DNA of 64,000 nt. Source: an uncultured Chloroflexia bacterium. Its GTDB lineage: Bacteria; Chloroflexota; Chloroflexia; QHBQ01; JADMIH01. The DNA is taken from the NCBI GenBank assembly GCA_963797095.1, contig CAWCNY010000002.1:1248001-1312000 (forward strand), given 5' to 3'. The notes below the pieces were generated by a model. The model was not told where the DNA came from. It saw only the letters and a list, made by a program, of their open reading frames with translations, and did no database searches. The stretch's first letter is position 1, and each line of letters opens with the position of its first letter. Below, one piece after another: positions 1 through 64,000 of this stretch. The position numbers and the translations under genes were made by a program.

Positions 1-610
1 TGACACTCCCGTGGCCCCTCCACCCAACGAGACCGCTCCCGTGCCTGCCTCTACCGAAACCCCCACCGTCACTCCCACAACCGGCTCTCCCACCGCAACC
101 GGCAGCCCCACCGCTACCGCCACATCCGGCGCAGGGACCGACTGCACCGACCTTATGGTGAACGGCGGCTTCGAGGATATTGAACGGAACTGGGTCGCCA
201 GCACCAACAGCGATGTAGACCTCATAACCGACGAACTGCCCCACACAGGCACCTACTCCGCCATTATGGGCTTCTTCGACAACTCCGACGATAAGCTCTA
301 TCAGGTCGTTACTCTCCCCTCCGATCTCAAATCCGCCGACCTGAGCTACTGGCGTATCATAGGCAGCGATGACGACAGTGGAGTAGATCACGATTTCCTC
401 TATGTCGATGTGCTGACCGAATCCGGCAGCCTTCTGGGCACGGTCGAAACCCTCAGCAACCGCGACGCCGATAACACCTGGCAGCAATCCACCAAAAGCG
501 TCCTTTCCTTCGGAGGTCAGAACGTCCGCATCCAATTCCGCGTAGCGACCGACGCCTCCATAAATACGGCCTTCGGCATCGACGACGTGAGCCTCAAGGC
601 CTGTCACTAA
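1..610 (+). CDS. Secreted/surface protein, C-terminal part (Pro/Thr linker + CBM/MAM-like beta-sandwich); probably 5'-truncated by window
   Basis: PT-rich linker followed by 'NGGFE...W' and a terminal 'IDDVSL' motif typical of jelly-roll domains. Confidence 0.6.
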   Translation, partial: DTPVAPPPNETAPVPASTETPTVTPTTGSPTATGSPTATATSGAGTDCTDLMVNGGFEDIERNWVASTNSDVDLITDELPHTGTYSAIMGFFDNSDDKLYQVVTLPSDLKSADLSYWRIIGSDDDSGVDHDFLYVDVLTESGSLLGTVETLSNRDADNTWQQSTKSVLSFGGQNVRIQFRVATDASINTAFGIDDVSLKACH

Positions 611-718
611 TCGGTAGTCGGTAGTCGGAAGAGGCCGAGCGGTACACGAACCCAAAACCCAGGAACTACTCGCTACTCGCTACTCGCTACTCCGACTACC
701 GACTACCGACTACCAACC

Positions 719-2563
719 GTGTCCACCCTGACAGCCACCCAACCCACCCCCTACCGAATAACCGCCGGTATCGGCGCGGGTGCCGGTGCAGCCTTCGTCA
801 TGCTGCTGGTGATGGCCCTCCTCCGTCTCATCTTCGGCTTCCTCACCATCCCTGAGCTACTCCTCAACCCCATCCTTCGCATCATGGGAGGCCAGGCTTT
901 CTCCGACCTCCTCGACCGCCTCTACTACGCCGGTCGCCCCCTCCTCTTCGCCACCATCCTGGAAGGCACCCTCCTCCTGGGCGCGCTCCTCGGCCTTCTC
1001 TACACCGCCCTCTCCCGCTCCAACTCCGTCACAGGCGAGCGCGCCGCCCTCCTATCCAGCCCTCTTGGCGGTCTCCTCTACGGCCTCCTCATAGGCATCC
1101 TCCTCAACCTCCTGTTCCTCCCCCTGGTAGGCCAGCCCCCATTCGCCTCCTCTCCCTACGGCCTCTTCTCCAACTCCCCCATCCCTCTCTGGCTCGGCAT
1201 GTTCCTCCTTGCCACCACCTTCGGCACCGTCCTCCACCTCCTCCTCCCGCGCAATACCTCTTTCTTCGCCACCTCCGACGATGATGACGACCTCGCCCTC
1301 GACGAAGGCCGCCGCGATTTCCTCCGCGTGCTGGGCGGCACCTTCGCGGCCCTCGCGGGCGGCGCGCTCTTCGCCGCCGGGGGCACCATCCTGGTCCAGG
1401 GTGGCCTCCAAAGCCCCGTCAACAACAACCTCGACAGCGCCGGAGTATCTTCCCCACCTGAACTTCCCACCGTCCAACCTGAAGCTACCGCCACCAAACC
1501 ACCACCCGCCCCCACGCGCACCTCCACCCCCCTCCCCACCTCCACCCCCCTCCCCACCTCAACTCCTCGCCCCCACCCCACCGACGCCCCGCCTCCAACC
1601 TCCACCCCTATCCCACCAACCGACACCCCCTTCCCGCCCACTGACACCCCTCTCCCCACGGCCACTCCCACCCCCGCGATCAACGTATCGGAGCTTACCC
1701 CTACCGCCAGCTTCTACCACGTCAGCAAGAACTTCTTCGACCCCCAGCCCGACACTAACACCTGGCGGCTTGAGATCAAGGGCCTCGTCAACAACCCCTA
1801 CACCCTCACCTATAACGACCTGATCGCCCTCCCCTCCGTAGAGGTAGTCGTAGGCATGATGTGCATCAGCAACCCCGTTGGCGGCTCTCTCATCGGCAAC
1901 ACCCGCTGGCGTGGCGTGCCCCTGGCCGACCTCATCGCCAAAGCCAAACCCAGGCGCACCGTCGTGGATGTGGCAATGACCGCCGCCGACGGATACACCA
2001 ACTCCATCACCTACGAGAAGGCCACTGACCCCGATGTTATCCTCGTCTGGGAAATGGACGGCGCTCCCCTCCCCTACGACCACGGCTACCCCGCCCGCCT
2101 GCTGGTGCCCGGCATCTACGGCATGAAGCACGTCAAGTGGCTCACCACCATCGAACTTGTCGACTACGACTTCCGGGGCTTCTGGCAGCAGCCCGACCAG
2201 GGTTGGAGCGAGCCTGCCCCCGTCAAGACCATGAGCAAGATCGTCTACCCCACCGCCGACAAATCCCTCCCCCTTGCCACCAACCCCATCTCCGGCGTCG
2301 CCTTCGCGGGCGACCGCTCCATCTCTCGCGTCGAAGTCAGCACCGACAACGGCACCACCTGGGCCGACGCCTATCTCAAGCCCAACCTGAGCGATACCTC
2401 CTGGGTTCTCTGGGCCTACGACTGGACCCCTCCCGCCCCCGGCAAATACACAGTCCGCGTTCGCGCCACCGACGGCCAGGGCAACACCCAGACCTCCAAG
2501 CGCACCGACCCCTACCCCAACGGGGCCACCGGCTACCACACCATCACCTACACCATCAAATAG
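719..2563 (+). CDS. Membrane-anchored molybdopterin-dependent oxidoreductase (sulfite oxidase/MsrP family)
   Basis: N-terminal TM helices, RRDFL twin-arginine motif, PT linker, CISN, HGYPARLLVPGIYGMKHVKW, C-terminal Mo-co dimer domain. Confidence 0.88.
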   Translation: MSTLTATQPTPYRITAGIGAGAGAAFVMLLVMALLRLIFGFLTIPELLLNPILRIMGGQAFSDLLDRLYYAGRPLLFATILEGTLLLGALLGLLYTALSRSNSVTGERAALLSSPLGGLLYGLLIGILLNLLFLPLVGQPPFASSPYGLFSNSPIPLWLGMFLLATTFGTVLHLLLPRNTSFFATSDDDDDLALDEGRRDFLRVLGGTFAALAGGALFAAGGTILVQGGLQSPVNNNLDSAGVSSPPELPTVQPEATATKPPPAPTRTSTPLPTSTPLPTSTPRPHPTDAPPPTSTPIPPTDTPFPPTDTPLPTATPTPAINVSELTPTASFYHVSKNFFDPQPDTNTWRLEIKGLVNNPYTLTYNDLIALPSVEVVVGMMCISNPVGGSLIGNTRWRGVPLADLIAKAKPRRTVVDVAMTAADGYTNSITYEKATDPDVILVWEMDGAPLPYDHGYPARLLVPGIYGMKHVKWLTTIELVDYDFRGFWQQPDQGWSEPAPVKTMSKIVYPTADKSLPLATNPISGVAFAGDRSISRVEVSTDNGTTWADAYLKPNLSDTSWVLWAYDWTPPAPGKYTVRVRATDGQGNTQTSKRTDPYPNGATGYHTITYTIK

Positions 2564-2640
2564 CCCCTGCCGGCCATCCCCCTCGCCCGCCACCCCTTGA
2601 ATCCCCATGTTCACCACACCAACCCCAAGGAGACACCACA

Positions 2641-3507
2641 ATGAAAATAGGCGTAGGTCTACCCATCACAGTCCCAGGCACCCCCGGCACCCTCCTCGTA
2701 GAGTGGGCCAAACGCGCCGAGGACCTCGGCTTCTCGACCCTCACCACCATCGACCGCATAGCCTACCCGAGCTACGAATCCCTTATCGCCCTGGCCGCTG
2801 CCGCGGGTGCCACCCGCACAATCCGCCTCATGACCAACATCCTCCTCGCACCCACCCGCAATCCCGTCCTCTTAGCCAAAGAAGCCGCCAGCCTCGACCA
2901 ACTCTCCGGCGGCAGGTTCACCCTCGGTATCGGCGTGGGTGGTCGCCCCGACGACTTCGACCTCACCGAGCAAAACATCCACACAAGGGGCAAGCGCCTC
3001 GACGCCGCCCTCGACCTCATGCTCAAAGTATGGCGCGGCGACCTCATCCCCGGCAGCGCCAAACCCGTGTCTCCCATCGCCACCCATGATGGCCGCATCC
3101 CCATCCTCATAGGCGGCACCTCCCAGCCCGCCCTCGACCGCATGGCCCGCTTCGCCTCCGGCTGGACCGCAGGTGGTGGCCCTCCTGAGCGCAGCATCCC
3201 CTTCCTCGATAAGGTTCGCCAGGCCTGGCAGGCCGCAGGCCGCGAAGGCAATCCCCGCCTCGTCGCCCTCTGCTACTCCGCCCTCGGTCCCAACGCAAAG
3301 GAGCGCGCCACCCGCACCCTCATCGACTACTACGGCGATTGGGGCAACGGCATACTTTCCTTCATGCCCGACGCGCCCCAGGCTCTCCAGGATATAGCAG
3401 GCAGATTCCAGCAAGCAGGCTTCGACGAGCTAAACTTCAGCCCCACCATAGCCGAAATGGATCAACTGGAGGGCCTCGCGCAAGCAGTCCTCAATCTCTC
3501 AAGCTAG
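2641..3507 (+). CDS. LLM-class flavin-dependent oxidoreductase
   Basis: MKIGVGLP start after AAGGAG; LAKEAASLDQLSGGRFTLGIGVG motif. Confidence 0.9.
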   Translation: MKIGVGLPITVPGTPGTLLVEWAKRAEDLGFSTLTTIDRIAYPSYESLIALAAAAGATRTIRLMTNILLAPTRNPVLLAKEAASLDQLSGGRFTLGIGVGGRPDDFDLTEQNIHTRGKRLDAALDLMLKVWRGDLIPGSAKPVSPIATHDGRIPILIGGTSQPALDRMARFASGWTAGGGPPERSIPFLDKVRQAWQAAGREGNPRLVALCYSALGPNAKERATRTLIDYYGDWGNGILSFMPDAPQALQDIAGRFQQAGFDELNFSPTIAEMDQLEGLAQAVLNLSS

Positions 3508-3613
3508 CCCACCCGCGATCCAGCGCCGGTGCAAAGTCAGATAAAAGGCATAGAGATTGCCACCACTCTACGCCTTGCTATCCTTGTTACCATCCTTGTT
3601 ACCATCCTGCTTG

Positions 3614-4565
3614 TCATTCTGAACGAAGTGAAGAATGACACATCCAATCTAGGCACGTCGAGTACCCACTTTGCACCCGCCCCGCCCCGCGATCCCACTC
3701 ACCGCTCACCATTCACCTCACCACTCATCACTCGTGACTCATCACTCGTCACTCATCACTCGTCAAAAACCATACCTTTGGCCACTTGCAAACACAGAAC
3801 AAGTGTGCTAAGATCCAATACAAGAAGTACTTTCAACCTCCCTGCCGCGCAGCATGGAGGACATAAGGACGAGACTGGTGTCCCTATGCAACCTTTGCGT
3901 TTAGCACCTTACCAAAGGAACAAAACAAAAGGAGAGAGCAGCCAAAGTCGCAGGCCGCACCCGTGTTGCATCACGACTGCACCACGACCACAATCTCAAA
4001 AAGCGCTCCGGTCTCCCACCACCGGCCCCTAACGGGACCAACACGGAGCAGTAATCCAGTGTGCATTCGTGTCACACCTCTAAAGGCAAGAGGAACCCTG
4101 CGCCACAAGTACCAGTTGCGCCACAGGGACACCATCCCGTAAGCCGACCATCCACCGCTCTACTAACGATGACCTACAAGCAAACGAACCAACAAGGTCC
4201 TTGTCATCCTGAGCGAAGCGAAGGATCTCGCTCTAAAAGATCACACTTTGGCAACCAACCAACCCACAGAGTGCCCACACCAAGCAAGGTCCCCACAACG
4301 CAAAAGATCAAGATGCGTTTCCAGCAAGACCATCCTTAGCAGAGCACAACCAACAACCAGACAGAAAAGGAGGAGGGTGCATAAGGGCCCAAAACCCCTA
4401 TGCACCCTCTTCCCCATACCCACCAATCGACACTCCCCACTCCGCACTCCCCACTCCGCACTCCCCACTACAAAAACCTTCGTGCCCTTCGTACTCCTTC
4501 GTACTCCTTCGCATCTTCGTGTACAAAAACCCCAAATAAGCCATACGCACTCCGCACTCCGCACT
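3614..4565. repeat. Intergenic mosaic of REP-like and heptamer repeats
   Basis: GTCATTCTGAACGAAGTGAAGAATGACA (3614), GTCATCCTGAGCGAAGCGAAGGATCT (4203), CTTCGT...CTTCGTGTACAA (4478-4525), (CACTCCG)n and (ACTCATC)n. Confidence 0.7.
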
Positions 4566-4645
4566 CCGCACCCCTCCCGTTTGGTATAATACCCACAAGG
4601 CGTACCGCGCACACCGCCGGAAACAAAATAAGGAGGACCCTATCC

Positions 4646-6610
4646 ATGAAGGGTGCCAGGTCATACCGAAACCGATCCTATCTCATAGGAGCATTAGCGC
4701 TTATCACAGGCACGGCCCTCGCCGTCGCCGACCGCGCAGGCCGCATCAGCAAGAACGGGTCGCGCCCACACCGCGCGACAGAAAAACTCCAATATGGCTT
4801 CCCCAAGCCTCCCATCCCCACCTACGAGCGCGTCCTTGTCGCCATCTTCAGCCGCGTCAACCGCCGCGTCGAATGGCACAAGCTCCCCCTCCCCCTCGCC
4901 ATCCTCAACCTCCTCGCCCTCCGTGTCCAACTGCGCGAGCACAACCTCCACGACACCACCCCCATCTCCCGCATGGAAGACATCCCAATCTCCAAAATGG
5001 GCACCCACGTCCTCTACCAGCGCACACCCGACGGCATCTTCAACGATCTCAAATACCCCGAAATGGGCAAAGCGGGCGTCCGCTTCGGTCGCAACGTCCC
5101 CCTCGAATACACCCACCCCGACCCCGAACCCGCTCTCCTCAACCCCAGCCCCCGCCTCGTCAGCCGCACCCTCATGACCCGCACCGAGTTCATCCCCGCC
5201 ACCATCCTCAATATGCTCGCCGCCGCCTGGATCCAGTTCATGACCCACGACTGGTTCAACCACGGCCCCAACAGCCCCGATAACCCCCTCGAAATCCCTC
5301 TTACCGACGACGACCCCTGGACCGACCGCCCCATGCGCATCGAGCGCACCCCCGCCGACCCCACCCGCACCCCCGAAGAAGACCGCGCGGGTGTCCCCCC
5401 CGCCTATATCAACACCCAGTCCCACTGGTGGGATGGCTCAGGCGTCTACGGCTGCGACGACGCCACCTGCGCCGCCCTGCGCACCCACCGCGACGGCAAG
5501 CTCAAGACCGACCGTGGTCGCCTCCCCCTCGACCCCGAAACCGGCCTCTCCATCACCGGCTTCAACGACAACTGGTGGATCGGCCTCGGCCTCATGCACA
5601 CCCTCTTCACCCTTGAGCACAACGCCATCGCCGACCGCCTCAAGCGCGAGTACCCCGGCTGGACCGACGAGCAGCTATACCAGACCGCCCGCCTCATCAA
5701 CGCCGCCCTCATGGCGAAGATCCACACCGTCGAGTGGACCCCCGCCATCCTTCCCAACCCCGTGATGCAAATAGCCATGAACGCCAACTGGTGGGGCCTC
5801 GAAAGCGAGCGCGTCAACAAAGCCTTTGGCCGCCTCTCCGACGACGAAGTGCTCAGCGGCATCCCCGGCTCCCCCACCGAGCACAACGGTGCCCCCTTCA
5901 CCCTCACCGAGGAGTTCGCCTCAGTCTACCGCCTCCACCCCCTCATCCCCGACGACATCACCATCACCTCCCTCAAAACGGGCAAGGTGCTCAAAGAGCT
6001 ACAATTCATCGAAGTCACCAACCGCAACGCCGCCACCGTCATCGACGACAAAGTTGATGTCACCGATGTCCTCTACTCCTTCGGAACCTCCCACCCCGGC
6101 GCGGTCTGCCTCCACAACTACCCCCGCTTCCTGCAAGACCTCAACACCCAGAAAGGCGCGCACGTAGACCTGGCAGCAGTTGACATAATGCGCGACCGCG
6201 AGCGCGGCGTGCCCCGCTACAACCAGTTCCGCCGCCTAATCCACCGCGAGCCTGTTACCTCCTTCGAAGAGCTAACCCCCAACGAGCAGTGGCAGCGCGA
6301 ATTGCGCGAGGTCTACAACAACGACATAGAGGCCGTTGACCTTCAGGTCGGCATGATGGCCGAAACCCCGCCCGAAGGCTTCGGCTTCAGCGACACGGCC
6401 TTCCGCATCTTCATCCTGATGGCCTCGCGCCGCCTCAAGAGCGACCGCTTCTTCACCACCGACTACAACGCCAGGGTCTACACCCAGGCAGGCATGGACT
6501 GGATCAACAAGAACACAATGGTGACAATCCTACTGCGCCACTACCCGGAGCTAGCCGCCACCCTGAGAGGAGTAGAAAACGCCTTCGCCCCCTGGCCCAA
6601 GATCCATTAG
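4646..6610 (+). CDS. Heme peroxidase of the peroxidase-cyclooxygenase family (alpha-dioxygenase-like)
   Basis: AAWIQFMTHDW, HWWDGSGVYG, EEFASVYRLHPL, RDRERGVPRYNQFRR motifs; AGGAGG RBS. Confidence 0.88.
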   Translation: MKGARSYRNRSYLIGALALITGTALAVADRAGRISKNGSRPHRATEKLQYGFPKPPIPTYERVLVAIFSRVNRRVEWHKLPLPLAILNLLALRVQLREHNLHDTTPISRMEDIPISKMGTHVLYQRTPDGIFNDLKYPEMGKAGVRFGRNVPLEYTHPDPEPALLNPSPRLVSRTLMTRTEFIPATILNMLAAAWIQFMTHDWFNHGPNSPDNPLEIPLTDDDPWTDRPMRIERTPADPTRTPEEDRAGVPPAYINTQSHWWDGSGVYGCDDATCAALRTHRDGKLKTDRGRLPLDPETGLSITGFNDNWWIGLGLMHTLFTLEHNAIADRLKREYPGWTDEQLYQTARLINAALMAKIHTVEWTPAILPNPVMQIAMNANWWGLESERVNKAFGRLSDDEVLSGIPGSPTEHNGAPFTLTEEFASVYRLHPLIPDDITITSLKTGKVLKELQFIEVTNRNAATVIDDKVDVTDVLYSFGTSHPGAVCLHNYPRFLQDLNTQKGAHVDLAAVDIMRDRERGVPRYNQFRRLIHREPVTSFEELTPNEQWQRELREVYNNDIEAVDLQVGMMAETPPEGFGFSDTAFRIFILMASRRLKSDRFFTTDYNARVYTQAGMDWINKNTMVTILLRHYPELAATLRGVENAFAPWPKIH

Positions 6611-6793
6611 TTCCAGTTGCTAAGATGGTAAGCGTTCGCCCTTAGGGTGAAGGGGGTGCAGGCGGAACAGCCTGCCGGGCGGGTTTGGGGGTGTCCCCCA
6701 ATCTTTCCCCCACAATTTACTTCTCCCCTCCCACGTATGGGAGGGGCCGGGGTGGGCCTTGATTGTGAGTACTCGGCAACCAGGAACGAGGAA

Positions 6794-7450
6794 CTAGGAA
6801 CTACCCACCAGATACTCCAAAAACCAATCGCGCGCCAATCGCGCAACCTCCTCCATAGTCCCAGGCTCCTCGAACAGGTGCGTAGCACCCGGCACCAGCA
6901 CCAGCTTCTTCACCCCCGGCAATTGCTCAAGTGCCGTCTCGTTCAAAGGGATCACATGAACATCGTTCCCGCCCACGATCAAGAGAGTAGGTGCCTGCAC
7001 CCCTGCCAGCACCTTCCCGGCAAGGTCGGGCCTCCCACCCCTCGACACCACCGCCCCCACATCGTCAGGGCGTTGCGCCGCCGCCATCAGGGCCGCGCCA
7101 CCTCCGGTGCTCGTCCCGAAGTACCCGAGTCGCAGGTCCCGTGTCGCCTCCTGCCCCTGCAACCACTCGGCCGCCCCCACCAATCTCTCCGCCAGGAACT
7201 CGATATCGAAGCGCAGGTGCCCCGTAATCGCATCTATGCGCTCCTCGTCCATCGTAAGGAGGTCCATCAGCAGAGTAGCCAGTCCTGCCTTGTTCAATAC
7301 ATGGGCCACATACCGGTTGCGCCTGCTGTGCCTGCTGCTTCCGCTCCCATGCGCGAAGAGCACCACGCCTGTAGCGCCCTCAGGCACGACCAGATCCCCG
7401 GCCAACGTAACGCCGCCCGCCTCTATAGATACCGATGTGCTGTTGTCCAT
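6794..7450 (-). CDS. Dienelactone hydrolase-family alpha/beta hydrolase
   Basis: FAHGSGSSRHS, GYFGTSTGG, VSRGGRPDLA, GATHLFEE. Confidence 0.88.
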   Translation of the reverse strand: MDNSTSVSIEAGGVTLAGDLVVPEGATGVVLFAHGSGSSRHSRRNRYVAHVLNKAGLATLLMDLLTMDEERIDAITGHLRFDIEFLAERLVGAAEWLQGQEATRDLRLGYFGTSTGGGAALMAAAQRPDDVGAVVSRGGRPDLAGKVLAGVQAPTLLIVGGNDVHVIPLNETALEQLPGVKKLVLVPGATHLFEEPGTMEEVARLARDWFLEYLVGSS

Positions 7451-7489
7451 AAGCCCCTACCTTGCTGCAAGCTGCGTTCAGTTCGTGAA

Positions 7490-8155
7490 CTACGATGTAC
7501 CACTGCCGCTCTTCGAATCATGCAGCAAGTTGCGTACCTGCTCATCGGTTGTGGGGCTAAAATCGTGATACCAGAGGCCAACAGCGAAGAATTGGTCGGG
7601 AGTATAGGGGCAAATCACGTCATCCACGGTGCTTCTCAACAGTGCGCAGGTCTGGGCCGCGGCCACCGGCACCGCCACCACCACCCGTGCAGGCCCCTGC
7701 TTCTTGAGCGCAGCAATCGCCGCCCTCATAGTCGAGCCGGTCGCCAGCCCGTCGTCCACCAGTATGACCGTCTTGCCTGCCACCTCAGGTGGCGCACTGT
7801 CCCCACGGTACAGGCTCTCGCGCCGGGCCATCTCCTGCCACTCCCGCAGAGACACCGCCCTGATCACCTCGTCCGGGATGCCCATCTCGTCTATCACCTC
7901 CCGGTTGAGCGACATCACCCCTCCGGTGGCGATAGCACCCATTGCCAACTCCTCGTGGCCGGGCACTCCCAGTTTCCTCACCAAATAGACGTCGAGTGGC
8001 GCGTGCAAAGCCTTCGCCACCTCGTAAGCTACGGGCACACCGCCCCTCGGCAAGCCGAGCACCAACACATCGTCCCTATCCCGGTAAGCCTCCAACCCCT
8101 CGGCCAGCCTCTGCCCCGCGTCCTTCCTGTCTCTATACTGCGGTTCTGCGGGCAT
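7490..8155 (-). CDS. Phosphoribosyltransferase
   Basis: VLGLPRGGVPV, VILVDDGLATGST PRPP-binding loop. Confidence 0.9.
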   Translation of the reverse strand: MPAEPQYRDRKDAGQRLAEGLEAYRDRDDVLVLGLPRGGVPVAYEVAKALHAPLDVYLVRKLGVPGHEELAMGAIATGGVMSLNREVIDEMGIPDEVIRAVSLREWQEMARRESLYRGDSAPPEVAGKTVILVDDGLATGSTMRAAIAALKKQGPARVVVAVPVAAAQTCALLRSTVDDVICPYTPDQFFAVGLWYHDFSPTTDEQVRNLLHDSKSGSGTS

Positions 8156-8616
8156 ACATCCTTCCTCTCTGCTCTACCTTCCAGCGTTCAAACCACCGCG
8201 CTCCCATTATAGCACCCAGCAAGAACCAAGCCTGACGTGCGATGAGTGACGAGTATAGCAGTACGAAGTACGAAGTACGGGCCATATTCTGTCTTCACCT
8301 TGTTAGTATTAGGGAAGAAGAGGCAAACAAAACCGGCATGCCCAAGTTGGGTAGCCGGTGCCGGATTCCGCCTGTGATGGAGCGCATCACGAACCTGTAG
8401 AGATTCGTGAGCGACTGAGATTCTCTTTACCGGACCATAGTCTCCCATCCTTCAGGGCGACAGAAAAGCCAGGCTGTCGCGCCCTCTAATGTGCGGAACT
8501 GCCGGAATTATTCCATATCGTTTATAATCTTGTACTGTGTAGCGACATACAACTAACGGTGGTAACTGATCCTAGATCCTTCTGGTCCAACTCCCTAAAA
8601 TCTCGGAGGGTATTGC

Positions 8617-11600
8617 ATGGGTGATGCTATAGTTTGGTGGATTGCGCTCCAACTCATAGGTCTGGCGTCCGTGCCTATAGGCGCTGTACTGCTACGCGCC
8701 CTGCCAGATCGGGGCTACTCAGTCAGCAAGCCGCTGGGCCTGTTGCTTGTAGGCTGGCTGGCCTACACGCTTGCCATGGTGCGCGTGCTCCACTTCGACC
8801 GGATCTCTCTCACCCTTTGCTTGCTCATTGTGGCGGGCTTCTCCCTATACCTCCTCCTCCGCAATGGACGCTCACTTTTGTACGACCTGCGCGAGCACTT
8901 CTCCTCGCGCCACACACAAATCTACGTGGTGGTCTGCGAGGTCATATTCCTGATCGCTTACATTGTTTGGGCTTGGATTCGCGCTCACAATCCCGATATC
9001 CTGGATCAGGAGAAGTTCATGGACTTCGGCTTCCTGAACTCGATCTTGAAGAGCGATACGTTTCCGCCTAACGATCCGTGGCTGGCGGGATTCTCCATCA
9101 ACTACTACTATTTCGGCTACATCCTTATAGCAGGCCTCACTGCCCTCAGCGGTGTGCCAACCGAAGTAGCCTTCAACCTGGCAAATGTAACCCTGTTCTC
9201 CCTTACTGCCCTTGGCGCGTTCGGTGTGGTGCATAACCTGATTACAGGTCGCCTCCTGGCCGCTGGACGAACTGCCCGCCGCAGCCATCGTCCGGCCCCC
9301 GCCGAGCGTCCCATGCGTGATAGGCGTTATACCCCCCCGCCCCCTCCCGAACCGGAATATGTTCCCCGTAGGCGTTCTGCTCCTCCACCTCCCTCTGATC
9401 CTGAACCTGTGCCGCGTCGCCGCCGGACGGTGGCCGCCGACCGCCCGTCCTCGCGCAGACCACAGGCCACCGCTTCAGCGCCGGCCTCGCCTCTGCCCAC
9501 TCGTCGTGCCAGACCTCTGCACACCGAAGAAGGGGACAATGCCGACTTCGAAGGAGCAAGCTATACCGAATGGCTTCGTCATAACCAGGATGCACTCGGA
9601 CGGAGCTGAAGAGGGCGTTGACGAGCATCTGCAAGAGCAGATCGAGCTTCAGGACGAAACTGATACCACCTCCGAAGTGCTTCATGAGAAGTCGCGTGGC
9701 AGGCGTCGTAAAGCCAGGGTAGAGGAACCGGTTGCCGAGGCCGAGGAGCCTGCCGAGGAGCCGGAACCCGAGGAACCTGAGGCAGTCGAGGAATCCGCAG
9801 AAGAAGCCGGAGAACCTGCCCAGGATGTTGATGAAGCTGATTCGGGTCAAGATGCCCAACCCGACGATGCCCAGGCCGATGACGAGCAAGAGACCGCCGG
9901 TGCAGAACCGGCATCTGACGAAGCGCCGGTTCGCCCCACCCGAAGGCGGAGGCAGGTCGCCGGTCGTGCTGCCGCCGGGGAGACCAAACCTTTGGAGGCT
10001 GTTCGCCCCGAACCGGTTCCGCCTGCGCCTCGTGCCCCCTTATCCGAAGACCCTCCTTACCTTCCGGTGGGGCCGGGTGGAGCAGAGCCGAGGGTTGTAC
10101 CCGCTTACCTCTCACCATATATCTACGCCATAATCGCCGCCCTCATGGTGGTGGCAATGGGCAACCTTACGGTGGCTTTCGCCACCAAGAGCGGGTCGTC
10201 AAACAACCAGGGGAGTCCATATACTGCCGGCAACGGCTTCACCTTCTGCTTCCTGTGTAATAAGGCCGACAGCTACAACTGGTTCGCGGCATCCCGTGTC
10301 ATATCGGACTTTGTCACCCAGCCCGATGGAAGCAAGCAAACCGTCGGCTTTGAAACTATCAACGAGTTTCCGGCGTTTTCCTTCCTGCTGGCAGATATGC
10401 ACCCGCACTTACTTGCCTTGCCTCTTGTTCTGCTTGCTATATCAGTTGGAATGGCCTTTGGCCGTAGGAGGGTGATTCGGGCCGAAGAGTGGCGCGACGG
10501 CATCCCGCCCGGTCTCGAAGCCTGGCTCTCTATTGGCCTGGCGGGCCTTATCGCAGGCTCTCTCTATACAGCCAATACCTGGGACTTCCCCACCTATACG
10601 CTTGTAATTCTGCTCTGTTTGCTCTTCCCCTATCTGGCAACCGGGCGCAGATTCAACCTGGGGGCGCGCTGGCTGCGACCATTCCTGGTACAGGCTGTCA
10701 TCCTGGGTCTGTTTGCCTTCATTACATTCCTTCCCTTCCACCTCACCTTCAAATCATTGGTGGGCGGCAACCCAGCATCGATCCCGGACAATATCGCCAA
10801 CATCCCTGTTGTGGGCTGGATCGTCAGTAAGTTGGCCGAACTGGTGCTGATCAACACGGCGGATAAGACCATACTGGGCTTTATCGTGATCTTCGGCGTT
10901 TTCCTGCTAAGCATCGTAGTGTGGATACTTTACGAATTCGCCTCTTATATGCGCCGCCGCTACGTTGCGGGGGACGATATCAACCGCAGCCTGGTCACAT
11001 GGGGTATTTTCCTGCTATTCACCTTCCTCATTGCTTTCCTTCTGAAGTTCCCGTTGCTGGCGCTTCTCCTGCCGATCATAGTCATCTCTTTCGGCTTGAT
11101 CTGGCTTGAGCCTCGGCGCACAGAGCGCAACTTCGCCCTTGTGCTGGTAGGAGTGGGTGCCCTGATCGGCCTGACGGTTGAGGTGGTGTTCCTCCGCGAC
11201 AACTTCCAGATGCGCATGAACACTCTCTTCAAGTTCTACTTCCAGATATGGATGCTGTGGGCTTTGCCTGCTGCTTACGCGCTGTGGCGCGTCCTTTACG
11301 CCGCTCTCGGCGACCGGGCAGAGGAAGCTCAGGAGCGTCGTATGGGCTACTATGTCCCGGTCAGCACCGGCAAACTGGCGGGCATGACAGGGTCATCGAT
11401 CCTGGCGGTGGTGTTTATCTTCCTGGTATTGATGGGTTCGCTCTACGTCTATTATGGGGCGGTTGCGCGCCAGGGCGTTGGCAGGGCACCTTTGCGCGGG
11501 TTGGACGGCATGGCCTACTGGCAGAATGTATCGCCCGGAGACTACGAAGCTATGAAGTGGCTTAAGGCTAACGGAAGTGGGAGCGACACTGTGTTGGAAG

Positions 11601-13036
11601 GCAGCGCGGTCGAGTATGATTACGCAGGTCGCATGTCGTCCTTCTCAGGCGTTCCCTCCTTGCTCTCATGGGATGTCTCGCATGAGGACTTGTGGCGTAC
11701 TAACCAGCCCGATGCTCTTGCTCAGATCAACGAACGCCGCCGCGTTATCAATTCCATTTACCAGGGCCAGGACCCGAACGGCGGCGCGCTTACCGCTGAA
11801 CGCCTGCTTGAGCTTCTGAAGCAGTATGGTGTGGACTATGTCACCGTAGGATCGGTTGAGCGCGGTCTGCGTGAAAGGGGCGAGAACCAGCGTGCAACGG
11901 AGAATGTCACACCATACTCCGAATCGCTTTTCAGCTATGCCCTCACCGAAGCATTCAGGTCGGGCGATACGATTATCTATAGCGTGGGTGATACTGTAGT
12001 GGGCAACGGCGCTATACCGCCGACGCCCAACCCGAATGAGACACCCAGCACGACCCCCCTGCCCGGCCAGCCGACCGTTGATACCAGTGCCACGCCTGTT
12101 GGCCTGTTCGCCAACACGGGGAGTGGGGCAAACCTGGGCCAGTTCAACCTGCCACGCGGTATCGCTCGCGACTCTGCGGGTAACTTCTACGTGGCCGATA
12201 CTCAGAACCTGCGCATCCAGAGATTCGACCCTCAGGGCAACTGGCTTCTCGCGTTTGGCAGCAGGGGCACAGGCGACGGCCAGTTCTCGCAGTTGAACGA
12301 TACTGGCGAGGGCACCGGGCCAGGCGGGGTCGCTGTGGACGCCGCAGGTAACGTTTATGTGGCCGACACATGGAACCACCGCATCCAGAAGTTCGACTCG
12401 AACGGCAACTTTGTGCTGGCCTGGGGTGGCTTCGTCAACCTCTCGGATGCCACCTCAGCAGCAGACCCCGATAGCGATAGCAAGTTCTACGGCCCGCGTG
12501 GGGTGGCTATTGGCCCAAGTGGCAACATCTATGTTACCGACACGGGGAACAAGCGGGTGCTCATCTTTGACTCCGACGGCAAGTTCGTGAGCAAGATCGA
12601 CAGCGGGGTTACACCTGAAAGATTGGCTCAGAACTATCCGTACGATCAGCCGGGTGAGATGAATGAGCCTATCGGTATCGCGGTAGACAAAGACGGCGAT
12701 GTATATGTGGCCGATACCCGCAACTTCCGTATCCAGAAGTTCGACAGCACTGGCAAGCCCGTCGCACAGTGGCCTATTCCGTCGCCGAACTGGGACCCGG
12801 GTCCATATCTTGAGCCATTCCTGGCGCTCGACGATGCGGGCAATATCTATGCTACTGCCCCCAGCGGAAAGACTGTGCTCAAGATAGACCCGACAGGCCA
12901 GATCGTGGGTGACAAGGCGGTTGCGAACAACGTCACACTACAGTTGCCGACCGGCATCTGGGCCGACCCCGACGGTACGATCTATGTGGTTGATACATAT
13001 GGCAATACGGTCTTGAACCTGGGTACGATACCTTGA
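8617..13036 (+). pseudogene. DUF2298 (YYY) membrane protein with C-terminal NHL repeats; split by a frameshift near 9570-9605
   Basis: ORF1 has EKFMDFGF...DPWLAGFSINYYYFG; ORF2 has INEFPAFSF..DMHPH, NTWDFP, RMNTLFKFY plus NHL repeats; the two halves lie in different frames. Confidence 0.75.
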
Positions 13037-13098
13037 GCTGAGCGTTCAGTCTGGATGCCTGCGAACCTGAATTTAGTATTCGGGCGGACTGCCGTTGC

Positions 13099-13977
13099 TT
13101 ACGTTAGGGTGAGCACGGTGATCTCCGGCCTGCAAAAGAAGCGCATGGGCACCCCGACCACGCCTAAACCTCTGTTAGTGTACACAGCCATGCCATTCAC
13201 GTTGTAGAGGCCGGCGTAATACTTCCTGCCCATCGGCGGGAGGCGTGGCGGGCCGAGCAACGGCACTACTATCTGCCCTCCGTGCGAGTGCCCGGATAGT
13301 TGCAGGCTGAATCGCCCCGTTGTAGATGATACATCGGCGAAATCAGGCTCGTGTGCAAGCAGGATCGCCGTGCCGTTCTTCGGCAGTTTCTCCAGGGTTA
13401 CGCTCAAACGGGCCATGCGCTCGCGGGCCGAGTTTACCCCCGCGAGGTGCAGCACCGCACCATCCTTCCTGATGGTATACACGTCATTGTTCAGGTCGAT
13501 CATGCTCGATTCCGCGATAGTATGCCTGATCAGATCGGGGCCAAGGCCCCAGTAATCGTGGTTGCCGAGTACAGCAGCTACCCCATCCCGCGCTCTCAAG
13601 TGACTTAGTACCGGCACGATATCGGCTGGCGCTTCCGGATAGGTGTAGGTCACGAAGTCGCCCGTCACAGCTATGAGGTCTGGGTCTTCCACGTTTACCA
13701 GGCGCACGACTTCCTCTAGCCGCGAGTCCGGCATCCATTTGCCTGCATGTATGTCGCTGATCTGTACGATCCGGTAGCCCTTGAACGGCTCCGGTAGTCC
13801 ATCTATCTTGAGCGTCACGCGAGTGATCTCAACCCACTTCGGTTCCACACCTGCCGCGTATGCGAATAGACCACCCCCTGCGATCAAACTGCTTGCCATT
13901 AAGGTATCTATTGCCTTGATAATAATGTCTCTTTTGCCCGGCGCCTTGCGGGGCGCGATAAGTGCTTTTATGTTCAT
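13099..13977 (-). CDS. Metallophosphoesterase (YkuE-like)
   Basis: SDIH, TGDF, LGNHD, LAHEP, LSGHSHGGQ motifs. Confidence 0.9.
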   Translation of the reverse strand: MNIKALIAPRKAPGKRDIIIKAIDTLMASSLIAGGGLFAYAAGVEPKWVEITRVTLKIDGLPEPFKGYRIVQISDIHAGKWMPDSRLEEVVRLVNVEDPDLIAVTGDFVTYTYPEAPADIVPVLSHLRARDGVAAVLGNHDYWGLGPDLIRHTIAESSMIDLNNDVYTIRKDGAVLHLAGVNSARERMARLSVTLEKLPKNGTAILLAHEPDFADVSSTTGRFSLQLSGHSHGGQIVVPLLGPPRLPPMGRKYYAGLYNVNGMAVYTNRGLGVVGVPMRFFCRPEITVLTLT

Positions 13978-14036
13978 ACGATAATTATCCTCTATGGGGC
14001 CGGGCAGGGACAATTAGCCTCCTGTATAATATCGCT

Positions 14037-14969
14037 ATGTTCAAGCACTTGAAAGGTGTGCGTGTCCATGTACCCGCCACATCGGCCAACCTGGGGCCGG
14101 GCTTCGATGTGCTTGGGCTTGCGCTCGGCCTATACAACAACTTCACCGTTAGCCCGTCAAACAGGCTGCAGATAGAAACCGTAGGCTTTGGCGATGAGGT
14201 GCCGTGTGACGAGACGAATCTGTTTTACCGGGCATTTGCTTTCCTTGTGCAGCGCATGGTCCCCAGCATCGCGATGCCCCCGGTGTATATCAAGATGGAA
14301 CTGGCTATACCACAGGGAAAAGGGTTGGGCAGCAGCGCAACGGCGGTGGTAGGCGGGTTGGTAGCAGCCACTGCAATGCTTGGTAGCCCATTGGATAAGC
14401 GTGCGTTATTGCCTCATGCTGTGGATCTTGAGCACGGCGGCCACGCGGATAACGTGGCCCCTGCCTTGCTTGGTAATCTGGTTGTGAATGCATATGATTC
14501 GACGGGTGATATGCGTATAGCGCTGGTTGTGCCGTTCCCTGATGATCTGCGTGCCGTCCTTTTGATCCCCGACTTTGCTATGGACACTGTGCAAGGCAGG
14601 GAGCTTATGCCGTCTCATTACACCAGGCAAGATGTGGTATACAATACCAGCCGCGTTGCCCTTTTATTATCTGCTCTCCAAACCCATCGCTATGACCTGT
14701 TGAGCACTGCCATGCAGGATGCGTTGCACCAGCCTTATCGTGCCAAGCTTTTCGCGGCGATGCCTGACCTGATCCGCGCGGCGCTCGATGGCGGGGCTCA
14801 CGGGGCGTGCCTATCGGGCGGGGGATCTGCTATCCTGGCGCTGGCGGAGCCGGGGATTGCCGGTCAAGTGGGTCATGCTATGTTGGAGGCCGCCCACGCC
14901 GCCGGGTTGGTGGGCGAAGTACGCGTTCTTGACGTGGACCGCGAGGGCGCTAGAGTCGAGTTGCTATGA
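14037..14969 (+). CDS. thrB: Homoserine kinase
   Basis: PATSANLGPGFD, IPQGKGLGSSA, HADNVAP; TATAAT 6 nt upstream of ATG (leaderless). Confidence 0.95.
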   Translation: MFKHLKGVRVHVPATSANLGPGFDVLGLALGLYNNFTVSPSNRLQIETVGFGDEVPCDETNLFYRAFAFLVQRMVPSIAMPPVYIKMELAIPQGKGLGSSATAVVGGLVAATAMLGSPLDKRALLPHAVDLEHGGHADNVAPALLGNLVVNAYDSTGDMRIALVVPFPDDLRAVLLIPDFAMDTVQGRELMPSHYTRQDVVYNTSRVALLLSALQTHRYDLLSTAMQDALHQPYRAKLFAAMPDLIRAALDGGAHGACLSGGGSAILALAEPGIAGQVGHAMLEAAHAAGLVGEVRVLDVDREGARVELL

Positions 14970-16270
14970 GTGCCGAGTTCCTTTGTCCGCAGTGCGGTCG
15001 CCGCTATCCTTTGTCTGAGGTTCGCTACCGCTGCGACTGTGGCGAGCCGCTTGATATTGTCTACGATTCTGTTGAGGTAGAGCCTGTTGAGGTAGAGCGT
15101 GCTACGTTCGATGCGCGTTTGGGTACGCTTCAATCGCCGTTTAGAAGCGGCGTGTGGCGGTATCGTGAGTTGCTCCCACCAATAGCCGACGAATACATAG
15201 TGAGCAAGCCTGAGGGCAACACTAACCTCTACCTTGCGGGCGCGGACGAGAGTGGCGGCTTGCGCCGCGTGGGAGAGTACGCGGGGCTGAGTTGGCTCGG
15301 CTTGAAGCACGAAGGTGAGAACCCGACTGCCAGCTTCAAGGATAGAGGCATGACCGTTGGAGTGAGCCAGGCGATGGCTCTCGATGTGAGCGCGGTGGCG
15401 TGTGCGTCTACGGGCAATACATCGGCCTCCCTGGCTTCGTATGCGGCACAGGCGGGCTTGCCTTGCTTTGTGTTCGTGCCGTCGGGCAATATCGCACCCG
15501 GCAAGCTGGCGCAAAGCCTTGCCTATGGGGCGATCACTTTGCAACTGGATGGCGATTTCGATCGTGCTATGAGCGTGGTGCAAACGGTGTGCGCGGATAT
15601 GGGCGTGTACCTGGTCAACTCGATCAACCCGTTCAGGATCGAGGGCCAGAAGACGATAGTGTTTGAGGCGTTGCAGCAGCTAGGTTGGGCGGCTCCAGAT
15701 TGGGTGGTTCTCCCGGCGGGCAATCTGGGCAACACCTCGGCGGTGGGCAAGGCTTTGTTGCAAGCACGCGACCTGGGCCTTATCGACCGCCTGCCGAGGA
15801 TTGCTTCGGTGCAGGCCGAAGGCGCCAATCCGTTTTACAGGAGCTATGCGTCAGGCTGGCGTGAGCAACCCACTGTGGAGGCCCATACGGTCGCATCGGC
15901 GATCAAGATAGGTGCGCCCGTTAGCCACTCACGCGCCCGGCGAGTGATCGAGGCTTTTGACGGAGTGGTTACCGAGGTTACTGATGAATCGATCTTGCAG
16001 GCCAAGGCGGTGATAGATGGCGCGGGCATCGGGTGCGAGCCTGCCAGCGCGGCATCCCTGGCGGGCGCTCGGAGGTTGGTGGAGGAAGGGGTGATTCGCC
16101 CGGACGAGAGGGTGCTTTGTATTCTGACAGGCCATCTGCTCAAAGATACGGATACTACTATCGCATACCACCTCGATGATGTGGAGGAGGCGCGTCCTTA
16201 TGCCAACCGCCCGATCAGCCTAGGCGGCGATATTGAGGATGTGCGCCGCGCCGTCGAGCGGTTCTTGTGA
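14966..16270 (+). CDS. thrC: Threonine synthase
   Basis: EGENPTASFKDRG PLP lysine, CASTGNTSAS, PAGNLGN; ATGA overlap with thrB. Confidence 0.95.
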   Translation: MSAEFLCPQCGRRYPLSEVRYRCDCGEPLDIVYDSVEVEPVEVERATFDARLGTLQSPFRSGVWRYRELLPPIADEYIVSKPEGNTNLYLAGADESGGLRRVGEYAGLSWLGLKHEGENPTASFKDRGMTVGVSQAMALDVSAVACASTGNTSASLASYAAQAGLPCFVFVPSGNIAPGKLAQSLAYGAITLQLDGDFDRAMSVVQTVCADMGVYLVNSINPFRIEGQKTIVFEALQQLGWAAPDWVVLPAGNLGNTSAVGKALLQARDLGLIDRLPRIASVQAEGANPFYRSYASGWREQPTVEAHTVASAIKIGAPVSHSRARRVIEAFDGVVTEVTDESILQAKAVIDGAGIGCEPASAASLAGARRLVEEGVIRPDERVLCILTGHLLKDTDTTIAYHLDDVEEARPYANRPISLGGDIEDVRRAVERFL

Positions 16271-16581
16271 TGCGAAGGCAACGCGATTGGAGGCTGATAA
16301 GATCGAAGTCAGATGTGTACTTTGGTACAGCCGGTGATGCGGATTTTTGAGAGGTTGGTGCGACGGTGGTTGGTCTCGCCCTCATATACTATAAGGCATT
16401 GGTAGGACAAAACGGGACAGGTTTTGGGGTGTGCTTAAGTATGGTTTTGGGTGCGGGGTTTGAAGTTTGGAGTGCAGAGTGAATTTTCACCGCAGAGACG
16501 CAGAGGTTCGCAGAGATTGTTTGGATTTTGGTACACGAAGATACGAAGATTTGGCGAGGGGCACGAAAGGTGCCCCTACTT

Positions 16582-18631
16582 TTATTGTGTGGTGCAGGCT
16601 GGGTAGAAGGCGTTTGCTGCTATTTTGGCTATTTGCCCTCGTGTTACTGTGTTTTGGGGGCGGTAAGTTCCGTCGTCGTAGCCGCTGACTACTCCGTGTT
16701 GGGCTATTCGCTCGATGTAAAGCCAGAAGGTGCTGTTGGGTGGTACATCGGTGAAGGTTTGTTGGTCGGGCGGAATGGCTTCGCTGTACCCTGCTGCTAT
16801 GGAGGCCACCTTGGCGACCTGACCTCTTGTGAGGGTATTACCTGGGCGGAAGTAGGCACCTGGGCATGGTTCGCCTGGGCCACCGCATCGGTATCCCTCT
16901 ATTGCTCCGTGGGCATGCATCCTCTCTATGTAAAGCCAGAAGGTGCTGTTTGGGGGCACGTCGGCGAAGGTCTGCGTGCCGGGCGGGATGCTGTCGTTCC
17001 AGCCTGCCGCGTTGGCGATCACTTTGCTGGCCTGTCCCCTGGTTACCGGGTTGGCTGGGTGGTAGGTGCCGTCGCTGTAGCCCTGGATGATGCCCAGGCA
17101 AGCCAGGCATCGGACGCAGGGGTAGAAGGTCGAGCCTGGTGGTACGTCGGTGAAGGTGATGGCGCAGGGCGTGGGCGTAGGCGTTGTCACGGGTGTATGG
17201 GTGGCGCCCGGTGGGGTGGGTGGGATAGGGGTGATGATTGATGTGGAAGTCTCCGTTGCCTCTGGTGCAGGTGTAAATGTTGGAGTTGGGGATGAGGTGC
17301 CTGTTTCAGTAGGTGTGGGGGTGGGGGTGGATGTGGGGGTGGATGTTGGTGTTGACGTTAGCGTAAACATTGGTGTGGCCGATGGCGGAGGTGTGAGATT
17401 GGCAGTCGGAGTTGATGCCGGAGTGGGTGTTTGGGTCGGCGTTTGTATAGGTGTGGGCGTGTTAGTTGGTACAGGGAAGCATTCGAATTGGGGAGTGACC
17501 GTGATTGTATAGCCGCTGCAGCCGCTGTTGGGGGTGACTTCGCTGACTACCAATGTCACGTAGGTTGCTCTCCACGCCCTGAAGTTGTAGCTGCCAGTTC
17601 CGTCGATTATGTCGCCAATATCTCCTACATAAGCATCGCAGATGTTGTTAGGGTCGAATGGGCCGGGCGTGAACCTGTCGTATGCCACACTAAACAGGTT
17701 GCCTGAACAGCCGGTGGCCTCTACTCGTACATTGACGCATTGGCTGCTGAAACTGCTGTATGGAAGTGCAAAATAATAGGATTTGTAGTGCCGAGGGGTC
17801 GTATCCACCAGGCCCGGGCATGGCGGGTTGTATTGTGGGCAGGATGTGGGAGCGTGGGTCTGGTTCAAGAGGCCCACCTGGACGGGATCGTCCAGCGTAA
17901 TCGAAATCGGAGATGCTGAACTGGCAATAGGCCGGGAAGGTGGGGGTTCCGATGAAAGTGGCGGTCGGTATTGGGGTTATGGTGGGCGTGGGGGTGACGA
18001 GGCACTGCGATTGTGGGGTAAAGGTGAGTGTGAAGTCGGAGCAGCTACTGAGGGACGCTGCGGCGTCTACCACCACCGTGAGGAGTTGGCCGGGTTCGAG
18101 GCTGACGTTGTAGGAGCCGGTTGTGCTTATGACATCGCCTATGTCGGCCAGATAGCCGGAGCAGGGGTTTCCGGGGTTGAATACGGAGTAGGCGGCGCTG
18201 AAGAGGTTGCCCGCGCACGCTGTGGAGTTGAGGCGCACTGTTACACACTGGGCATTGGATGGGTTTTGGAAGGTATAGGCTTTGTACCTGTGAGGGTTGG
18301 TATCTGAGAAGCCTGGGCAGCTTCTGAGTTGGCATTCGGACGGAATGTGAGAGGAGAGGATCTGGGCGACCTGTATGGGGGCGTTGAAAGGGATCGAGTC
18401 GTGGATCACCACTTCGCAATCGAGGGAATAGGTTGGCGTGGTAGTGGGTACAGGGGTGGAGGTTTCGGTGGCATTTGGCGCATGGGAGACGGGCATGCGG
18501 GCCTGTGCGCTGATGGCTTGCGCGAGTAGCAGGCTTATCGCCAGGAGGATGGCAAGGCAAGCCAGCGTTGTCGCCAACTTTCGTAAGAACAGCTTTCTGC
18601 GTTCGGTTGGTTGAGCGTCGCGGTCTGCCAT
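16582..18631 (-). pseudogene. Secreted S-layer homology (SLH) domain protein; 1-nt frameshift at ~17904-17906
   Basis: Signal peptide, two homologous Cys-rich repeats and three SLH repeats (FTDVPP...TRGQ); removing one T restores ...ISDSITLDDPVQVGLLNQ. Confidence 0.75.
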
Positions 18632-18714
18632 TGTGCCTCCCTCACTTGTATATTATGCCGTAGTGGGGGATATAATGAGTCGGACACTTTTTCATACAAA
18701 AGCGTGTGGTGTTT

Positions 18715-21198
18715 ATGGATCGCGATAACGAGATACAATTCGGGCAGTGGCTCAGGGCACGGCGGCGGGCGCTTGACCTCACGCGCGAGCGTCTGGCCGA
18801 GTGCGTCGGCTGCTCGGCGGCTACTATAGAGAAGCTAGAGACGGGGGAGCGCAAGCCCTCGCGCCAGATAGCGGAATTGCTGGCGCGCTGCATACGGGTG
18901 CCCAAGGAATCGCTTGCCGAGTTCGTGTTATTCGCGCGCGGTGGACCTGCTTTCGTGGCTCTTGATGATTTCGTCCTGCGGCAACCTTTGACGCGGGACG
19001 GTGTGCATCTGCCCGCCTCGCCTACAGAGTTTGTGGGGCGTAGTGCCGAGCTAGAGAGGGTACGCACCTCTATGAAGGACGATGGCGTGCGGCTGCTGAC
19101 CATACTGGGGCCGCCCGGTATCGGTAAGACGCGGCTGGCACTTGAGGCAGCTTCGGGCATGGCTTCGTTATTTGAGAATGGCGTATATTTTGTGCCGCTC
19201 TCAGGGCTGGCGAACGTGAACCTTGTCGTTCCGACCATCGCTGGGCAGTTGGGTATTCGCCAGTGGAGCCACCAGCCGGTGCTTGATGCGCTTGTGGAGC
19301 GATTGCGGGAGAGGTGGTTGCTGCTGGTGCTGGACAACTTGGAGCATCTGCTGCCTGCCGCGCCCGATATAGGGATTTTACTGGCGGGGGCACCGGGCTT
19401 GAAGGTGCTCGCGACGAGCCGCACGGCGCTTCACATCTATGGCGAGCATACGTTTGTGGTGCCTCCTATGTCGGTGCCTTCGGTTGAAGACGCCGCGCTG
19501 CTCCAGGACCTATCGAGGTATGAAGCGATTTCGCTGTTCGTCCGGCGAGCGAGGGCAGTCAACCAGGATTTCGCGTTGACCAGTGAGAACGCGGGAGAGA
19601 TAGTCGCTATTTGCAGGCGGCTCGATGGGCTTCCGCTTGCTATAGAGCTTGCGGCCAACAGGGCGCGGGTGCTTTCGCCGGGGCAAATATTGGAGAGGTT
19701 AGCGAGCAGCCTGGGCCTGCTGGTGGGAGGGGCAAGCGATCTACCTTCCAGGCAAAGGAGCCTGCGTGGCGCAATCGCGTGGGGTTATGATTTGCTTAAT
19801 GAAGGCGAGCAGCGGTTGTTCCGGTTGATGTCAGTGTTTGCCGGTGGGTGTCCGCTTGATGCTTTGCAGGAGATGGCCGTAAGTGGCGATGGTCGGGAGA
19901 TGGGGGTGGTGGACGACCTATCGGCGTTGGTAAGCAGCAGTCTGGTGGGACGGCAGGAGAGCGCCGATGGAGCGCGCTTCTTTATGCTGGATACGATCCG
20001 TGAGTTTGCCTGGGAGCAGTTGGTCGAGCAGGGTGAAGCGGTAGGAACCAGGAGAAAGCATGCAGAGTTCTATCTGCGGCTCGCCGAGCAGGCAGAGCCG
20101 GAATTGCAGGGTGGAGACCAGATCGCCTGGCTCCAGCGTTTGGAGCAAGAGCACGATAATATTCGGGCGGCATATAGCTATTTCCTGGAAGTGGGAGATG
20201 GGGTGTCGCTGGCGCGGATGGTGTCTTCACTGAGGCGGTTCTGGTATTTGCACGGGAATTTCTCGGAGGGGCATGAGTGGCTGAGGCAAGCACTGGCGCT
20301 TGAGGACAGGCTGCCCGATCTGCTGCTTGCCAGAGTGCTGCATGGGCTTGGCACGCTGGAATGGAGCGTGGGGGACCTGAAGTCGGCAGTGCACCATTTT
20401 AGCGAGAGCCTGGCGATATGGAGGGTGTTGGACGACCGCAGAGGGATCGCGGATATGCTGAACAACCTGGGTATCGCTCTGTTGCCGCAGGGTAAGTACG
20501 ACGAAGCGCGAGCGCACCACAGGGAGAGCCTTGAGATTTACCGCGAGCTGGATGATAGCTGGAGCATTTCGCTGGCTCTTGCCAACCTGGGGCTGGTGGC
20601 CCTCGATTCGGGGGAATACGAGGAGGCGGAGGGGTTGTTGCGCGAGAGCCTGGATATCAGGCGGGTATCGGGTGACGAGCAGGGGCTGGCGCAGTCGCTG
20701 AACAACCTGGGGATTGTAGCGCGGTGCAAGGGAGATATCGAATTGTCTTGCGCTCTGCACAAGGAGAGCATCGAGATGTTTCGGGGGATGGGCGACCGGT
20801 GGACACTGGCGATGGCGCTGTCGAACCTGGGCCATACGGGGCTTGGGGGAGGGTTGGCGAGCGCTCCTCGGTATTTCCTGGAAAGTCTCGATATGTTCAG
20901 GGATCTGGGTGCGAAGCAGGGGGTAGCAGGCTGCTTTGAGGGGTTGGCGCAGGTAGCGGGGTGGGAAGGAAGGGACACGCTGGCCGCCTGCCTCTTCGGG
21001 GTGGCGGAGGAGTTGCGTGTTGGGCTTGCCACCATTACACCCTACAACCTGATTACCTACAAGGCTAGTCGCGCCGCTGTGGCCGCGCGCTTGGGCGTGG
21101 AGGCTTTCCAGACGGCATGGCAGCACGGGAGCAGGTTGGACCTGGAAGGGGCTTATTCTTTGGTTGCTGATGCTTGGGCAGCCTTGGTTAGTCACTAA
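18715..21198 (+). CDS. XRE-HTH + STAND ATPase (NB-ARC-like) + TPR regulator
   Basis: N-terminal HTH, GPPGIGKT Walker A, LLLVLDNLE Walker B, LDGLPLAIELAA, LNNLG TPRs. Confidence 0.9.
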   Translation: MDRDNEIQFGQWLRARRRALDLTRERLAECVGCSAATIEKLETGERKPSRQIAELLARCIRVPKESLAEFVLFARGGPAFVALDDFVLRQPLTRDGVHLPASPTEFVGRSAELERVRTSMKDDGVRLLTILGPPGIGKTRLALEAASGMASLFENGVYFVPLSGLANVNLVVPTIAGQLGIRQWSHQPVLDALVERLRERWLLLVLDNLEHLLPAAPDIGILLAGAPGLKVLATSRTALHIYGEHTFVVPPMSVPSVEDAALLQDLSRYEAISLFVRRARAVNQDFALTSENAGEIVAICRRLDGLPLAIELAANRARVLSPGQILERLASSLGLLVGGASDLPSRQRSLRGAIAWGYDLLNEGEQRLFRLMSVFAGGCPLDALQEMAVSGDGREMGVVDDLSALVSSSLVGRQESADGARFFMLDTIREFAWEQLVEQGEAVGTRRKHAEFYLRLAEQAEPELQGGDQIAWLQRLEQEHDNIRAAYSYFLEVGDGVSLARMVSSLRRFWYLHGNFSEGHEWLRQALALEDRLPDLLLARVLHGLGTLEWSVGDLKSAVHHFSESLAIWRVLDDRRGIADMLNNLGIALLPQGKYDEARAHHRESLEIYRELDDSWSISLALANLGLVALDSGEYEEAEGLLRESLDIRRVSGDEQGLAQSLNNLGIVARCKGDIELSCALHKESIEMFRGMGDRWTLAMALSNLGHTGLGGGLASAPRYFLESLDMFRDLGAKQGVAGCFEGLAQVAGWEGRDTLAACLFGVAEELRVGLATITPYNLITYKASRAAVAARLGVEAFQTAWQHGSRLDLEGAYSLVADAWAALVSH

Positions 21199-21293
21199 AC
21201 ATGAGACATTGCGAATCTTAAATTCGTGCGTAAAACAGATTGGGAATGACCAAAGACACCACCCTGACCTCTCCCCAAAATTTGGGAAGGGAC

Positions 21294-21348
21294 GTTCTAA
21301 AAAGAGCGAAATTGGCGGATTTGCTGCCAATTTCGCTCTTTTTAGAAC
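21294..21348. terminator. 23-bp perfect inverted repeat between convergent genes
   Basis: GTTCTAAAAAGAGCGAAATTGGC-N9-GCCAATTTCGCTCTTTTTAGAAC. Confidence 0.6.
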
Positions 21349-21415
21349 CAGATTGCGCGCCTGCGAAGCTGCACCCAAAATGCGGGATGTCTCATGTTGG
21401 AACGGGAAAAGGTTG

Positions 21416-23902
21416 TTATTCGAGGCCCTTCAGGGAGGCCAGGGGCCACAGGTGGTATTCGATCTCGGCTAACCCAGCTCTTACTACCGCGTCTACTACT
21501 TCCTGGGCCGGTTTGTAGCACTCGTCGGACTCGTCGAGGGGGACGTCGGCTGCGGCGTTGACTATTATGCCCGCTTTGGCGTAGCGCTTGTTGACTTCTT
21601 TCTGGGAAAGTTCGCGCTTGGCGGCTGAGCGGGACATGCGGCGTCCAGCGCCGTGGTTTACCGAGAAGCCGCTTCGGACCGCGCCGGGCAGCGGGCGGAG
21701 GACGAAGCTGTAGTCGTGGTTGCTGCCTGGGATGAGGATGGGGTGGCCGGTGTCTTCCCAGACAGTGCCTTCGAGAGCCGGGTAGCCTGCGGGGAAGGCG
21801 CGAGTGGCACCTTTGCGGTGTACCCACACCTCTCCATAGTCGGGATGCCACTCTTTTTGCACGAGGTTGTGGCTGATCTCGTAGATTAGCTCAAGGTCGG
21901 CCTTGAAGACCTCGCGGAACGCCTCGGCGATCTGCTGGAACAGGATCAGCCGGTTGATGATCGCGAAGTTGCCCCCGGCGGCTACGGCGTTCAGGTAACT
22001 GCGGTAGTGTTTGGAGTCGGGAGTGAAGTAGCCCATGTCGAGGTGCTTGATGCGGTCGGGCTCTTCCTCCTGTGCCATGTGGAAGTAGTTGGTGGCGAGG
22101 CCATGACCGAAGCCCCGGCTCCCGCTGTGCACCTGCACGAAGAGGGTCTGAGTTTCTTCGCTGCGCTGTAGCTCTATGAAGTGATTTCCTCCACCGAGAG
22201 AGCCAAGTTGTGGTATTCCACGCTCCGGCCGGCCTCTGCCTCCCCACGGTATCTGCCATTCTTCGTCTACGGGGATGCGGTTGCGTTCGGCGCGGCTGCG
22301 GTCGAAGGGTGCGCCGTAGCGCGAGATGTAGTAGTCGGCTCCGCCCTTGATGATCTTAACGAACTCATCCTCGGAGAGGGAACGGAGGGTGGTCTTGCTC
22401 TTGCCCCCCGCGCCCATCTCCACGCGTTGCATGACCGCGCGATTGAAGGCTAGGCGGCGTTCGGGGGTGGCGGCGTCGGCGGGCACATTGGACCTGGCGG
22501 AAACCATCCCGCAGTTGTGGACGAACACACCTGCTTCGAGCGCGAAGTTGCCATAGCCTGGGACCGTCAGGCAGTAGACATCCTCTCGATGAACTAACAT
22601 CTCGACCGCCACTACTTTGTGGTTATAGCCATGTTTGTAGCGACGGTGGCTGTGGATGCCAAAGCCTCCTCCCGGTATGACCTCGCCACAGGTTTCGCAG
22701 GTGTGGGACTTGTGAGCAACCTCTGAGGACTTCCTGCGTCCGGTTTCCGATTGGTTATAAGCAATCAGATAAGCCTTGTCGCGTTCCCCATTACCTGCTA
22801 CCGATGCCTTGAAGTGCTCAGGATTCCTCGCCATATACGTGAGTATATTGCGGGTACCTCTCTCGGCCATGTAAGCATAGCCCTCTTCAGTTTGAGCTTT
22901 TGCAGCGAGTGCGGCTTTCCTTGCTGTCTCGAATGCTTCGGACTGGAAGTGCGAATTGCGCTCGCGGAGGCTCTTATGGTAGGCCGTATGGTCGCGGTTC
23001 CCCATAAATGCAAGATTGGTAGGGCGATTATCTGTGGGTGTGAAGTTGCGGTGGTGTATGACGGTCTTCTGTCCATCAAACGAAGGTATTTCGCCCGGTA
23101 ACCCACCTCGGGCCATTATCGAATGCACCCGCTGATCGTTTTCATTGCCTGGGTGGCGCACAACTGTGTAACCGTCACGATCGGTATGTGAGCGGAATGG
23201 CATCAGAGATGTTCCAGGCTGAAGTTCGTGGGCCTGGCGATAGGCACCATCTCGTAGCATGAATTGATGGTTGGGGGTGCAGGTGATTTCGCGGCCATTG
23301 TCGAGGGTGACCTTCACAAGAGAAGCATCCGTGCGGGTTCTTTGGGCGGTGGCGTGGGCCACCACAATTTTGTGGTTGCTATCAAGCGCGTATACATGCA
23401 AGCTCTCTTCTCTATTCACAAGCTCCGCGATTGGATACGACTTACCATCTGCCGTGGGAACAAGTGTATCGCCCGTGAAACAGCCGATGTCATAGCCGAC
23501 CGGACCCATTGCCAGCGTGCCATCGGTGAGGATGACGGAGCCTACCGGCACACCGTAGCCGAAGTGTGCGTCGGGTGTGATTACCACTAGCTTGACGCCT
23601 GGAAAGCGTGTGGCGTTGACGATCTGAGTGTAAAGCACGTCCTCGGCTTCGTCGAGGAGTTTCTGGGTGAAGAAGAGGCGTACAGGCACATCGCCTGTGT
23701 CCTCGGTCTGAAGGTCGAAGTAGCCTTCGGGGTTCTGTCGGACAAGCCACTTCCAGTCGTGGGTGTGGATGATCTTGTCGGGCCGCTTGCCCTCGGATGT
23801 AGCCTGGGCTACCATCTCCTCTTGCGCCTTGGCGTCTATTTTCGCCTGCGTAATGGGAGACGGGATCATGTGCGGCTTGAGCTTTGTTTTCTTTTTAGCC
23901 AT
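21416..23902 (-). CDS. rtcB: RNA ligase RtcB, intein-containing
   Basis: PDAHFGYGVPVG, GYDIG|CG, GSLGGGNHFIE, HSGSRGFG, SHN, HRKGATRA, HGAGR; AAAGGA RBS before MAKKK. Confidence 0.95.
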   Translation of the reverse strand: MAKKKTKLKPHMIPSPITQAKIDAKAQEEMVAQATSEGKRPDKIIHTHDWKWLVRQNPEGYFDLQTEDTGDVPVRLFFTQKLLDEAEDVLYTQIVNATRFPGVKLVVITPDAHFGYGVPVGSVILTDGTLAMGPVGYDIGCFTGDTLVPTADGKSYPIAELVNREESLHVYALDSNHKIVVAHATAQRTRTDASLVKVTLDNGREITCTPNHQFMLRDGAYRQAHELQPGTSLMPFRSHTDRDGYTVVRHPGNENDQRVHSIMARGGLPGEIPSFDGQKTVIHHRNFTPTDNRPTNLAFMGNRDHTAYHKSLRERNSHFQSEAFETARKAALAAKAQTEEGYAYMAERGTRNILTYMARNPEHFKASVAGNGERDKAYLIAYNQSETGRRKSSEVAHKSHTCETCGEVIPGGGFGIHSHRRYKHGYNHKVVAVEMLVHREDVYCLTVPGYGNFALEAGVFVHNCGMVSARSNVPADAATPERRLAFNRAVMQRVEMGAGGKSKTTLRSLSEDEFVKIIKGGADYYISRYGAPFDRSRAERNRIPVDEEWQIPWGGRGRPERGIPQLGSLGGGNHFIELQRSEETQTLFVQVHSGSRGFGHGLATNYFHMAQEEEPDRIKHLDMGYFTPDSKHYRSYLNAVAAGGNFAIINRLILFQQIAEAFREVFKADLELIYEISHNLVQKEWHPDYGEVWVHRKGATRAFPAGYPALEGTVWEDTGHPILIPGSNHDYSFVLRPLPGAVRSGFSVNHGAGRRMSRSAAKRELSQKEVNKRYAKAGIIVNAAADVPLDESDECYKPAQEVVDAVVRAGLAEIEYHLWPLASLKGLE
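22514..23482 (-). mobile_element. Intein (323 aa) with HNH-type homing endonuclease
   Basis: Starts CFTGDT, block B TCTPNHQF, ends VFVHN|C; internal IHHRNFTPTDNRPTNL HNH motif and CETC..H..H Zn finger. Confidence 0.92.
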
Positions 23903-23998
23903 CTGGGTCCTTTCGTTGCGATCTTCTCTTTGCAAGGGTTGGTTGAATTGTACAATTGAAACTGCCTGATTGGATAGACAAGTGGACGGCGTGATTCG

Positions 23999-24487
23999 AT
24001 GGGCGCTTGGGAGGGCTTCTTTGTTGCGGAGGCCGGGGCTTCGGCTGCTTTGGCCGGGCTGATCTTCGTTGGGGTGTCGATCAACCTTGAGAAGATCATG
24101 ATCACCTCGGGGCTGCCGGGGCGGGCTTTCGAGACATTGCTACTGCTGCAGAACGTGCTGGTGTTATCTTCGGTTTCATTGGTGCCTGAGCAATCTGTAA
24201 CCGCTCTTGGGTTGGAAGTGCTTGCGATCGGGCTTGCAGTTTGGATCTACACAGTGGCTTCGCAGGCCAGTTATGGGAGAAAGCTGGAGGCGCAGTACAG
24301 GGGCTATTTCATCAGGAATGTGGCGCTCACGCAAGTAGCTTTACTACCGTTTCTAATAGCTGCGGTAGTTTTGCTGTTCGATGGGAATACATATGATGGT
24401 GTGTATTGGGTAGTGCCCGGCATGGTATTCTCCTTTGTGGTGGCGATAATAAACGTCTGGGTGCTGCTCGTCGAGATCAATCGCTAG
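23999..24487 (+). CDS. Small integral membrane protein
   Basis: Five hydrophobic segments; GASAALAGLIFVGVSIN and terminal WVLLVEINR motifs. Confidence 0.75.
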   Translation: MGAWEGFFVAEAGASAALAGLIFVGVSINLEKIMITSGLPGRAFETLLLLQNVLVLSSVSLVPEQSVTALGLEVLAIGLAVWIYTVASQASYGRKLEAQYRGYFIRNVALTQVALLPFLIAAVVLLFDGNTYDGVYWVVPGMVFSFVVAIINVWVLLVEINR

Positions 24488-24512
24488 CGGGGTTGCCAAC
24501 AACATACATGTG

Positions 24513-24596
24513 CGGAAGCGGCAGGACTCGAACCTGCAAAGCCCGAAGGCTCTAGCTGTTTAGCAAACAGGCTCCTGATCCAGCCGGATCACTTCC
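24513..24596 (-). tRNA. tRNA-Ser(GCT)
   Basis: Cloverleaf, loop UUGCUAA, long variable arm, T-loop UUCGAGU. Confidence 0.88.
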
Positions 24597-24685
24597 ATTT
24601 CAGATTTCAGATTTCGGATTTCTGCTGGTTCTACATTCCGCGTCTAAAATCCGAAATCTGAAATCTAAAATCCAAAATCGATCTG

Positions 24686-24758
24686 TGCCTCCGGCAGGAC
24701 TCGAACCTGCAACCCACGGTTTAAAAGACCGCTGCTCTGGCCGTTGAGCTACGGGGGC
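24686..24758 (-). tRNA. tRNA-Lys(TTT)
   Basis: Cloverleaf, loop CUUUUAA. Confidence 0.92.
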
Positions 24759-24825
24759 GTGATATATAAGTGGTTGTGGTATCATGGTGTAGTGTGGCGT
24801 GGCACCCCACCGGAAAGGTGATACC

Positions 24826-25347
24826 ATGCGAACAGTGATAATGGCGTTTTGCACGCTATTTGTGTTGTGCCTTGCGGGGTGCGGGTCCGATGAGGGTGTG
24901 CCCTCTACGCAGGTAGAAGTTCTGCATATACAGGCCATGTTGCCAGGTACGGATTGGCACAAGGCGAGCACCGAGAAGAAGGGCGAATTTGAGACGGAGC
25001 GCTGGGAAAACGGCGATGGTACGCTCTTTTTCAGGGTGGCGGATGCTCCTGACGATGCACTGAGCTATCCGCTTATCCAGGCTAGCTCCGTTGCTCAGTA
25101 TATGGCGGTGATGGATTTCCCACCTTCAACCCTGGTGGAAGATTCAACGATGCTTGGGCGTAGCGCCCTGCGTATGGAGGGGGTTTCGCCTGAGAGCGAC
25201 GCTTATCACACGGTCGATTTCGTGTTTATCGCCGGCCTTCGCCATTTCTTCGTGGGTGCAGGCGCAGCCAATTCGGTTTGGGATGCGGGTGGGTCGGATA
25301 CCGTGTACGCCATAATCCAGAGTGCGAAGCTGGCTATAGTCAAGTAG
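24826..25347 (+). CDS. Hypothetical lipoprotein inserted antisense in the tRNA cluster
   Basis: Lipobox LAGC; AAAGGTG RBS. Confidence 0.7.
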   Translation: MRTVIMAFCTLFVLCLAGCGSDEGVPSTQVEVLHIQAMLPGTDWHKASTEKKGEFETERWENGDGTLFFRVADAPDDALSYPLIQASSVAQYMAVMDFPPSTLVEDSTMLGRSALRMEGVSPESDAYHTVDFVFIAGLRHFFVGAGAANSVWDAGGSDTVYAIIQSAKLAIVK

Positions 25348-25417
25348 GAAATTGAACCAAGACGGTTGGAGTATAGGCCACGACAGCGTGCCTGGAGTTC
25401 ACGCCATCGCGGCCCGG

Positions 25418-25490
25418 TCGGCGCGCCCGGAGTTGAACGGGGACCGTCTGTTTATAAGACAGATGTGCAGTACCGCTACACCACACGCCG
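25418..25490 (-). tRNA. tRNA-Ile(TAT), atypical
   Basis: Cloverleaf, loop CUUAUAA, C1-G72, imperfect T stem. Confidence 0.75.
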
Positions 25491-25567
25491 GGGAGTTTGG
25501 AGCTCGAAGTTTGAGGTTTGAAGTTCCGACTACCGATTACCAGCAACTTCAAACATAGAATCTGGCT

Positions 25568-25653
25568 TGGAGGAAGCGGGGAGGCTCGAACTCCCAAGAC
25601 CCGAAGGTCCAGCCGTTTTCGGGACGGTTTGCTCACCAATTCGCATCGCTCCC
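25568..25653 (-). tRNA. tRNA-Ser(CGA), C33
   Basis: Loop CCCGAAA, long variable arm, encoded CCA. Confidence 0.8.
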
Positions 25654-25737
25654 TTGGGGACGGACGAAAGACGAAAGACGAATATAAGGAGTTTGTTTGA
25701 TCGTTCGTCTTTCGTCCTTCCGTCATTTGTCGTACAG

Positions 25738-26307
25738 CTAACCCGGCAGGTAGGGCTGCCACTCTGCTACCAGTTCACCGCTGGCGGTGAAGCGGCGCAG
25801 GATTGCGTAAGGGTTGGGGCGCGGTTCACGTGGGACGGAGCGCAGACGCATCTTTGCCTGGTCGGGGGTGCGCTGCCCCTTCTTGTGATTGCAGTTGGAG
25901 CATGCCGACACGAGGTTGTCCCAGGTGTGGCGGCCACCCTTCGAGCGCGGAAGGATGTGGTCCAGGGTGAGGTCGCGGGTGTGCTTGCCGCAGTATTGGC
26001 AAGTGTAGTTGTCGCGCAGGAAGATCTCATGCCGGGTCAGGGATACTCGGCGTTGCGGGTGGCGCACCATGTACTGTAGCCGGATTACCGACGGGCATTC
26101 CACAATAGTGGATGGTGCGCGTACCATGCCTTCGCTGAACTCCAGCACCTCTGCCTTGCCGGTGAGAGTGAGAGTCAGTGCGCGCCGGGTGGAGCAGACG
26201 TTGAGAGGCTCGAAGTTCTGGTTCAGCACCAGCACAGGCGCGGCCAACAGGTCGATTGCGGATTTTAGATTGCTGACTGCGGATTGATTCTGTAGTTCGT
26301 CTATCAT
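25738..26307 (-). CDS. HNH endonuclease (McrA-like, HNH_5)
   Basis: VLVLNQNFEPL, RDNYTCQYCG, TLDHILPRSKGG..WDNLVSACSNCNHKKG. Confidence 0.93.
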   Translation of the reverse strand: MIDELQNQSAVSNLKSAIDLLAAPVLVLNQNFEPLNVCSTRRALTLTLTGKAEVLEFSEGMVRAPSTIVECPSVIRLQYMVRHPQRRVSLTRHEIFLRDNYTCQYCGKHTRDLTLDHILPRSKGGRHTWDNLVSACSNCNHKKGQRTPDQAKMRLRSVPREPRPNPYAILRRFTASGELVAEWQPYLPG

Positions 26308-26445
26308 GAATTTGTATTCGGTATGTTGGCCGCGCCTGAGAGGGCGTGTCCAGGGCCTTTATGTCTCCTTTCTTGGGATTTTGGAATTGGAGTCAGGCTA
26401 ATGACTTGGACTTTCGTCGTTCGTCTTTGGTCCTTCGTCCGGTTG

Positions 26446-26521
26446 TGGTGTACCTGGGATGGCTCGAACATCCTACCTGCGCTGTATCAGAACGCTGCTC
26501 TACCGGGTGAGCTACAGGTAC
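26446..26521 (-). tRNA. tRNA-Ile(GAT)
   Basis: Cloverleaf, loop CUGAUAC, encoded CCA. Confidence 0.88.
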
Positions 26522-26790
26522 ATCTGGGGATGGTTTTCGGGGCTTGTCGCTACAGATTGCGCGCGTTTTGTAGCGCTCTTTCTCTCGGGAAGGCGGGCGG
26601 CTTCCCAGGCATTCGTGTCGCTTCGGCGCGGGGCTTTGAAGTCGAGGCTAACATTGCGGAGCGGTCTGGCGCATTGGAGGTACCTGTTTGTGCCTACTTC
26701 GTGCTTGCGAGACATCTTGCGGCAGGTGACGCACGCGAAGTGGTGTTTGTATGGGATGCGATGATCCTTTGGCTGTGGGAGCACGATTAT
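26512..26790 (-). pseudogene. Possible degenerate small Zn-ribbon protein
   Basis: YKHHFACVTCRK...QCARPLRNVSLDFKAPRRSDTNAW; second CxxC incomplete, start unclear. Confidence 0.35.
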
Positions 26791-26854
26791 CAGTGGAAGG
26801 CGGACAGGCTGCGGTATGTAGATGAGATTCCTGAGGAGGTAAGGCGAGGATGCG

Positions 26855-27481
26855 TCACGACCCAGGATTGTTTTTGTTCGAGGCCTGGCGTTTTCTTTCT
26901 TTTTCAATGCCTTTCATGGCCGCACCCAGACAATCTGAGACGCTTTTGCTGAACCAGGCATGTGCCTTTTGGAGTGCGTGTAAGTCGTCCATAGTAAAGT
27001 GCATATCTGCGACACATTTCGGGTGTGTAATTCGATCTCGTATTGTACTCGCTTCTGTGAATGCCATCCACCCTTCATCGCCTCTATCGAGTTTGAAAGT
27101 GGAGCAAGCAGCCTTACTGAAGAACTTGAACGTGCCAGTTAGGTTATTCGTAGAGCTGATTTTGGCTTTTGAAGTTCTGACGTCGGAATTGTCGTTGAGC
27201 TTGGTTTCTACTTCATTGAGGAATTCAATCTCAACATGGTTGAATTGCACGCCGAGGTCTTGTGCGACAGTTATAACCTTCTGTTTCATGAGGAACAATA
27301 TACCTTCGATACTAGAGAACATTGATCGAGCTAATGCGCGTCCCCAGAACTGGCGGTTGTCGTCAGTAGCTGCTCTGCCACTGCTAAAAATGAAGCTGAT
27401 TTCACTCTTATAAGAATTTAGAAACTGTGTCATCTCGTCTTCATCGAGCGACGAGTTTATACTCTTATTTGAAGCTATCAT
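26855..27481 (-). CDS. HEPN-domain protein (putative RNase)
   Basis: Rx4H motif RDRITH plus an N-terminal RALARSMFSSIEG helix; AT-richer than flanks. Confidence 0.7.
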   Translation of the reverse strand: MIASNKSINSSLDEDEMTQFLNSYKSEISFIFSSGRAATDDNRQFWGRALARSMFSSIEGILFLMKQKVITVAQDLGVQFNHVEIEFLNEVETKLNDNSDVRTSKAKISSTNNLTGTFKFFSKAACSTFKLDRGDEGWMAFTEASTIRDRITHPKCVADMHFTMDDLHALQKAHAWFSKSVSDCLGAAMKGIEKERKRQASNKNNPGS

Positions 27482-27500
27482 GGCCTAACCCTTCTGATAG

Positions 27501-28825
27501 GTTGGTGTATTATCTTTTCTGTAAATTGGGAAATGTGGACCGGCTGAGATAGACAGCAGGTCAGGGTGTATCCTTTGAGTTGCGAAACACCAAAAGGAGG
27601 GCACCCATGACCTACCAGCCAGATTATACGTTATCGCAGGAACTGTTGGAACGTCTCAACGAAGAAGGATTAGACGCTTTACCAGAGATGATTCGAATCG
27701 TCATTAACTCAGCTATGCAAGCTGAGCGGCTCAAATAGTTGGGTGTTGGTGCTCCTTACGAGCGCTCTGCGGAGCGGCAGGACCAGTCCAACGGTTACAA
27801 GCCAAAGACGCTCAAGACCAGAGTGGGTGAGATTACCTTCTCTGTGCCCCAGGTGCGACAGGGCGACTTCTACCCTGGAGCCCTGGAGAAGGGACTGCGC
27901 TCGGAGCGTGCTCTCACACTGGCGTTGGCAGAGATGTACGTGCAAGGGGTCTCGACGCGCAGAGTGGCAGCCATCACCGAGAAGCTATGCGGTACCCAGG
28001 TATCCAGTGCTGCAGTGAGCCGAGCTGCCTCCCAGTTGGACGAGGTGCTGGAAGGGTGGCGCAACCGACCGCTGGGGGAGTGTCCCTACCTTATCCTGGA
28101 TGCCCGTTATGAGAAGGTGAGGCAGGACGGGCAGGTGAGAGACGCTGCAGTGCTGATTGGTATTGGCATCACCCGTGCAGGGCGACGGCAACTGCTGGGA
28201 GTATCGGTATCTTTGAGCGAGTATGAGGTGCATTGGCGCACCTTCCTGCAGAGCCTGGTATCGAGGGGGCTATCAGGAGTGAGGATGATAACATCCGACG
28301 CTCATGAGGGGCTGGGGGCAGCACGCAAGGCGGTATTCGGAGGAGTGCCCTGGCAGCGGTGCCAGTTTCATCTGCAGCAGAATGCCCAGGCTTATGTTCC
28401 CCGGCAGGAGATGAAAGCTGAGGTAGCCCAGGACATTAGAGCCATCTTCTCGGCATCATCATTGGAGCAGGCCAAACAGATGCTGGACAAAGCGGTTGCG
28501 AAGTATGAGAAGAGCGCTGCTCGCCTATCGCACTGGCTGCAAAACAACATCTTGGAAGGGTTGACCGTCTTTGCCCTCCCACAATCACAGTGGCGATCCC
28601 TTCGCACCACCAACGGGCTGGAACGCATCAACCAGGAGGTACGCCGGCGGACCAGAGTGGTGGGGATCTTCCCCAACGAGGCGAGTTGCCTGCGCTTGGT
28701 GACGGCAGTGCTGATGGAGATCAGCGACGAATGGGAGACAGGCCGAGCTTACATGACTTTTGACTACTGATTGACCAATTTAGAGGAACACCCTGACCAA
28801 TTTACAGAAAAAGGCTTGCATAATC
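27501..28825 (+). mobile_element. IS256-family insertion sequence
   Basis: Imperfect TIRs sharing TTTTCTGTAAATTGG; 9-bp direct repeat TTCTGATAG at 27492-27500 and 28826-28834. Confidence 0.93.
27607..28770 (+). pseudogene. IS256 transposase with in-frame TAG at 27736-27738
   Basis: AGGAGG+ATG at 27607 in frame with the 27739 ORF; EMYVQGVSTRRV, SDAHEGL, WQRCQFH, TTNGLER. Confidence 0.88.
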
Positions 28826-28980
28826 TTCTGATAGTGAGCTAAAAGCGGCCTATCCGCAACTTCTGACTACGCTATGTACCCAATGTGCCTAGAGTAGCAA
28901 ATCTATTGCCATCTCTCGGTCTATGGCTTACAAGGATCTGGCAGTGCTATTAGACTTCCAATAACACTGCCACTTTTACT

Positions 28981-30642
28981 TTATGCTATTTCACCAGTGA
29001 CAAAGTCCGACATAATTGCTGGTGCATTAGCGTCAAAACCTACTACGTCGAGCATGCCCGCGTCGTCTGGGTCCGAGATGGAAAAGCCGTTGGAGGTCAT
29101 ACCTACGACGATCATCTTGGCCGGGATACCCATCTTGTCGCGGTACTGGCGCAGGGCCTCTGCCGGGTGCGGCTTGCCTGCCCAGGTCTCCGAGTCGGTG
29201 TAGACAACGAAGACGTCGGCCTGGACCTTGTGATTCATAGCCCACTTCATCGGGAGAGCGCAGTCGGTGCCGCCCATCGGGATGGCCGAGGTGGTCTTCA
29301 CCACGTCGTCCAGCCGCTGGCGCGGGCTGATGTTGACCGGGGTGATACCCGGGTCGCCGCCGCCCCATTGGCCGCCGATTACACCCTTCGATGGAGCCGA
29401 GAAGGCCACGATGGTGTGGTCCTTCTCGACCGCCGCGGTTACGAGCGCCATTGCGGCGCTGCCGGTGCGTGCGTCGAGGCCGGGGATACCCGCGATCATG
29501 CTGCCGCCCATCGAGCCCGACACGTCGAGCGCCAGCAGCCAGCGCTTGTTGGTTGGCTGCACAGCGCCAAAGGCGATGTAGAATGCGTCGTTGAGGGCGT
29601 CGATTACGGGGGTTACGGGAGTCCAGCGCAGCTTGCCGCGCTCGCCCCGGCCCTGTGCGTAGGTCTTGATGGCTGCCAGCACCTTGATTGGGTGCAGACG
29701 TGCCTTGATGATACGGTCCTTCTTGCCCAGTTCGGCGACAACCTTGCGGGTCGCGTCGCTCATGGGCGCAATGAGGCCAACATCGGTCATCTTAGCCAGG
29801 TTGCGGATCATGGCCTCCATCGGCATGTTTGCCAGCAGGATTTCCCAGATGTCGCGGCTGTTGAGCCACTGGGTCGGGATTGCCTCGCGAGGCAGGTTGT
29901 AATCGAGGATGAGGCCCAGCACTTCGTTTTCGGTCTGAGCGCGCTTTGCTCGCTCGAACGCCCACAGGAGGCGAAGGTTCTCGTCCGGGTGTGGCTCGTC
30001 GCCTACCCACTCCCAGCCGTTCACCATCCAACCGTAGATGATCTCGTGTACGTTGTCTACCGGCTTCGGGTGGGCCAGGCGCAGGAGGTCGCGGTGCGAC
30101 CAACCGTCGCGCTGCTGGTACTTGATGGCTTGAAGAGCTAGCTTGTCCGCGGGCTGTGCATACCACTTGGCAACAGCCTCGCGCAGGCCACGACCCCAAC
30201 CGCGCAGACCGTCTACGTACTGTGCAAAGTGGAAGAGGTGGGTGCCGATGCGGCACACTCGCGGCAGGGCATCGAAAGCTGCTCGCTTGGTAGCGGCGTC
30301 GCCGTAGGTCGCTGCTAGAGCGAGGGCGAAGATCGCCGGGTCGTTTTTGGGTGCGCGGCCTGCCTCCGAGATTGCGACGATGCGCTCGACTGCGCGCTGG
30401 CCGTCTTCCTTGATGCAGTGAATAACTGCGTTGGCGTTTTCGGCGGTGAGGGCCTTTTCGGTGATGTAGTAGGTGCCGCCCTCGCTGCCCAGGATCAGCC
30501 ATCTATCGAGACGCATCCAGTCGTCGACCGTCCACGAGTAGCCGCCGCCGCTGTTGGCAACCTGGTCGCTGCCCGGTATCGGCTGGCTCTGCGGGGTGTC
30601 GTTTGCCTGGATGCTCTTTACAAAGTTGGTGATGTTCTTCAT
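28981..30642 (-). CDS. rsr: TROVE-domain Ro60-related RNA-binding protein (Rsr) with vWA domain
   Basis: NSGGGY, RWLILGSEGGTYY, GWGRGLR, KYQQRDGWSHRDLLRLAHPKP, DVSGSM MIDAS, GGTDCALPM, YTDSETW; AAGGAG RBS. Confidence 0.96.
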   Translation of the reverse strand: MKNITNFVKSIQANDTPQSQPIPGSDQVANSGGGYSWTVDDWMRLDRWLILGSEGGTYYITEKALTAENANAVIHCIKEDGQRAVERIVAISEAGRAPKNDPAIFALALAATYGDAATKRAAFDALPRVCRIGTHLFHFAQYVDGLRGWGRGLREAVAKWYAQPADKLALQAIKYQQRDGWSHRDLLRLAHPKPVDNVHEIIYGWMVNGWEWVGDEPHPDENLRLLWAFERAKRAQTENEVLGLILDYNLPREAIPTQWLNSRDIWEILLANMPMEAMIRNLAKMTDVGLIAPMSDATRKVVAELGKKDRIIKARLHPIKVLAAIKTYAQGRGERGKLRWTPVTPVIDALNDAFYIAFGAVQPTNKRWLLALDVSGSMGGSMIAGIPGLDARTGSAAMALVTAAVEKDHTIVAFSAPSKGVIGGQWGGGDPGITPVNISPRQRLDDVVKTTSAIPMGGTDCALPMKWAMNHKVQADVFVVYTDSETWAGKPHPAEALRQYRDKMGIPAKMIVVGMTSNGFSISDPDDAGMLDVVGFDANAPAIMSDFVTGEIA

Positions 30643-30653
30643 TCTTTCTCCTT

Positions 30654-30673
30654 TCGGCCCCTTTGGGGCAAGA
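30654..30673 (-). promoter_or_regulatory. Ro-binding-motif hairpin abutting the rsr RBS
   Basis: mRNA reads CUUGCCCC-AAA-GGGGCCGA-AAGGAG-AAAGA-AUG; same motif as the permuted array units. Confidence 0.65.
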
Positions 30674-30763
30674 TTTGTATTTGATAGCCGGTAGCCGGAA
30701 GTTCCAGGTTCCAGGTTCCAAGTTTCTGGTTGTGACTGCTGGCTACAGTGATAGCGTAGAGAT

Positions 30764-30814
30764 TCCTCCGCCGATAGAATATGGCTCTGAGCGCGGTATT
30801 CTATCGGCGGAGGA
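30764..30814. repeat. 19-bp stem-loop between the Y-RNA array and rsr
   Basis: TCCTCCGCCGATAGAATAT...GTATTCTATCGGCGGAGGA. Confidence 0.7.
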
Positions 30815-30823
30815 CCGCGAAAC

Positions 30824-31068
30824 GAGGCGGTCAAGAGACGCATTGGGAGACAATCTGGACGTTGGCTTGCGGCCTGTTCCAGCTATGTACCTCCGGCAAC
30901 CCCGGCTGGCGGGCAGTTACCTTCGGATTGTCTTGCTTCCCGGCGAATAAACCCCCGATGCGGGAGAACCCGGCCTGTTATTGGCCTCGTGGTCTGGTAG
31001 CAGTTCGCCTCTTGCTGATCCGGTTTGGGTTGGTCATGATAGGTAACCCAATAGCAGCGTACCGCCTC
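30824..31068 (-). ncRNA. Y RNA-like unit 1 (canonical, large ~190-nt insert)
   Basis: GAGGCGGUACG...UUGGGUUACC ... CCCAAUG...CUUGACCGCCUC. Confidence 0.72.
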
Positions 31069-31096
31069 AATTCCATGATACCACTACGATTGTTTC

Positions 31097-31206
31097 CCCG
31101 GTAGTCAAGGGGCGTAATGGCCGAGATTCGCCCAGGCATGAAGGGGCCTGAGCTTAGGATTTGAACCTGTGCAGGCCGATAACCCATGTACAACGTACCA
31201 CCAGGG
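31097..31206 (-). ncRNA. Y RNA-like unit 2 (YrlA-type: T arm + loop-closed acceptor-like stem)
   Basis: GGUGGUACG/UUGACUACC, GGGUUAUC, AGG-UUCAAAU-CCU, GCUCAGGC/GCCUGGGC. Confidence 0.8.
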
Positions 31207-31324
31207 TGGGGGTGGGAGGGATCGAACCTCCGTTTTCGGGTCCCGTTAATCATCACCTGACGGCCCTGAAGGCAAGGTAACGATGATGAGTTTGCCCGCT
31301 GTGCTGCCACTACACTACATCCCC
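31207..31324 (-). ncRNA. Unit 3: tRNA body with Ro helix in the anticodon loop (permuted Y RNA)
   Basis: Acceptor, D and T arms present; insert UCAUCAU..CUUGCC-UUCA-GGGCCG..GUGAUGA-UUAAC. Confidence 0.75.
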
Positions 31325-31397
31325 GATTTGGGTATTGATGGTAATTACGACTTACGAATTATGTGTCATTCCGACTACCGACTACCGACAGTACCGA

Positions 31398-31489
31398 GTG
31401 CAGGCGAATGTTGTTCAAGGGTTGTCTGATCAGGCAAAGCCCGGTCAGCCCTGTGGTGGACTGATAACCCTGTGAGCCGCGGCCCGCAC
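31398..31489 (-). ncRNA. Y RNA-like unit 4 (canonical)
   Basis: GUGCGGGCCG...AGGGUUAUC ... CCCUUG...UUCGCCUGCAC. Confidence 0.68.
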
Positions 31490-31510
31490 GCTGTTCTGTT
31501 CGTTTCTTTT

Positions 31511-31661
31511 CAGGCAGTCAAGGATGGCGTTTTGGGGTTTCTGGGGTGTGGGACTTGCACCTACTCTGTGGGTCTTTCACCCACTTTCAGCCCGCGAGTG
31601 CTGTTTTGCCATTTTCGCCATTTTCAAGATGGAAGATAACCCAAAACTGCGTACCGCCCTG
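31511..31661 (-). ncRNA. Y RNA-like unit 5 (canonical, with anticodon-like and T-like hairpins)
   Basis: GGCGGUACG/UUGACUGCC, GUUUUGGG/CCCAAAAC, UUAUC, CCAU-CUUGAAA-AUGG, GUAGG-UGCAAGU-CCCAC. Confidence 0.78.
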
Positions 31662-31681
31662 TATATTCGAGAAGAAGTGTG

Positions 31682-31766
31682 CCGGTGGGCAAGGGACGTG
31701 TTGGGAATGACTTTCGTCAAGCAGATTCACAGTCTGAGGGGTAACCCATACACTGCGTACCACCGG
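31682..31766 (-). ncRNA. Y RNA-like unit 6 (canonical)
   Basis: CCGGUGGUACG...UGGGUUACC ... CCCAACAC..CUUGCCCACCGG. Confidence 0.75.
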
Positions 31767-31781
31767 GCAACCATGTTTTGT

Positions 31782-31898
31782 TGGGGAGCAGCGGGAGTCG
31801 AACCCACGCAACCTCCCGAAGGAGGGTATCTATCCTCTGATAACCGTCAGCGGACGGCCCTTGAGGGCAAGGGATGTTGACGGGGTTTTACACTCCCC
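31782..31898 (-). ncRNA. Unit 7: permuted Y RNA with acceptor stem and T arm, no D arm
   Basis: GGGGAGUG/UGCUCCCC ends, CUUGCCC-UCAA-GGGCCG, CUGACGG-UUAUC, GUGGG-UUCGACU-CCCGC. Confidence 0.72.
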
Positions 31899-31911
31899 AT
31901 GAGTGTGGTTC

Positions 31912-31984
31912 TGGCGGTCAAGGAACGCTCCCGGTGTGGGAGTTGAACCCATGTGCACCGGTAACCGGAAGCACCGTACCACCA
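31912..31984 (-). ncRNA. Y RNA-like unit 8 (minimal, ~73 nt, with T loop)
   Basis: UGGUGGUACG/UUGACCGCCA, CCGGUUACC, UGGG-UUCAACU-CCCA. Confidence 0.78.
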
Positions 31985-31987
31985 TTG

Positions 31988-32111
31988 TGGAGACGGAGGG
32001 ACTCGAACCCTCGACCCGGCCGTTAGTAGCGGTAACCATCAGCCACCGGCCCCCGTGGGGCAAATACCGGTAATGGCTTTAAACCTGCTCTGCCATCTGA
32101 GCTACGTCCCC
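31988..32111 (-). ncRNA. Unit 9: complete tRNA (anticodon ACU) with Ro helix inserted in the 5' strand of the anticodon stem
   Basis: GG[insert UUUGCCCC-AC-GGGGGCCG..GAUGGUUA]CCG-CUACUAA-CGGCC; normal D, T and acceptor arms. Confidence 0.78.
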
Positions 32112-32185
32112 TGGGTTTGGACGAAAGACGAAGGACGTAGGACGATGGTTGTCGTCCAGGGTCTTGTCTAGCGTCCGGTTGTCAG

Positions 32186-32279
32186 GAAGGAAATAGTCAA
32201 TATTTGCTTTCAGGAATTGCCCGGCAGTGCCGGACCATTGCATTAATGGGTAACCTGAATGCGCCGTCCCAGATCCTTC
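32186..32279 (-). ncRNA. Y RNA-like unit 10 (canonical, degenerate)
   Basis: GAAGGA..UGGGACG..UUCAGGUUACC ... CCUGAA..UUGACUA..UCCUUC. Confidence 0.62.
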
Positions 32280-32289
32280 ACCGATGTTC

Positions 32290-32423
32290 GATGGTGGCCC
32301 TCTATCGCGCCGAGCGCCGTAGGCACGTCCGGGCCTACGGACGGGAATTGAACCCGCGTGTTACCTGCGTACTCAACTACGACCTGCCGCCATGAGATAG
32401 CCGGTGCCGACCGGCCGACCATC
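32290..32423 (-). ncRNA. Y RNA-like unit 11 (YrlA-type tRNA mimic, degenerate Ro site)
   Basis: GAUGGU/ACCAUC ends, GGCCG..GGCUAUC, GCGGG-UUCAAUU-CCCGU then CCGUAGGC/GCCUACGG closed stem. Confidence 0.6.
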
Positions 32424-32434
32424 TTCTGATAATT

Positions 32435-32534
32435 GGAGGAAAGCAAGCAGTCAAAGCACGCGTTGGGCCTGCGGACGCGTTACCCGCAGTTATGGTTGCG
32501 AATGATACCCCATTGGCAACGTACCGCTTTCTCC
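32435..32534 (-). ncRNA. Y RNA-like unit 12 (canonical)
   Basis: AAGCGGUACG...UGGGGUAUC ... CCCAAC..UUUGACUGCUU. Confidence 0.72.
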
Positions 32535-32543
32535 TGTATGTAT

Positions 32544-32678
32544 TGGGGATGGCAGGATTCGAACCTGCAAGAGCTTGTGCTCACTCGTTTTCAAGACGAT
32601 AACCCTCAGCCTTCGGCCCCCATGGGGCAAGGTATGGTGACGGTGTATTAGCGCGTTTGCCATTTCCGCCACATCCCC
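32544..32678 (-). ncRNA. Unit 13: class II tRNA (anticodon UGA, Leu-like body) with Ro helix inserted in the 5' strand of the anticodon stem
   Basis: CU[insert CUUGCCCC-AU-GGGGGCCG..GAGGGUUAU]CGU-CUUGAAA-ACGAG; long variable arm, T arm. Confidence 0.78.
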
Positions 32679-32691
32679 ACGATTATTGTGT

Positions 32692-32809
32692 TGGAGCGCC
32701 CGATAAGAATCGAACTTACGGTAACCATCAATCCGGCGGCCCTGGAGGTTCTTGAGGTCCTGGAGGGCAAAGATTGGAGACGGGTGCTCTCCAATCGAGC
32801 GTCGGGCGC
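32692..32809 (-). ncRNA. Unit 14: permuted Y RNA, anticodon arm replaced by Ro helix, ends in encoded CCA
   Basis: GCGCCCG/CGGGCGC-U-CCA, D arm GCUC/GAGC, UUUGCCC...GGGCCG, GAUGGUUACC, T loop UUCGAUU. Confidence 0.8.
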
Positions 32810-32810
32810 A

Positions 32811-32887
32811 TGGTGCTTGGGGTGGGGGTTGAACCCACGACCTCCTGCTTTTCAGACAAGCGCTGCTACCAACTGAGCTACCCAAGC
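32811..32887 (-). tRNA. tRNA-Phe(GAA)
   Basis: Loop CUGAAAA, CCA. Confidence 0.88.
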
Positions 32888-32992
32888 GGGCAAACATGAA
32901 ACGTGAGGACGAAGGATTAGATTACGAGTGACGAATGACGAATGACGAGTGATTACGCAATACGCAGTACGCAATAGGTCCTGTCTCACGAT

Positions 32993-33067
32993 TGGTCTGG
33001 ATGGAGAGGATCGAACTCCCGATCTCTAGCGCCCAAGGCTAGCGTGTTCCCGCTACACTACACCCAG
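32993..33067 (-). tRNA. tRNA-Pro(TGG)
   Basis: Loop CUUGGGC, C1-G72, CCA. Confidence 0.9.
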
Positions 33068-33107
33068 ATATGGTTATATCTCGTCCATCGTTCTTCACCG
33101 TTCGTTG

Positions 33108-33183
33108 TGGCGGCCCGTAGGGGAGTTGAACCCCTCCTTTCGACATTGACAGTGTCGCGTCTCGTCCACTCGACCAACGGGCC
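33108..33183 (-). tRNA. tRNA-Asp(GTC)
   Basis: Loop CUGUCAA, G73, CCA. Confidence 0.9.
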
Positions 33184-33256
33184 AGTTCGATTTTGGATTT
33201 TAGATTGGGGATTTTGGATTGAAGTCGTAGCAATTCCGAAATCTGAAATCCGAAAT

Positions 33257-33332
33257 TGGTACAGGGGGGCAGATTCGAACTGCCGGCCACTCGCGTCCGA
33301 GGCGAGTACGCTTACCACTGCGCTACCCCTGT
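33257..33332 (-). tRNA. tRNA-Pro(CGG), atypical A1-U72/A37
   Basis: Loop CUCGGAC, CCA. Confidence 0.82.
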
Positions 33333-33351
33333 ATGCATGATTTATTTCTTG

Positions 33352-33422
33352 TTCCGGGGCAAGGATTCGAACCTCGCTCTGCCGGTTCAAAGCCGGCGAT
33401 CTTACCGCTGGACGACCCCGGA
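33352..33422 (-). tRNA. tRNA-Gln(TTG)
   Basis: Loop CUUUGAA, U1-A72. Confidence 0.87.
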
Positions 33423-33485
33423 AGGATGATGATGACGGGGACGATGCAAGAACGTAAGCGTTGCCGACTATCGGCTACTTCCTTT

Positions 33486-33563
33486 TGGTGAGCGTTGGAG
33501 GACTTGAACCTCCGGCCTCCAGGTTCGCGGCCTGGTGCTCTGATTCCACTGAGCTAAACGCTC
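33486..33563 (-). tRNA. tRNA-Arg(GCG), C33
   Basis: Loop CCGCGAA, CCA. Confidence 0.82.
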
Positions 33564-33597
33564 GTGTTGTCTGTGCTCTTGTCCATGGCCCACCGGG

Positions 33598-33668
33598 CAG
33601 TGAGGGAGGGAGTCGAACCCCCATGGACCGATTAACAGTCGGTTATCTTACCTTTAGATGACCTCACT
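33598..33668 (-). tRNA. tRNA-Asn(GTT)
   Basis: Loop CUGUUAA, G73. Confidence 0.85.
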
Positions 33669-33686
33669 ATTGTCTTGTTATGCGGG

Positions 33687-33772
33687 CGGGTCGGGTGGGA
33701 TTTGAACCCACTTGCGTCCAAGACGCACTTGTTTTACAGACAGGCCCGGCTACCCGTATCCGGCTCCGACCC
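33687..33772 (-). tRNA. tRNA-Tyr(GTA)
   Basis: Loop CUGUAAA, long variable arm; G73. Confidence 0.85.
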
Positions 33773-33858
33773 AAGTTGTTGCGGTTGAAAGATGATTATT
33801 GGCGAGTGACGAGTGACGAATGACGAGTTCTGGAAATCGGCAATCTAAAGTCCGCGAT

Positions 33859-33934
33859 TGGTGGACAGCCAGGGATTTGAACCCCGAACATTCTCGGTGT
33901 AGGCGAGACGCTCCATCCGTTGAGCTAGCCGTCC
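33859..33934 (-). tRNA. tRNA-Val(TAC), C33
   Basis: Loop CCUACAC, CCA. Confidence 0.85.
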
Positions 33935-33947
33935 ATTGGAAGGGCGC

Positions 33948-34023
33948 TGGTAGGGTGTGCGGGGATCGAACCCGCGATCTACTCTTTGAAAGAGAGTTAT
34001 CCTGACCACTAGACGAACACCCC
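33948..34023 (-). tRNA. tRNA-Glu(TTC)
   Basis: Loop CUUUCAA, CCA. Confidence 0.9.
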
Positions 34024-34034
34024 ACAGGGTTGAT

Positions 34035-34112
34035 TGGTAGCGCATGAGAGATTCGAACTCCCGGTCTCCAGGCTGAGAACCTGGCGTCCTGGGCCAGCTA
34101 GACGAATGCGCC
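34035..34112 (-). tRNA. tRNA-Glu(CTC)
   Basis: Loop UUCUCAG, CCA. Confidence 0.9.
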
Positions 34113-34192
34113 GTGTTGTTACGGACGAAGGATGGCGGTTTGCCACCTGCTGTTCTTTCGTCGTCCGTCTTTAGTATTTTGTCCGCAGAAAG

Positions 34193-34264
34193 AGGTGCCG
34201 AGGGGAATTGAACCCCTGGTTAGCCGGGTTGCAGCCGGCCGCCTTACCACTTGGCTACGGCACC
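34193..34264 (-). tRNA. tRNA-Cys(GCA)
   Basis: Loop CUGCAAC, U73. Confidence 0.9.
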
Positions 34265-34271
34265 GCTTGGG

Positions 34272-34347
34272 TGGTGGAGCAGGGGAGATTCGAACTCCCA
34301 TCTTCCTCGTTGCAGGCGAGACACTCTGCCATTTGAGCTACTGTCCC
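34272..34347 (-). tRNA. tRNA-Ala(TGC), C33
   Basis: Loop CCUGCAA, G3-U70, CCA. Confidence 0.86.
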
Positions 34348-34418
34348 GTTTTGGTAGTCGGTAGTCGGTAGGCGGTAGTCAGATGGTATTTTACTGATAA
34401 CTGGCTGCCGAGCTTTTG

Positions 34419-34492
34419 TTTCGCGGAGCGGATTCGAACCGCTGGTCCCCTGGGTCACAGTCAGGTGCTTTTGCCGCTAAGCTACCGCGAAC
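34419..34492 (-). tRNA. tRNA-His(GTG)
   Basis: Loop CUGUGAC, G-1 present, A73. Confidence 0.82.
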
Positions 34493-34573
34493 ATGTGGTT
34501 AGACGATAGACGATGGACGAAAGTAAAGGTGAGCTTTCGTCGTCCGTTGTTCGTTTTTAGTCTGATGCACCGG

Positions 34574-34644
34574 TTCCGTGTCAAGGATTCGAACCTCGTT
34601 CTGCTGGTTCAGAGCCAACTGTCCTACCGTTGGACGAACACGGA
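34574..34644 (-). tRNA. tRNA-Gln(CTG)
   Basis: Loop CUCUGAA, U1-A72. Confidence 0.87.
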
Positions 34645-34747
34645 ATATGATGGATCCTTGGATACTGCGTAGTGCTTATTTCGTATTGCATGTCGGTGCG
34701 AGATTATTCCGCACTCTATACTCCGCATTCCGCATTTGAGTGTGGGG

Positions 34748-34821
34748 CGCACCCAGAGAGATTCGAACTCCCGGCCCGCTGGTTCGAAGCCAGCTGCTCT
34801 GTTCCACTGAGCTATGGGTGC
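34748..34821 (-). tRNA. tRNA-Arg(TCG)
   Basis: Loop CUUCGAA. Confidence 0.88.
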
Positions 34822-34872
34822 AGGATAGTGCGTATTGCGTACTGCTTATCGCTTACTTCGCATATACAGATT

Positions 34873-34948
34873 TGGTTGCGGAGGAGGGACTTGAACCCTC
34901 GATCTGGTCATTATGAGCGACCCGCTCTTGCCGCTGAGCTACTCCGCA
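34873..34948 (-). tRNA. tRNA-Met/Ile2(CAT)
   Basis: Loop CUCAUAA, CCA. Confidence 0.88.
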
Positions 34949-35013
34949 ATGGTGGGTGAGAGACGCAGGATGAAGGATGAAGGATGAAGGATGAAGGATT
35001 AAGGATGATAGCG

Positions 35014-35090
35014 TGGTACCGGAGGAGAGATTCGAACTCCCAACGTCTGCGGTCTGAGCGCAGTGTGTCTACCAGTTGCACCACTCCGGC
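35014..35090 (-). tRNA. tRNA-Leu(CAG) with short variable loop
   Basis: Loop CUCAGAC, 5-nt variable region, CCA. Confidence 0.85.
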
Positions 35091-35189
35091 ATATCTTAGT
35101 GACAAATGACGAGTGACGAGTGACAAGTGACTGGATAAGCAGTAAGCACTAAGCAATAGGTCACGTATCACGTATCACGTTTCACGGGT

Positions 35190-35264
35190 TGGAGCGGTAG
35201 TAGGGATTCGAACCCTCATCTCCTCCATGGCGCGGAGGTGCTCTGCCGGTTGAGCGACTACCAC
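35190..35264 (-). tRNA. tRNA-Gly(GCC), G32/C33
   Basis: Loop GCGCCAU, U73, CCA. Confidence 0.82.
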
Positions 35265-35305
35265 ATTTTTGCGGATTGGCGTTTTGGGGGTTTCTTCCGC
35301 AAGGG

Positions 35306-35377
35306 CACAAGCGGTAGGATTTGAACCCACATCCCACAGTTTTGGAGACTGGTGCTCTCCCATTGAGCTACGCTTGT
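35306..35377 (-). tRNA. tRNA-Trp(CCA)
   Basis: Loop CUCCAAA, G73. Confidence 0.87.
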
Positions 35378-35381
35378 ATGC

Positions 35382-35472
35382 AGCGAGCAGACCAGGCATG
35401 CCTTCACGCTTGGGCTTTACGATATGTGCGGCCCGCGCTGGACTCCAGGCACACCTGGCGTGTCTGCTCACT
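35382..35472 (-). ncRNA. Unidentified rod-shaped structured RNA within the tRNA array
   Basis: Nested helices GAGCAGA/UCUGCUC, CCAGGUGUGCCU/AGGCAUGCCUGG, GGGC/GCCC. Confidence 0.45.
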
Positions 35473-35614
35473 CTTTTTATTCGCGATCCATCTTCTACTG
35501 TTAAGGTGCACGGTCTGCCGTGGACTGCCGGCGCTTTCTTTGTTTTATTGTCCTATTCGGGTTATTTACTTCTATGTCGCCCGTCACGGCTTTCCGTCTG
35601 CATCGACAGATGCA

Positions 35615-35690
35615 TGGTGCCCCCGGCAGGGTTCGAACCTGCGCCTCACCGATTAAGAGTCGGTTACTCTTCCTGCTGAGTTACAGAGGC
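35615..35690 (-). tRNA. tRNA-Lys(CTT)
   Basis: Loop CUCUUAA, CCA. Confidence 0.92.
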
Positions 35691-36073
35691 TTGCATATTG
35701 CGCTGTTAATTGAGAGAGCCGCCTGGCTCTTTCGCCGGGCGGCCCTGGTGAACATATATGTACATGCACCTTGAGCTATCCGGCGATTACCTCCCAACCA
35801 AACGTGCGATTAAGGGCCTGGGTCAGATCCAGGGCCAATGCTGCTGCTGGGCATAGGGAGGCGGCTATACAATTGTCATAGACAGGTTGTGATAATTCGG
35901 CTTCACACATACACGTCGCTTCACTGATTCTTGGCGTCTTCCTTGAGCGTAAACGCTTCCAGGTGTGATCGGCGTGTGTAGAGAGAGGCCAGCGCGCGTC
36001 GTGTGACGGCTCACGCAACTCATCTCTGTATGTTTGGCCGATCCAGATCGATTTCATGGCTTTGCCTTGCTAA

Positions 36074-36246
36074 CTAAAGAGCGGCTCCTGTTCGGGGCCG
36101 CTCCAGCTTTTGTGGCTTGCATTTTGTGAGGCAAATTACCTCACATTACGTTTTGCTTACCTCTGGAGCGGTCGCCCACCCTCATCCACGTATCTCGCGG
36201 GAGTTGGGGTCTGGCGATACCTTCGATATTCAGATAAAGATTCCAT
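36074..36246 (-). promoter_or_regulatory. Candidate attenuator (leader ORF, antiterminator, terminator) upstream of the tRNA/Y-RNA operon
   Basis: Terminator GAGCGGCCCC-GAACA-GGAGCCGCUC-UUUAGUU; upstream CCGCUCCAG can pair with CUGGAGCGG; a 29-aa ORF (36157-36246) ends over it. Confidence 0.45.
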
Positions 36247-36489
36247 TCGTGCTGTGAATAGCTCCTGGCGATTGATGGCGATATGCTCGCAAAACAATTC
36301 GTCTGGACAGACAACCACAACCCATTCTCATAAGAAGGGGCTTGTGTGCTATTACATTGTCTGGCGCTCATGGTCACGGGGAGCAAACTCCTTTTGATGT
36401 TGTTACCATATTAGTTGTATCGCATCCTGGTGCTGCTCACAACCATCTCGCGGATTAGAATGTCTAGGTCTGAGGGAGTAGAATCGGCG

Positions 36490-38421
36490 CTACCTCTTTG
36501 CCTGGCCGGGCTTTGGTTGGCGGATGGGCCAGCGCCACCGAAGCCTGAGGCCGCCGGGCCTGTTGTATACCCACCACTCGGCAGCCAGCACCAGGAGTCC
36601 TGCTATGAGCACCCAGGGCCATATTTCGACGGGCGCTTCCTGCTGCGATGATTGGGGGCCTGTGGGCTGAGCGGGTTGTCCAGGCAATATTAGCTCAGGG
36701 TGTGGGGTGATATCCGATTCGTCCAGGCTGAAGAGGTTGACCGCAAACTGCTCAGGGTCGCCCAATGACTCTCCTTTGGCTTTTTGCTGGACGGTGTATA
36801 TACCAAGTTGCGTGGTGCCTGCAAACGATACCTGTCCTTGCGGTTGTAGGGTGGTGCTCTGAGCACCTTCGCCTGGAGGAGTGACCACGATCTCGTCCGC
36901 TTCGGGGAGGGCGCGGATGCTGACCGGGTCGCCAGCGCCGAGGATTGGGGGCAGGTCGAGTGTGGCCTGGGGCTGTAGCCATGATATGAGGTTAGACATG
37001 AGGATTGGGAAGGCAACCTGTAGGGGCAGGTCGGTCTGGTGGAGATCGAAGGCGAAGATGACTATGCGCTTGCCCTCTATTTCTCCGGCCAGCATCAGGG
37101 GGTCGCCTGCGGTGGAGCGCACCAGGACGCGCGCCCATGACGGAGTGTCGATCTTCTGTGCAATCCCTATGTGGGTGTTCGTCAGGTCAACGAAGCGAAG
37201 GAGAGGATCGTTTACTGCTACCTGCCCTATGGTGGGGTATTGGATGGTGCCCGATACGGGAGCGAGGGCGGAATTGGGCGGCGCGAAAAGGAGCAGGTTG
37301 CCGCCGGGGAGATCCTGCGGGACATAGGCATCGAGCACCGTCAGGGCGAAATCGTCGGATGGGGTGTACTCGGCTGGGGCGGTCTTGAAGAGCTTCACAC
37401 CAGGTATGAGGTTGAGCGCCTTTTCGATAAAGCCGTTGCTTTGGGTCACGAGGAGGACGTTTTGGGCAGGGGGTTGGGGCCTCAAGGCCCAGGCTGTGTT
37501 ATCGGCCTGGAGCAGATCGGCCTGGGGATCGCCTGTGGTCAGGCGGGCCTCGGCCTGCTTCATATCGAGGGGGAGGCCCTCGATAGTGAGGGTTTGTTCT
37601 TTCCCGGCATCTAGGCTCACGCGCCGCGAATCACGCAGTTGGCCATCTACCGATATGGAGACGAGGGCGCTTACCTGCTGTGGGCCGTTATTGTAGAGGC
37701 TTGCGAATAGCTGCGGCCCACCGGGGGCCTCCCTCAGCGACAGGGAGGTGATCGCGATGTTATTGGGCGACTTTCCTACGTTGATGTACTGCGTTTTGGC
37801 CTCTATTTGTGGCAAGGAATCTGCTCCCGCCAGCGCCCCGTCCGAGATCAGCACTACTGTGCCGTCGCCCAGTTGGCGGGCCGATGCGCCCGCGAGGGTC
37901 AGAGCCGCGCTCATGTCGGCCCGCCCGTTGCCTGCCGCGAGGCTGTGGATGGCGCTGTGTAGAACTGCCTTGTCGCCCGATGCCTGGGCAGCGGTTTGGG
38001 CTCGTGGTCCCGCCCAGATGATGGTTGCCTTGTTGTCCTCACCCAACCCGTCGATCAACCTATCGGCCTCTTTGGTGGCCTGCTCGAACCGGGGTGTGCC
38101 ACCTTCTTCATCGGCGCTTTGCATGGAGGCCGACGCGTCAAGCACGAGCACGAGGTTGCCTGCCACGGCGGAGCGCGAAAGGACGAAGGGCCGGGCTAAT
38201 CCCAGCACGAGGAGGATGAGTAAGAGCAATTGCAGGAGGAGGAGGAGATTGCGGCGGAGGCGTTGCCAGGGAGCGTTGGCCGTGCGGTCCATGAGGGCGC
38301 GACGCCAGAGCATGGAGGATGATACGCTCAGTTCTTCGCGGCGCAAGCGGAGCATGTAGAAGATGATTATGGGGATAGCGAGGGCCAGGAGCGCAAGCGC
38401 AACAGGTAGCAAAATGCCCAT
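36490..38421 (-). CDS. BatA/vWA domain membrane protein
   Basis: N-terminal BatA (IPIIIFYML..SSMLW..LARP), DASASM MIDAS, C-terminal TM + EWW. Confidence 0.88.
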   Translation of the reverse strand: MGILLPVALALLALAIPIIIFYMLRLRREELSVSSSMLWRRALMDRTANAPWQRLRRNLLLLLQLLLLILLVLGLARPFVLSRSAVAGNLVLVLDASASMQSADEEGGTPRFEQATKEADRLIDGLGEDNKATIIWAGPRAQTAAQASGDKAVLHSAIHSLAAGNGRADMSAALTLAGASARQLGDGTVVLISDGALAGADSLPQIEAKTQYINVGKSPNNIAITSLSLREAPGGPQLFASLYNNGPQQVSALVSISVDGQLRDSRRVSLDAGKEQTLTIEGLPLDMKQAEARLTTGDPQADLLQADNTAWALRPQPPAQNVLLVTQSNGFIEKALNLIPGVKLFKTAPAEYTPSDDFALTVLDAYVPQDLPGGNLLLFAPPNSALAPVSGTIQYPTIGQVAVNDPLLRFVDLTNTHIGIAQKIDTPSWARVLVRSTAGDPLMLAGEIEGKRIVIFAFDLHQTDLPLQVAFPILMSNLISWLQPQATLDLPPILGAGDPVSIRALPEADEIVVTPPGEGAQSTTLQPQGQVSFAGTTQLGIYTVQQKAKGESLGDPEQFAVNLFSLDESDITPHPELILPGQPAQPTGPQSSQQEAPVEIWPWVLIAGLLVLAAEWWVYNRPGGLRLRWRWPIRQPKPGQAKR

Positions 38422-38442
38422 AGTTTATTGTACCATGTGGGC

Positions 38443-39828
38443 ATGAAAGCTCAGATGCTTGACATTCTGTTGTGCCCGGCAAGTGATTGCATGTCTGCCG
38501 ACCTGATCCTTGAGGCGCACGAGGTCGAAACTATTCAGTACAATGATGGCCCGGTCGAGGAGGTCAAAGAGGGGACTATCCTGTGTGCGTCATGCGGCAG
38601 AAAGTATCCCGTGGCCGAGTATGTGCCTGACTTTAGCCAACTCTTCCCCGGTGCCTTGAAGAGCGAAGCCGATTTCTGGAACGGCTGGTACGGCTTTATG
38701 TGGGACAAGAAGCACCTGGGGTTCTTCGACCATCGAGAAACGGTCGCACCGTTTCTTACGTCGGGGGTTGGCGTTCTGGATCCCGCCAGGCTGCAACACC
38801 AGGACATGCCCGGCATCCATACGATGATCGAGGCCCACCCACTTATGCGTTCCGCGAAGCGACTGCTAGAGATCGGGTGCGGGACGGGCTGGAACACCCT
38901 CTATTTCGCGAGGCAGGGGCACAATGTGGTGGCCTTCGACCCGGCATCGCGCAACGTGCAGCTTGCCAAGCGTTATGCGGTCTCTCAGGGGGAGTATGTG
39001 GAGTACATGTGCGCGGCGCAAGGGTATGTTGCCTTCAAGCCTGAGGTGTTCGATGGCGTGATCGCGTTTCATTCGCTGCACCATATCCCTCATCTGCGCC
39101 ACGAACTAAACGTGGTGCGATCGTGGCTTGGAGACGGGGGTGTGATCGGCGTGGACGAGCATATTCGTAATGAGCCGATATTGGAGGGTATACGGGACGC
39201 GATGCTGGCGTGGGCCGAAGCCGAGGTTTTCCCGAAGTATCGTGATGCGGATAGCGAGGGCGATCTATCTGGGCTACCAACAGCATCCCATTCCGAGTTG
39301 GAGGGAGCAGGCAGCGAGGATGTGCTGGAGGCAGTGCTGGACAATTTCGAGCTTGCCGGCTTTTCGAGCAGATTCTATGGCCTGGATGCTTATGCTTTTC
39401 TGCAATACCTGGCTTACGAGCAAGACGAGGCGGTCTATTACAACACGGCCTATGCTGTGGATCGTCTATATAAGTTGTATAGCTCAGCGTTTCCTGAGAA
39501 GGTGGAGCTGGTGACTTTGATCGCTCGTAAGGTGGATGCTATGGGTGCCGGTGATGCTCGGACGAGCGACGAAGTGAGCGATCCTGTGATGGAGGCTCGC
39601 GCCGCGTCCGGCAAAGATAGGCCCAACTCCATAGAAAGCCTGAAGAAATACGTTGTGGAGTTGCAGGGGATTGTGGCTCAGAAGAACAAGCAGATTGAGG
39701 AACTTGAAGAGTGGGCCAGGAGCATGGAACGCGGTATCGCGGAGCAGATGCGGCTTATCAAGCGGATCGAGAGCGGGCGTGTCATGCGCCTGCTGAATAT
39801 GCTGCCGGGCAACCGTAAGAGGCCTTAG
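38443..39828 (+). CDS. Trm112-like + class I SAM methyltransferase with C-terminal coiled coil
   Basis: LDILLCP..CASCGRKYPV, LLEIGCGTG, HSLHH. Confidence 0.8.
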   Translation: MKAQMLDILLCPASDCMSADLILEAHEVETIQYNDGPVEEVKEGTILCASCGRKYPVAEYVPDFSQLFPGALKSEADFWNGWYGFMWDKKHLGFFDHRETVAPFLTSGVGVLDPARLQHQDMPGIHTMIEAHPLMRSAKRLLEIGCGTGWNTLYFARQGHNVVAFDPASRNVQLAKRYAVSQGEYVEYMCAAQGYVAFKPEVFDGVIAFHSLHHIPHLRHELNVVRSWLGDGGVIGVDEHIRNEPILEGIRDAMLAWAEAEVFPKYRDADSEGDLSGLPTASHSELEGAGSEDVLEAVLDNFELAGFSSRFYGLDAYAFLQYLAYEQDEAVYYNTAYAVDRLYKLYSSAFPEKVELVTLIARKVDAMGAGDARTSDEVSDPVMEARAASGKDRPNSIESLKKYVVELQGIVAQKNKQIEELEEWARSMERGIAEQMRLIKRIESGRVMRLLNMLPGNRKRP

Positions 39829-41558
39829 GCGACGCGAATGTCTTTCACCTTTAGTTGAAGGTGTACATCACCCTTCCAGTCGCGCCGCTCGATCCCGAAG
39901 AGGAGATCTACGCGCCGCTTTTGGCGGATGGTCTCGAAGAGATGCCCGGCTCGCCACACCACCGCCTCCACAGGCGCTTTGGAGATGTTGGTCTGGTCGG
40001 CCAACATGAGCTTGAGGTGGCTGCCATCGCCCAGGGGTATGGCGTCTATCACGCGTAGATTGCGGGCCATGAAGACGGGCGACGGATTGGCCGATCCGAA
40101 GGGTGCCAGGCGGTTGAGGCTGTCGAAGGTGTGATTATTCACGTCAGCCATTGTGATTTCGGCGTCGGCCCATACGGTCGGCTGCATGTCACCGTCGTCC
40201 ATTAGCTTGCTCGCAAGCTTGTTGAGCCGCTCCCCTAATTCCGCGATCCTGCTTGTCTTGACAGTAAAACCTGCGGCGGCCTCGTGCCCCCCGTACTTGA
40301 CCAGCATATCTTTTAGCTCGGCCAGAGCGCTGACCATGTTGAAGTTGCGCCCGCTTCGTGCAGACCCACGACTCTCCTCAGGTCCCTCTTCCAGGATCAA
40401 TGTGGGCCGCCCGAACTCCTCGGCAAGCCTGCCTGCCACCAGTCCCACCACACCGGCGGGCCAGCCTGCATCGGACATCACTATTACTTTCGTGTCCTCG
40501 TCGAGCCTGCGGGCGCGCTCGCGCGCTTGTTCGACTACTGAGTTCATGATCGCCTGCCTTCGGCAATTCTGGGCCTCCAGCTTTTGCGCGAGCACCTGCG
40601 CCTCAGCTTCATTGGTGGTCATCAGGAGCCGATAAGCCGTGCTGGCGTCGTCCACTCGCCCGGCTGCGTTGAGGCGCGGCCCGACCACGAACCCGATCCG
40701 CTCGGCGTCGACGCTCTGCATATCAACGTGGGCGAACTTGAGGAGGGTTTTCAGGCCGGGCATGCTGTGCTGCGAGATGGCAGCGATCCCCTGTGTCACG
40801 AGCGAGCGATTGGCCCCCTTGAGAGGCACTACATCGGCCACGGTGCCGATGGCTACCAGGCCAAGCAAATCGAGGTTTCTGAGCGCCGGAGGCTTACCGA
40901 GCCGCTTCACCAGGGCGCGCACTAGCTGGTAGGCGACGCCCACCCCGGCCAGGTCGTGGTAGCATTCGCAGCCGGGTGCTGCCTGCTTGGGATTGATGCA
41001 CGCTGCTGCTTCGGGGAGTTCGTCGGGTAGATGGTGGTGGTCGGTCACGACAACGTCCAGTCCTGCGCGGTGAGCCTCGGCCACCTCGTCTCTGCCTGAG
41101 ATGCCGCAATCGACGGTAATAAGGAGTTTCGCTCCACGACGGGCGATTTCGGCGACAGCGAGGGCGTTCAGCCCGTAACCTTCGGTTGTTCGGTTGGGTA
41201 TATAAGGTTCGGCTTGCGCGCCGAAATGGCGCAGGGCAAGTGTCAGAAGAGAGGTAGATGTAACACCGTCGGCATCGAAGTCGCCGTAGACCACGATCCG
41301 CTCGTTATCGCTTATGGCACGAGCAATACGCTCGACAGCCGCGCTCATGCCTGTCAATTGCAAGGGGTCAGGATAGCTGGCGAGGTCGGGGGGCTTGACG
41401 AAAGCCTCCACATCCTGTGGTTCGGTGATGCCGCGATTAGCCATCACGCGCACCATGAGTGGAGTAAGCTCCAGGTGCTGTAGGCTTGATTGTATGCGCC
41501 GTAGCTGTAAGGGATCAGGCTCCGGGTATACTTCCCAGAGCGAGGGTCGGGCTTCCAA
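39825..41558 (-). CDS. recJ: Single-stranded DNA exonuclease RecJ
   Basis: YGDFDADG, TVDCG, TDHH, GTVADVVPL, GPRLNAAGR, GGHEAAAG. Confidence 0.95.
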   Translation of the reverse strand: MEARPSLWEVYPEPDPLQLRRIQSSLQHLELTPLMVRVMANRGITEPQDVEAFVKPPDLASYPDPLQLTGMSAAVERIARAISDNERIVVYGDFDADGVTSTSLLTLALRHFGAQAEPYIPNRTTEGYGLNALAVAEIARRGAKLLITVDCGISGRDEVAEAHRAGLDVVVTDHHHLPDELPEAAACINPKQAAPGCECYHDLAGVGVAYQLVRALVKRLGKPPALRNLDLLGLVAIGTVADVVPLKGANRSLVTQGIAAISQHSMPGLKTLLKFAHVDMQSVDAERIGFVVGPRLNAAGRVDDASTAYRLLMTTNEAEAQVLAQKLEAQNCRRQAIMNSVVEQARERARRLDEDTKVIVMSDAGWPAGVVGLVAGRLAEEFGRPTLILEEGPEESRGSARSGRNFNMVSALAELKDMLVKYGGHEAAAGFTVKTSRIAELGERLNKLASKLMDDGDMQPTVWADAEITMADVNNHTFDSLNRLAPFGSANPSPVFMARNLRVIDAIPLGDGSHLKLMLADQTNISKAPVEAVVWRAGHLFETIRQKRRVDLLFGIERRDWKGDVHLQLKVKDIRVA

Positions 41559-41782
41559 ATTGTCGCTCTCTATAAGCTCTTTTCCACAATGCTCTCACGA
41601 ATTACACATTCGTCTCTGCTGAGATCATAGCACACCGGATCGTGTGACCGCAACAGGGGAGAGCACTGGTTAGGACCATCTTCGGGGTCGGAACGAGACT
41701 TATCTCACTTGTGCGTAACCTTTGTGCGTCGTATGATTAGCAGAGGGGTTTCGTATTACCTTCGTCATTCGTCATTCGTCTT

Positions 41783-44700
41783 GTGTGCAACATGGTTGGA
41801 ATGGTGCATCAAACCGAGCAAGTCCAGCACGGGTGGGCGACCTTTGCTCCCGAAGAGTTCGTCGGGCAAAGGCCAGGCCGGTCTGCGCGTCCTATCCTCT
41901 CTGCGATAACCGAAATCAACGATTTGCTCCTTTCGCCTGAGAGCCAGCACGATCTTTTTGTGTCTATCGCTCAGGTTTGTGCTCGCGCCCTTGACTATCC
42001 TTTTGTGTCGGTGCTCCTTTTTGATGACGATCTGCAGCACATTCAAGTAGCCGGTATCAACGACCCTGATATTAATCTATTGATGGTCAGGCGTGGGTCG
42101 GATGTCGTGTACAGGCCGGTGTTCCCGCTTTCAGTGTTACGCGATCTCCCGTGGATGAAGGCTGTGCGCGATGGTATGATCGTTGTTACGACCAGGCCCC
42201 AGGAGCTTATAACGCCCTTTGCTACGGCAGTAAGCGCTCGCACCCTGGTTCGCAGGTTGGGGATCGTGCAAGGTATTGTGATCCCGCTCATTGTACGGGG
42301 CAAGATGGTAGGCGCGCTCAAGGTTGGTTCGAGACGGGCTGAGTACGAGCCTGGAGAGCGTAACGATCTCCTCTCGTTGGCCCACCATACAGCGCTAGCG
42401 CAAGAGCTGTGGCGACTGTATGATCGTGCGGAGGGTCGTACCGCCATTCTTAAGAGGCTGCATACTCTCTCGCAGACGATTACCGGCATACTCGACCTTG
42501 ATATGCTGTACCAGGAAATCGTGAAGGCAGCGGGCAGGCTTGCACCCATAGATTTCTGCACTGTCAATATTCTCACGCCTGACCGCAAGGGCTACAGGAA
42601 TCATGCCGCCTGGGGCGAGGGGCTGCGCTCCGAAGTGCTGGGCGGTATTCGCAGTATAGATATCTTCCCGCGCGAGATGATACGCCGCGCACTGGCAGGC
42701 AAGCCGATGCTGGTGGCCGATCTCAGTAAGTACCCGGCGGCCAGGAAGCGACTCAGCCACCGGAATGCCGGCGCAGTGGCTGTCTTTACCTTCAGGTCCG
42801 AGGGCAGACCGATTGGCTTCATAACGGTGGGCCGCGATGAACCGGGTGAATGGGAAAGCGAAACGGTTGAGATGCTGAATGAGTTGGCGGAATATGTGGC
42901 GGTGGCTTTCACTAATGCGCGCCGCTATGCTGAGGCAACACGCCAGGCCGCCGTCCAGACAGCCCTCGCGGAGAGTGCTCGCATGATCGCTCGTGCCGAG
43001 ACACGCAGCGTTATCCAGGCAATTGTGGAGGCTGGGAGCCGCCTCTTCATGGACTCGCGCTTCGCGTTGCTTCTACCCGATGCTGCCGGTGACCTCATTT
43101 GCGTGGCCGCACATGGCCCCGGCACCGAGGACGTGCTGGGCTTCTGGGTGCATAAGGGCGAGGGCTTGGCAGGCATCGTTTTCGAGAGTGGCAAGCCTGC
43201 GATGACGGAGGATATACAGGCCGAGGCAAGCTCGGCGCGCAAGGATATAGATGAGCGCGCCCACTTCCACTCGTATATGGCCGTACCAATGACGGATGAG
43301 ATCGGTACGATAGGGGTGCTGGTGGCGGGGCACCACGAGCGTGGCCTCTATACAGAGAGCGACCTTACGTTGTTGAACACCCTTGCCGACCATGCCACCA
43401 TCGCGATGCAGAACGAGCGCTTGCTGACCGAGGCGCGGCGCACGGCGACCGAACAGGAGACGCTAGCTGAGAGCGCGCGCCTGATCGCCAGGGCCGAAAC
43501 AGAAACTGTGCTGCAAACTATTGTGCAGGCAGGCAACGCGCTTGTTCTGGGTTCGCAGTTCGCCGCGCTTCTGCCGGACAACGACGGCAACCTGGTATGT
43601 GTAGCTGCCTTTGGTCCCCAAACCGACAGGATCATAGGGTATAAGATCAAGAAAGGCCAGGGCCTGTTGGGTCGCGTGTTCATGCATGGCGAGCCGATGC
43701 TGGTTGAGGATATCCAGACGGCACCAGGTTCGGCCTACGGACAGGCTGAGGTGAAGGCGGGATTCCGCTCGTGGATGGCTGTGCCGATGATGTCCGAGCA
43801 GGGGTCAATCGGAGTGCTGGCGGCCACTCACGCTCAGCCAGGTCTTTATACCGCGGCGCACCTGAATCTCGTCAGCACGCTGGCCGATCACGCCACTATA
43901 GCTCTCGAAAATCAGCGGCTTCTGCAAGATGCCAATCGGCAGGCCACCGAGCAAGCAGCGTTGGCCGAAAGCGCCAATGCGATTGCCCGCCTGGACGTGG
44001 AGACGGTGCTGAACACAATCGTCTCAAGGGCCAGTGAGATAGTGCAGTTGTCGCGCTGTAGCGTCTTTCTCTATGAAGAGGAAACCGGCGTGCTTAAATG
44101 GGCGGCCGGGGTTGATTCACCACCTGAGCTGCAGGCCGAGGCCTTCCCGGCTACCGATGGCCTCATGGGAGAAGCATTTTCCACGGGCAAGCCTGTGCTG
44201 GTGGACGACATAACCGTGGACCGGAGAGCCACTGCGCGCCACATGCTGGAACCTACCGGTACAAGATCTTTTCTGTGCGTGCCTTTGCGGTGGGGGTCAA
44301 ACACAACCGGCGTGTTGCTGACGACCCACCGCGAGGTAGGTATTTTTACTCCTCATGATAGCGATCTGCTTTGCACCTTCGCGGACTACGCAGCTATAGC
44401 CCTTTCCAACGCACGATTCTATGCCAGCCTTCAGCAGCGCGAGGAGGAACGCGCATACCTCCTGCGCAAACTTATGAGCGGGCAGGAAGCCGAGCGGCGA
44501 CGCGTGGCCGTGGACATCCATGATGGCCCCTTGCAGTCTATAGGTGTCAATATCCTGGCTATAGATCGTATTCGTAAGCTGATGGACATTGGCCGTAGCT
44601 CTGATGCTCTTGCTGAACTGGTGCAGGTGCGCGAAGGGATGTCGGCGGTAGTGCAGGAATTACGCGATGTGATCAACGACCTGCGGCCGGTAGTGCTGGA

Positions 44701-45100
44701 GAACCTGGGTCTGGTGGCGGCCACCGGGGCCTACCTCAAGCACTTCCGGGAGCACTCCGATATCCACGTACACCTGGAAGACAAGCTCGACGGCCAACGA
44801 TTGCCTGCCTCGAAAGAAGTAGTGTTCTTCAGGCTTCTGCAAGAGGCGCTCACCAATGTGCGAAAGCACGCGAGCGCCGGCTCGGTGTGGGTGACTTTCG
44901 ATGTGGCGGGCGGAGTGTTCAGGATGAGTGTTACAGATAACGGGCTTGGCTTCGACCCGAAATCGATGGCGCGCTCGCGCGATAGTGGGCATATTGGACT
45001 CCACAGTATGCAGGAACGGATCGAGGCCATTGGTGGTGGCATGGAGATCGAGAGCACCGAAGGACAGGGAACCCGCCTGACGTTCCGGGCAAACTTGTAA
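41783..45100 (+). CDS. Multi-GAF sensor histidine kinase (HisKA_3)
   Basis: Five GAF-like repeats; ERRRVAVDIHDGPLQ, QEALTNVRKHA, DNGLGF, GLHSMQER. Confidence 0.9.
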   Translation: MCNMVGMVHQTEQVQHGWATFAPEEFVGQRPGRSARPILSAITEINDLLLSPESQHDLFVSIAQVCARALDYPFVSVLLFDDDLQHIQVAGINDPDINLLMVRRGSDVVYRPVFPLSVLRDLPWMKAVRDGMIVVTTRPQELITPFATAVSARTLVRRLGIVQGIVIPLIVRGKMVGALKVGSRRAEYEPGERNDLLSLAHHTALAQELWRLYDRAEGRTAILKRLHTLSQTITGILDLDMLYQEIVKAAGRLAPIDFCTVNILTPDRKGYRNHAAWGEGLRSEVLGGIRSIDIFPREMIRRALAGKPMLVADLSKYPAARKRLSHRNAGAVAVFTFRSEGRPIGFITVGRDEPGEWESETVEMLNELAEYVAVAFTNARRYAEATRQAAVQTALAESARMIARAETRSVIQAIVEAGSRLFMDSRFALLLPDAAGDLICVAAHGPGTEDVLGFWVHKGEGLAGIVFESGKPAMTEDIQAEASSARKDIDERAHFHSYMAVPMTDEIGTIGVLVAGHHERGLYTESDLTLLNTLADHATIAMQNERLLTEARRTATEQETLAESARLIARAETETVLQTIVQAGNALVLGSQFAALLPDNDGNLVCVAAFGPQTDRIIGYKIKKGQGLLGRVFMHGEPMLVEDIQTAPGSAYGQAEVKAGFRSWMAVPMMSEQGSIGVLAATHAQPGLYTAAHLNLVSTLADHATIALENQRLLQDANRQATEQAALAESANAIARLDVETVLNTIVSRASEIVQLSRCSVFLYEEETGVLKWAAGVDSPPELQAEAFPATDGLMGEAFSTGKPVLVDDITVDRRATARHMLEPTGTRSFLCVPLRWGSNTTGVLLTTHREVGIFTPHDSDLLCTFADYAAIALSNARFYASLQQREEERAYLLRKLMSGQEAERRRVAVDIHDGPLQSIGVNILAIDRIRKLMDIGRSSDALAELVQVREGMSAVVQELRDVINDLRPVVLENLGLVAATGAYLKHFREHSDIHVHLEDKLDGQRLPASKEVVFFRLLQEALTNVRKHASAGSVWVTFDVAGGVFRMSVTDNGLGFDPKSMARSRDSGHIGLHSMQERIEAIGGGMEIESTEGQGTRLTFRANL

Positions 45101-45216
45101 GTGCGGAGTATGGAGTGCGGAATGCGGAGTTTGAGGTTTGTTGAGCGGGACTTTGGCGCTATAATTACTGCTGTTGGCGCATTCCGCAGCCCATATTCCG
45201 AACCCCGCATTTAGTT

Positions 45217-46056
45217 ATGCCGCGCATTTACACCTGGCAACACACCGTCCGCAACTATGAAGGCGATGCCTGGGGGCAGTTGCAGCCCTCGGGTATTTTG
45301 CGCTTGCTGGAGCGCTCGGCGATCATCGCTGCGGCGGAGGGGGGCTACGGGCGCGAGTTCCATGACGAGCATAATACGGCGTGGGTGGTGCGTAGGATGA
45401 AGCTGCTGATGCCCTCGGTGGCTCATGCTAACGACGATCTGGAGATCACGACGTGGGCTTCGCACTTTGTGCGAGTGCGCGGCGGACGCGAGTACCGCGT
45501 TCAGAACCTTGATACCGACCAGCAGATCGCTCATGCTATCGCCGAATGGGTGTACATAGACAGGGCTACGGGTGCTCCCAGGGCTATCCCGGCGTCGGTG
45601 GGGGTCGATTTTGACGTGCCCGGTGCACCGCTTGGCAACTACGAGCCGCCCGCCGTTGCATCGCTGGATAGTCCACGGGAGTTCGTGGACACGAGACGTG
45701 CTGAGTGGTATGAAGCCGATACTATGGGCCATGTGAACAACGCAGTGTATGCCGATTGGCTGGATGCGGCGACGAGGCTGGCTATGGAGGAGATGGGGTG
45801 GCCTATTGTGAGGCTGAAGGCTGATGGGTTCCAACTACGGGCTGAATATCTCTACCTCGATTATAAGAGCCCGGTGCTTCCCGGTGAGCGGCTGGTGGTG
45901 ACTACCCGGCTGGTGGGCATGGAAGGTAGATTGTGCGCTACCAGCCACTCGATAGCGCGGGCCGAGGATGGGACGGAAGCGGCATTAGCGGAGTATGTGT
46001 ATGGGTGGGCAGATGAGGCGGGTGAGCCTTTGGAGCCGCCTGTTGGCTGGGGTTGA
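45217..46056 (+). CDS. Acyl-ACP thioesterase (double hotdog)
   Basis: Two hotdog folds; DTMGHVNNAVY. Confidence 0.85.
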   Translation: MPRIYTWQHTVRNYEGDAWGQLQPSGILRLLERSAIIAAAEGGYGREFHDEHNTAWVVRRMKLLMPSVAHANDDLEITTWASHFVRVRGGREYRVQNLDTDQQIAHAIAEWVYIDRATGAPRAIPASVGVDFDVPGAPLGNYEPPAVASLDSPREFVDTRRAEWYEADTMGHVNNAVYADWLDAATRLAMEEMGWPIVRLKADGFQLRAEYLYLDYKSPVLPGERLVVTTRLVGMEGRLCATSHSIARAEDGTEAALAEYVYGWADEAGEPLEPPVGWG

Positions 46057-46068
46057 TATAATTGGCTC

Positions 46069-46773
46069 ATGTTTGATAAGTCGGCTCGCTTCTATGATGC
46101 TGTTTATGCGTGGAAGGACTATGCGGGCGAGAGTGTGCGGCTGCATACTTTGATAGAGGAGAAGGCGCAGAGGCTAGCGGGTACGTTGCTTGATGTGGCT
46201 TGCGGCACCGGGGCGCATCTGGCTTACCTTCGGGAGCACTATGAGGTGGAGGGGCTTGACCTGAATGCTGAGTTGCTTGATGTAGCTCACGAGCGTTTGC
46301 CAGGGGTGCCTCTGCACCTGGGGAATATGCTCGATTTTGATCTGGGACGCACGTTCGATGTGGTGACCTGCCTCTTCTCGGCTATCGCTTATGTCGGGAC
46401 TATCGATAATCTGCATATGGCGGTGGGCAATTTGGCCCGGCACGTCGCGAAGGGCGGGGTTTTGATTGTTGAGCCCTGGGCCGCGCCTGATGGATTTGTG
46501 ATTGATGGCAAGCCCCATGCGCACTTCACCGATTGGCCTGATGTGAAGGTTGCGCGGATGAGTATGAGCGCAAAGCGGGATAACATATCGGTGCTGCACT
46601 TTCATTATCTGGTTGGGACTCCTGAGGGCATTGACTACTTCACTGAAACACATGAATTAGGGCTGTTCACGCATGCCGAGTATTTGGACGCGTTCAAGAG
46701 CGCGGGATTTGAGGTGAGCTACGACCCTGAGGGGTTGATGGGGCGCGGACTGTATATCGGCGTTAGTTCTTAG
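46069..46773 (+). CDS. Class I SAM-dependent methyltransferase
   Basis: LLDVACGTG, FDVVTCLFSAI; leaderless TGATATAAT-N6-ATG. Confidence 0.88.
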   Translation: MFDKSARFYDAVYAWKDYAGESVRLHTLIEEKAQRLAGTLLDVACGTGAHLAYLREHYEVEGLDLNAELLDVAHERLPGVPLHLGNMLDFDLGRTFDVVTCLFSAIAYVGTIDNLHMAVGNLARHVAKGGVLIVEPWAAPDGFVIDGKPHAHFTDWPDVKVARMSMSAKRDNISVLHFHYLVGTPEGIDYFTETHELGLFTHAEYLDAFKSAGFEVSYDPEGLMGRGLYIGVSS

Positions 46774-47832
46774 CTTCGTTCTCCATTCGCTTGTGCAGGA
46801 GGATCAGCACCGCCGCTTCGTCGGGGGGTAGCCCATCCAGTTCTCTGGCTATGGATTTCTTTGGCGGGGTTTGCAGGTCGTCGAGAAGAGTGCCCTCGAG
46901 GTAGGATCGATTATGGCGGGGTGGACGTAGCATTTACGGCAGATGGCGGGGGTATTGCCGAGGCGGGCGGCTACCTGGTCTACGGCGACTACTACGTTGT
47001 GCCTGGACTCGGTTTTGGTGTTGGCGGGTTCCATCTCCTGAAGGGCGGCGGCTGCGAGCACGGTGCCTGCCCAGGTTCTGAAGTCCTTGGCGGTGAAGTC
47101 GTGGCCGCTGATCTCTTTGAGGTAATCGTTTACGTCGCCTGAGTCTATATTGTGGCGCTGGCCGTCGTCATCAACGTAGCCGAATAGCTCCTGGCCGGGG
47201 AGGTCCTGGCAACGCCTGACGACGCGGGCAAGACGCCTGTCTTTGACGCTTATGCTGTGGGTCTTGCCGCTTTTGCCTCTGAACTTGAAGCGGAGTTGAG
47301 CGCCGTCTACTTTGACGTGCCTGTTGCGCAGGGTGGTGAGGCCGAAGGATTTGTTGGCGCGGGCGTATTCCTCGTTTCCTACACGGATGAGGGTGGTTTC
47401 GAGGAGGCAGACCACGGTGGCAAGCACCTTCATGTGGGGAAGGCCGGAGAGGGCCATATCGTGTTCGACACGCTCGCGGATGGCGGGGAGGGCTTTGCCG
47501 AAATCGATCATCCGCTCGTACTTGGCCTGGTCGCGTACTTCGCGCCACCTGGGATGGTAGCGGTACTGCTTGCGGCCTTTGTCGTCGAGGCCGGTGGCCT
47601 GGATGTGACCGTTGGGGATTGGAGAGATCCAGACCTCGCGCCATGCGGGAGGGATCACGAGAGCTTTAATGCGGGCGAGGGTCTATTTGTTGGTGACAGG
47701 CTCACCGTCGGGGTTGGTGTAGTGCCAGCCTCTGGCGGCGCGCCTGCGCTTGATGCCGGGCCTTTTGTCGGTAACATAGCGCAGGTGGGCTTCTTTGGCC
47801 GCTTCTCTGGCTTCTTCCTGTATGCTTACCAC
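46763..47832 (-). pseudogene. DNA topoisomerase IB; in-frame TAG (47683-47685) and a C-terminal frameshift (~46905)
   Basis: LRYVTD..PGIKR, IPPAW, GRKQYRYH, IRVGNEEY, FRGKSG, FTAKDFRTW, LGNTPAICRKCYVHP. Confidence 0.85.
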
Positions 47833-48126
47833 TGGTTGATCCTTTCTATGCCGGTGGAGTTGAGGGATGCGTGTACCTTTGGGTAGTTATTTCGTGTTTT
47901 TGCCGGGTTTGGGTGGCTCTTGTTGTGAGATGGTTGAATTTTCCCCCGTTAACTAAATGGCCATGGTTGAGTAAAACGGGACAGGTTTTGGGGTGTACTT
48001 TCGGGTGGTTTTTACAGTTTGAAGTTTGAGGTTGACGTGTGGAGCATGTTGTTTGGGTTCTTGGGTAAATGGTCTAGGGTTTGTGCTGGCTCAGATGGGA
48101 ATCCGCGCTGTATACGACCTCCCTGA

Positions 48127-48150
48127 GAGCGAGGCATGCCTCGCCCCTAC
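48127..48150 (-). repeat. GTAG-type REP palindrome
   Basis: GTAGGGGCGAGGCATGCCTCGCTC on the minus strand. Confidence 0.6.
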
Positions 48151-48249
48151 AGGTCTTTGCTTTGTTGAGCGGTTACTGGCAAGTGGCGTGCCAGAATGAG
48201 GTGGGGTATAATCCGGTTGCTGCCGGTGGTGTATTATGCAGGGCTGTGT

Positions 48250-48867
48250 ATGGATGATCTTCAGACTATTATTGGCCGGGTGGCGGCTGTACAGAACGGG
48301 TTCGTGCCCATCAGGGCAGAGGCCGAGCGCTTGGTGGCGGGGCACAGTACCACCGATAGCTTGAGTATGGCGCGGACGCTGCTTGAGGAGCAGGCGTACC
48401 AGGCTCGCGCACTGGGCACTTTTGTGCTGGGGAAGATCGCACATGAAGCGCCTGAGGCGTTTGCTTTATTGCTGGAAAGTGTGAGTCACGATCCCGATTG
48501 GAGGGTGCAGGAGATACTGGCGATGGCGTTCGATAGCTATTGCGCCAATATCGGGTATGAGGCCGCGCTGCCTGTTATCGAGCAGTGGATGGCGCATTCA
48601 AATCCGAACGTGCGGCGGGCGGCGTCGGAGGGGTTGAGGATCTGGACGGCCCGCCCATATTTTCGAGAGCACGCACAGGTGGCGATTGCGCTGTTGAGCA
48701 GGTTGAAGGCGGACAAGAGTGAGTATGTGAGGAAGTCGGCGGGGAACGCTCTGCGAGATATCAGCCGCAAGTATGGGCCACTTGTGAAGGATGAGGTTGG
48801 CATATGGGACCTTTCGGACAAGCGAGTGGCCCATACTTATAAGCTGGCGGCGCGGTTTCTTGATTAG
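48250..48867 (+). CDS. HEAT-repeat DNA alkylation repair (AlkD-like) protein
   Basis: DPDWRVQEILA, NVRRAASEGLR, SEYVRKSAGNALRDIS. Confidence 0.82.
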   Translation: MDDLQTIIGRVAAVQNGFVPIRAEAERLVAGHSTTDSLSMARTLLEEQAYQARALGTFVLGKIAHEAPEAFALLLESVSHDPDWRVQEILAMAFDSYCANIGYEAALPVIEQWMAHSNPNVRRAASEGLRIWTARPYFREHAQVAIALLSRLKADKSEYVRKSAGNALRDISRKYGPLVKDEVGIWDLSDKRVAHTYKLAARFLD

Positions 48868-48894
48868 TTTGGGACGCTAATTTACACTGCATCC

Positions 48895-49641
48895 ATGTTC
48901 CCATATACATTTGACAAGCGGCCCGATCTGAGAGAGGAGATGGGCGCGATCCCACAGCGGGTGTGGCCTGCGTTCATGATGGAGGACGTGATCTCGGACC
49001 GCTACTGGCACTCACTTTACACCGTGTTCCCCGAGTACCAGAGCGCGCTTGTGGACGAGGAGGGGAAGGTGATCGCCACGGCACATACGATCCCCCTCAG
49101 GTGGGATGGCAAGCCGTGGACGCTGCCTCCGGGGTGGGACGAGGTGATAGCCTGGGGTTTCGCGGACCACGCGGCGGGACGGGAGCCTAACACGCTGTCG
49201 GCTCTCTCGGCTGAGATCGTGCCTGAGTACCAGGGGAAGGGTTTGAGCGCGGAGCCTCTGAAGCAGATGCGCAGGATCGCGGAAGCGCATGGGTTTGGCT
49301 CCCTGATTGCACCCGTGAGGCCGACGTTGAAGGCGCGCTACCCGCTGGTGCCCTTCGAGCAGTACGTGTACTGGACGCGCGAGGATGGGTTGCCTTTTGA
49401 CCCATGGATGCGGGTGCATGCGCGATTGGGGGCCGAGATCGTGAAGACCGCGCCACGGTCTATGTACGTGCCGGGTAGGGTGGTCGATTGGGAGAAGTGG
49501 ACCGGGATGAAGTTCCCGGAGTTGGGGCAGTACGTGGTGGAAGGCGCGCTTCAACCAGTGTCAATTGACCGGGAGCGGGACCTGGGGGAGTATTATGATC
49601 CTAATGTTTGGATGAGGCACAGGGTGACGAGTGACAAGTGA
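48895..49641 (+). CDS. GNAT-fold acetyltransferase
   Basis: YQGKGLS acetyl-CoA loop; LIAPVRP, DGLPFDPWMRVH. Confidence 0.82.
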   Translation: MFPYTFDKRPDLREEMGAIPQRVWPAFMMEDVISDRYWHSLYTVFPEYQSALVDEEGKVIATAHTIPLRWDGKPWTLPPGWDEVIAWGFADHAAGREPNTLSALSAEIVPEYQGKGLSAEPLKQMRRIAEAHGFGSLIAPVRPTLKARYPLVPFEQYVYWTREDGLPFDPWMRVHARLGAEIVKTAPRSMYVPGRVVDWEKWTGMKFPELGQYVVEGALQPVSIDRERDLGEYYDPNVWMRHRVTSDK

Positions 49642-49773
49642 CGAGTGAGGAGTGGGAAGACGTATTGCGTACTTCGTACTGCGTATTGCTTAGGATCTCG
49701 TGGCATTGGTTTATGATCTATGGACCGGGCGGGACAAGCCTGTCGATAGCTCGTTTGGCTGGAGAGCCTGAGT

Positions 49774-50388
49774 GTGTCGCTGGAGAGAGTGCGAACGGAG
49801 GTGGTGAACGTGCTGAATGATTTTAGTGAGTTTGCGATGGGGCCATCGGGGGAGGGTTCGTCCGGTGGGTCTGTGAGTGGGCTTCCGGTGGCGATGCTGA
49901 AGACGTCGTTCGACTATTTGATATGGGCGCGTGACCAGTTGCTGCCCTCGATACAGGGGTTGGAGGCGGGGCAATTGAAGGAAGTGCCTGCGGAGTTGCA
50001 GAAGGGAGTGTATGGGTCGCTGCACGACACGCTGGCACACATGGCGCAGTCGGAGTGGCTGTGGATAGAGCGGTGCCGGGGGGAGTTGCCGTTGCGGCTG
50101 CCGAAGGGGGAGGATTTCAAAGACCTGACCGCTATCATTGATTGGTGGAACACGGTGCATGCGGAGGCCGTGCAGTATTTGAACGTGATCGGGGAAGACG
50201 ATCTTGAGAGCGAGATCACGTATTTAGCGCCCGATGGGAAGCGGCGCACGCGCAAAGTGTGGCATATGCTGTTGCAGGTGTCGAACCACCAGACCGAGCA
50301 CCGGGCGCAGGTGGCTACTATGCTTGGGAGCCTGGGGTTGGAGGTGCCGCCGACCGATCTCGTGGTCTATTTGAGCCAGCAGGGATGA
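49774..50388 (+). CDS. DinB-family protein
   Basis: GSLHDTLAHM, NHQTEHRAQ. Confidence 0.88.
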   Translation: MSLERVRTEVVNVLNDFSEFAMGPSGEGSSGGSVSGLPVAMLKTSFDYLIWARDQLLPSIQGLEAGQLKEVPAELQKGVYGSLHDTLAHMAQSEWLWIERCRGELPLRLPKGEDFKDLTAIIDWWNTVHAEAVQYLNVIGEDDLESEITYLAPDGKRRTRKVWHMLLQVSNHQTEHRAQVATMLGSLGLEVPPTDLVVYLSQQG

Positions 50389-50768
50389 GCCAGAGGGGAC
50401 AGGAGCGGGGTTTGCTGTGGGCGCTGCTCGCGCTTTCGGTGGTGGGTGCGTTCGCGGCGTTCTTACTTATGGATGGTGCGGGCTACATCAGGGGATCGGT
50501 GGAGGGTTTGCCTGCCGGGTACTGGTTGTATCTGGGGCTTGAGGCGGTTTCGATGGGGGTGTTTTTCTACGTGCTGTCGCGCATATTTCACCAGAGGTCG
50601 AAGTGGAACCGGGTGCTGCTGACGGCGCTGCTTGGTGGGTTCAACGTCGTTTTGACGTTGGTGCAGATCTCCAGGGAGGGGTGGCTGGGAAGGGATGTGC
50701 TTGCGCTGGGGGCAGGGGCCGGGATGCTGGTGGTGGCTGCTGTGTTTGTTCTTGAGCCTGCTGTTTAG
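50385..50768 (+). CDS. Small membrane protein
   Basis: ATGA overlap with the DinB gene; four hydrophobic segments. Confidence 0.6.
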   Translation: MSQRGQERGLLWALLALSVVGAFAAFLLMDGAGYIRGSVEGLPAGYWLYLGLEAVSMGVFFYVLSRIFHQRSKWNRVLLTALLGGFNVVLTLVQISREGWLGRDVLALGAGAGMLVVAAVFVLEPAV

Positions 50769-50847
50769 CTTGCTTGTGCTACAATGTATTGCTTGTGGCG
50801 GGATTTGTCTTGCTCTGGACGCTTGCTCTGGAATAGGATTGGTGCTG

Positions 50848-51489
50848 ATGATTAAAGGCTCTGTAGTTCGTTCTCGATGGCGCGGTAATGGTGGTGGCGC
50901 TCTCTCCGTGGGTCTCCTTCTGGTGGCGCTGGTGTGTCTGGCGGCTTGCGATTTGTCGGGCGCGCCTACGCCGGTGCCGACAGTGGACCCTCTCGCGCAG
51001 GCGCTCTCGGAGATCCCGGCGGCCCCGGCGATCAATATCCGCGATGATTGGGCTGGGCTATCGAAGTCCTCTCCACAGTTGGCCCACTATTTGCTCGACC
51101 GCACGGTTGATGGGCTTACGGGGACGGCTGAGTTCTCGGCGGGGACTGAACCTGTGACGACCACAGCCGAGATAACGATCCCTGAGAGCGTTGTGCAGGA
51201 CTTCCTAGGGAAGCTGGCCGCCGTGCCGCTCAAAGAGGGCATTTACACCCCTAAGATCGACCATACTGACGATTCTCCCAATATCTCGATTACGATACAG
51301 GTCGATTCCGGGATAGTGTCGTTCTACAGCCAGTCGCAGGGTGACGACCACCTTCCGTGGGGAGCCAGTATCGCCAACAAGATTTACGTGATCGATACGC
51401 CCGATGTGGCCCAGGCCCTGGCTTTGCTCGAGCCTTATCTCAAGAAGGATGTGCTTCAACAGGTTATTGATGAGGCGGCGAACCGGTAG
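50848..51489 (+). CDS. Hypothetical lipoprotein
   Basis: Lipobox LAAC followed by an acidic soluble domain. Confidence 0.65.
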   Translation: MIKGSVVRSRWRGNGGGALSVGLLLVALVCLAACDLSGAPTPVPTVDPLAQALSEIPAAPAINIRDDWAGLSKSSPQLAHYLLDRTVDGLTGTAEFSAGTEPVTTTAEITIPESVVQDFLGKLAAVPLKEGIYTPKIDHTDDSPNISITIQVDSGIVSFYSQSQGDDHLPWGASIANKIYVIDTPDVAQALALLEPYLKKDVLQQVIDEAANR

Positions 51490-51531
51490 TGGTTGCGCTC
51501 CAGTGACAACATATAGGCCAGTGAGGCGACT

Positions 51532-52746
51532 ATGAGCCCAAAGAACAGTGTAGACGACGAAATAGAGCAAGACGCGTTGGAGGCAGCGAGGCTTGGTCCC
51601 TCGCCTTTCGCGGGAATGCGCACGCCCCGTTGGATGTGGGGCTGGCTGCTGGGCGCGGTGTTTCTGCTGTTCCTCTATTTAGTCAGGGGGGTACTGGGTC
51701 CGTTTATTATCGCGGGGGTGCTGGCCTACATATTTAGCATGGTGGTGGACCAGGTGCAGGAGCGCTTTCGGTGGCCCCGCTGGCTGACCGTGGCGCTGCT
51801 GTATGTGGTGGTGCTTGGGGCCATAGGGGTGGGGCTGTACTTCGGGGCGGAAGCTATATTCGAGCAGACGCGGGACTTTATCAACCAGGGGCCTAACCTG
51901 GTTGAGCAGAGCCTTCGGCAGATCATAGGCGACCAGTCGTACACCTTCGCGGGCATGACCCTGGATGCCAAGAGTCTGGCCGACAGGATCAATGCCGGCC
52001 TGAGCGACTACCTGGGGAACGGAGGCACAGGCGACATACTCACGTTCGCGCGCGGTGTGGGGGTGCGGCTGCTCGATACTCTGCTTGCGCTTATCGTGAC
52101 TTTCTACTTGTTATTGAACGGCGGCGCGTTTGGGGCTTACCTGCTCAGGTTCGTGCCTGAGGGATCTAGGGCGCGCACGGGTTACGTGGCGGGACGCATA
52201 CATACCGTGCTTGGGGCGTATTTGCGCGGGCAGCTCTTGCTGATACTGCTGATGTCGGTGGTGTCGTTCATCGTGTTGCAGTTCGTATTCAATGTGCCAT
52301 TCGCGATACCACTGGCTGTTCTGACCGGGTTCCTTGAGATTTTGCCGCTGGTTGGGCCTGCTATCGCTACGGTGCTGGCCGGAGGCGTGGCGCTGGGAGC
52401 GCATGGCTTTGGGGCGGCGATTGGGGTTGTGATCGCGTACTTTATTCTGCGCGAGCTTGAGGATAACCTGGTCATGCCTATGGTAGTGGGGAGAGCGGTG
52501 GAACTTCAGCCGGTGATCACGATCTTCGCGGTGCTGGCCGGGGGGCAGGTGGCGGGGATACTGGGGATGCTGCTGGCCGTTCCCGCTGCGGCGGCTATTA
52601 AGGTGATACTGGATTTCCTGTACCCCGCTGATGGAGGTGCGGCTGTATCGCAGGCACAAAAGGGGTTAGAGGTGGCCCGCCAGGAAGCCGAAGCGCGAGG
52701 AGAGGTGCCGGAAGAAGAGCCGTCATTGCAGAGAGGCCGCAGTTGA
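51532..52746 (+). CDS. AI-2E family transporter
   Basis: YLRGQ, EILPLVGP, LEDNLVMP..G, GILGMLLAVP. Confidence 0.9.
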   Translation: MSPKNSVDDEIEQDALEAARLGPSPFAGMRTPRWMWGWLLGAVFLLFLYLVRGVLGPFIIAGVLAYIFSMVVDQVQERFRWPRWLTVALLYVVVLGAIGVGLYFGAEAIFEQTRDFINQGPNLVEQSLRQIIGDQSYTFAGMTLDAKSLADRINAGLSDYLGNGGTGDILTFARGVGVRLLDTLLALIVTFYLLLNGGAFGAYLLRFVPEGSRARTGYVAGRIHTVLGAYLRGQLLLILLMSVVSFIVLQFVFNVPFAIPLAVLTGFLEILPLVGPAIATVLAGGVALGAHGFGAAIGVVIAYFILRELEDNLVMPMVVGRAVELQPVITIFAVLAGGQVAGILGMLLAVPAAAAIKVILDFLYPADGGAAVSQAQKGLEVARQEAEARGEVPEEEPSLQRGRS

Positions 52747-52906
52747 TAGATAATGAGGGTGACTCTTTTGTAAAAGGACTCTCTACGAAGAATCTGATCT
52801 CCTGTGTTTCTGCGGTCGGTTGCGGGTGGTTCTGAGTAGAGTAGGATAGATTGTGCGTTCAGTAGGGCATATGATAATGTGTGGGTCCCGGAACTTACGT
52901 CGATTT

Positions 52907-53532
52907 GTCATTCTGAGCGGTAGCGAAGAATGACAAAAGCAAGCTGGGGAGGCTTATTTAGCGGTGGCGCGTGTCGACAGAGTGTCAACTCATTGTAGGA
53001 AACAGTCGATGGCTGGCTAAAGAAGGCATGAAGCAGTATTACCTACATATACTGACCAACGCTACGCGCACCCTTTATGTTGGCGTGACCAACGGCTTTG
53101 AGCGTCGGGTGTACGAGCATAAGAATAAGCTGATTGAGGGCTTCACATCGCGATACAACATTACTTGGTTGGTGTATTACGCTGAGAGTAATGATATTCG
53201 TGAGGTGATTGCTCGCGAAAAGCAAATCAAGGGTTGGACTCGTGAGAAGAAGGTTAGCCTAATAACCGAGTTCAACCCATAATGGCGCGATCTCGCCGCC
53301 GACTGGTACAATGATTGATGGCGGTTAGTAGAATACTAGGTTTCTGCTTCTGTGTAAGGCTCATGTTTGTGTTCTGCAATTCCATTTCGTTTGATGGTCC
53401 TACTTGGCCGAGCTTATGCGACTGTGCCCACAAACTAACGTTGATTTGTCATTCTGAGCTTGTGAAGAATTTAAAATGCAGACATGCCACTCAACCATCA
53501 TCCAAGATTCTGAGCGATAGCGAAGAATGACA
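52907..53532. repeat. REP-like repeats flanking the GIY-YIG gene
   Basis: GTCATTCTGAGC...GAAGAAT(GACA) at 52907, 53448 and 53506; same family as 3614 and 4203. Confidence 0.72.
53028..53318 (+). pseudogene. GIY-YIG nuclease (UPF0213) with premature TAA at 53280
   Basis: YYLHIL..TLYVGVT, REKQIKGW, NP*WRDL. Confidence 0.8.
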
Positions 53533-53645
53533 AAGGGATGCAGGAGAGGCGCTTTTGAACATTTGCTTGCAACCTGCCCCGCTCAAAATGATTGAAACTA
53601 CAACATTACTAGACCCAAGTTCTATCTTGTAAGGAGAATCGAAAC

Positions 53646-56513
53646 ATGGCAACCTCAACCACTAATCCACAATCCGCAACATCCAACCCGCAATCGCATA
53701 AGTGGGTGTATTTGTTCCATGAGGGGACCGCCAAGCAGCGCGACTTGCTGGGGGGCAAAGGGGCGGGCCTGGCCGAGATGACCAACGCCGGGCTGCCTGT
53801 GCCTCCTGGGTTTACTATTACTACGGAGGCGTGCCGCGCCTTCTACGCGAACGGCGAGAAGTTCCCGGATGGCATGTGGGATCAGGCTATGGAAGCGCTA
53901 CGCGTTGTGGAGGGCGAAACTGGTAAGAAACTGGGCGACCCTCAGAACCCATTGCTGGTGTCGGTGCGCTCAGGGGCCAAGTTCTCGATGCCGGGTATGA
54001 TGGACACCGTGCTCAACCTGGGGCTGAACCCGGAGACATTGCAGGGATTGGTCAAGCTGACCGGCAACGAGCGATTTGGTTATGATGCCTATCGCCGTTT
54101 CATCCAGTTGTTCGGGCGTATCGTGATGGGTGTGGAAGCGCCTGTGTTCGATGATTTGCTCGACAAGATGAAGGAGGAGCGAGGCGTGTCGCTCGATACC
54201 GAGTTGATAGCCGGCGACCTGCGCACGCTGGTGGACCAGTTCAAGGCAGCGGTCAAGCGCGAAACGGGCAAAGATTTCCCCGACGATCCATACGAGCAAT
54301 TGAGGATGGCTATCCAGGCTGTGTTCAACTCGTGGAACTCGCCTCGCGCTTTCGCCTATAGGAAGGCGCAAGATATACCGGACGACCTGGGCACGGCGGT
54401 CAATGTGGTGATGATGGTGTTCGGGAATATGGGCAACGACTCGGGCACGGGCGTGGCCTTCACGCGCAATCCCTCCACGGGTGACGAAAAATTGTACGGC
54501 GAGTTCCTGGTGAACGCTCAGGGAGAGGACGTGGTGGCGGGTATTCGCACACCCCAGAAGATCGCTCAGTTGGAAGAGGAGATGCCCGAAGTTTACAGGC
54601 AGTTCGATGAGATCGGGCGCAGGTTGGAGCAGCATTACAGGGATATGCAGGACCTGGAGTTCACGGTCGAGCGCGGCAAGCTGTATATGTTGCAGACGCG
54701 CTCAGGCAAAAGGACTGCGGCGGCGGCGGTCAAGATCGCGGTCGATATGGTGAACGAGGGGCTGATCAGCAAGGAGGAGGCGGTGCAGCGTGTAGAGCCT
54801 GCGCACGTGGTGCAACTGCTGCTGCCCCGGTTTGACGATAAGGACAAGGAGCGCGCCAGCAACGAAGGTAAATTGCTGGCGGTGGGGTTGAACGCCGCAC
54901 CTGGAGCCGCGGTTGGCAAGGCCATTTTCTCGGCGGACAAAGCTGAGGAGGTGGGACATTCGGGGCAGGCCGTGGTGCTGGTGCGCGAGGAGACTAACCC
55001 AGAGGACGTGCACGGCATGATCGCGTCGAAGGGCGTGCTGACCCAGCGCGGCGGGGCGACTTCGCACGCTGCTGTGGTGGCCCGGCAGTTCGGCAAGGTG
55101 TGCGTGGCGGGAGCCGAGAAGGGCGGCCTGCTGATCAACGACGAAGAAGGGTATCTGACCGCACATGGGGTGACCGTGCGCGAAGGCGAAACGATCTCGA
55201 TAGACGGGACTACGGGCGAGGTGTTCGCGGGGGCGATTGCTCTTATCGAGCCTAATTACGAGGAAGAGATCGACCTGATTACGCTGCTTGAGTGGGCTGA
55301 TAGCGCACGCAAGCTGGGTGTGTGGGCCAACGCCGACTACCCACGCGATGCGGTGAAAGCGGTGGCGTTCGGGGCCGAGGGGATCGGGCTTTGCCGAACG
55401 GAGCATATGTTCTTCGAGGAGGAGCGGCTGCCTGTCGTGCGCCAAATGATCCTGTCGGCTTCGGAGGCGACCCGCCTGGACAACGCGCTGGCGAGCGCGC
55501 AGACCGCGCTGGCGAAGCTTTCTGCGGAATCGGAGAAGCGTGGAGAGGCCGAAGCGGAGGTGAAGAAGGCGCAGGCCGATATCGATGCGTCCGAAGCGCA
55601 CCGCGATTACCACGACGCGCTTGCCCAGTTGGAGAAGATACAGCAAGGCGACTTCTACGGCATCTTGAAGGCAATGGGCGGTCGCCCCACGGTGATCCGC
55701 TTGCTCGATCCGCCTTTGCATGAATTCCTGCCTTCGTATGATGAACTGCTGGTGGAGACTACCGAGTTGAGGATGTCGGGCAAAGAGAACGCGCCTGAGT
55801 ACAAGGAGGCTATGCACCTGCTTGGCATTGTGGGGCAGATGCGCGAGCAGAACCCTATGCTAGGTCTGCGCGGCTGCCGCCTTGGGATCATGTTCCCGGC
55901 TATCAACGATATGCAGGTGAGGGCTATCTTGAAGGCGTCCAACCAACTGCTGAACGAGGGGCTGGAGTCGCACCCTGAGATAATGATCCCGCTGGTGGGT
56001 CATGTGAACGAGTTGAAGCGGGTGCGCGAGCAACTTGTGGGGATCGCGAAGGATGTGGAGAAGGAAGCGGGCCGAGATCTGCCTTATAAGTTCGGGACGA
56101 TGATCGAGATCCCTCGGGCTGCACTTACGGCGGGTGAGATCGCGGAGTACGCGGAGTTCTTCTCGTTCGGAACGAACGACCTGACGCAGACCACGTTCGG
56201 CTATTCGAGAGATGATGCCGAGGGCAAGTTCCTGTTGCAGTATGTGGAAATGGGTATCCTGCCGGAGAACCCGTTCCAAACGCTGGATAGGGGTGGTGTG
56301 GGCGCGCTGGTGAGGATGGCGACCGAGCAGGGCCGCAAGACCCGACCTGAATTGAAGGTGGGGATCTGCGGAGAACACGGCGGCGACCCATCGTCGATCC
56401 ACTTCTGCCACGAGGTCGGGCTGAACTATGTGTCGTGCTCGCCCTATCGTGTGCCGGTGGCTCGGTTGGCGGCTGCGCAGGCTGCTTTGGAGGCCGGAGA
56501 GAAGGACAAGTAA
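53646..56513 (+). CDS. ppdK: Pyruvate, phosphate dikinase
   Basis: LLGGKGAGLAEM, SVRSGA..SMPGMMDT, GGATSHAAVVAR, GLCRTEHMF, GICGEHGG. Confidence 0.97.
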   Translation: MATSTTNPQSATSNPQSHKWVYLFHEGTAKQRDLLGGKGAGLAEMTNAGLPVPPGFTITTEACRAFYANGEKFPDGMWDQAMEALRVVEGETGKKLGDPQNPLLVSVRSGAKFSMPGMMDTVLNLGLNPETLQGLVKLTGNERFGYDAYRRFIQLFGRIVMGVEAPVFDDLLDKMKEERGVSLDTELIAGDLRTLVDQFKAAVKRETGKDFPDDPYEQLRMAIQAVFNSWNSPRAFAYRKAQDIPDDLGTAVNVVMMVFGNMGNDSGTGVAFTRNPSTGDEKLYGEFLVNAQGEDVVAGIRTPQKIAQLEEEMPEVYRQFDEIGRRLEQHYRDMQDLEFTVERGKLYMLQTRSGKRTAAAAVKIAVDMVNEGLISKEEAVQRVEPAHVVQLLLPRFDDKDKERASNEGKLLAVGLNAAPGAAVGKAIFSADKAEEVGHSGQAVVLVREETNPEDVHGMIASKGVLTQRGGATSHAAVVARQFGKVCVAGAEKGGLLINDEEGYLTAHGVTVREGETISIDGTTGEVFAGAIALIEPNYEEEIDLITLLEWADSARKLGVWANADYPRDAVKAVAFGAEGIGLCRTEHMFFEEERLPVVRQMILSASEATRLDNALASAQTALAKLSAESEKRGEAEAEVKKAQADIDASEAHRDYHDALAQLEKIQQGDFYGILKAMGGRPTVIRLLDPPLHEFLPSYDELLVETTELRMSGKENAPEYKEAMHLLGIVGQMREQNPMLGLRGCRLGIMFPAINDMQVRAILKASNQLLNEGLESHPEIMIPLVGHVNELKRVREQLVGIAKDVEKEAGRDLPYKFGTMIEIPRAALTAGEIAEYAEFFSFGTNDLTQTTFGYSRDDAEGKFLLQYVEMGILPENPFQTLDRGGVGALVRMATEQGRKTRPELKVGICGEHGGDPSSIHFCHEVGLNYVSCSPYRVPVARLAAAQAALEAGEKDK

Positions 56514-56519
56514 ACTCTT

Positions 56520-57057
56520 TTGTACACGAAGATACGAAGCATAACGAAGGGCACGAAGGAATAAAGGGTTTAGGGCTATGGCGATAAAAGGGAGTAACCT
56601 GGCGGGGATGCATAATAGTGCTCTGGACGAAGAGCTTGATGTGCTTTCTTATGCTGTAATCGGTGCGGCTATCGAAGTTCATCGTTTGCTTGGCCCAGGT
56701 TTCCCGGAATCGGTTTACGAGGAAGCTCTCTGTTTTGAATTGGAATTGCGTGGTATCCACTGCGCCAGGCAGGTACCTATCCACATCACTTATAAAAGTC
56801 GTGACGTGGGCGAAGGCAGGATCGATATACTCGTAGATAATAGTCTGGTTGTGGAGTTGAAAGCTGTTGAGGCATTTTCGCCAATGCACGTTGCACAAGT
56901 GCTCTCGTATCTCAAGGCGACCAAGAATAGAGTAGGGTTATTGCTCAATTTCAATGTGTTACGGCTAAAAGAAGGCGGCATCAAACGCTACATATACGAC
57001 CCTTAATACCCTAAGTTCCTTCGTGCCCTTCGTTATTCTTCGTATCTTCGTGTACAA
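56520..57057. mobile_element. GxxExxY cassette bounded by ~41-bp inverted repeats
   Basis: TTGTACACGAAGATACGAAG..AACGAAGGGCACGAAGGA (56520) and its reverse complement (57017-57057). Confidence 0.6.
56578..57006 (+). CDS. GxxExxY protein (PD-(D/E)XK fold)
   Basis: LGPGFPESVY, RIDILV..VVELKA, QVLSYLK, GLLLNF. Confidence 0.9.
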   Translation: MAIKGSNLAGMHNSALDEELDVLSYAVIGAAIEVHRLLGPGFPESVYEEALCFELELRGIHCARQVPIHITYKSRDVGEGRIDILVDNSLVVELKAVEAFSPMHVAQVLSYLKATKNRVGLLLNFNVLRLKEGGIKRYIYDP

Positions 57058-57069
57058 GAAACTGAATCT

Positions 57070-58152
57070 ATGACCAATATGAAAAGCTATACAGTGCGCG
57101 ATCGGTTGGAAGGGGAGGAGTATGAGCGACTCTCTCCTTTGTCGGCCAAGGCGGCGGAGGCTACCCGGCCTGTGCCTGAGGAGGAGTCGCCTGTGCGGAC
57201 GGCCTTCCAGCGCGACCGCGACCGGATCATCCACTCTAAGGCGTTCCGGCGACTGAAGCATAAGACGCAGGTCTTTATCGGGCCGATCAACGACCACTAC
57301 CGGACGCGTCTCACCCACACACTTGAGATGTCGCAGATCGCACGCACTCTGGCGCGGGCGCTTCGGCTGAACGAGGATTTGACCGAGGTGGTCGCGCTGG
57401 CCCATGATCTGGGGCACACTCCGTTCGGGCACGCCGGTGAGGACGCGCTCCGGCATATCTACGACCCGGAGTTCAAGCATAACCGCCAGTCGCTCCGCAT
57501 CGTGGACTACCTGGCGAACAGCGGCGAAGGTCTCAATCTCACTAACGACGTGCGCAATGCCCTCGTCGCTTCAACGCCGGTCGAGGAGAGCCTCGCTGCC
57601 GAGGGGAAGGGGTACGACTCCATCGAGTCGAAGATCGTCAAACTTGCCGATACCATCGCCTATATCAACCATGATACAGACGATGCTCTTCGCGCCCGAA
57701 TAATTACCCAGTCGGATATACCGCCAATCGTGAACGAGGTGCTTGGGTTGACCAATGCGCGGCGCATCAACACACTCGTAGTTGACATAATAGAGCAAAA
57801 CTGGCACCTGGCCTACCCAGGGTCGGACCTGGCTTCGCGAGATCGGTGCTCGGTTGAGCTAACTATCAGTCCTCACATCCAGGAAGCCGCCGATATCCTG
57901 AAGCAGTTTCTTTATCATAGGGTGTACACCGGGTCGGAGGCGAAGGCAGAGGTGCACAAAGTGGACCACCTCATTCAAACTCTTTTCGATTACTTCTGCG
58001 CCCATATAGGCGAGCTACCACCGGAGATGCGCGACAACCCGCGCGGCGAGCCTAGGGAGCGGCTGGTGGTGGACTACATTTCAGGGATGACCGACCGCTT
58101 CGCGATTGCTACTTTCGAGCGGCTTTTTGTGCCACGATCCTGGGATAGTTAG
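57070..58152 (+). CDS. dgt: Deoxyguanosinetriphosphate triphosphohydrolase
   Basis: FQRDRDRIIHS..FRRLKHKTQV, RTRLTH, HDLGHTPFGH, DYISGMTD. Confidence 0.93.
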   Translation: MTNMKSYTVRDRLEGEEYERLSPLSAKAAEATRPVPEEESPVRTAFQRDRDRIIHSKAFRRLKHKTQVFIGPINDHYRTRLTHTLEMSQIARTLARALRLNEDLTEVVALAHDLGHTPFGHAGEDALRHIYDPEFKHNRQSLRIVDYLANSGEGLNLTNDVRNALVASTPVEESLAAEGKGYDSIESKIVKLADTIAYINHDTDDALRARIITQSDIPPIVNEVLGLTNARRINTLVVDIIEQNWHLAYPGSDLASRDRCSVELTISPHIQEAADILKQFLYHRVYTGSEAKAEVHKVDHLIQTLFDYFCAHIGELPPEMRDNPRGEPRERLVVDYISGMTDRFAIATFERLFVPRSWDS

Positions 58153-58192
58153 CCGGTAGTCGGTCACGCGTCCTCCGACTACCGGCTACAGT

Positions 58193-59649
58193 TTAGGCCA
58201 TTTCTTCTGCCGGGCCGCTTGTCAGGCCCGTTTTCTTTTGCCTGCGCTTCTTGATCTGCTCGGAGAGCCAGGGGAAGGAGAGGCCCAGGCTCGCCAGGGT
58301 GTTTAGCGGCGCGAAGATATCTATGTTGCCCAGATTGAAGCCGCCGCTCTCCTGGGCCTGACCATCTACGGTCACCTGAACCAGTCCGGACCAGATCTGT
58401 CCTTCTATGGATTGGTCGCTCCATGTGGGCTTGCCTTGAGCGACCAGGCTGACCAGCAGAGTCTGTGGGCCTTGCGTCTTAGGGCTTGCTATCCAGGTCC
58501 ATTCCAGGCGTTGCTCACTCATCCACTGAGATTGCTGTGGTTCAGCGGGCGAGATGTTGAACTCAGGGCCGTCCACGCTGGCGCTCAGGGTAGTGACACC
58601 GTAGTCAGCCAGGGCCTCTTTTATGGAGGTGGCCTGGGTGTCGGCAGGCTCAACCAAAACGGTGATCGGAAGCGAGACATTGGCGTTCATATTGGTGGGG
58701 GCTTGTGTGCTCACCCTTACTTTGGGCGGGCTTGCCTGTAGTAGTTGCTCTACTTTGACGACGCTTGCGAATCCAGGTGGCGAGAAGATGGCTGTGCCAC
58801 CCCTTTCGGCGCGTCCTGGAGGTGTTTGTGCTGCCTCAGGAGTTGAGGTTGGATGGGGGTATGTATATGGTGGGGTGGGCAGGATGTATCCCCCAGGTTT
58901 GACAGTAGTAGTGCTTGTTGAAGTGGTAGTTGGCGTGTCCGTGGGGGTTGGGGTGAAGGATGATGCAGGCGTGCCGGTTGGTGAATGGGTGGGGGCGCTG
59001 GTCGCGACGGTTGGAGTGAGCGTCATTGTATAGGTAGCTGTGGGCGGGTTAATGCGGGTAGGAGTGGGCGTGTGGGTGTTGGTGGCTGTGGGGATTGTCT
59101 CAACGGTGACAGCCGCAAGGGGTGTCAGGGTGGCTGTTGGAGGCGCTATAGTAGGTGTCAAGGTTGGCGTGCCGGTTGGCGGTGGAGGAGGTACGGTTGG
59201 CGTGGGGGGAGTTACGACCGCTGTATCAGTTGGTGGGATCGCCTCTGTCTCTGTAGCCGTGGGACCGGTGGGTACCAGGGCGGTGTCTGTAGGTTGTAGG
59301 GACGTTGGCTGCTCAGGTGCGCTTGTTGGCGTTGCCAGCGGCTGGGTGGATGGCTCAGCCGTAGGGACGGCAGTGCTTGTGATTGCCTCAAGGGTCAATG
59401 CGGCGGTCGCAGATGGGATTGGCGTGGTGGTTAGGCCTGGGTGGTGGGCGTGGGCTGCTGGAAGGCAAGTGGCACCAGGGGGACAGGCTCTGATACGAGC
59501 ATTGTGCGACTCTGGCAAACGCACGCGCCGTTTTGCGTTTGAGTCGTAGGTCGAAGCGCGGCCTCGCCAACGCCGAGCACGATCAAGAACAGGCCAACAA
59601 GGGCCAACAGGCGGTTTGGTATTGCCCCGAGTCCCCTCCTTGTGCTCAA
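58193..59649 (-). pseudogene. Pro/Thr-rich membrane/secreted protein, frameshift near 59435
   Basis: Signal-like N-terminus (59431-59649) continues in another frame into PT repeats, a WTW..P domain and a C-terminal TM. Confidence 0.55.
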
Positions 59650-59862
59650 CTGAGTGCAAAATCGAGCGACTGGCGTAAGCTAGACCTCTAACTCGCGGAA
59701 ACCGGCTTATATCCGCTCATAACCAACCGAGCCTGTAAGAAAGGCTATTGCGCAAAGGTAATATTACCACGGTACAGGGGGCTTGCCTACCGGCAATTTA
59801 CGGCATAGCTGGTTTTACGGATTTTGGTTCTTGAATTGGCGAAAAGTAGCCAATCTTTCCTA

Positions 59863-59918
59863 TTGATTTTCAGTATAGAAGATGCTAACATACATATGTA
59901 CTTATAAATACATATGTA
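59863..59918 (+). promoter_or_regulatory. Sigma70-type promoter overlapped by two TACATATGTA palindromes
   Basis: TTGATT-N17-TAACAT; palindromes at 59891-59900 and 59909-59918. Confidence 0.65.
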
Positions 59919-59935
59919 TTGTAATGGAGAAGACA

Positions 59936-60619
59936 ATGGCTCACCCCGCGACCTTTCAAATGCCCACTACCGATGCCCTTACCGGCCTGCTGACATCGCC
60001 ATATTACCGGCACCTTTTGCGCGATGAATTGCTGCCGCAGGCAGAGCAATCAGGAGATCCGCTTACTCTTGTGCTGGTGGATGTGGACGGGTTTGAAGCT
60101 GTGAACAAGGCGCATGGGCGCAAGTGCGGCGATGACGTGCTTGTCACGGTGGCTCGTCTGTTGCAGGAGACTTTGCCGGAAAGCGCTCTTATCAGCAGGT
60201 ACAGCGGCGATGAATTCGCGGCTGCTCTGCCGGACACGCCACTGGATGATTGCTTTACGCTGCTTGAGGAGTTCCGGCGGAGAGTGGCTGCCTACCAGTG
60301 GGCAGATTGGCCTGGCTTGTCTGTCACTTGCTCGGTTGGGCTAGCAGCATACCCGGCGCACGGCCACGACGAGTCGGAGCTTGCCCGGCAGGGCGACGAT
60401 GCGCTGTACAATGCCAAGCTGACGGGGCGCAATAAGGTGTCGCTGCCGCTGGCAGACAGCCGTATGGTCACCAAGACCAGCCATTATACCGACGCCCAGT
60501 TGAAGCGCCTATCGCAACTGGCAAAGACTCTCAACCGCAAGGACGCGTCTTTGTTGCGTGAGGCGTTGGACGATCTACTCAAGAAGTACAACGACCGGTT
60601 GAATAGCCTGGCCGGATAG
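59936..60619 (+). CDS. GGDEF (SGDEF) domain fused to a C-terminal ribbon-helix-helix domain
   Basis: TDALTGL, DVDGF..VN..HG..GD, RYSGDEF, AKLTGRN; C-terminal TKTSHY..QLKRL..LA....DASLLREALDDLLKKY. Confidence 0.85.
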   Translation: MAHPATFQMPTTDALTGLLTSPYYRHLLRDELLPQAEQSGDPLTLVLVDVDGFEAVNKAHGRKCGDDVLVTVARLLQETLPESALISRYSGDEFAAALPDTPLDDCFTLLEEFRRRVAAYQWADWPGLSVTCSVGLAAYPAHGHDESELARQGDDALYNAKLTGRNKVSLPLADSRMVTKTSHYTDAQLKRLSQLAKTLNRKDASLLREALDDLLKKYNDRLNSLAG

Positions 60620-60703
60620 TAGATAGAAACGGATAAGAGTGCTGTGGGGCGGCTGCGGGACCTGCTTGACGTACCTTATCTTGCACGAATTGTCCCTTCC
60701 AGT

Positions 60704-60797
60704 TCATCCACACGGTGGATAACATCCCCGATTTCTGAGCAAAAACCTCTTGCAATTGGGTTATATTAAGGCATTATCCAACGTGGAATTATCCACA
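60704..60797. promoter_or_regulatory. DnaA-box cluster upstream of dnaG
   Basis: TTATCCACA (60789), TCATCCACA (60704), GGTGGATAA (60714), TTATCCAAC (60774). Confidence 0.6.
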
Positions 60798-60886
60798 ATC
60801 ACGCGCATATACTCGCGCTCCCGGCCTACATTTTAGCTTAGCCTCCGCGATTCCCGCACTTCTGTAGCGACTACTCGCAACCCGCA

Positions 60887-62824
60887 ATGCAAGACGACGT
60901 TATCTTCGAGATCAAACAACGCCTCGATGTGGAGACGGTGGTGGGCGAGACCGTTCGCCTGAGCCGTACCGGGCGCAACCTCAAAGGGCTTTGTCCTTTC
61001 CACAGCGAGAAGACCCCTTCGTTCGTCGTGTATCCGAAGGATGGCTCTTACCATTGCTTCGGTTGCGGCCAGGGCGGTGATATCTTCACATTCATGATGA
61101 AGACGCAAGGGCTGGATTTCAGGGGAGCGCTGGAGAAGTTGGCTGGGCGGGCGGGCGTCGAGCTAAAACCTCGCAACGAAAGTGCGGCGGCCGAGGATCG
61201 CGCACGCGAGCGCTTGAAAGAACTCTGCGCTGCTGCCGCCACGTTTTACGCTAACCTCTTGCGCACCAACCCTGGAGCCGCTGCTGCCCGTGCCTACGCC
61301 GAAAAGCGCGGCATTACGCCTGCCACTATCGAGACCTTCGAGATAGGCTATGCGCCGGACTCTTTCGACATACTGGGCAATTATCTACTTGGCCGTGGCT
61401 ATTCCTCGCAGGAGTTGATCGATGCGGGCGTGGTGGCCGAGCGCGAATCTGGTGGACACTATGACCGCTTCCGCAACCGTTTGCTTTTCCCGATCCGGGA
61501 TGCTAAGGGAGCGGTGGTCGGCTTCGGTGGGCGGTCGCTTGGCGACTCTACCCCCAAGTACCTCAACTCGCCGCAGTCGGCGGTGTTCGACAAGAGCAGC
61601 ATCCTGTACGGGTTCGACCTCGCTCGCCCACACATCCAGCGTTCGGGGCAGGTGGTGATCGTCGAAGGGTACATGGACGTGGTGATCGCCCACCAGGCGG
61701 GCCAGCACAACGTGATCGGCACAATCGGCACGGCACTTACGGATCGCCATGCGGACCTGCTCAAGCGCATCGCAAAGCGTGTGATCCTGTGTCTCGACCC
61801 GGATACCGCCGGGGACATGGCTGCCCTCAAGGGTTCAGAGGTGCTGCAGGAGCACGCCGAGCGGATCGCCATCCCGATTCGTGGTGAGCGCGGTCTCATG
61901 GGTGTGGAGCGCCGGTCCGATCTCGAAATCCGGATCATGCAGCTACCTCGCGGCGTCGATCCGGATGAGCTATTGTTATCCGAGGGCGGGCCTGCTCAAT
62001 GGGACAACCTGCGAGAGTCTGCGCTGCCATTGGTAGACCATGTGCTGGGAGTAGCTACCTCGCGCTACGACACCAATACGGCGCACGGCAAGTCGGATGC
62101 GGTGGGTGAGCTTGCCCTCTTTATTCGCGAGATAGGCGACCCTATCCAGCGCGCCCACTACATACAGCGCGTGGCCTCGGCCCTTCGAGTTCCGGAGGAC
62201 GCGGTGGAGGAAGCGGTAGGCAAGCGGCAGCGGCAGGCGGGCAGGAGGCCTGGGACGTATGATCGCAGACCGCCCACGCCAACCGGGCCTGATGCACAAC
62301 CCGAAAGCGAAGCGCAAGGAGTACGCTCAACTTCCAGGATCGACGCGACCCCTGAGGAACACCTTCTGAGCCTGGTGCTTCGCTACCCACAGACAACATG
62401 GATGGCGGGCGTGCCTGTGCCGGAGGATTTTACCCGCCTGGAAAACCGCCTTATCTACGAGGCTATGGTGAGCGTGGCGTCTTCTGTCGATAAAGTATCC
62501 CCCAACGCCGAAGTGATTCGTGCCTCGGCACTTGATCAACTCGACCCCGCTCTCCAGCCTCACTTCGAGCGCATACTTACCCGCGAGGAGCCGGAGCTAT
62601 ATCGCTTCGCGCTCCCCTATGAATTGGAGAACCGCCTGAAGCGCCTGCGGCGCTACAACGACCTGATGTGGAACCAGCAGTGCGGGTTGATGATCCGCGA
62701 AGCTGAAATGGCGGGCGATAACGAGACTATTGCCAAGCTGCTGCCCCTCTGGTCGCGCTCGCTCGCACGCTACCAGCACTATTACCCGAAGCAAAGCACC
62801 GTGTACCGCGACACCCGTGACTGA
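60887..62824 (+). CDS. dnaG: DNA primase
   Basis: CPFHSEKTPSF..CFGC, DRFRNR, KYLNSP, VEGYMDV TOPRIM. Confidence 0.96.
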   Translation: MQDDVIFEIKQRLDVETVVGETVRLSRTGRNLKGLCPFHSEKTPSFVVYPKDGSYHCFGCGQGGDIFTFMMKTQGLDFRGALEKLAGRAGVELKPRNESAAAEDRARERLKELCAAAATFYANLLRTNPGAAAARAYAEKRGITPATIETFEIGYAPDSFDILGNYLLGRGYSSQELIDAGVVAERESGGHYDRFRNRLLFPIRDAKGAVVGFGGRSLGDSTPKYLNSPQSAVFDKSSILYGFDLARPHIQRSGQVVIVEGYMDVVIAHQAGQHNVIGTIGTALTDRHADLLKRIAKRVILCLDPDTAGDMAALKGSEVLQEHAERIAIPIRGERGLMGVERRSDLEIRIMQLPRGVDPDELLLSEGGPAQWDNLRESALPLVDHVLGVATSRYDTNTAHGKSDAVGELALFIREIGDPIQRAHYIQRVASALRVPEDAVEEAVGKRQRQAGRRPGTYDRRPPTPTGPDAQPESEAQGVRSTSRIDATPEEHLLSLVLRYPQTTWMAGVPVPEDFTRLENRLIYEAMVSVASSVDKVSPNAEVIRASALDQLDPALQPHFERILTREEPELYRFALPYELENRLKRLRRYNDLMWNQQCGLMIREAEMAGDNETIAKLLPLWSRSLARYQHYYPKQSTVYRDTRD

Positions 62825-62949
62825 CCTGGATGCGGGGGAGACGGTGCGGTGACGAATTATCCTCAAACTCGGCAAGCTCACCCTCGTGAGCCACAAGCAT
62901 TTAGTTAGAGACGGACTAGAGTTTTTAGTAGAGATAGAGAGGGAAAGAG

Positions 62950-64000
62950 ATGGCGACAGCGGAATCAATTCACGGTATGGATATGCCGGAACCCACAAAC
63001 TCCGGCGCGACCAGGCAACCCAGGCTTAATAATATCACCCTGTTCCCGGTTGATGACCTGCTTCGTATGGGGCGGGTCCATGATCATGACTCGCACGATG
63101 ATCGCGGGCTGGACGCTGATCCGCATGATCCTATGCTGCATTTCGGCCTCGGCCTGGACGATGCCATGGGTCTGGGTATGCCCGACCTTACAGATGATGG
63201 AGCTGGCCTCCGTGAAGAGGACGACGTTCATATTGACGCCGTGCTCGACATGGAGGGGGTGAGTATTGACGACCCTGTGAGGATGTATCTGCGGGAGATA
63301 GGGCGCGTTTCGCTCCTCACAGCCGACCACGAAGTCTCGCTCGCCAAGCGTATAGAGCGCGGGGAGGCCCTGGGCAATTTCCTGAGGGATCTTGAGGACC
63401 AGTACGGGTTCACGCCACCGCCTGAGATCATTTGCCTGGAAGTGTATGAATGGCTGGTTACCCACTGGCGTATGCTGGAGGAGGTATACAAGGTCCAGTA
63501 CTCCGATGCTACCCCCGGCTCGCGCCGCACTCTGCTCTTATCGCTTTCGCCTGCCGATACTATTGACCAGGGCCTGCTGCGCAAACTGGCCGTTATGGAG
63601 GGGTGTAGTCCTGAGCGAGCCGCCGAAGTGGTGCACGATACATTACTTACTTCGCTTATGCTCCCTGAGCCTTTGCAGCTTGCATTTGACGAGGGGAACT
63701 GGCCCGATAATGAAGGTCTTGCCGATATTCTTCTCAGTATTGAAGAGCAACTGCAAAATCATTGGCGAGAGATATTAGAGGATGGCTGCAAGGCTCGCAA
63801 GCACCTGGTGGAGGCCAACCTGCGGCTTGTGGTGTCGGTCGCCAAGAAGTACACAGGGCGTGGTATGAGCCTGCTCGACCTGATCCAGGAGGGGAACCTG
63901 GGGCTGATGAAGGCGGTGGAAAAATTCCGCTATAGTAAAGGTTATAAGTTTTCGACTTATGCAACATGGTGGATACGGCAGGCCATCACGCGAGCTATCG
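62950..64000 (+). CDS. rpoD: Primary sigma factor RpoD (3'-truncated by window)
   Basis: [59 protein letters not shown]. Confidence 0.93.

Follow-up and report, generated by a model that had tools for sequence, protein, structure and literature searches.

Two RNA units encoded beside rsr, the Ro60 orthologue gene of an uncultured Chloroflexia bacterium, are probably Y RNAs laid out in tRNA topology, which would present a whole tRNA mimic on Rsr and be neither spliced nor used in decoding. Bacterial Y RNAs that mimic tRNAs are known only with circularly permuted, anticodon-less domains. In the family described here, a predicted Ro60-binding helix is attached to a tRNA that is complete in other respects, follows the normal order and has its anticodon loop. 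Judged from sequence comparison, this form of bacterial Y RNA appears to be conserved and seems not to have been described before, and its tRNA-shaped units are best read as the un-permuted counterpart of YrlA.

tRNA-shaped units in the rsr locus

The window, meaning the whole 64,000-nt stretch of DNA analysed, carries on its minus strand a Y-RNA module array (31042-32726) that holds 11 of the window's 19 GGTTAYC matches and in which tRNA-shaped units alternate with canonical ones, whose ends are part of the Ro stem. Directly downstream lies rsr (28981-30843, minus strand; TROVE and Ro60 vWA domains, Pfam E 2.5e-47 and 7.2e-64), to which relatives align from about residue 55 on. Directly upstream, ARAGORN and Rfam placed an array of 21 ordinary tRNA genes (32811-35690, minus strand); four further tRNA genes occur at 24514-26521. 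An rtcB RNA ligase gene containing an intein was found at 21416-23935 on the minus strand (Pfam RtcB E 4.7e-91, Intein_splicing E 5.1e-22). The locus also has a Mutator transposase gene and an HNH gene (Pfam). When Rsr was used as a query against the genome contigs, one locus only was returned. Searches of the open reading frames at 24.0-27.5 kb, 35.8-36.4 kb and 31524-31880 with Pfam and NCBIfam gave only a generic HNH domain (25738-26307), and no HEPN protein was found among the small reading frames between the tRNAs with the same two libraries. Promoter and terminator sites were no more numerous in a scan than in shuffled sequences.

Unit 9 (124 nt, 31988-32111, minus strand) was delimited with Rfam, our own covariance model and ARAGORN. 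Read from 32111 to 31988, it runs GGGGACG-UA-GCUC-AGAUGGCA-GAGC-A-GG, then a 51-nt insert, and then CCG-CUACUAA-CGGCC-GGGUC-GAGGG-UUCGAGU-CCCUC-CGUCUCC-A. This gives a 7-bp acceptor stem with G1:C72, G2:C71 and G3.U70, followed by A73, as well as a D arm, a split anticodon stem, the 7-nt loop CUACUAA, a 5-nt variable loop and a T arm. The anticodon hairpin CCG-CUACUAA-CGGCC occupies 32018-32032 (minus strand), with the triplet ACU at 32027-32025, and its last bases CC pair with G27 and G28 (32085-32084) across the insert. Unit 13 (135 nt, 32544-32678, minus strand) has a type-II body and A73; from 32678 to 32544 it reads GGGGAUG-UG-GCG..CGC-G-CU, a 51-nt insert, the hairpin CGU-CUUGAAA-ACGAG (32584-32598, minus strand; triplet UGA at 32593-32591), a long variable arm, a T arm and CAUCCCC-A. 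CCA is encoded in neither unit.

The original prediction of two intact tRNAs, each interrupted by an insert of about 50 nt, was borne out by the full cloverleaves and the 51 nt found in both. It had placed the insert at about position 28/29 in both; this stands for unit 9, and for unit 13 the site is 28/29 or 27/28, with a U on both flanks. With the inserts in place, neither unit was called by ARAGORN in default mode. When introns were allowed, unit 9, unit 13 and 31205-31324 were called, and 32696-32801 more weakly at a lowered threshold. Deletion of exactly 51 nt in silico led default ARAGORN to report unit 9 as tRNA-Ser(act) of 73 nt and unit 13 as tRNA-Ser(tga) of 84 nt, in agreement with the anticodons ACU and UGA, both Ser, that had been proposed. 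Insert included, unit 9 scored 41.8 bits against the Rfam tRNA model RF00005 (cut-off 29), whereas unit 13 reached 25.4 bits, below the cut-off and with a different, partial alignment; the scores with our own covariance model were 127 and 72.6 bits. Neither tRNA finders in default mode nor the Rfam YrlA model can see such genes, and annotation probably misses them.

The bodies of the two units do not agree with their triplets. The nearest relative of the type-I body of unit 9 is tRNA-Thr (81%). For unit 13 with the insert removed it is tRNA-Leu(UAA) (74%), followed by tRNA-Ser(UGA) (68%), in line with the Leu-like D arm and A73 noted earlier; the Ser tRNAs of this genome carry G73. The 17-nt anticodon arm of unit 13 is identical at 16 of 17 positions to that of the housekeeping tRNA-Ser(CGA) of the same genome. 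A CUUGAAA hairpin following UUAUC, also part of the original prediction, was found in a canonical unit at approximately 31640-31606. Both units have the 7-bp acceptor, D and T arms and tertiary bases of a tRNA cloverleaf; neither has an uninterrupted 5-bp anticodon stem or a known removable intron, nor an anticodon that matches its body identity and bacterial decoding rules.

The insert is a predicted Ro60/Rsr-binding Y-RNA helix in which a small loop replaces the usual Y RNA ends. That of unit 9 (51 nt, 32033-32083, minus strand; read from the sequence, with helices 4 and 5 counted) comprises an A-rich linker, the upper stem CCAUUACC/GG[C]UGAUGG, the lower stem UUUGCCCC/GGGGC[C]GG, in which one C is bulged, and the linker UUA, and is closed by the loop ACG. 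That of unit 13 (51 nt, 32599-32649, minus strand) reads CCUUGCCCC-AUG-GGGGCCGAAGG and has, as GCCGAAG, the GNCGAAG motif given in the available sections of PMC4201824; unit 9 has GCCGGUG instead, and the AA is not kept. The two inserts have diverged from one another, as judged by eye, and each follows the plan of Ro-binding Y helices, with its bulged-C lower stem, internal loop and upper stem. Of the marks of a Y RNA, the conserved bulged-C helix with GNCGAAN0-1G is present (AA missing in unit 9), and the units lie beside rsr on the same strand, here and in relatives, but the predicted RNA ends do not form the Ro-binding stem. A loop of 3-4 nt closes that stem, and the acceptor stem is formed by the complementary ends, as predicted.

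Three further units of this kind were recognised on the minus strand. The one at 31207-31324 (Rfam tRNA 45.1 bits, own model 54.8 bits) carries its Ro helix within the anticodon arm, where a clean hairpin with a 7-nt anticodon loop is missing. That at 31780-31897 (own model, 31.9 bits) has acceptor-stem ends, a Ro helix, a T arm and a reduced D arm, and that at 32692-32809 (own model, 33.9 bits; ARAGORN with introns) has acceptor-like ends, a Ro helix and a T arm. Insert-bearing matches to our covariance model in this genome were confined to the locus.

Conservation of the family and its fold

The structural reading generalises to what comparison indicates is a conserved family with a tRNA frame, an anticodon-stem insertion site and an insert of the Ro/Rsr-helix type. 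Covariance-model elements were identified in 18 of the 40 genomes of this Chloroflexota order and in 19 of the 151 genomes of the class, one of the 19 lying outside the order; the same search gave none in 150 other genomes of the phylum. Among metagenome loci, 20 matches occurred in 12 of 80. The genome set and these counts include three unpublished genomes (G021, G022 and G032). TROVE was also present in 16 of the 18 element-bearing genomes of the order, and the elements were nearly always just upstream of rsr. In the loci retrieved, among them 8 of the 12 from metagenomes, rsr adjoins the elements, down to a Rsr identity of about 50%. The insertion site was only partly constant in orthologous loci, as the insert stays in the same region of the anticodon stem while the exact junction shifts from 27/28 to 29/30. 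In some relatives the insert is the same but the anticodon hairpin is missing altogether. Three stretches of viral contigs contained the pattern GGGCCGNNGGNNGATGGTTA; none matched the covariance model, and they were taken as chance matches.

Across 23 homologues, 91.4% of the cells were paired, against 35-57% when the partners were slid, and 14 pairs had changed on both sides, including both split-helix pairs. The observed value was reached by 0 of 500 shuffles on four of five measures and by 112 of 500 on the fifth ('further standard pair types'), although these controls overstate the significance because the homologues are related to one another. In a model-fitted alignment of 49 distinct elements, which leans towards the model, the paired fraction was 92.2%. 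The closest orthologue, L017_7723, shows a compensatory change from G28:C42 to C28:G42 relative to unit 9. The architecture of units 9 and 13 therefore exceeds chance, since homologues keep it and both split-helix pairs have changed on both sides.

Neither thermodynamic folding nor RNAalifold recovered the split stem. Single-sequence folding recovered the acceptor, D and T arms and paired the inner part of unit 9 otherwise (z -1.17), and for unit 13 it found the CUUGAAA hairpin but not the split pairs. The RNAalifold consensus of 23 sequences contained neither the split helix nor the local hairpin; its alternative was a 3-bp ACC/GGU pairing without compensatory change. The split-stem structure was kept despite this disagreement because of the compensatory changes.

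A different origin for this architecture would be the insertion of a small mobile hairpin, only by accident similar to a Ro helix, into tRNA genes that are decaying and have no function of their own. The same insert does occur in the Thr-like body, in the type-II body and in several other acceptor bodies from metagenomes, and the transposase and HNH genes lie in the locus. We regard this origin as highly improbable, however: all helices are paired, with compensatory changes; rsr co-occurs in 16 of 18 genomes and the elements of this genome are found only beside rsr; and the inserts of units 9 and 13 have diverged (by eye), and are therefore not recent copies.

Splicing, decoding and known RNA families

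RtcB is the ligase of the archaeal-type tRNA splicing pathway. Archaeal and algal tRNA introns and permuted or split tRNA genes, which the units resemble in that an insertion interrupts a tRNA gene and RtcB is encoded in the locus, need a bulge-helix-bulge motif and a splicing endonuclease. One option raised by the original prediction was that of latent tRNAs activated by cleavage and RtcB ligation; as latent or split tRNA genes, the units would lose the 51 nt to an endonuclease, and RtcB would join the halves into a working tRNA-Ser used under stress. Exact removal of the insert does give a cloverleaf accepted by ARAGORN, the rtcB gene is found 8 kb downstream in the same orientation, and in unit 13 a Ser anticodon occurs together with a long variable arm, its anticodon arm matching that of tRNA-Ser(CGA) at 16 of 17 positions. 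Moreover, a reader of Ser UCN codons is absent from the tRNA array according to ARAGORN.

Nevertheless, activation by cleavage and ligation found the least support, and we consider it very unlikely. The splicing endonuclease domain PF01974 had 0 matches in the genome (93% complete), whereas four archaeal controls were positive, and no bulge-helix-bulge motif was seen by eye at the junctions, both of which lie at one three-way junction; an archaeal or eukaryal-type tRNA intron was rejected on these grounds. No intron or ribozyme family matched unit 9 or 13 at E<=5. From one relative to another the junction shifts within the range from 27/28 to 29/30, the triplet changes among close orthologues (ACU, AUU, GUU), and some relatives have the same insert without any anticodon hairpin. 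SerRS should not charge the type-I, Thr-like body of unit 9, whose triplet moreover begins with A34; the body of unit 13 is Leu-like, with A73 where the genome's Ser tRNAs have G73, and a tRNA-Ser(UGA) is already in the housekeeping set. Finally, the insert differs from archaeal and algal introns in being conserved: its predicted protein-binding helix is under purifying selection, and an intron would not need one.

Use in decoding with the extra arm retained, on the ribosome or with EF-Tu, was considered as well, perhaps in the form of alanine-charged rescue RNAs. The comparison here is with tmRNA, which likewise mimics a tRNA, has its acceptor stem open, carries the alanine identity pair G3.U70 and works within an RNP outside normal decoding. 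The combination of G1:C72, G2:C71, G3.U70 and A73 directs alanylation; it is present in unit 9 and 17 of 65 parsed elements, and elsewhere in this genome only in the three tRNA-Ala. The 7-bp acceptor was fully paired in 62 of 69 elements, N73-CCA was encoded in 27 of 69, and acceptor, elbow and anticodon loop are complete. Unlike tmRNA, the units have no mRNA-like part and no SmpB link, and the alanine set is confined to a minority, being absent from 48 of the 65 elements. A helix of about 50 nt on the anticodon stem should, by reasoning only, clash with the small subunit, and the A34 triplets and mismatches between body and anticodon also argue against decoding, for which there is scarcely any likelihood in our view.

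The closest known relative of the Y RNAs in tRNA topology proposed here is YrlA (RF02553), a Y RNA that mimics tRNA, occurs in Salmonella, mycobacteria and numerous further bacteria and is thought to be tRNA-derived, according to the consulted sections of PMC4201824 and bioRxiv 10.1101/312249. As described there, YrlA is likewise adjacent to rsr and often near rtcB, and has a Ro-binding helix and a tRNA-like domain with D and T arms and tertiary contacts. It differs in having its RNA ends within the Ro stem, an acceptor closed into a loop and the D arm after the T arm, and it has neither a free CCA end nor an anticodon loop. The units here have the true tRNA order, an open acceptor, the Ro stem as a closed hairpin and an anticodon stem-loop. 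The Rfam YrlA model had no match in the locus at E<=1 (threshold 69 bits), and its best match in the genome, 24.6 bits, lay outside the locus; assignment of units 9 and 13 to YrlA was ruled out by the tRNA order, the open acceptor, the 7-nt loop and the missing RF02553 match. The same sections of PMC4201824 report a Y RNA in which tRNA enzymes open the tRNA-like acceptor stem, to which a CCA end is then added; that RNA consists of two pieces held by pairing, whereas the units here are single chains with predicted tRNA ends.

Yrn1 of Deinococcus radiodurans shares the Ro helix, both strands of which resemble animal Y RNAs, and its drawn structure can include a T arm as well as an 'anticodon arm' whose stem has 5 bp; as described in PMC4201824, however, it has its ends in the Ro stem, a 6-nt loop and no full cloverleaf. 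The Rfam Yrn1 model gave a partial match of 22.7 bits (cut-off 80) in the anticodon, variable and T-arm region of unit 13. The Band-7-associated b7a-tRNA, a tRNA-like RNA of RtcB loci, is discussed, after Burroughs and Aravind 2016, in bioRxiv 10.1101/312249, and the description taken second-hand from the sections consulted there includes no Ro-binding helix. No Band-7 gene lies in the window, and the three Band_7 genes of the genome are far from it; with no Band-7/SPFH gene adjacent, b7a-tRNA was rejected for units 9 and 13 under this second-hand definition. The part of the bacterial Rsr and Y-RNA literature that was consulted contains no tRNA-ordered Y RNA with an anticodon loop, although Burroughs and Aravind 2016, Sim and Wolin 2018 or Sim et al. 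2020 may describe one, and Chloroflexota names are absent from the searchable supplementary files of PMC4201824.

The anticodon loop and possible roles on Rsr

Loop statistics were obtained from 34 of 69 elements, chosen by length alone; at least two elements, L014:4368 and L016:951 (triplet AGG), were mis-anchored in the parse and excluded from the 34. The frame Y32-U33-NNN-R37-A38 was kept, with U33 in 32/34, a purine at position 37 in 31/34 and A38 in 30/34, and the local anticodon stem was paired in 30/34. The triplet itself was near-random: 21 different triplets occurred among the 34 elements, the entropy at positions 34-36 was 1.91, 1.85 and 1.63 bits compared with 0.50 at position 33 and 0.25 at position 38, and A34 occurred in four. 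Unit 9 has ACU where its closest orthologue has AUU, GUU also being found among close orthologues, and the triplets differed in 8 of 8 genomes with at least two elements. Conservation of the anticodon loop in homologues had been named beforehand as one of the points on which the original prediction could fail; the frame held and the triplet did not.

Because the triplet varies freely within a conserved frame, the likeliest clients of the RNP would be proteins that read anticodon loops. On the other hand, an anticodon-loop-centred role is weakened by the relatives without an anticodon hairpin, where the hairpin is evidently dispensable. We infer the ends and processing of units 9 and 13 as follows. 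A long minus-strand transcript would cover the tRNA array, the Y-RNA array and rsr and be cut at the units by RNase P on the 5' side and by RNase Z or exonucleases, with CCA addition, on the 3' side. The RNA would then start and end in a normal 7-bp acceptor stem and have D and T arms with tertiary-contact bases; the Rsr-docking helix would be a closed hairpin off the 5' strand of the anticodon stem, and the anticodon-like stem-loop would therefore be kept. Rsr would dock on the extra arm, and the particle would display elbow, acceptor end and anticodon loop to tRNA-binding proteins. Towards anticodon nucleases the unit may serve as bait, competitor or sentinel, and in the least certain step the neighbouring RtcB might reseal a cut loop.

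Alternatively, the tRNA shape might serve as processing punctuation only, recruiting RNase P and RNase Z to release the Y RNAs and the neighbours downstream of them from a long precursor, with the anticodon hairpin as a leftover of the ancestral tRNA. Each of four tRNA-shaped units in the window precedes a canonical Y unit beginning GGUGGUACG or GCGGUACG, which follows within about 2-5 nt in the case of unit 9 and 31207-31324; for unit 13 and 31780-31897 the gap is about 15-25 nt. The anticodon hairpin is missing in some relatives, and YrlA of M. smegmatis is cut by RNase P and receives CCA, as stated in the consulted sections of PMC4201824. Yet RNase P and RNase Z need no anticodon loop, while U33, R37 and A38 are kept in 30-32 of 34 elements, and the loop frame persists as Rsr diverges to about 50% identity. 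Other loci (L052) have consecutive chimeras without an intervening canonical unit. Punctuation as the sole function thus appears unlikely, though less so than splicing or decoding.

For the proposed Y RNAs in tRNA topology, a decoy or bait role is possible. Two options of the original prediction, an intermediate between tRNA and Y RNA and an anticodon bait on Rsr, are both compatible with the data, and if Y RNAs descend from tRNAs, as has been proposed, the family would supply a concrete intermediate. The conserved loop frame with its free triplet points to anticodon-loop readers as partners of the RNP. In a speculative extension, to which we give a modest chance at most, Rsr would carry a small library of whole-tRNA baits, several per genome with one scaffold and differing anticodon loops, that divert anticodon nucleases of phages or competitors from the real tRNAs; RtcB would reseal the halves held by Rsr, or the cut would signal damage; elements with G3.U70 and A73 might be alanylated like tmRNA; and the family would represent the un-permuted ancestor of YrlA. 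If this were true, YrlA would have arisen in a tandem array, through a change of reading frame of the unit such that it starts halfway through one hairpin and stops halfway through the following one.

Interrupted cloverleaves between a tRNA array and rsr

The source genome (Chloroflexota, 6.0 Mb, 8 contigs, completeness 93%) contains 71 tRNAs as called by ARAGORN. The housekeeping set is complete outside the window, and the window's 25 tRNAs are additional copies covering 19 amino acids, with Thr as the sole one absent. On the minus strand, an array of 21 tRNA genes (35690-32811; ARAGORN, Rfam) is followed by a 1.9-kb array of Y-RNA-like modules (about 32810-30850), rsr (30843-28981; TROVE and Ro60 vWA domains), four further tRNA genes (24514-26521) interspersed with an HNH gene, and rtcB (23935-21416), which contains an intein (Intein_splicing and Hint domains within the RtcB match). 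A Mutator-family transposase gene (27739-28770, plus strand) lies between rsr and the tRNA/HNH/rtcB part. Eleven of the window's 19 GGTTAYC motifs are on the minus strand within 31042-32726.

Two modules of the array, unit 9 (32111 to 31988, minus) and unit 13 (32678 to 32544, minus), are full cloverleaves in which 51 nt break the 5' strand of the anticodon stem, at 28/29 in unit 9 and at 28/29 or 27/28 in unit 13. Default ARAGORN called neither unit; with introns allowed it called both, the insert being pushed into the loop. With the insert retained, unit 9 scored 41.8 bits against the Rfam tRNA model (cut-off 29) and unit 13 scored 25.4 bits, under that cut-off. Exact excision of the 51 nt in silico led default ARAGORN to report tRNA-Ser(act) of 73 nt for unit 9 and tRNA-Ser(tga) of 84 nt for unit 13. 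The sequence and these calls confirmed the original prediction of two cloverleaves interrupted in the anticodon stem, whose anticodons, ACU and UGA, both read Ser codons. Minimum-free-energy folds recovered the acceptor, D and T arms and not the split anticodon-stem pairs, folding z-scores were modest (-1.17 for unit 9, -2.37 for unit 13), and the consensus that RNAalifold itself proposed lacked the anticodon hairpin.

The insert is an inside-out Y helix of the Ro type. Read from the tRNA junction, an A-rich linker leads into an upper stem (CCAUYACC paired with GG[C]UGAUGG) and then, past an internal loop, into a lower stem with a bulged C (UUUGCCCC paired with GGGGC[C]GG); the closing loop of 3-4 nt occupies the site of the 5' and 3' ends in ordinary Y RNAs. 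The insert's 3' linker UUA joins the first anticodon-stem bases to form the GGUUAYC motif common to the canonical units, whose RNAs end in the Ro stem. By sequence comparison, the Y-RNA motif GNCGAAG, as published in PMC4201824, is present in unit 13, and unit 9 reads GCCGGUG.

Homologues, covariation and distribution

A BLAST search with the region found copies of unit 9 in relatives at 70-89% identity, frequently several per locus, and ARAGORN with introns allowed yielded 40 tRNA-shaped elements from 16 sources. For 23 of these 40, an alignment (A1) was made, the structure was named and its pairs were counted. As a result, 91.4% of cells were paired, versus 35-57% with the partners slid, and both sides had changed in 14 pairs. 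On four of five measures, all 500 shuffles fell short of the observed value; on the fifth, 'further standard pair types', 112 of the 500 attained it. The two pairs bridging the insert were 95% paired and each changed on both sides (GC, AU; CG, UA, GC), and the closest orthologue (89% identical) has C28:G42 versus G28:C42 in the window. Three unpublished genomes (G021, G022 and G032) supply 3 of the 23 rows of A1 and also rows of A2, a larger alignment biased towards the model to which it was fitted; they are included in the BLAST-copy, order, class and TROVE counts.

A covariance model built from A1 found five insert-bearing matches in the source genome, all at this locus, and ordinary tRNAs scored at most 64 bits. 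Matches at E<=1e-13 occurred in 18 of the 40 genomes of the order. The search of the class gave 19 of 151 genomes, one of them outside the order, and that of other genomes of the phylum 0 of 150. Of 80 metagenome loci fetched, 12 held a total of 20 matches (E<=1e-10), whose acceptor sequences were quite different; three viral pattern matches had no covariance-model match. Within the order, TROVE was present in 19 of the 40 genomes, including 16 of the 18 bearing the chimeras, the remaining two of which are 71-73% complete. A tblastn search of the fetched loci put rsr beside the elements, also in 8 of the 12 from metagenomes, and Rsr identity fell as low as about 50%.

The anticodon arm and the intron reading

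Among 69 distinct elements, 34 were chosen by a GGUUA-to-T-stem distance of 20-21 nt, which exactly accommodates a 7-nt loop flanked by 3-4 stem bases and a 5-nt strand, plus a variable loop of 5 nt. The local anticodon stem was wholly paired in 30 of the 34, and the loop carried a pyrimidine at position 32 (31), U at 33 (32), a purine at 37 (31) and A at 38 (30). The triplets were of 21 kinds, with A34 in four elements. The triplet positions had entropies (n=24) of 1.91 (34), 1.85 (35) and 1.63 bits (36); positions 33 and 38 had 0.50 and 0.25 bits. Conservation of the anticodon loop in homologues thus holds for its frame and fails for its triplet: unit 9 has ACU, its nearest orthologue AUU and a further one GUU, and in all eight genomes with at least two such elements the triplets differ. 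In a 26-element set, U36 was accompanied by A37 in 12 of 12 cases and G36 by G37 in 5 of 6, both like real tRNAs; A36 with G37 (3 of 4) is contrary to them.

In the same set the insertion site is 28/29 in 21 elements, 27/28 in four and 29/30 in one; insert length is 44-51 nt. In some relatives the helix replaces the anticodon arm (6 nt from GGUUA to the T stem), and in some it caps an anticodon stem.

It had also been proposed that the insert is an intron and the units latent tRNAs, freed by cleavage and RtcB ligation. This is unlikely, since the endonuclease, motif, junction, hairpin and identity evidence is all contrary. The genome gave no match to the tRNA-intron endonuclease domain, for which four archaeal controls scored positive. 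Nor did any Rfam family of introns or ribozymes match the locus, and no bulge-helix-bulge was seen by eye, both junctions lying at one three-way junction. Moreover, the junction drifts among relatives, some family members have no anticodon hairpin to restore, and body identity and anticodon disagree in the units. Judged by sequence, units 9 and 13 look like a conserved tRNA-like form of Y RNA with tRNA topology and an anticodon arm, apparently undescribed; no description of such an RNA was found in the literature searched, of which coverage was partial.

Known Y RNAs, tRNA bodies and neighbouring units

As described (PMC4201824; bioRxiv 10.1101/312249), YrlA RNAs are circularly permuted tRNA mimics that end in the Ro stem, with the acceptor as a closed loop and with neither CCA nor an anticodon loop. 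The same sources have RNase P opening M. smegmatis YrlA, which gains CCA, and Yrn1 drawable with a 6-nt 'anticodon' loop. In the present elements the parts of YrlA recur in tRNA order; cutting the loop of the Ro hairpin and closing the acceptor stem gives the YrlA order. The Rfam YrlA model RF02553 found nothing in the locus, and the context is not that of b7a-tRNA because no Band-7 gene is nearby. Metagenome contig L059 (1452-1773) carries two near-identical tandem tRNA-shaped Y RNAs, both UUU and 198 nt apart, the kind of arrangement that could yield a permuted YrlA-like unit.

Hughes et al. 2020 (PMC7790460) reported that the Salmonella rsr-yrlBA-rtcBA operon is activated by tRNA halves arising from cleavage in the anticodon loop, and proposed YrlA as a possible competitor of the nuclease. 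A Y RNA bearing an anticodon would suit that idea even better, and a putative role of the tRNA-shaped Y RNAs as bait or tether is plausible.

The 7-bp acceptor stem was wholly paired in 62 of 69 elements; N73-CCA was encoded in 27 of 69 and absent from the window's units. The combination G1:C72, G2:C71, G3.U70 and A73, a set that directs alanylation, as in tmRNA, is present in unit 9 and in 17 of 65 parsed elements. Elsewhere in the genome G3.U70 occurs in three tRNA-Ala only, a SeC row being a numbering artefact.

Without its insert, unit 9 is nearest in the genome to tRNA-Thr (81% and 80%). The scaffold that the tRNA-shaped Y RNAs share is also nearest tRNA-Thr, and Thr readers are those lacking in the window's tRNA array. 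Unit 13 has A73 and, as anticipated, is Leu-like, its body being 74% identical to tRNA-Leu(UAA) versus 68% to tRNA-Ser(UGA). Its 17-nt anticodon arm (32584-32600) agrees with tRNA-Ser(CGA) (G000:C2:376918) at 16 of 17 positions, which together with the Leu-like D arm and acceptor makes the unit a mosaic. The start of its variable arm likewise matches this housekeeping tRNA. The CUUGAAA hairpin expected immediately after UUAUC in a canonical unit was found at about 31640-31606; it has a 4-bp stem, and its loop is common to that unit (about 31510-31660, minus, ending in the Ro stem), unit 13 and housekeeping tRNA-Ser(UGA).

Four tRNA-shaped units within 31110-32680 (minus), with starts at 32678, 32111, 31897 and 31324, each precede a canonical Y unit that opens with GGUGGUACG or GCGGUACG; the gap is about 2-5 nt in two cases and about 15-25 nt in the other two. 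With such close spacing, one cleavage event at the tRNA-like 3' end could also produce the 5' end of the next RNA or come near it. The rsr ORF encodes 620 aa, and Rsr of relatives is alignable only from about residue 55 (window 30680-30843); the true start probably lies further downstream, which would leave space for one further RNA unit.

An 86-nt tRNA-like match to our covariance model at 25568-25653 (minus; 25 bits, E 7e-5), uncalled by ARAGORN, may be a degenerate type-II tRNA. A stretch of ~30 nt at 32116-32150 contains short GACGAAG/GACGTAG-like repeats; at 88-97% identity, it recurs scattered over numerous contigs, both in this genome and in several others of the genus.
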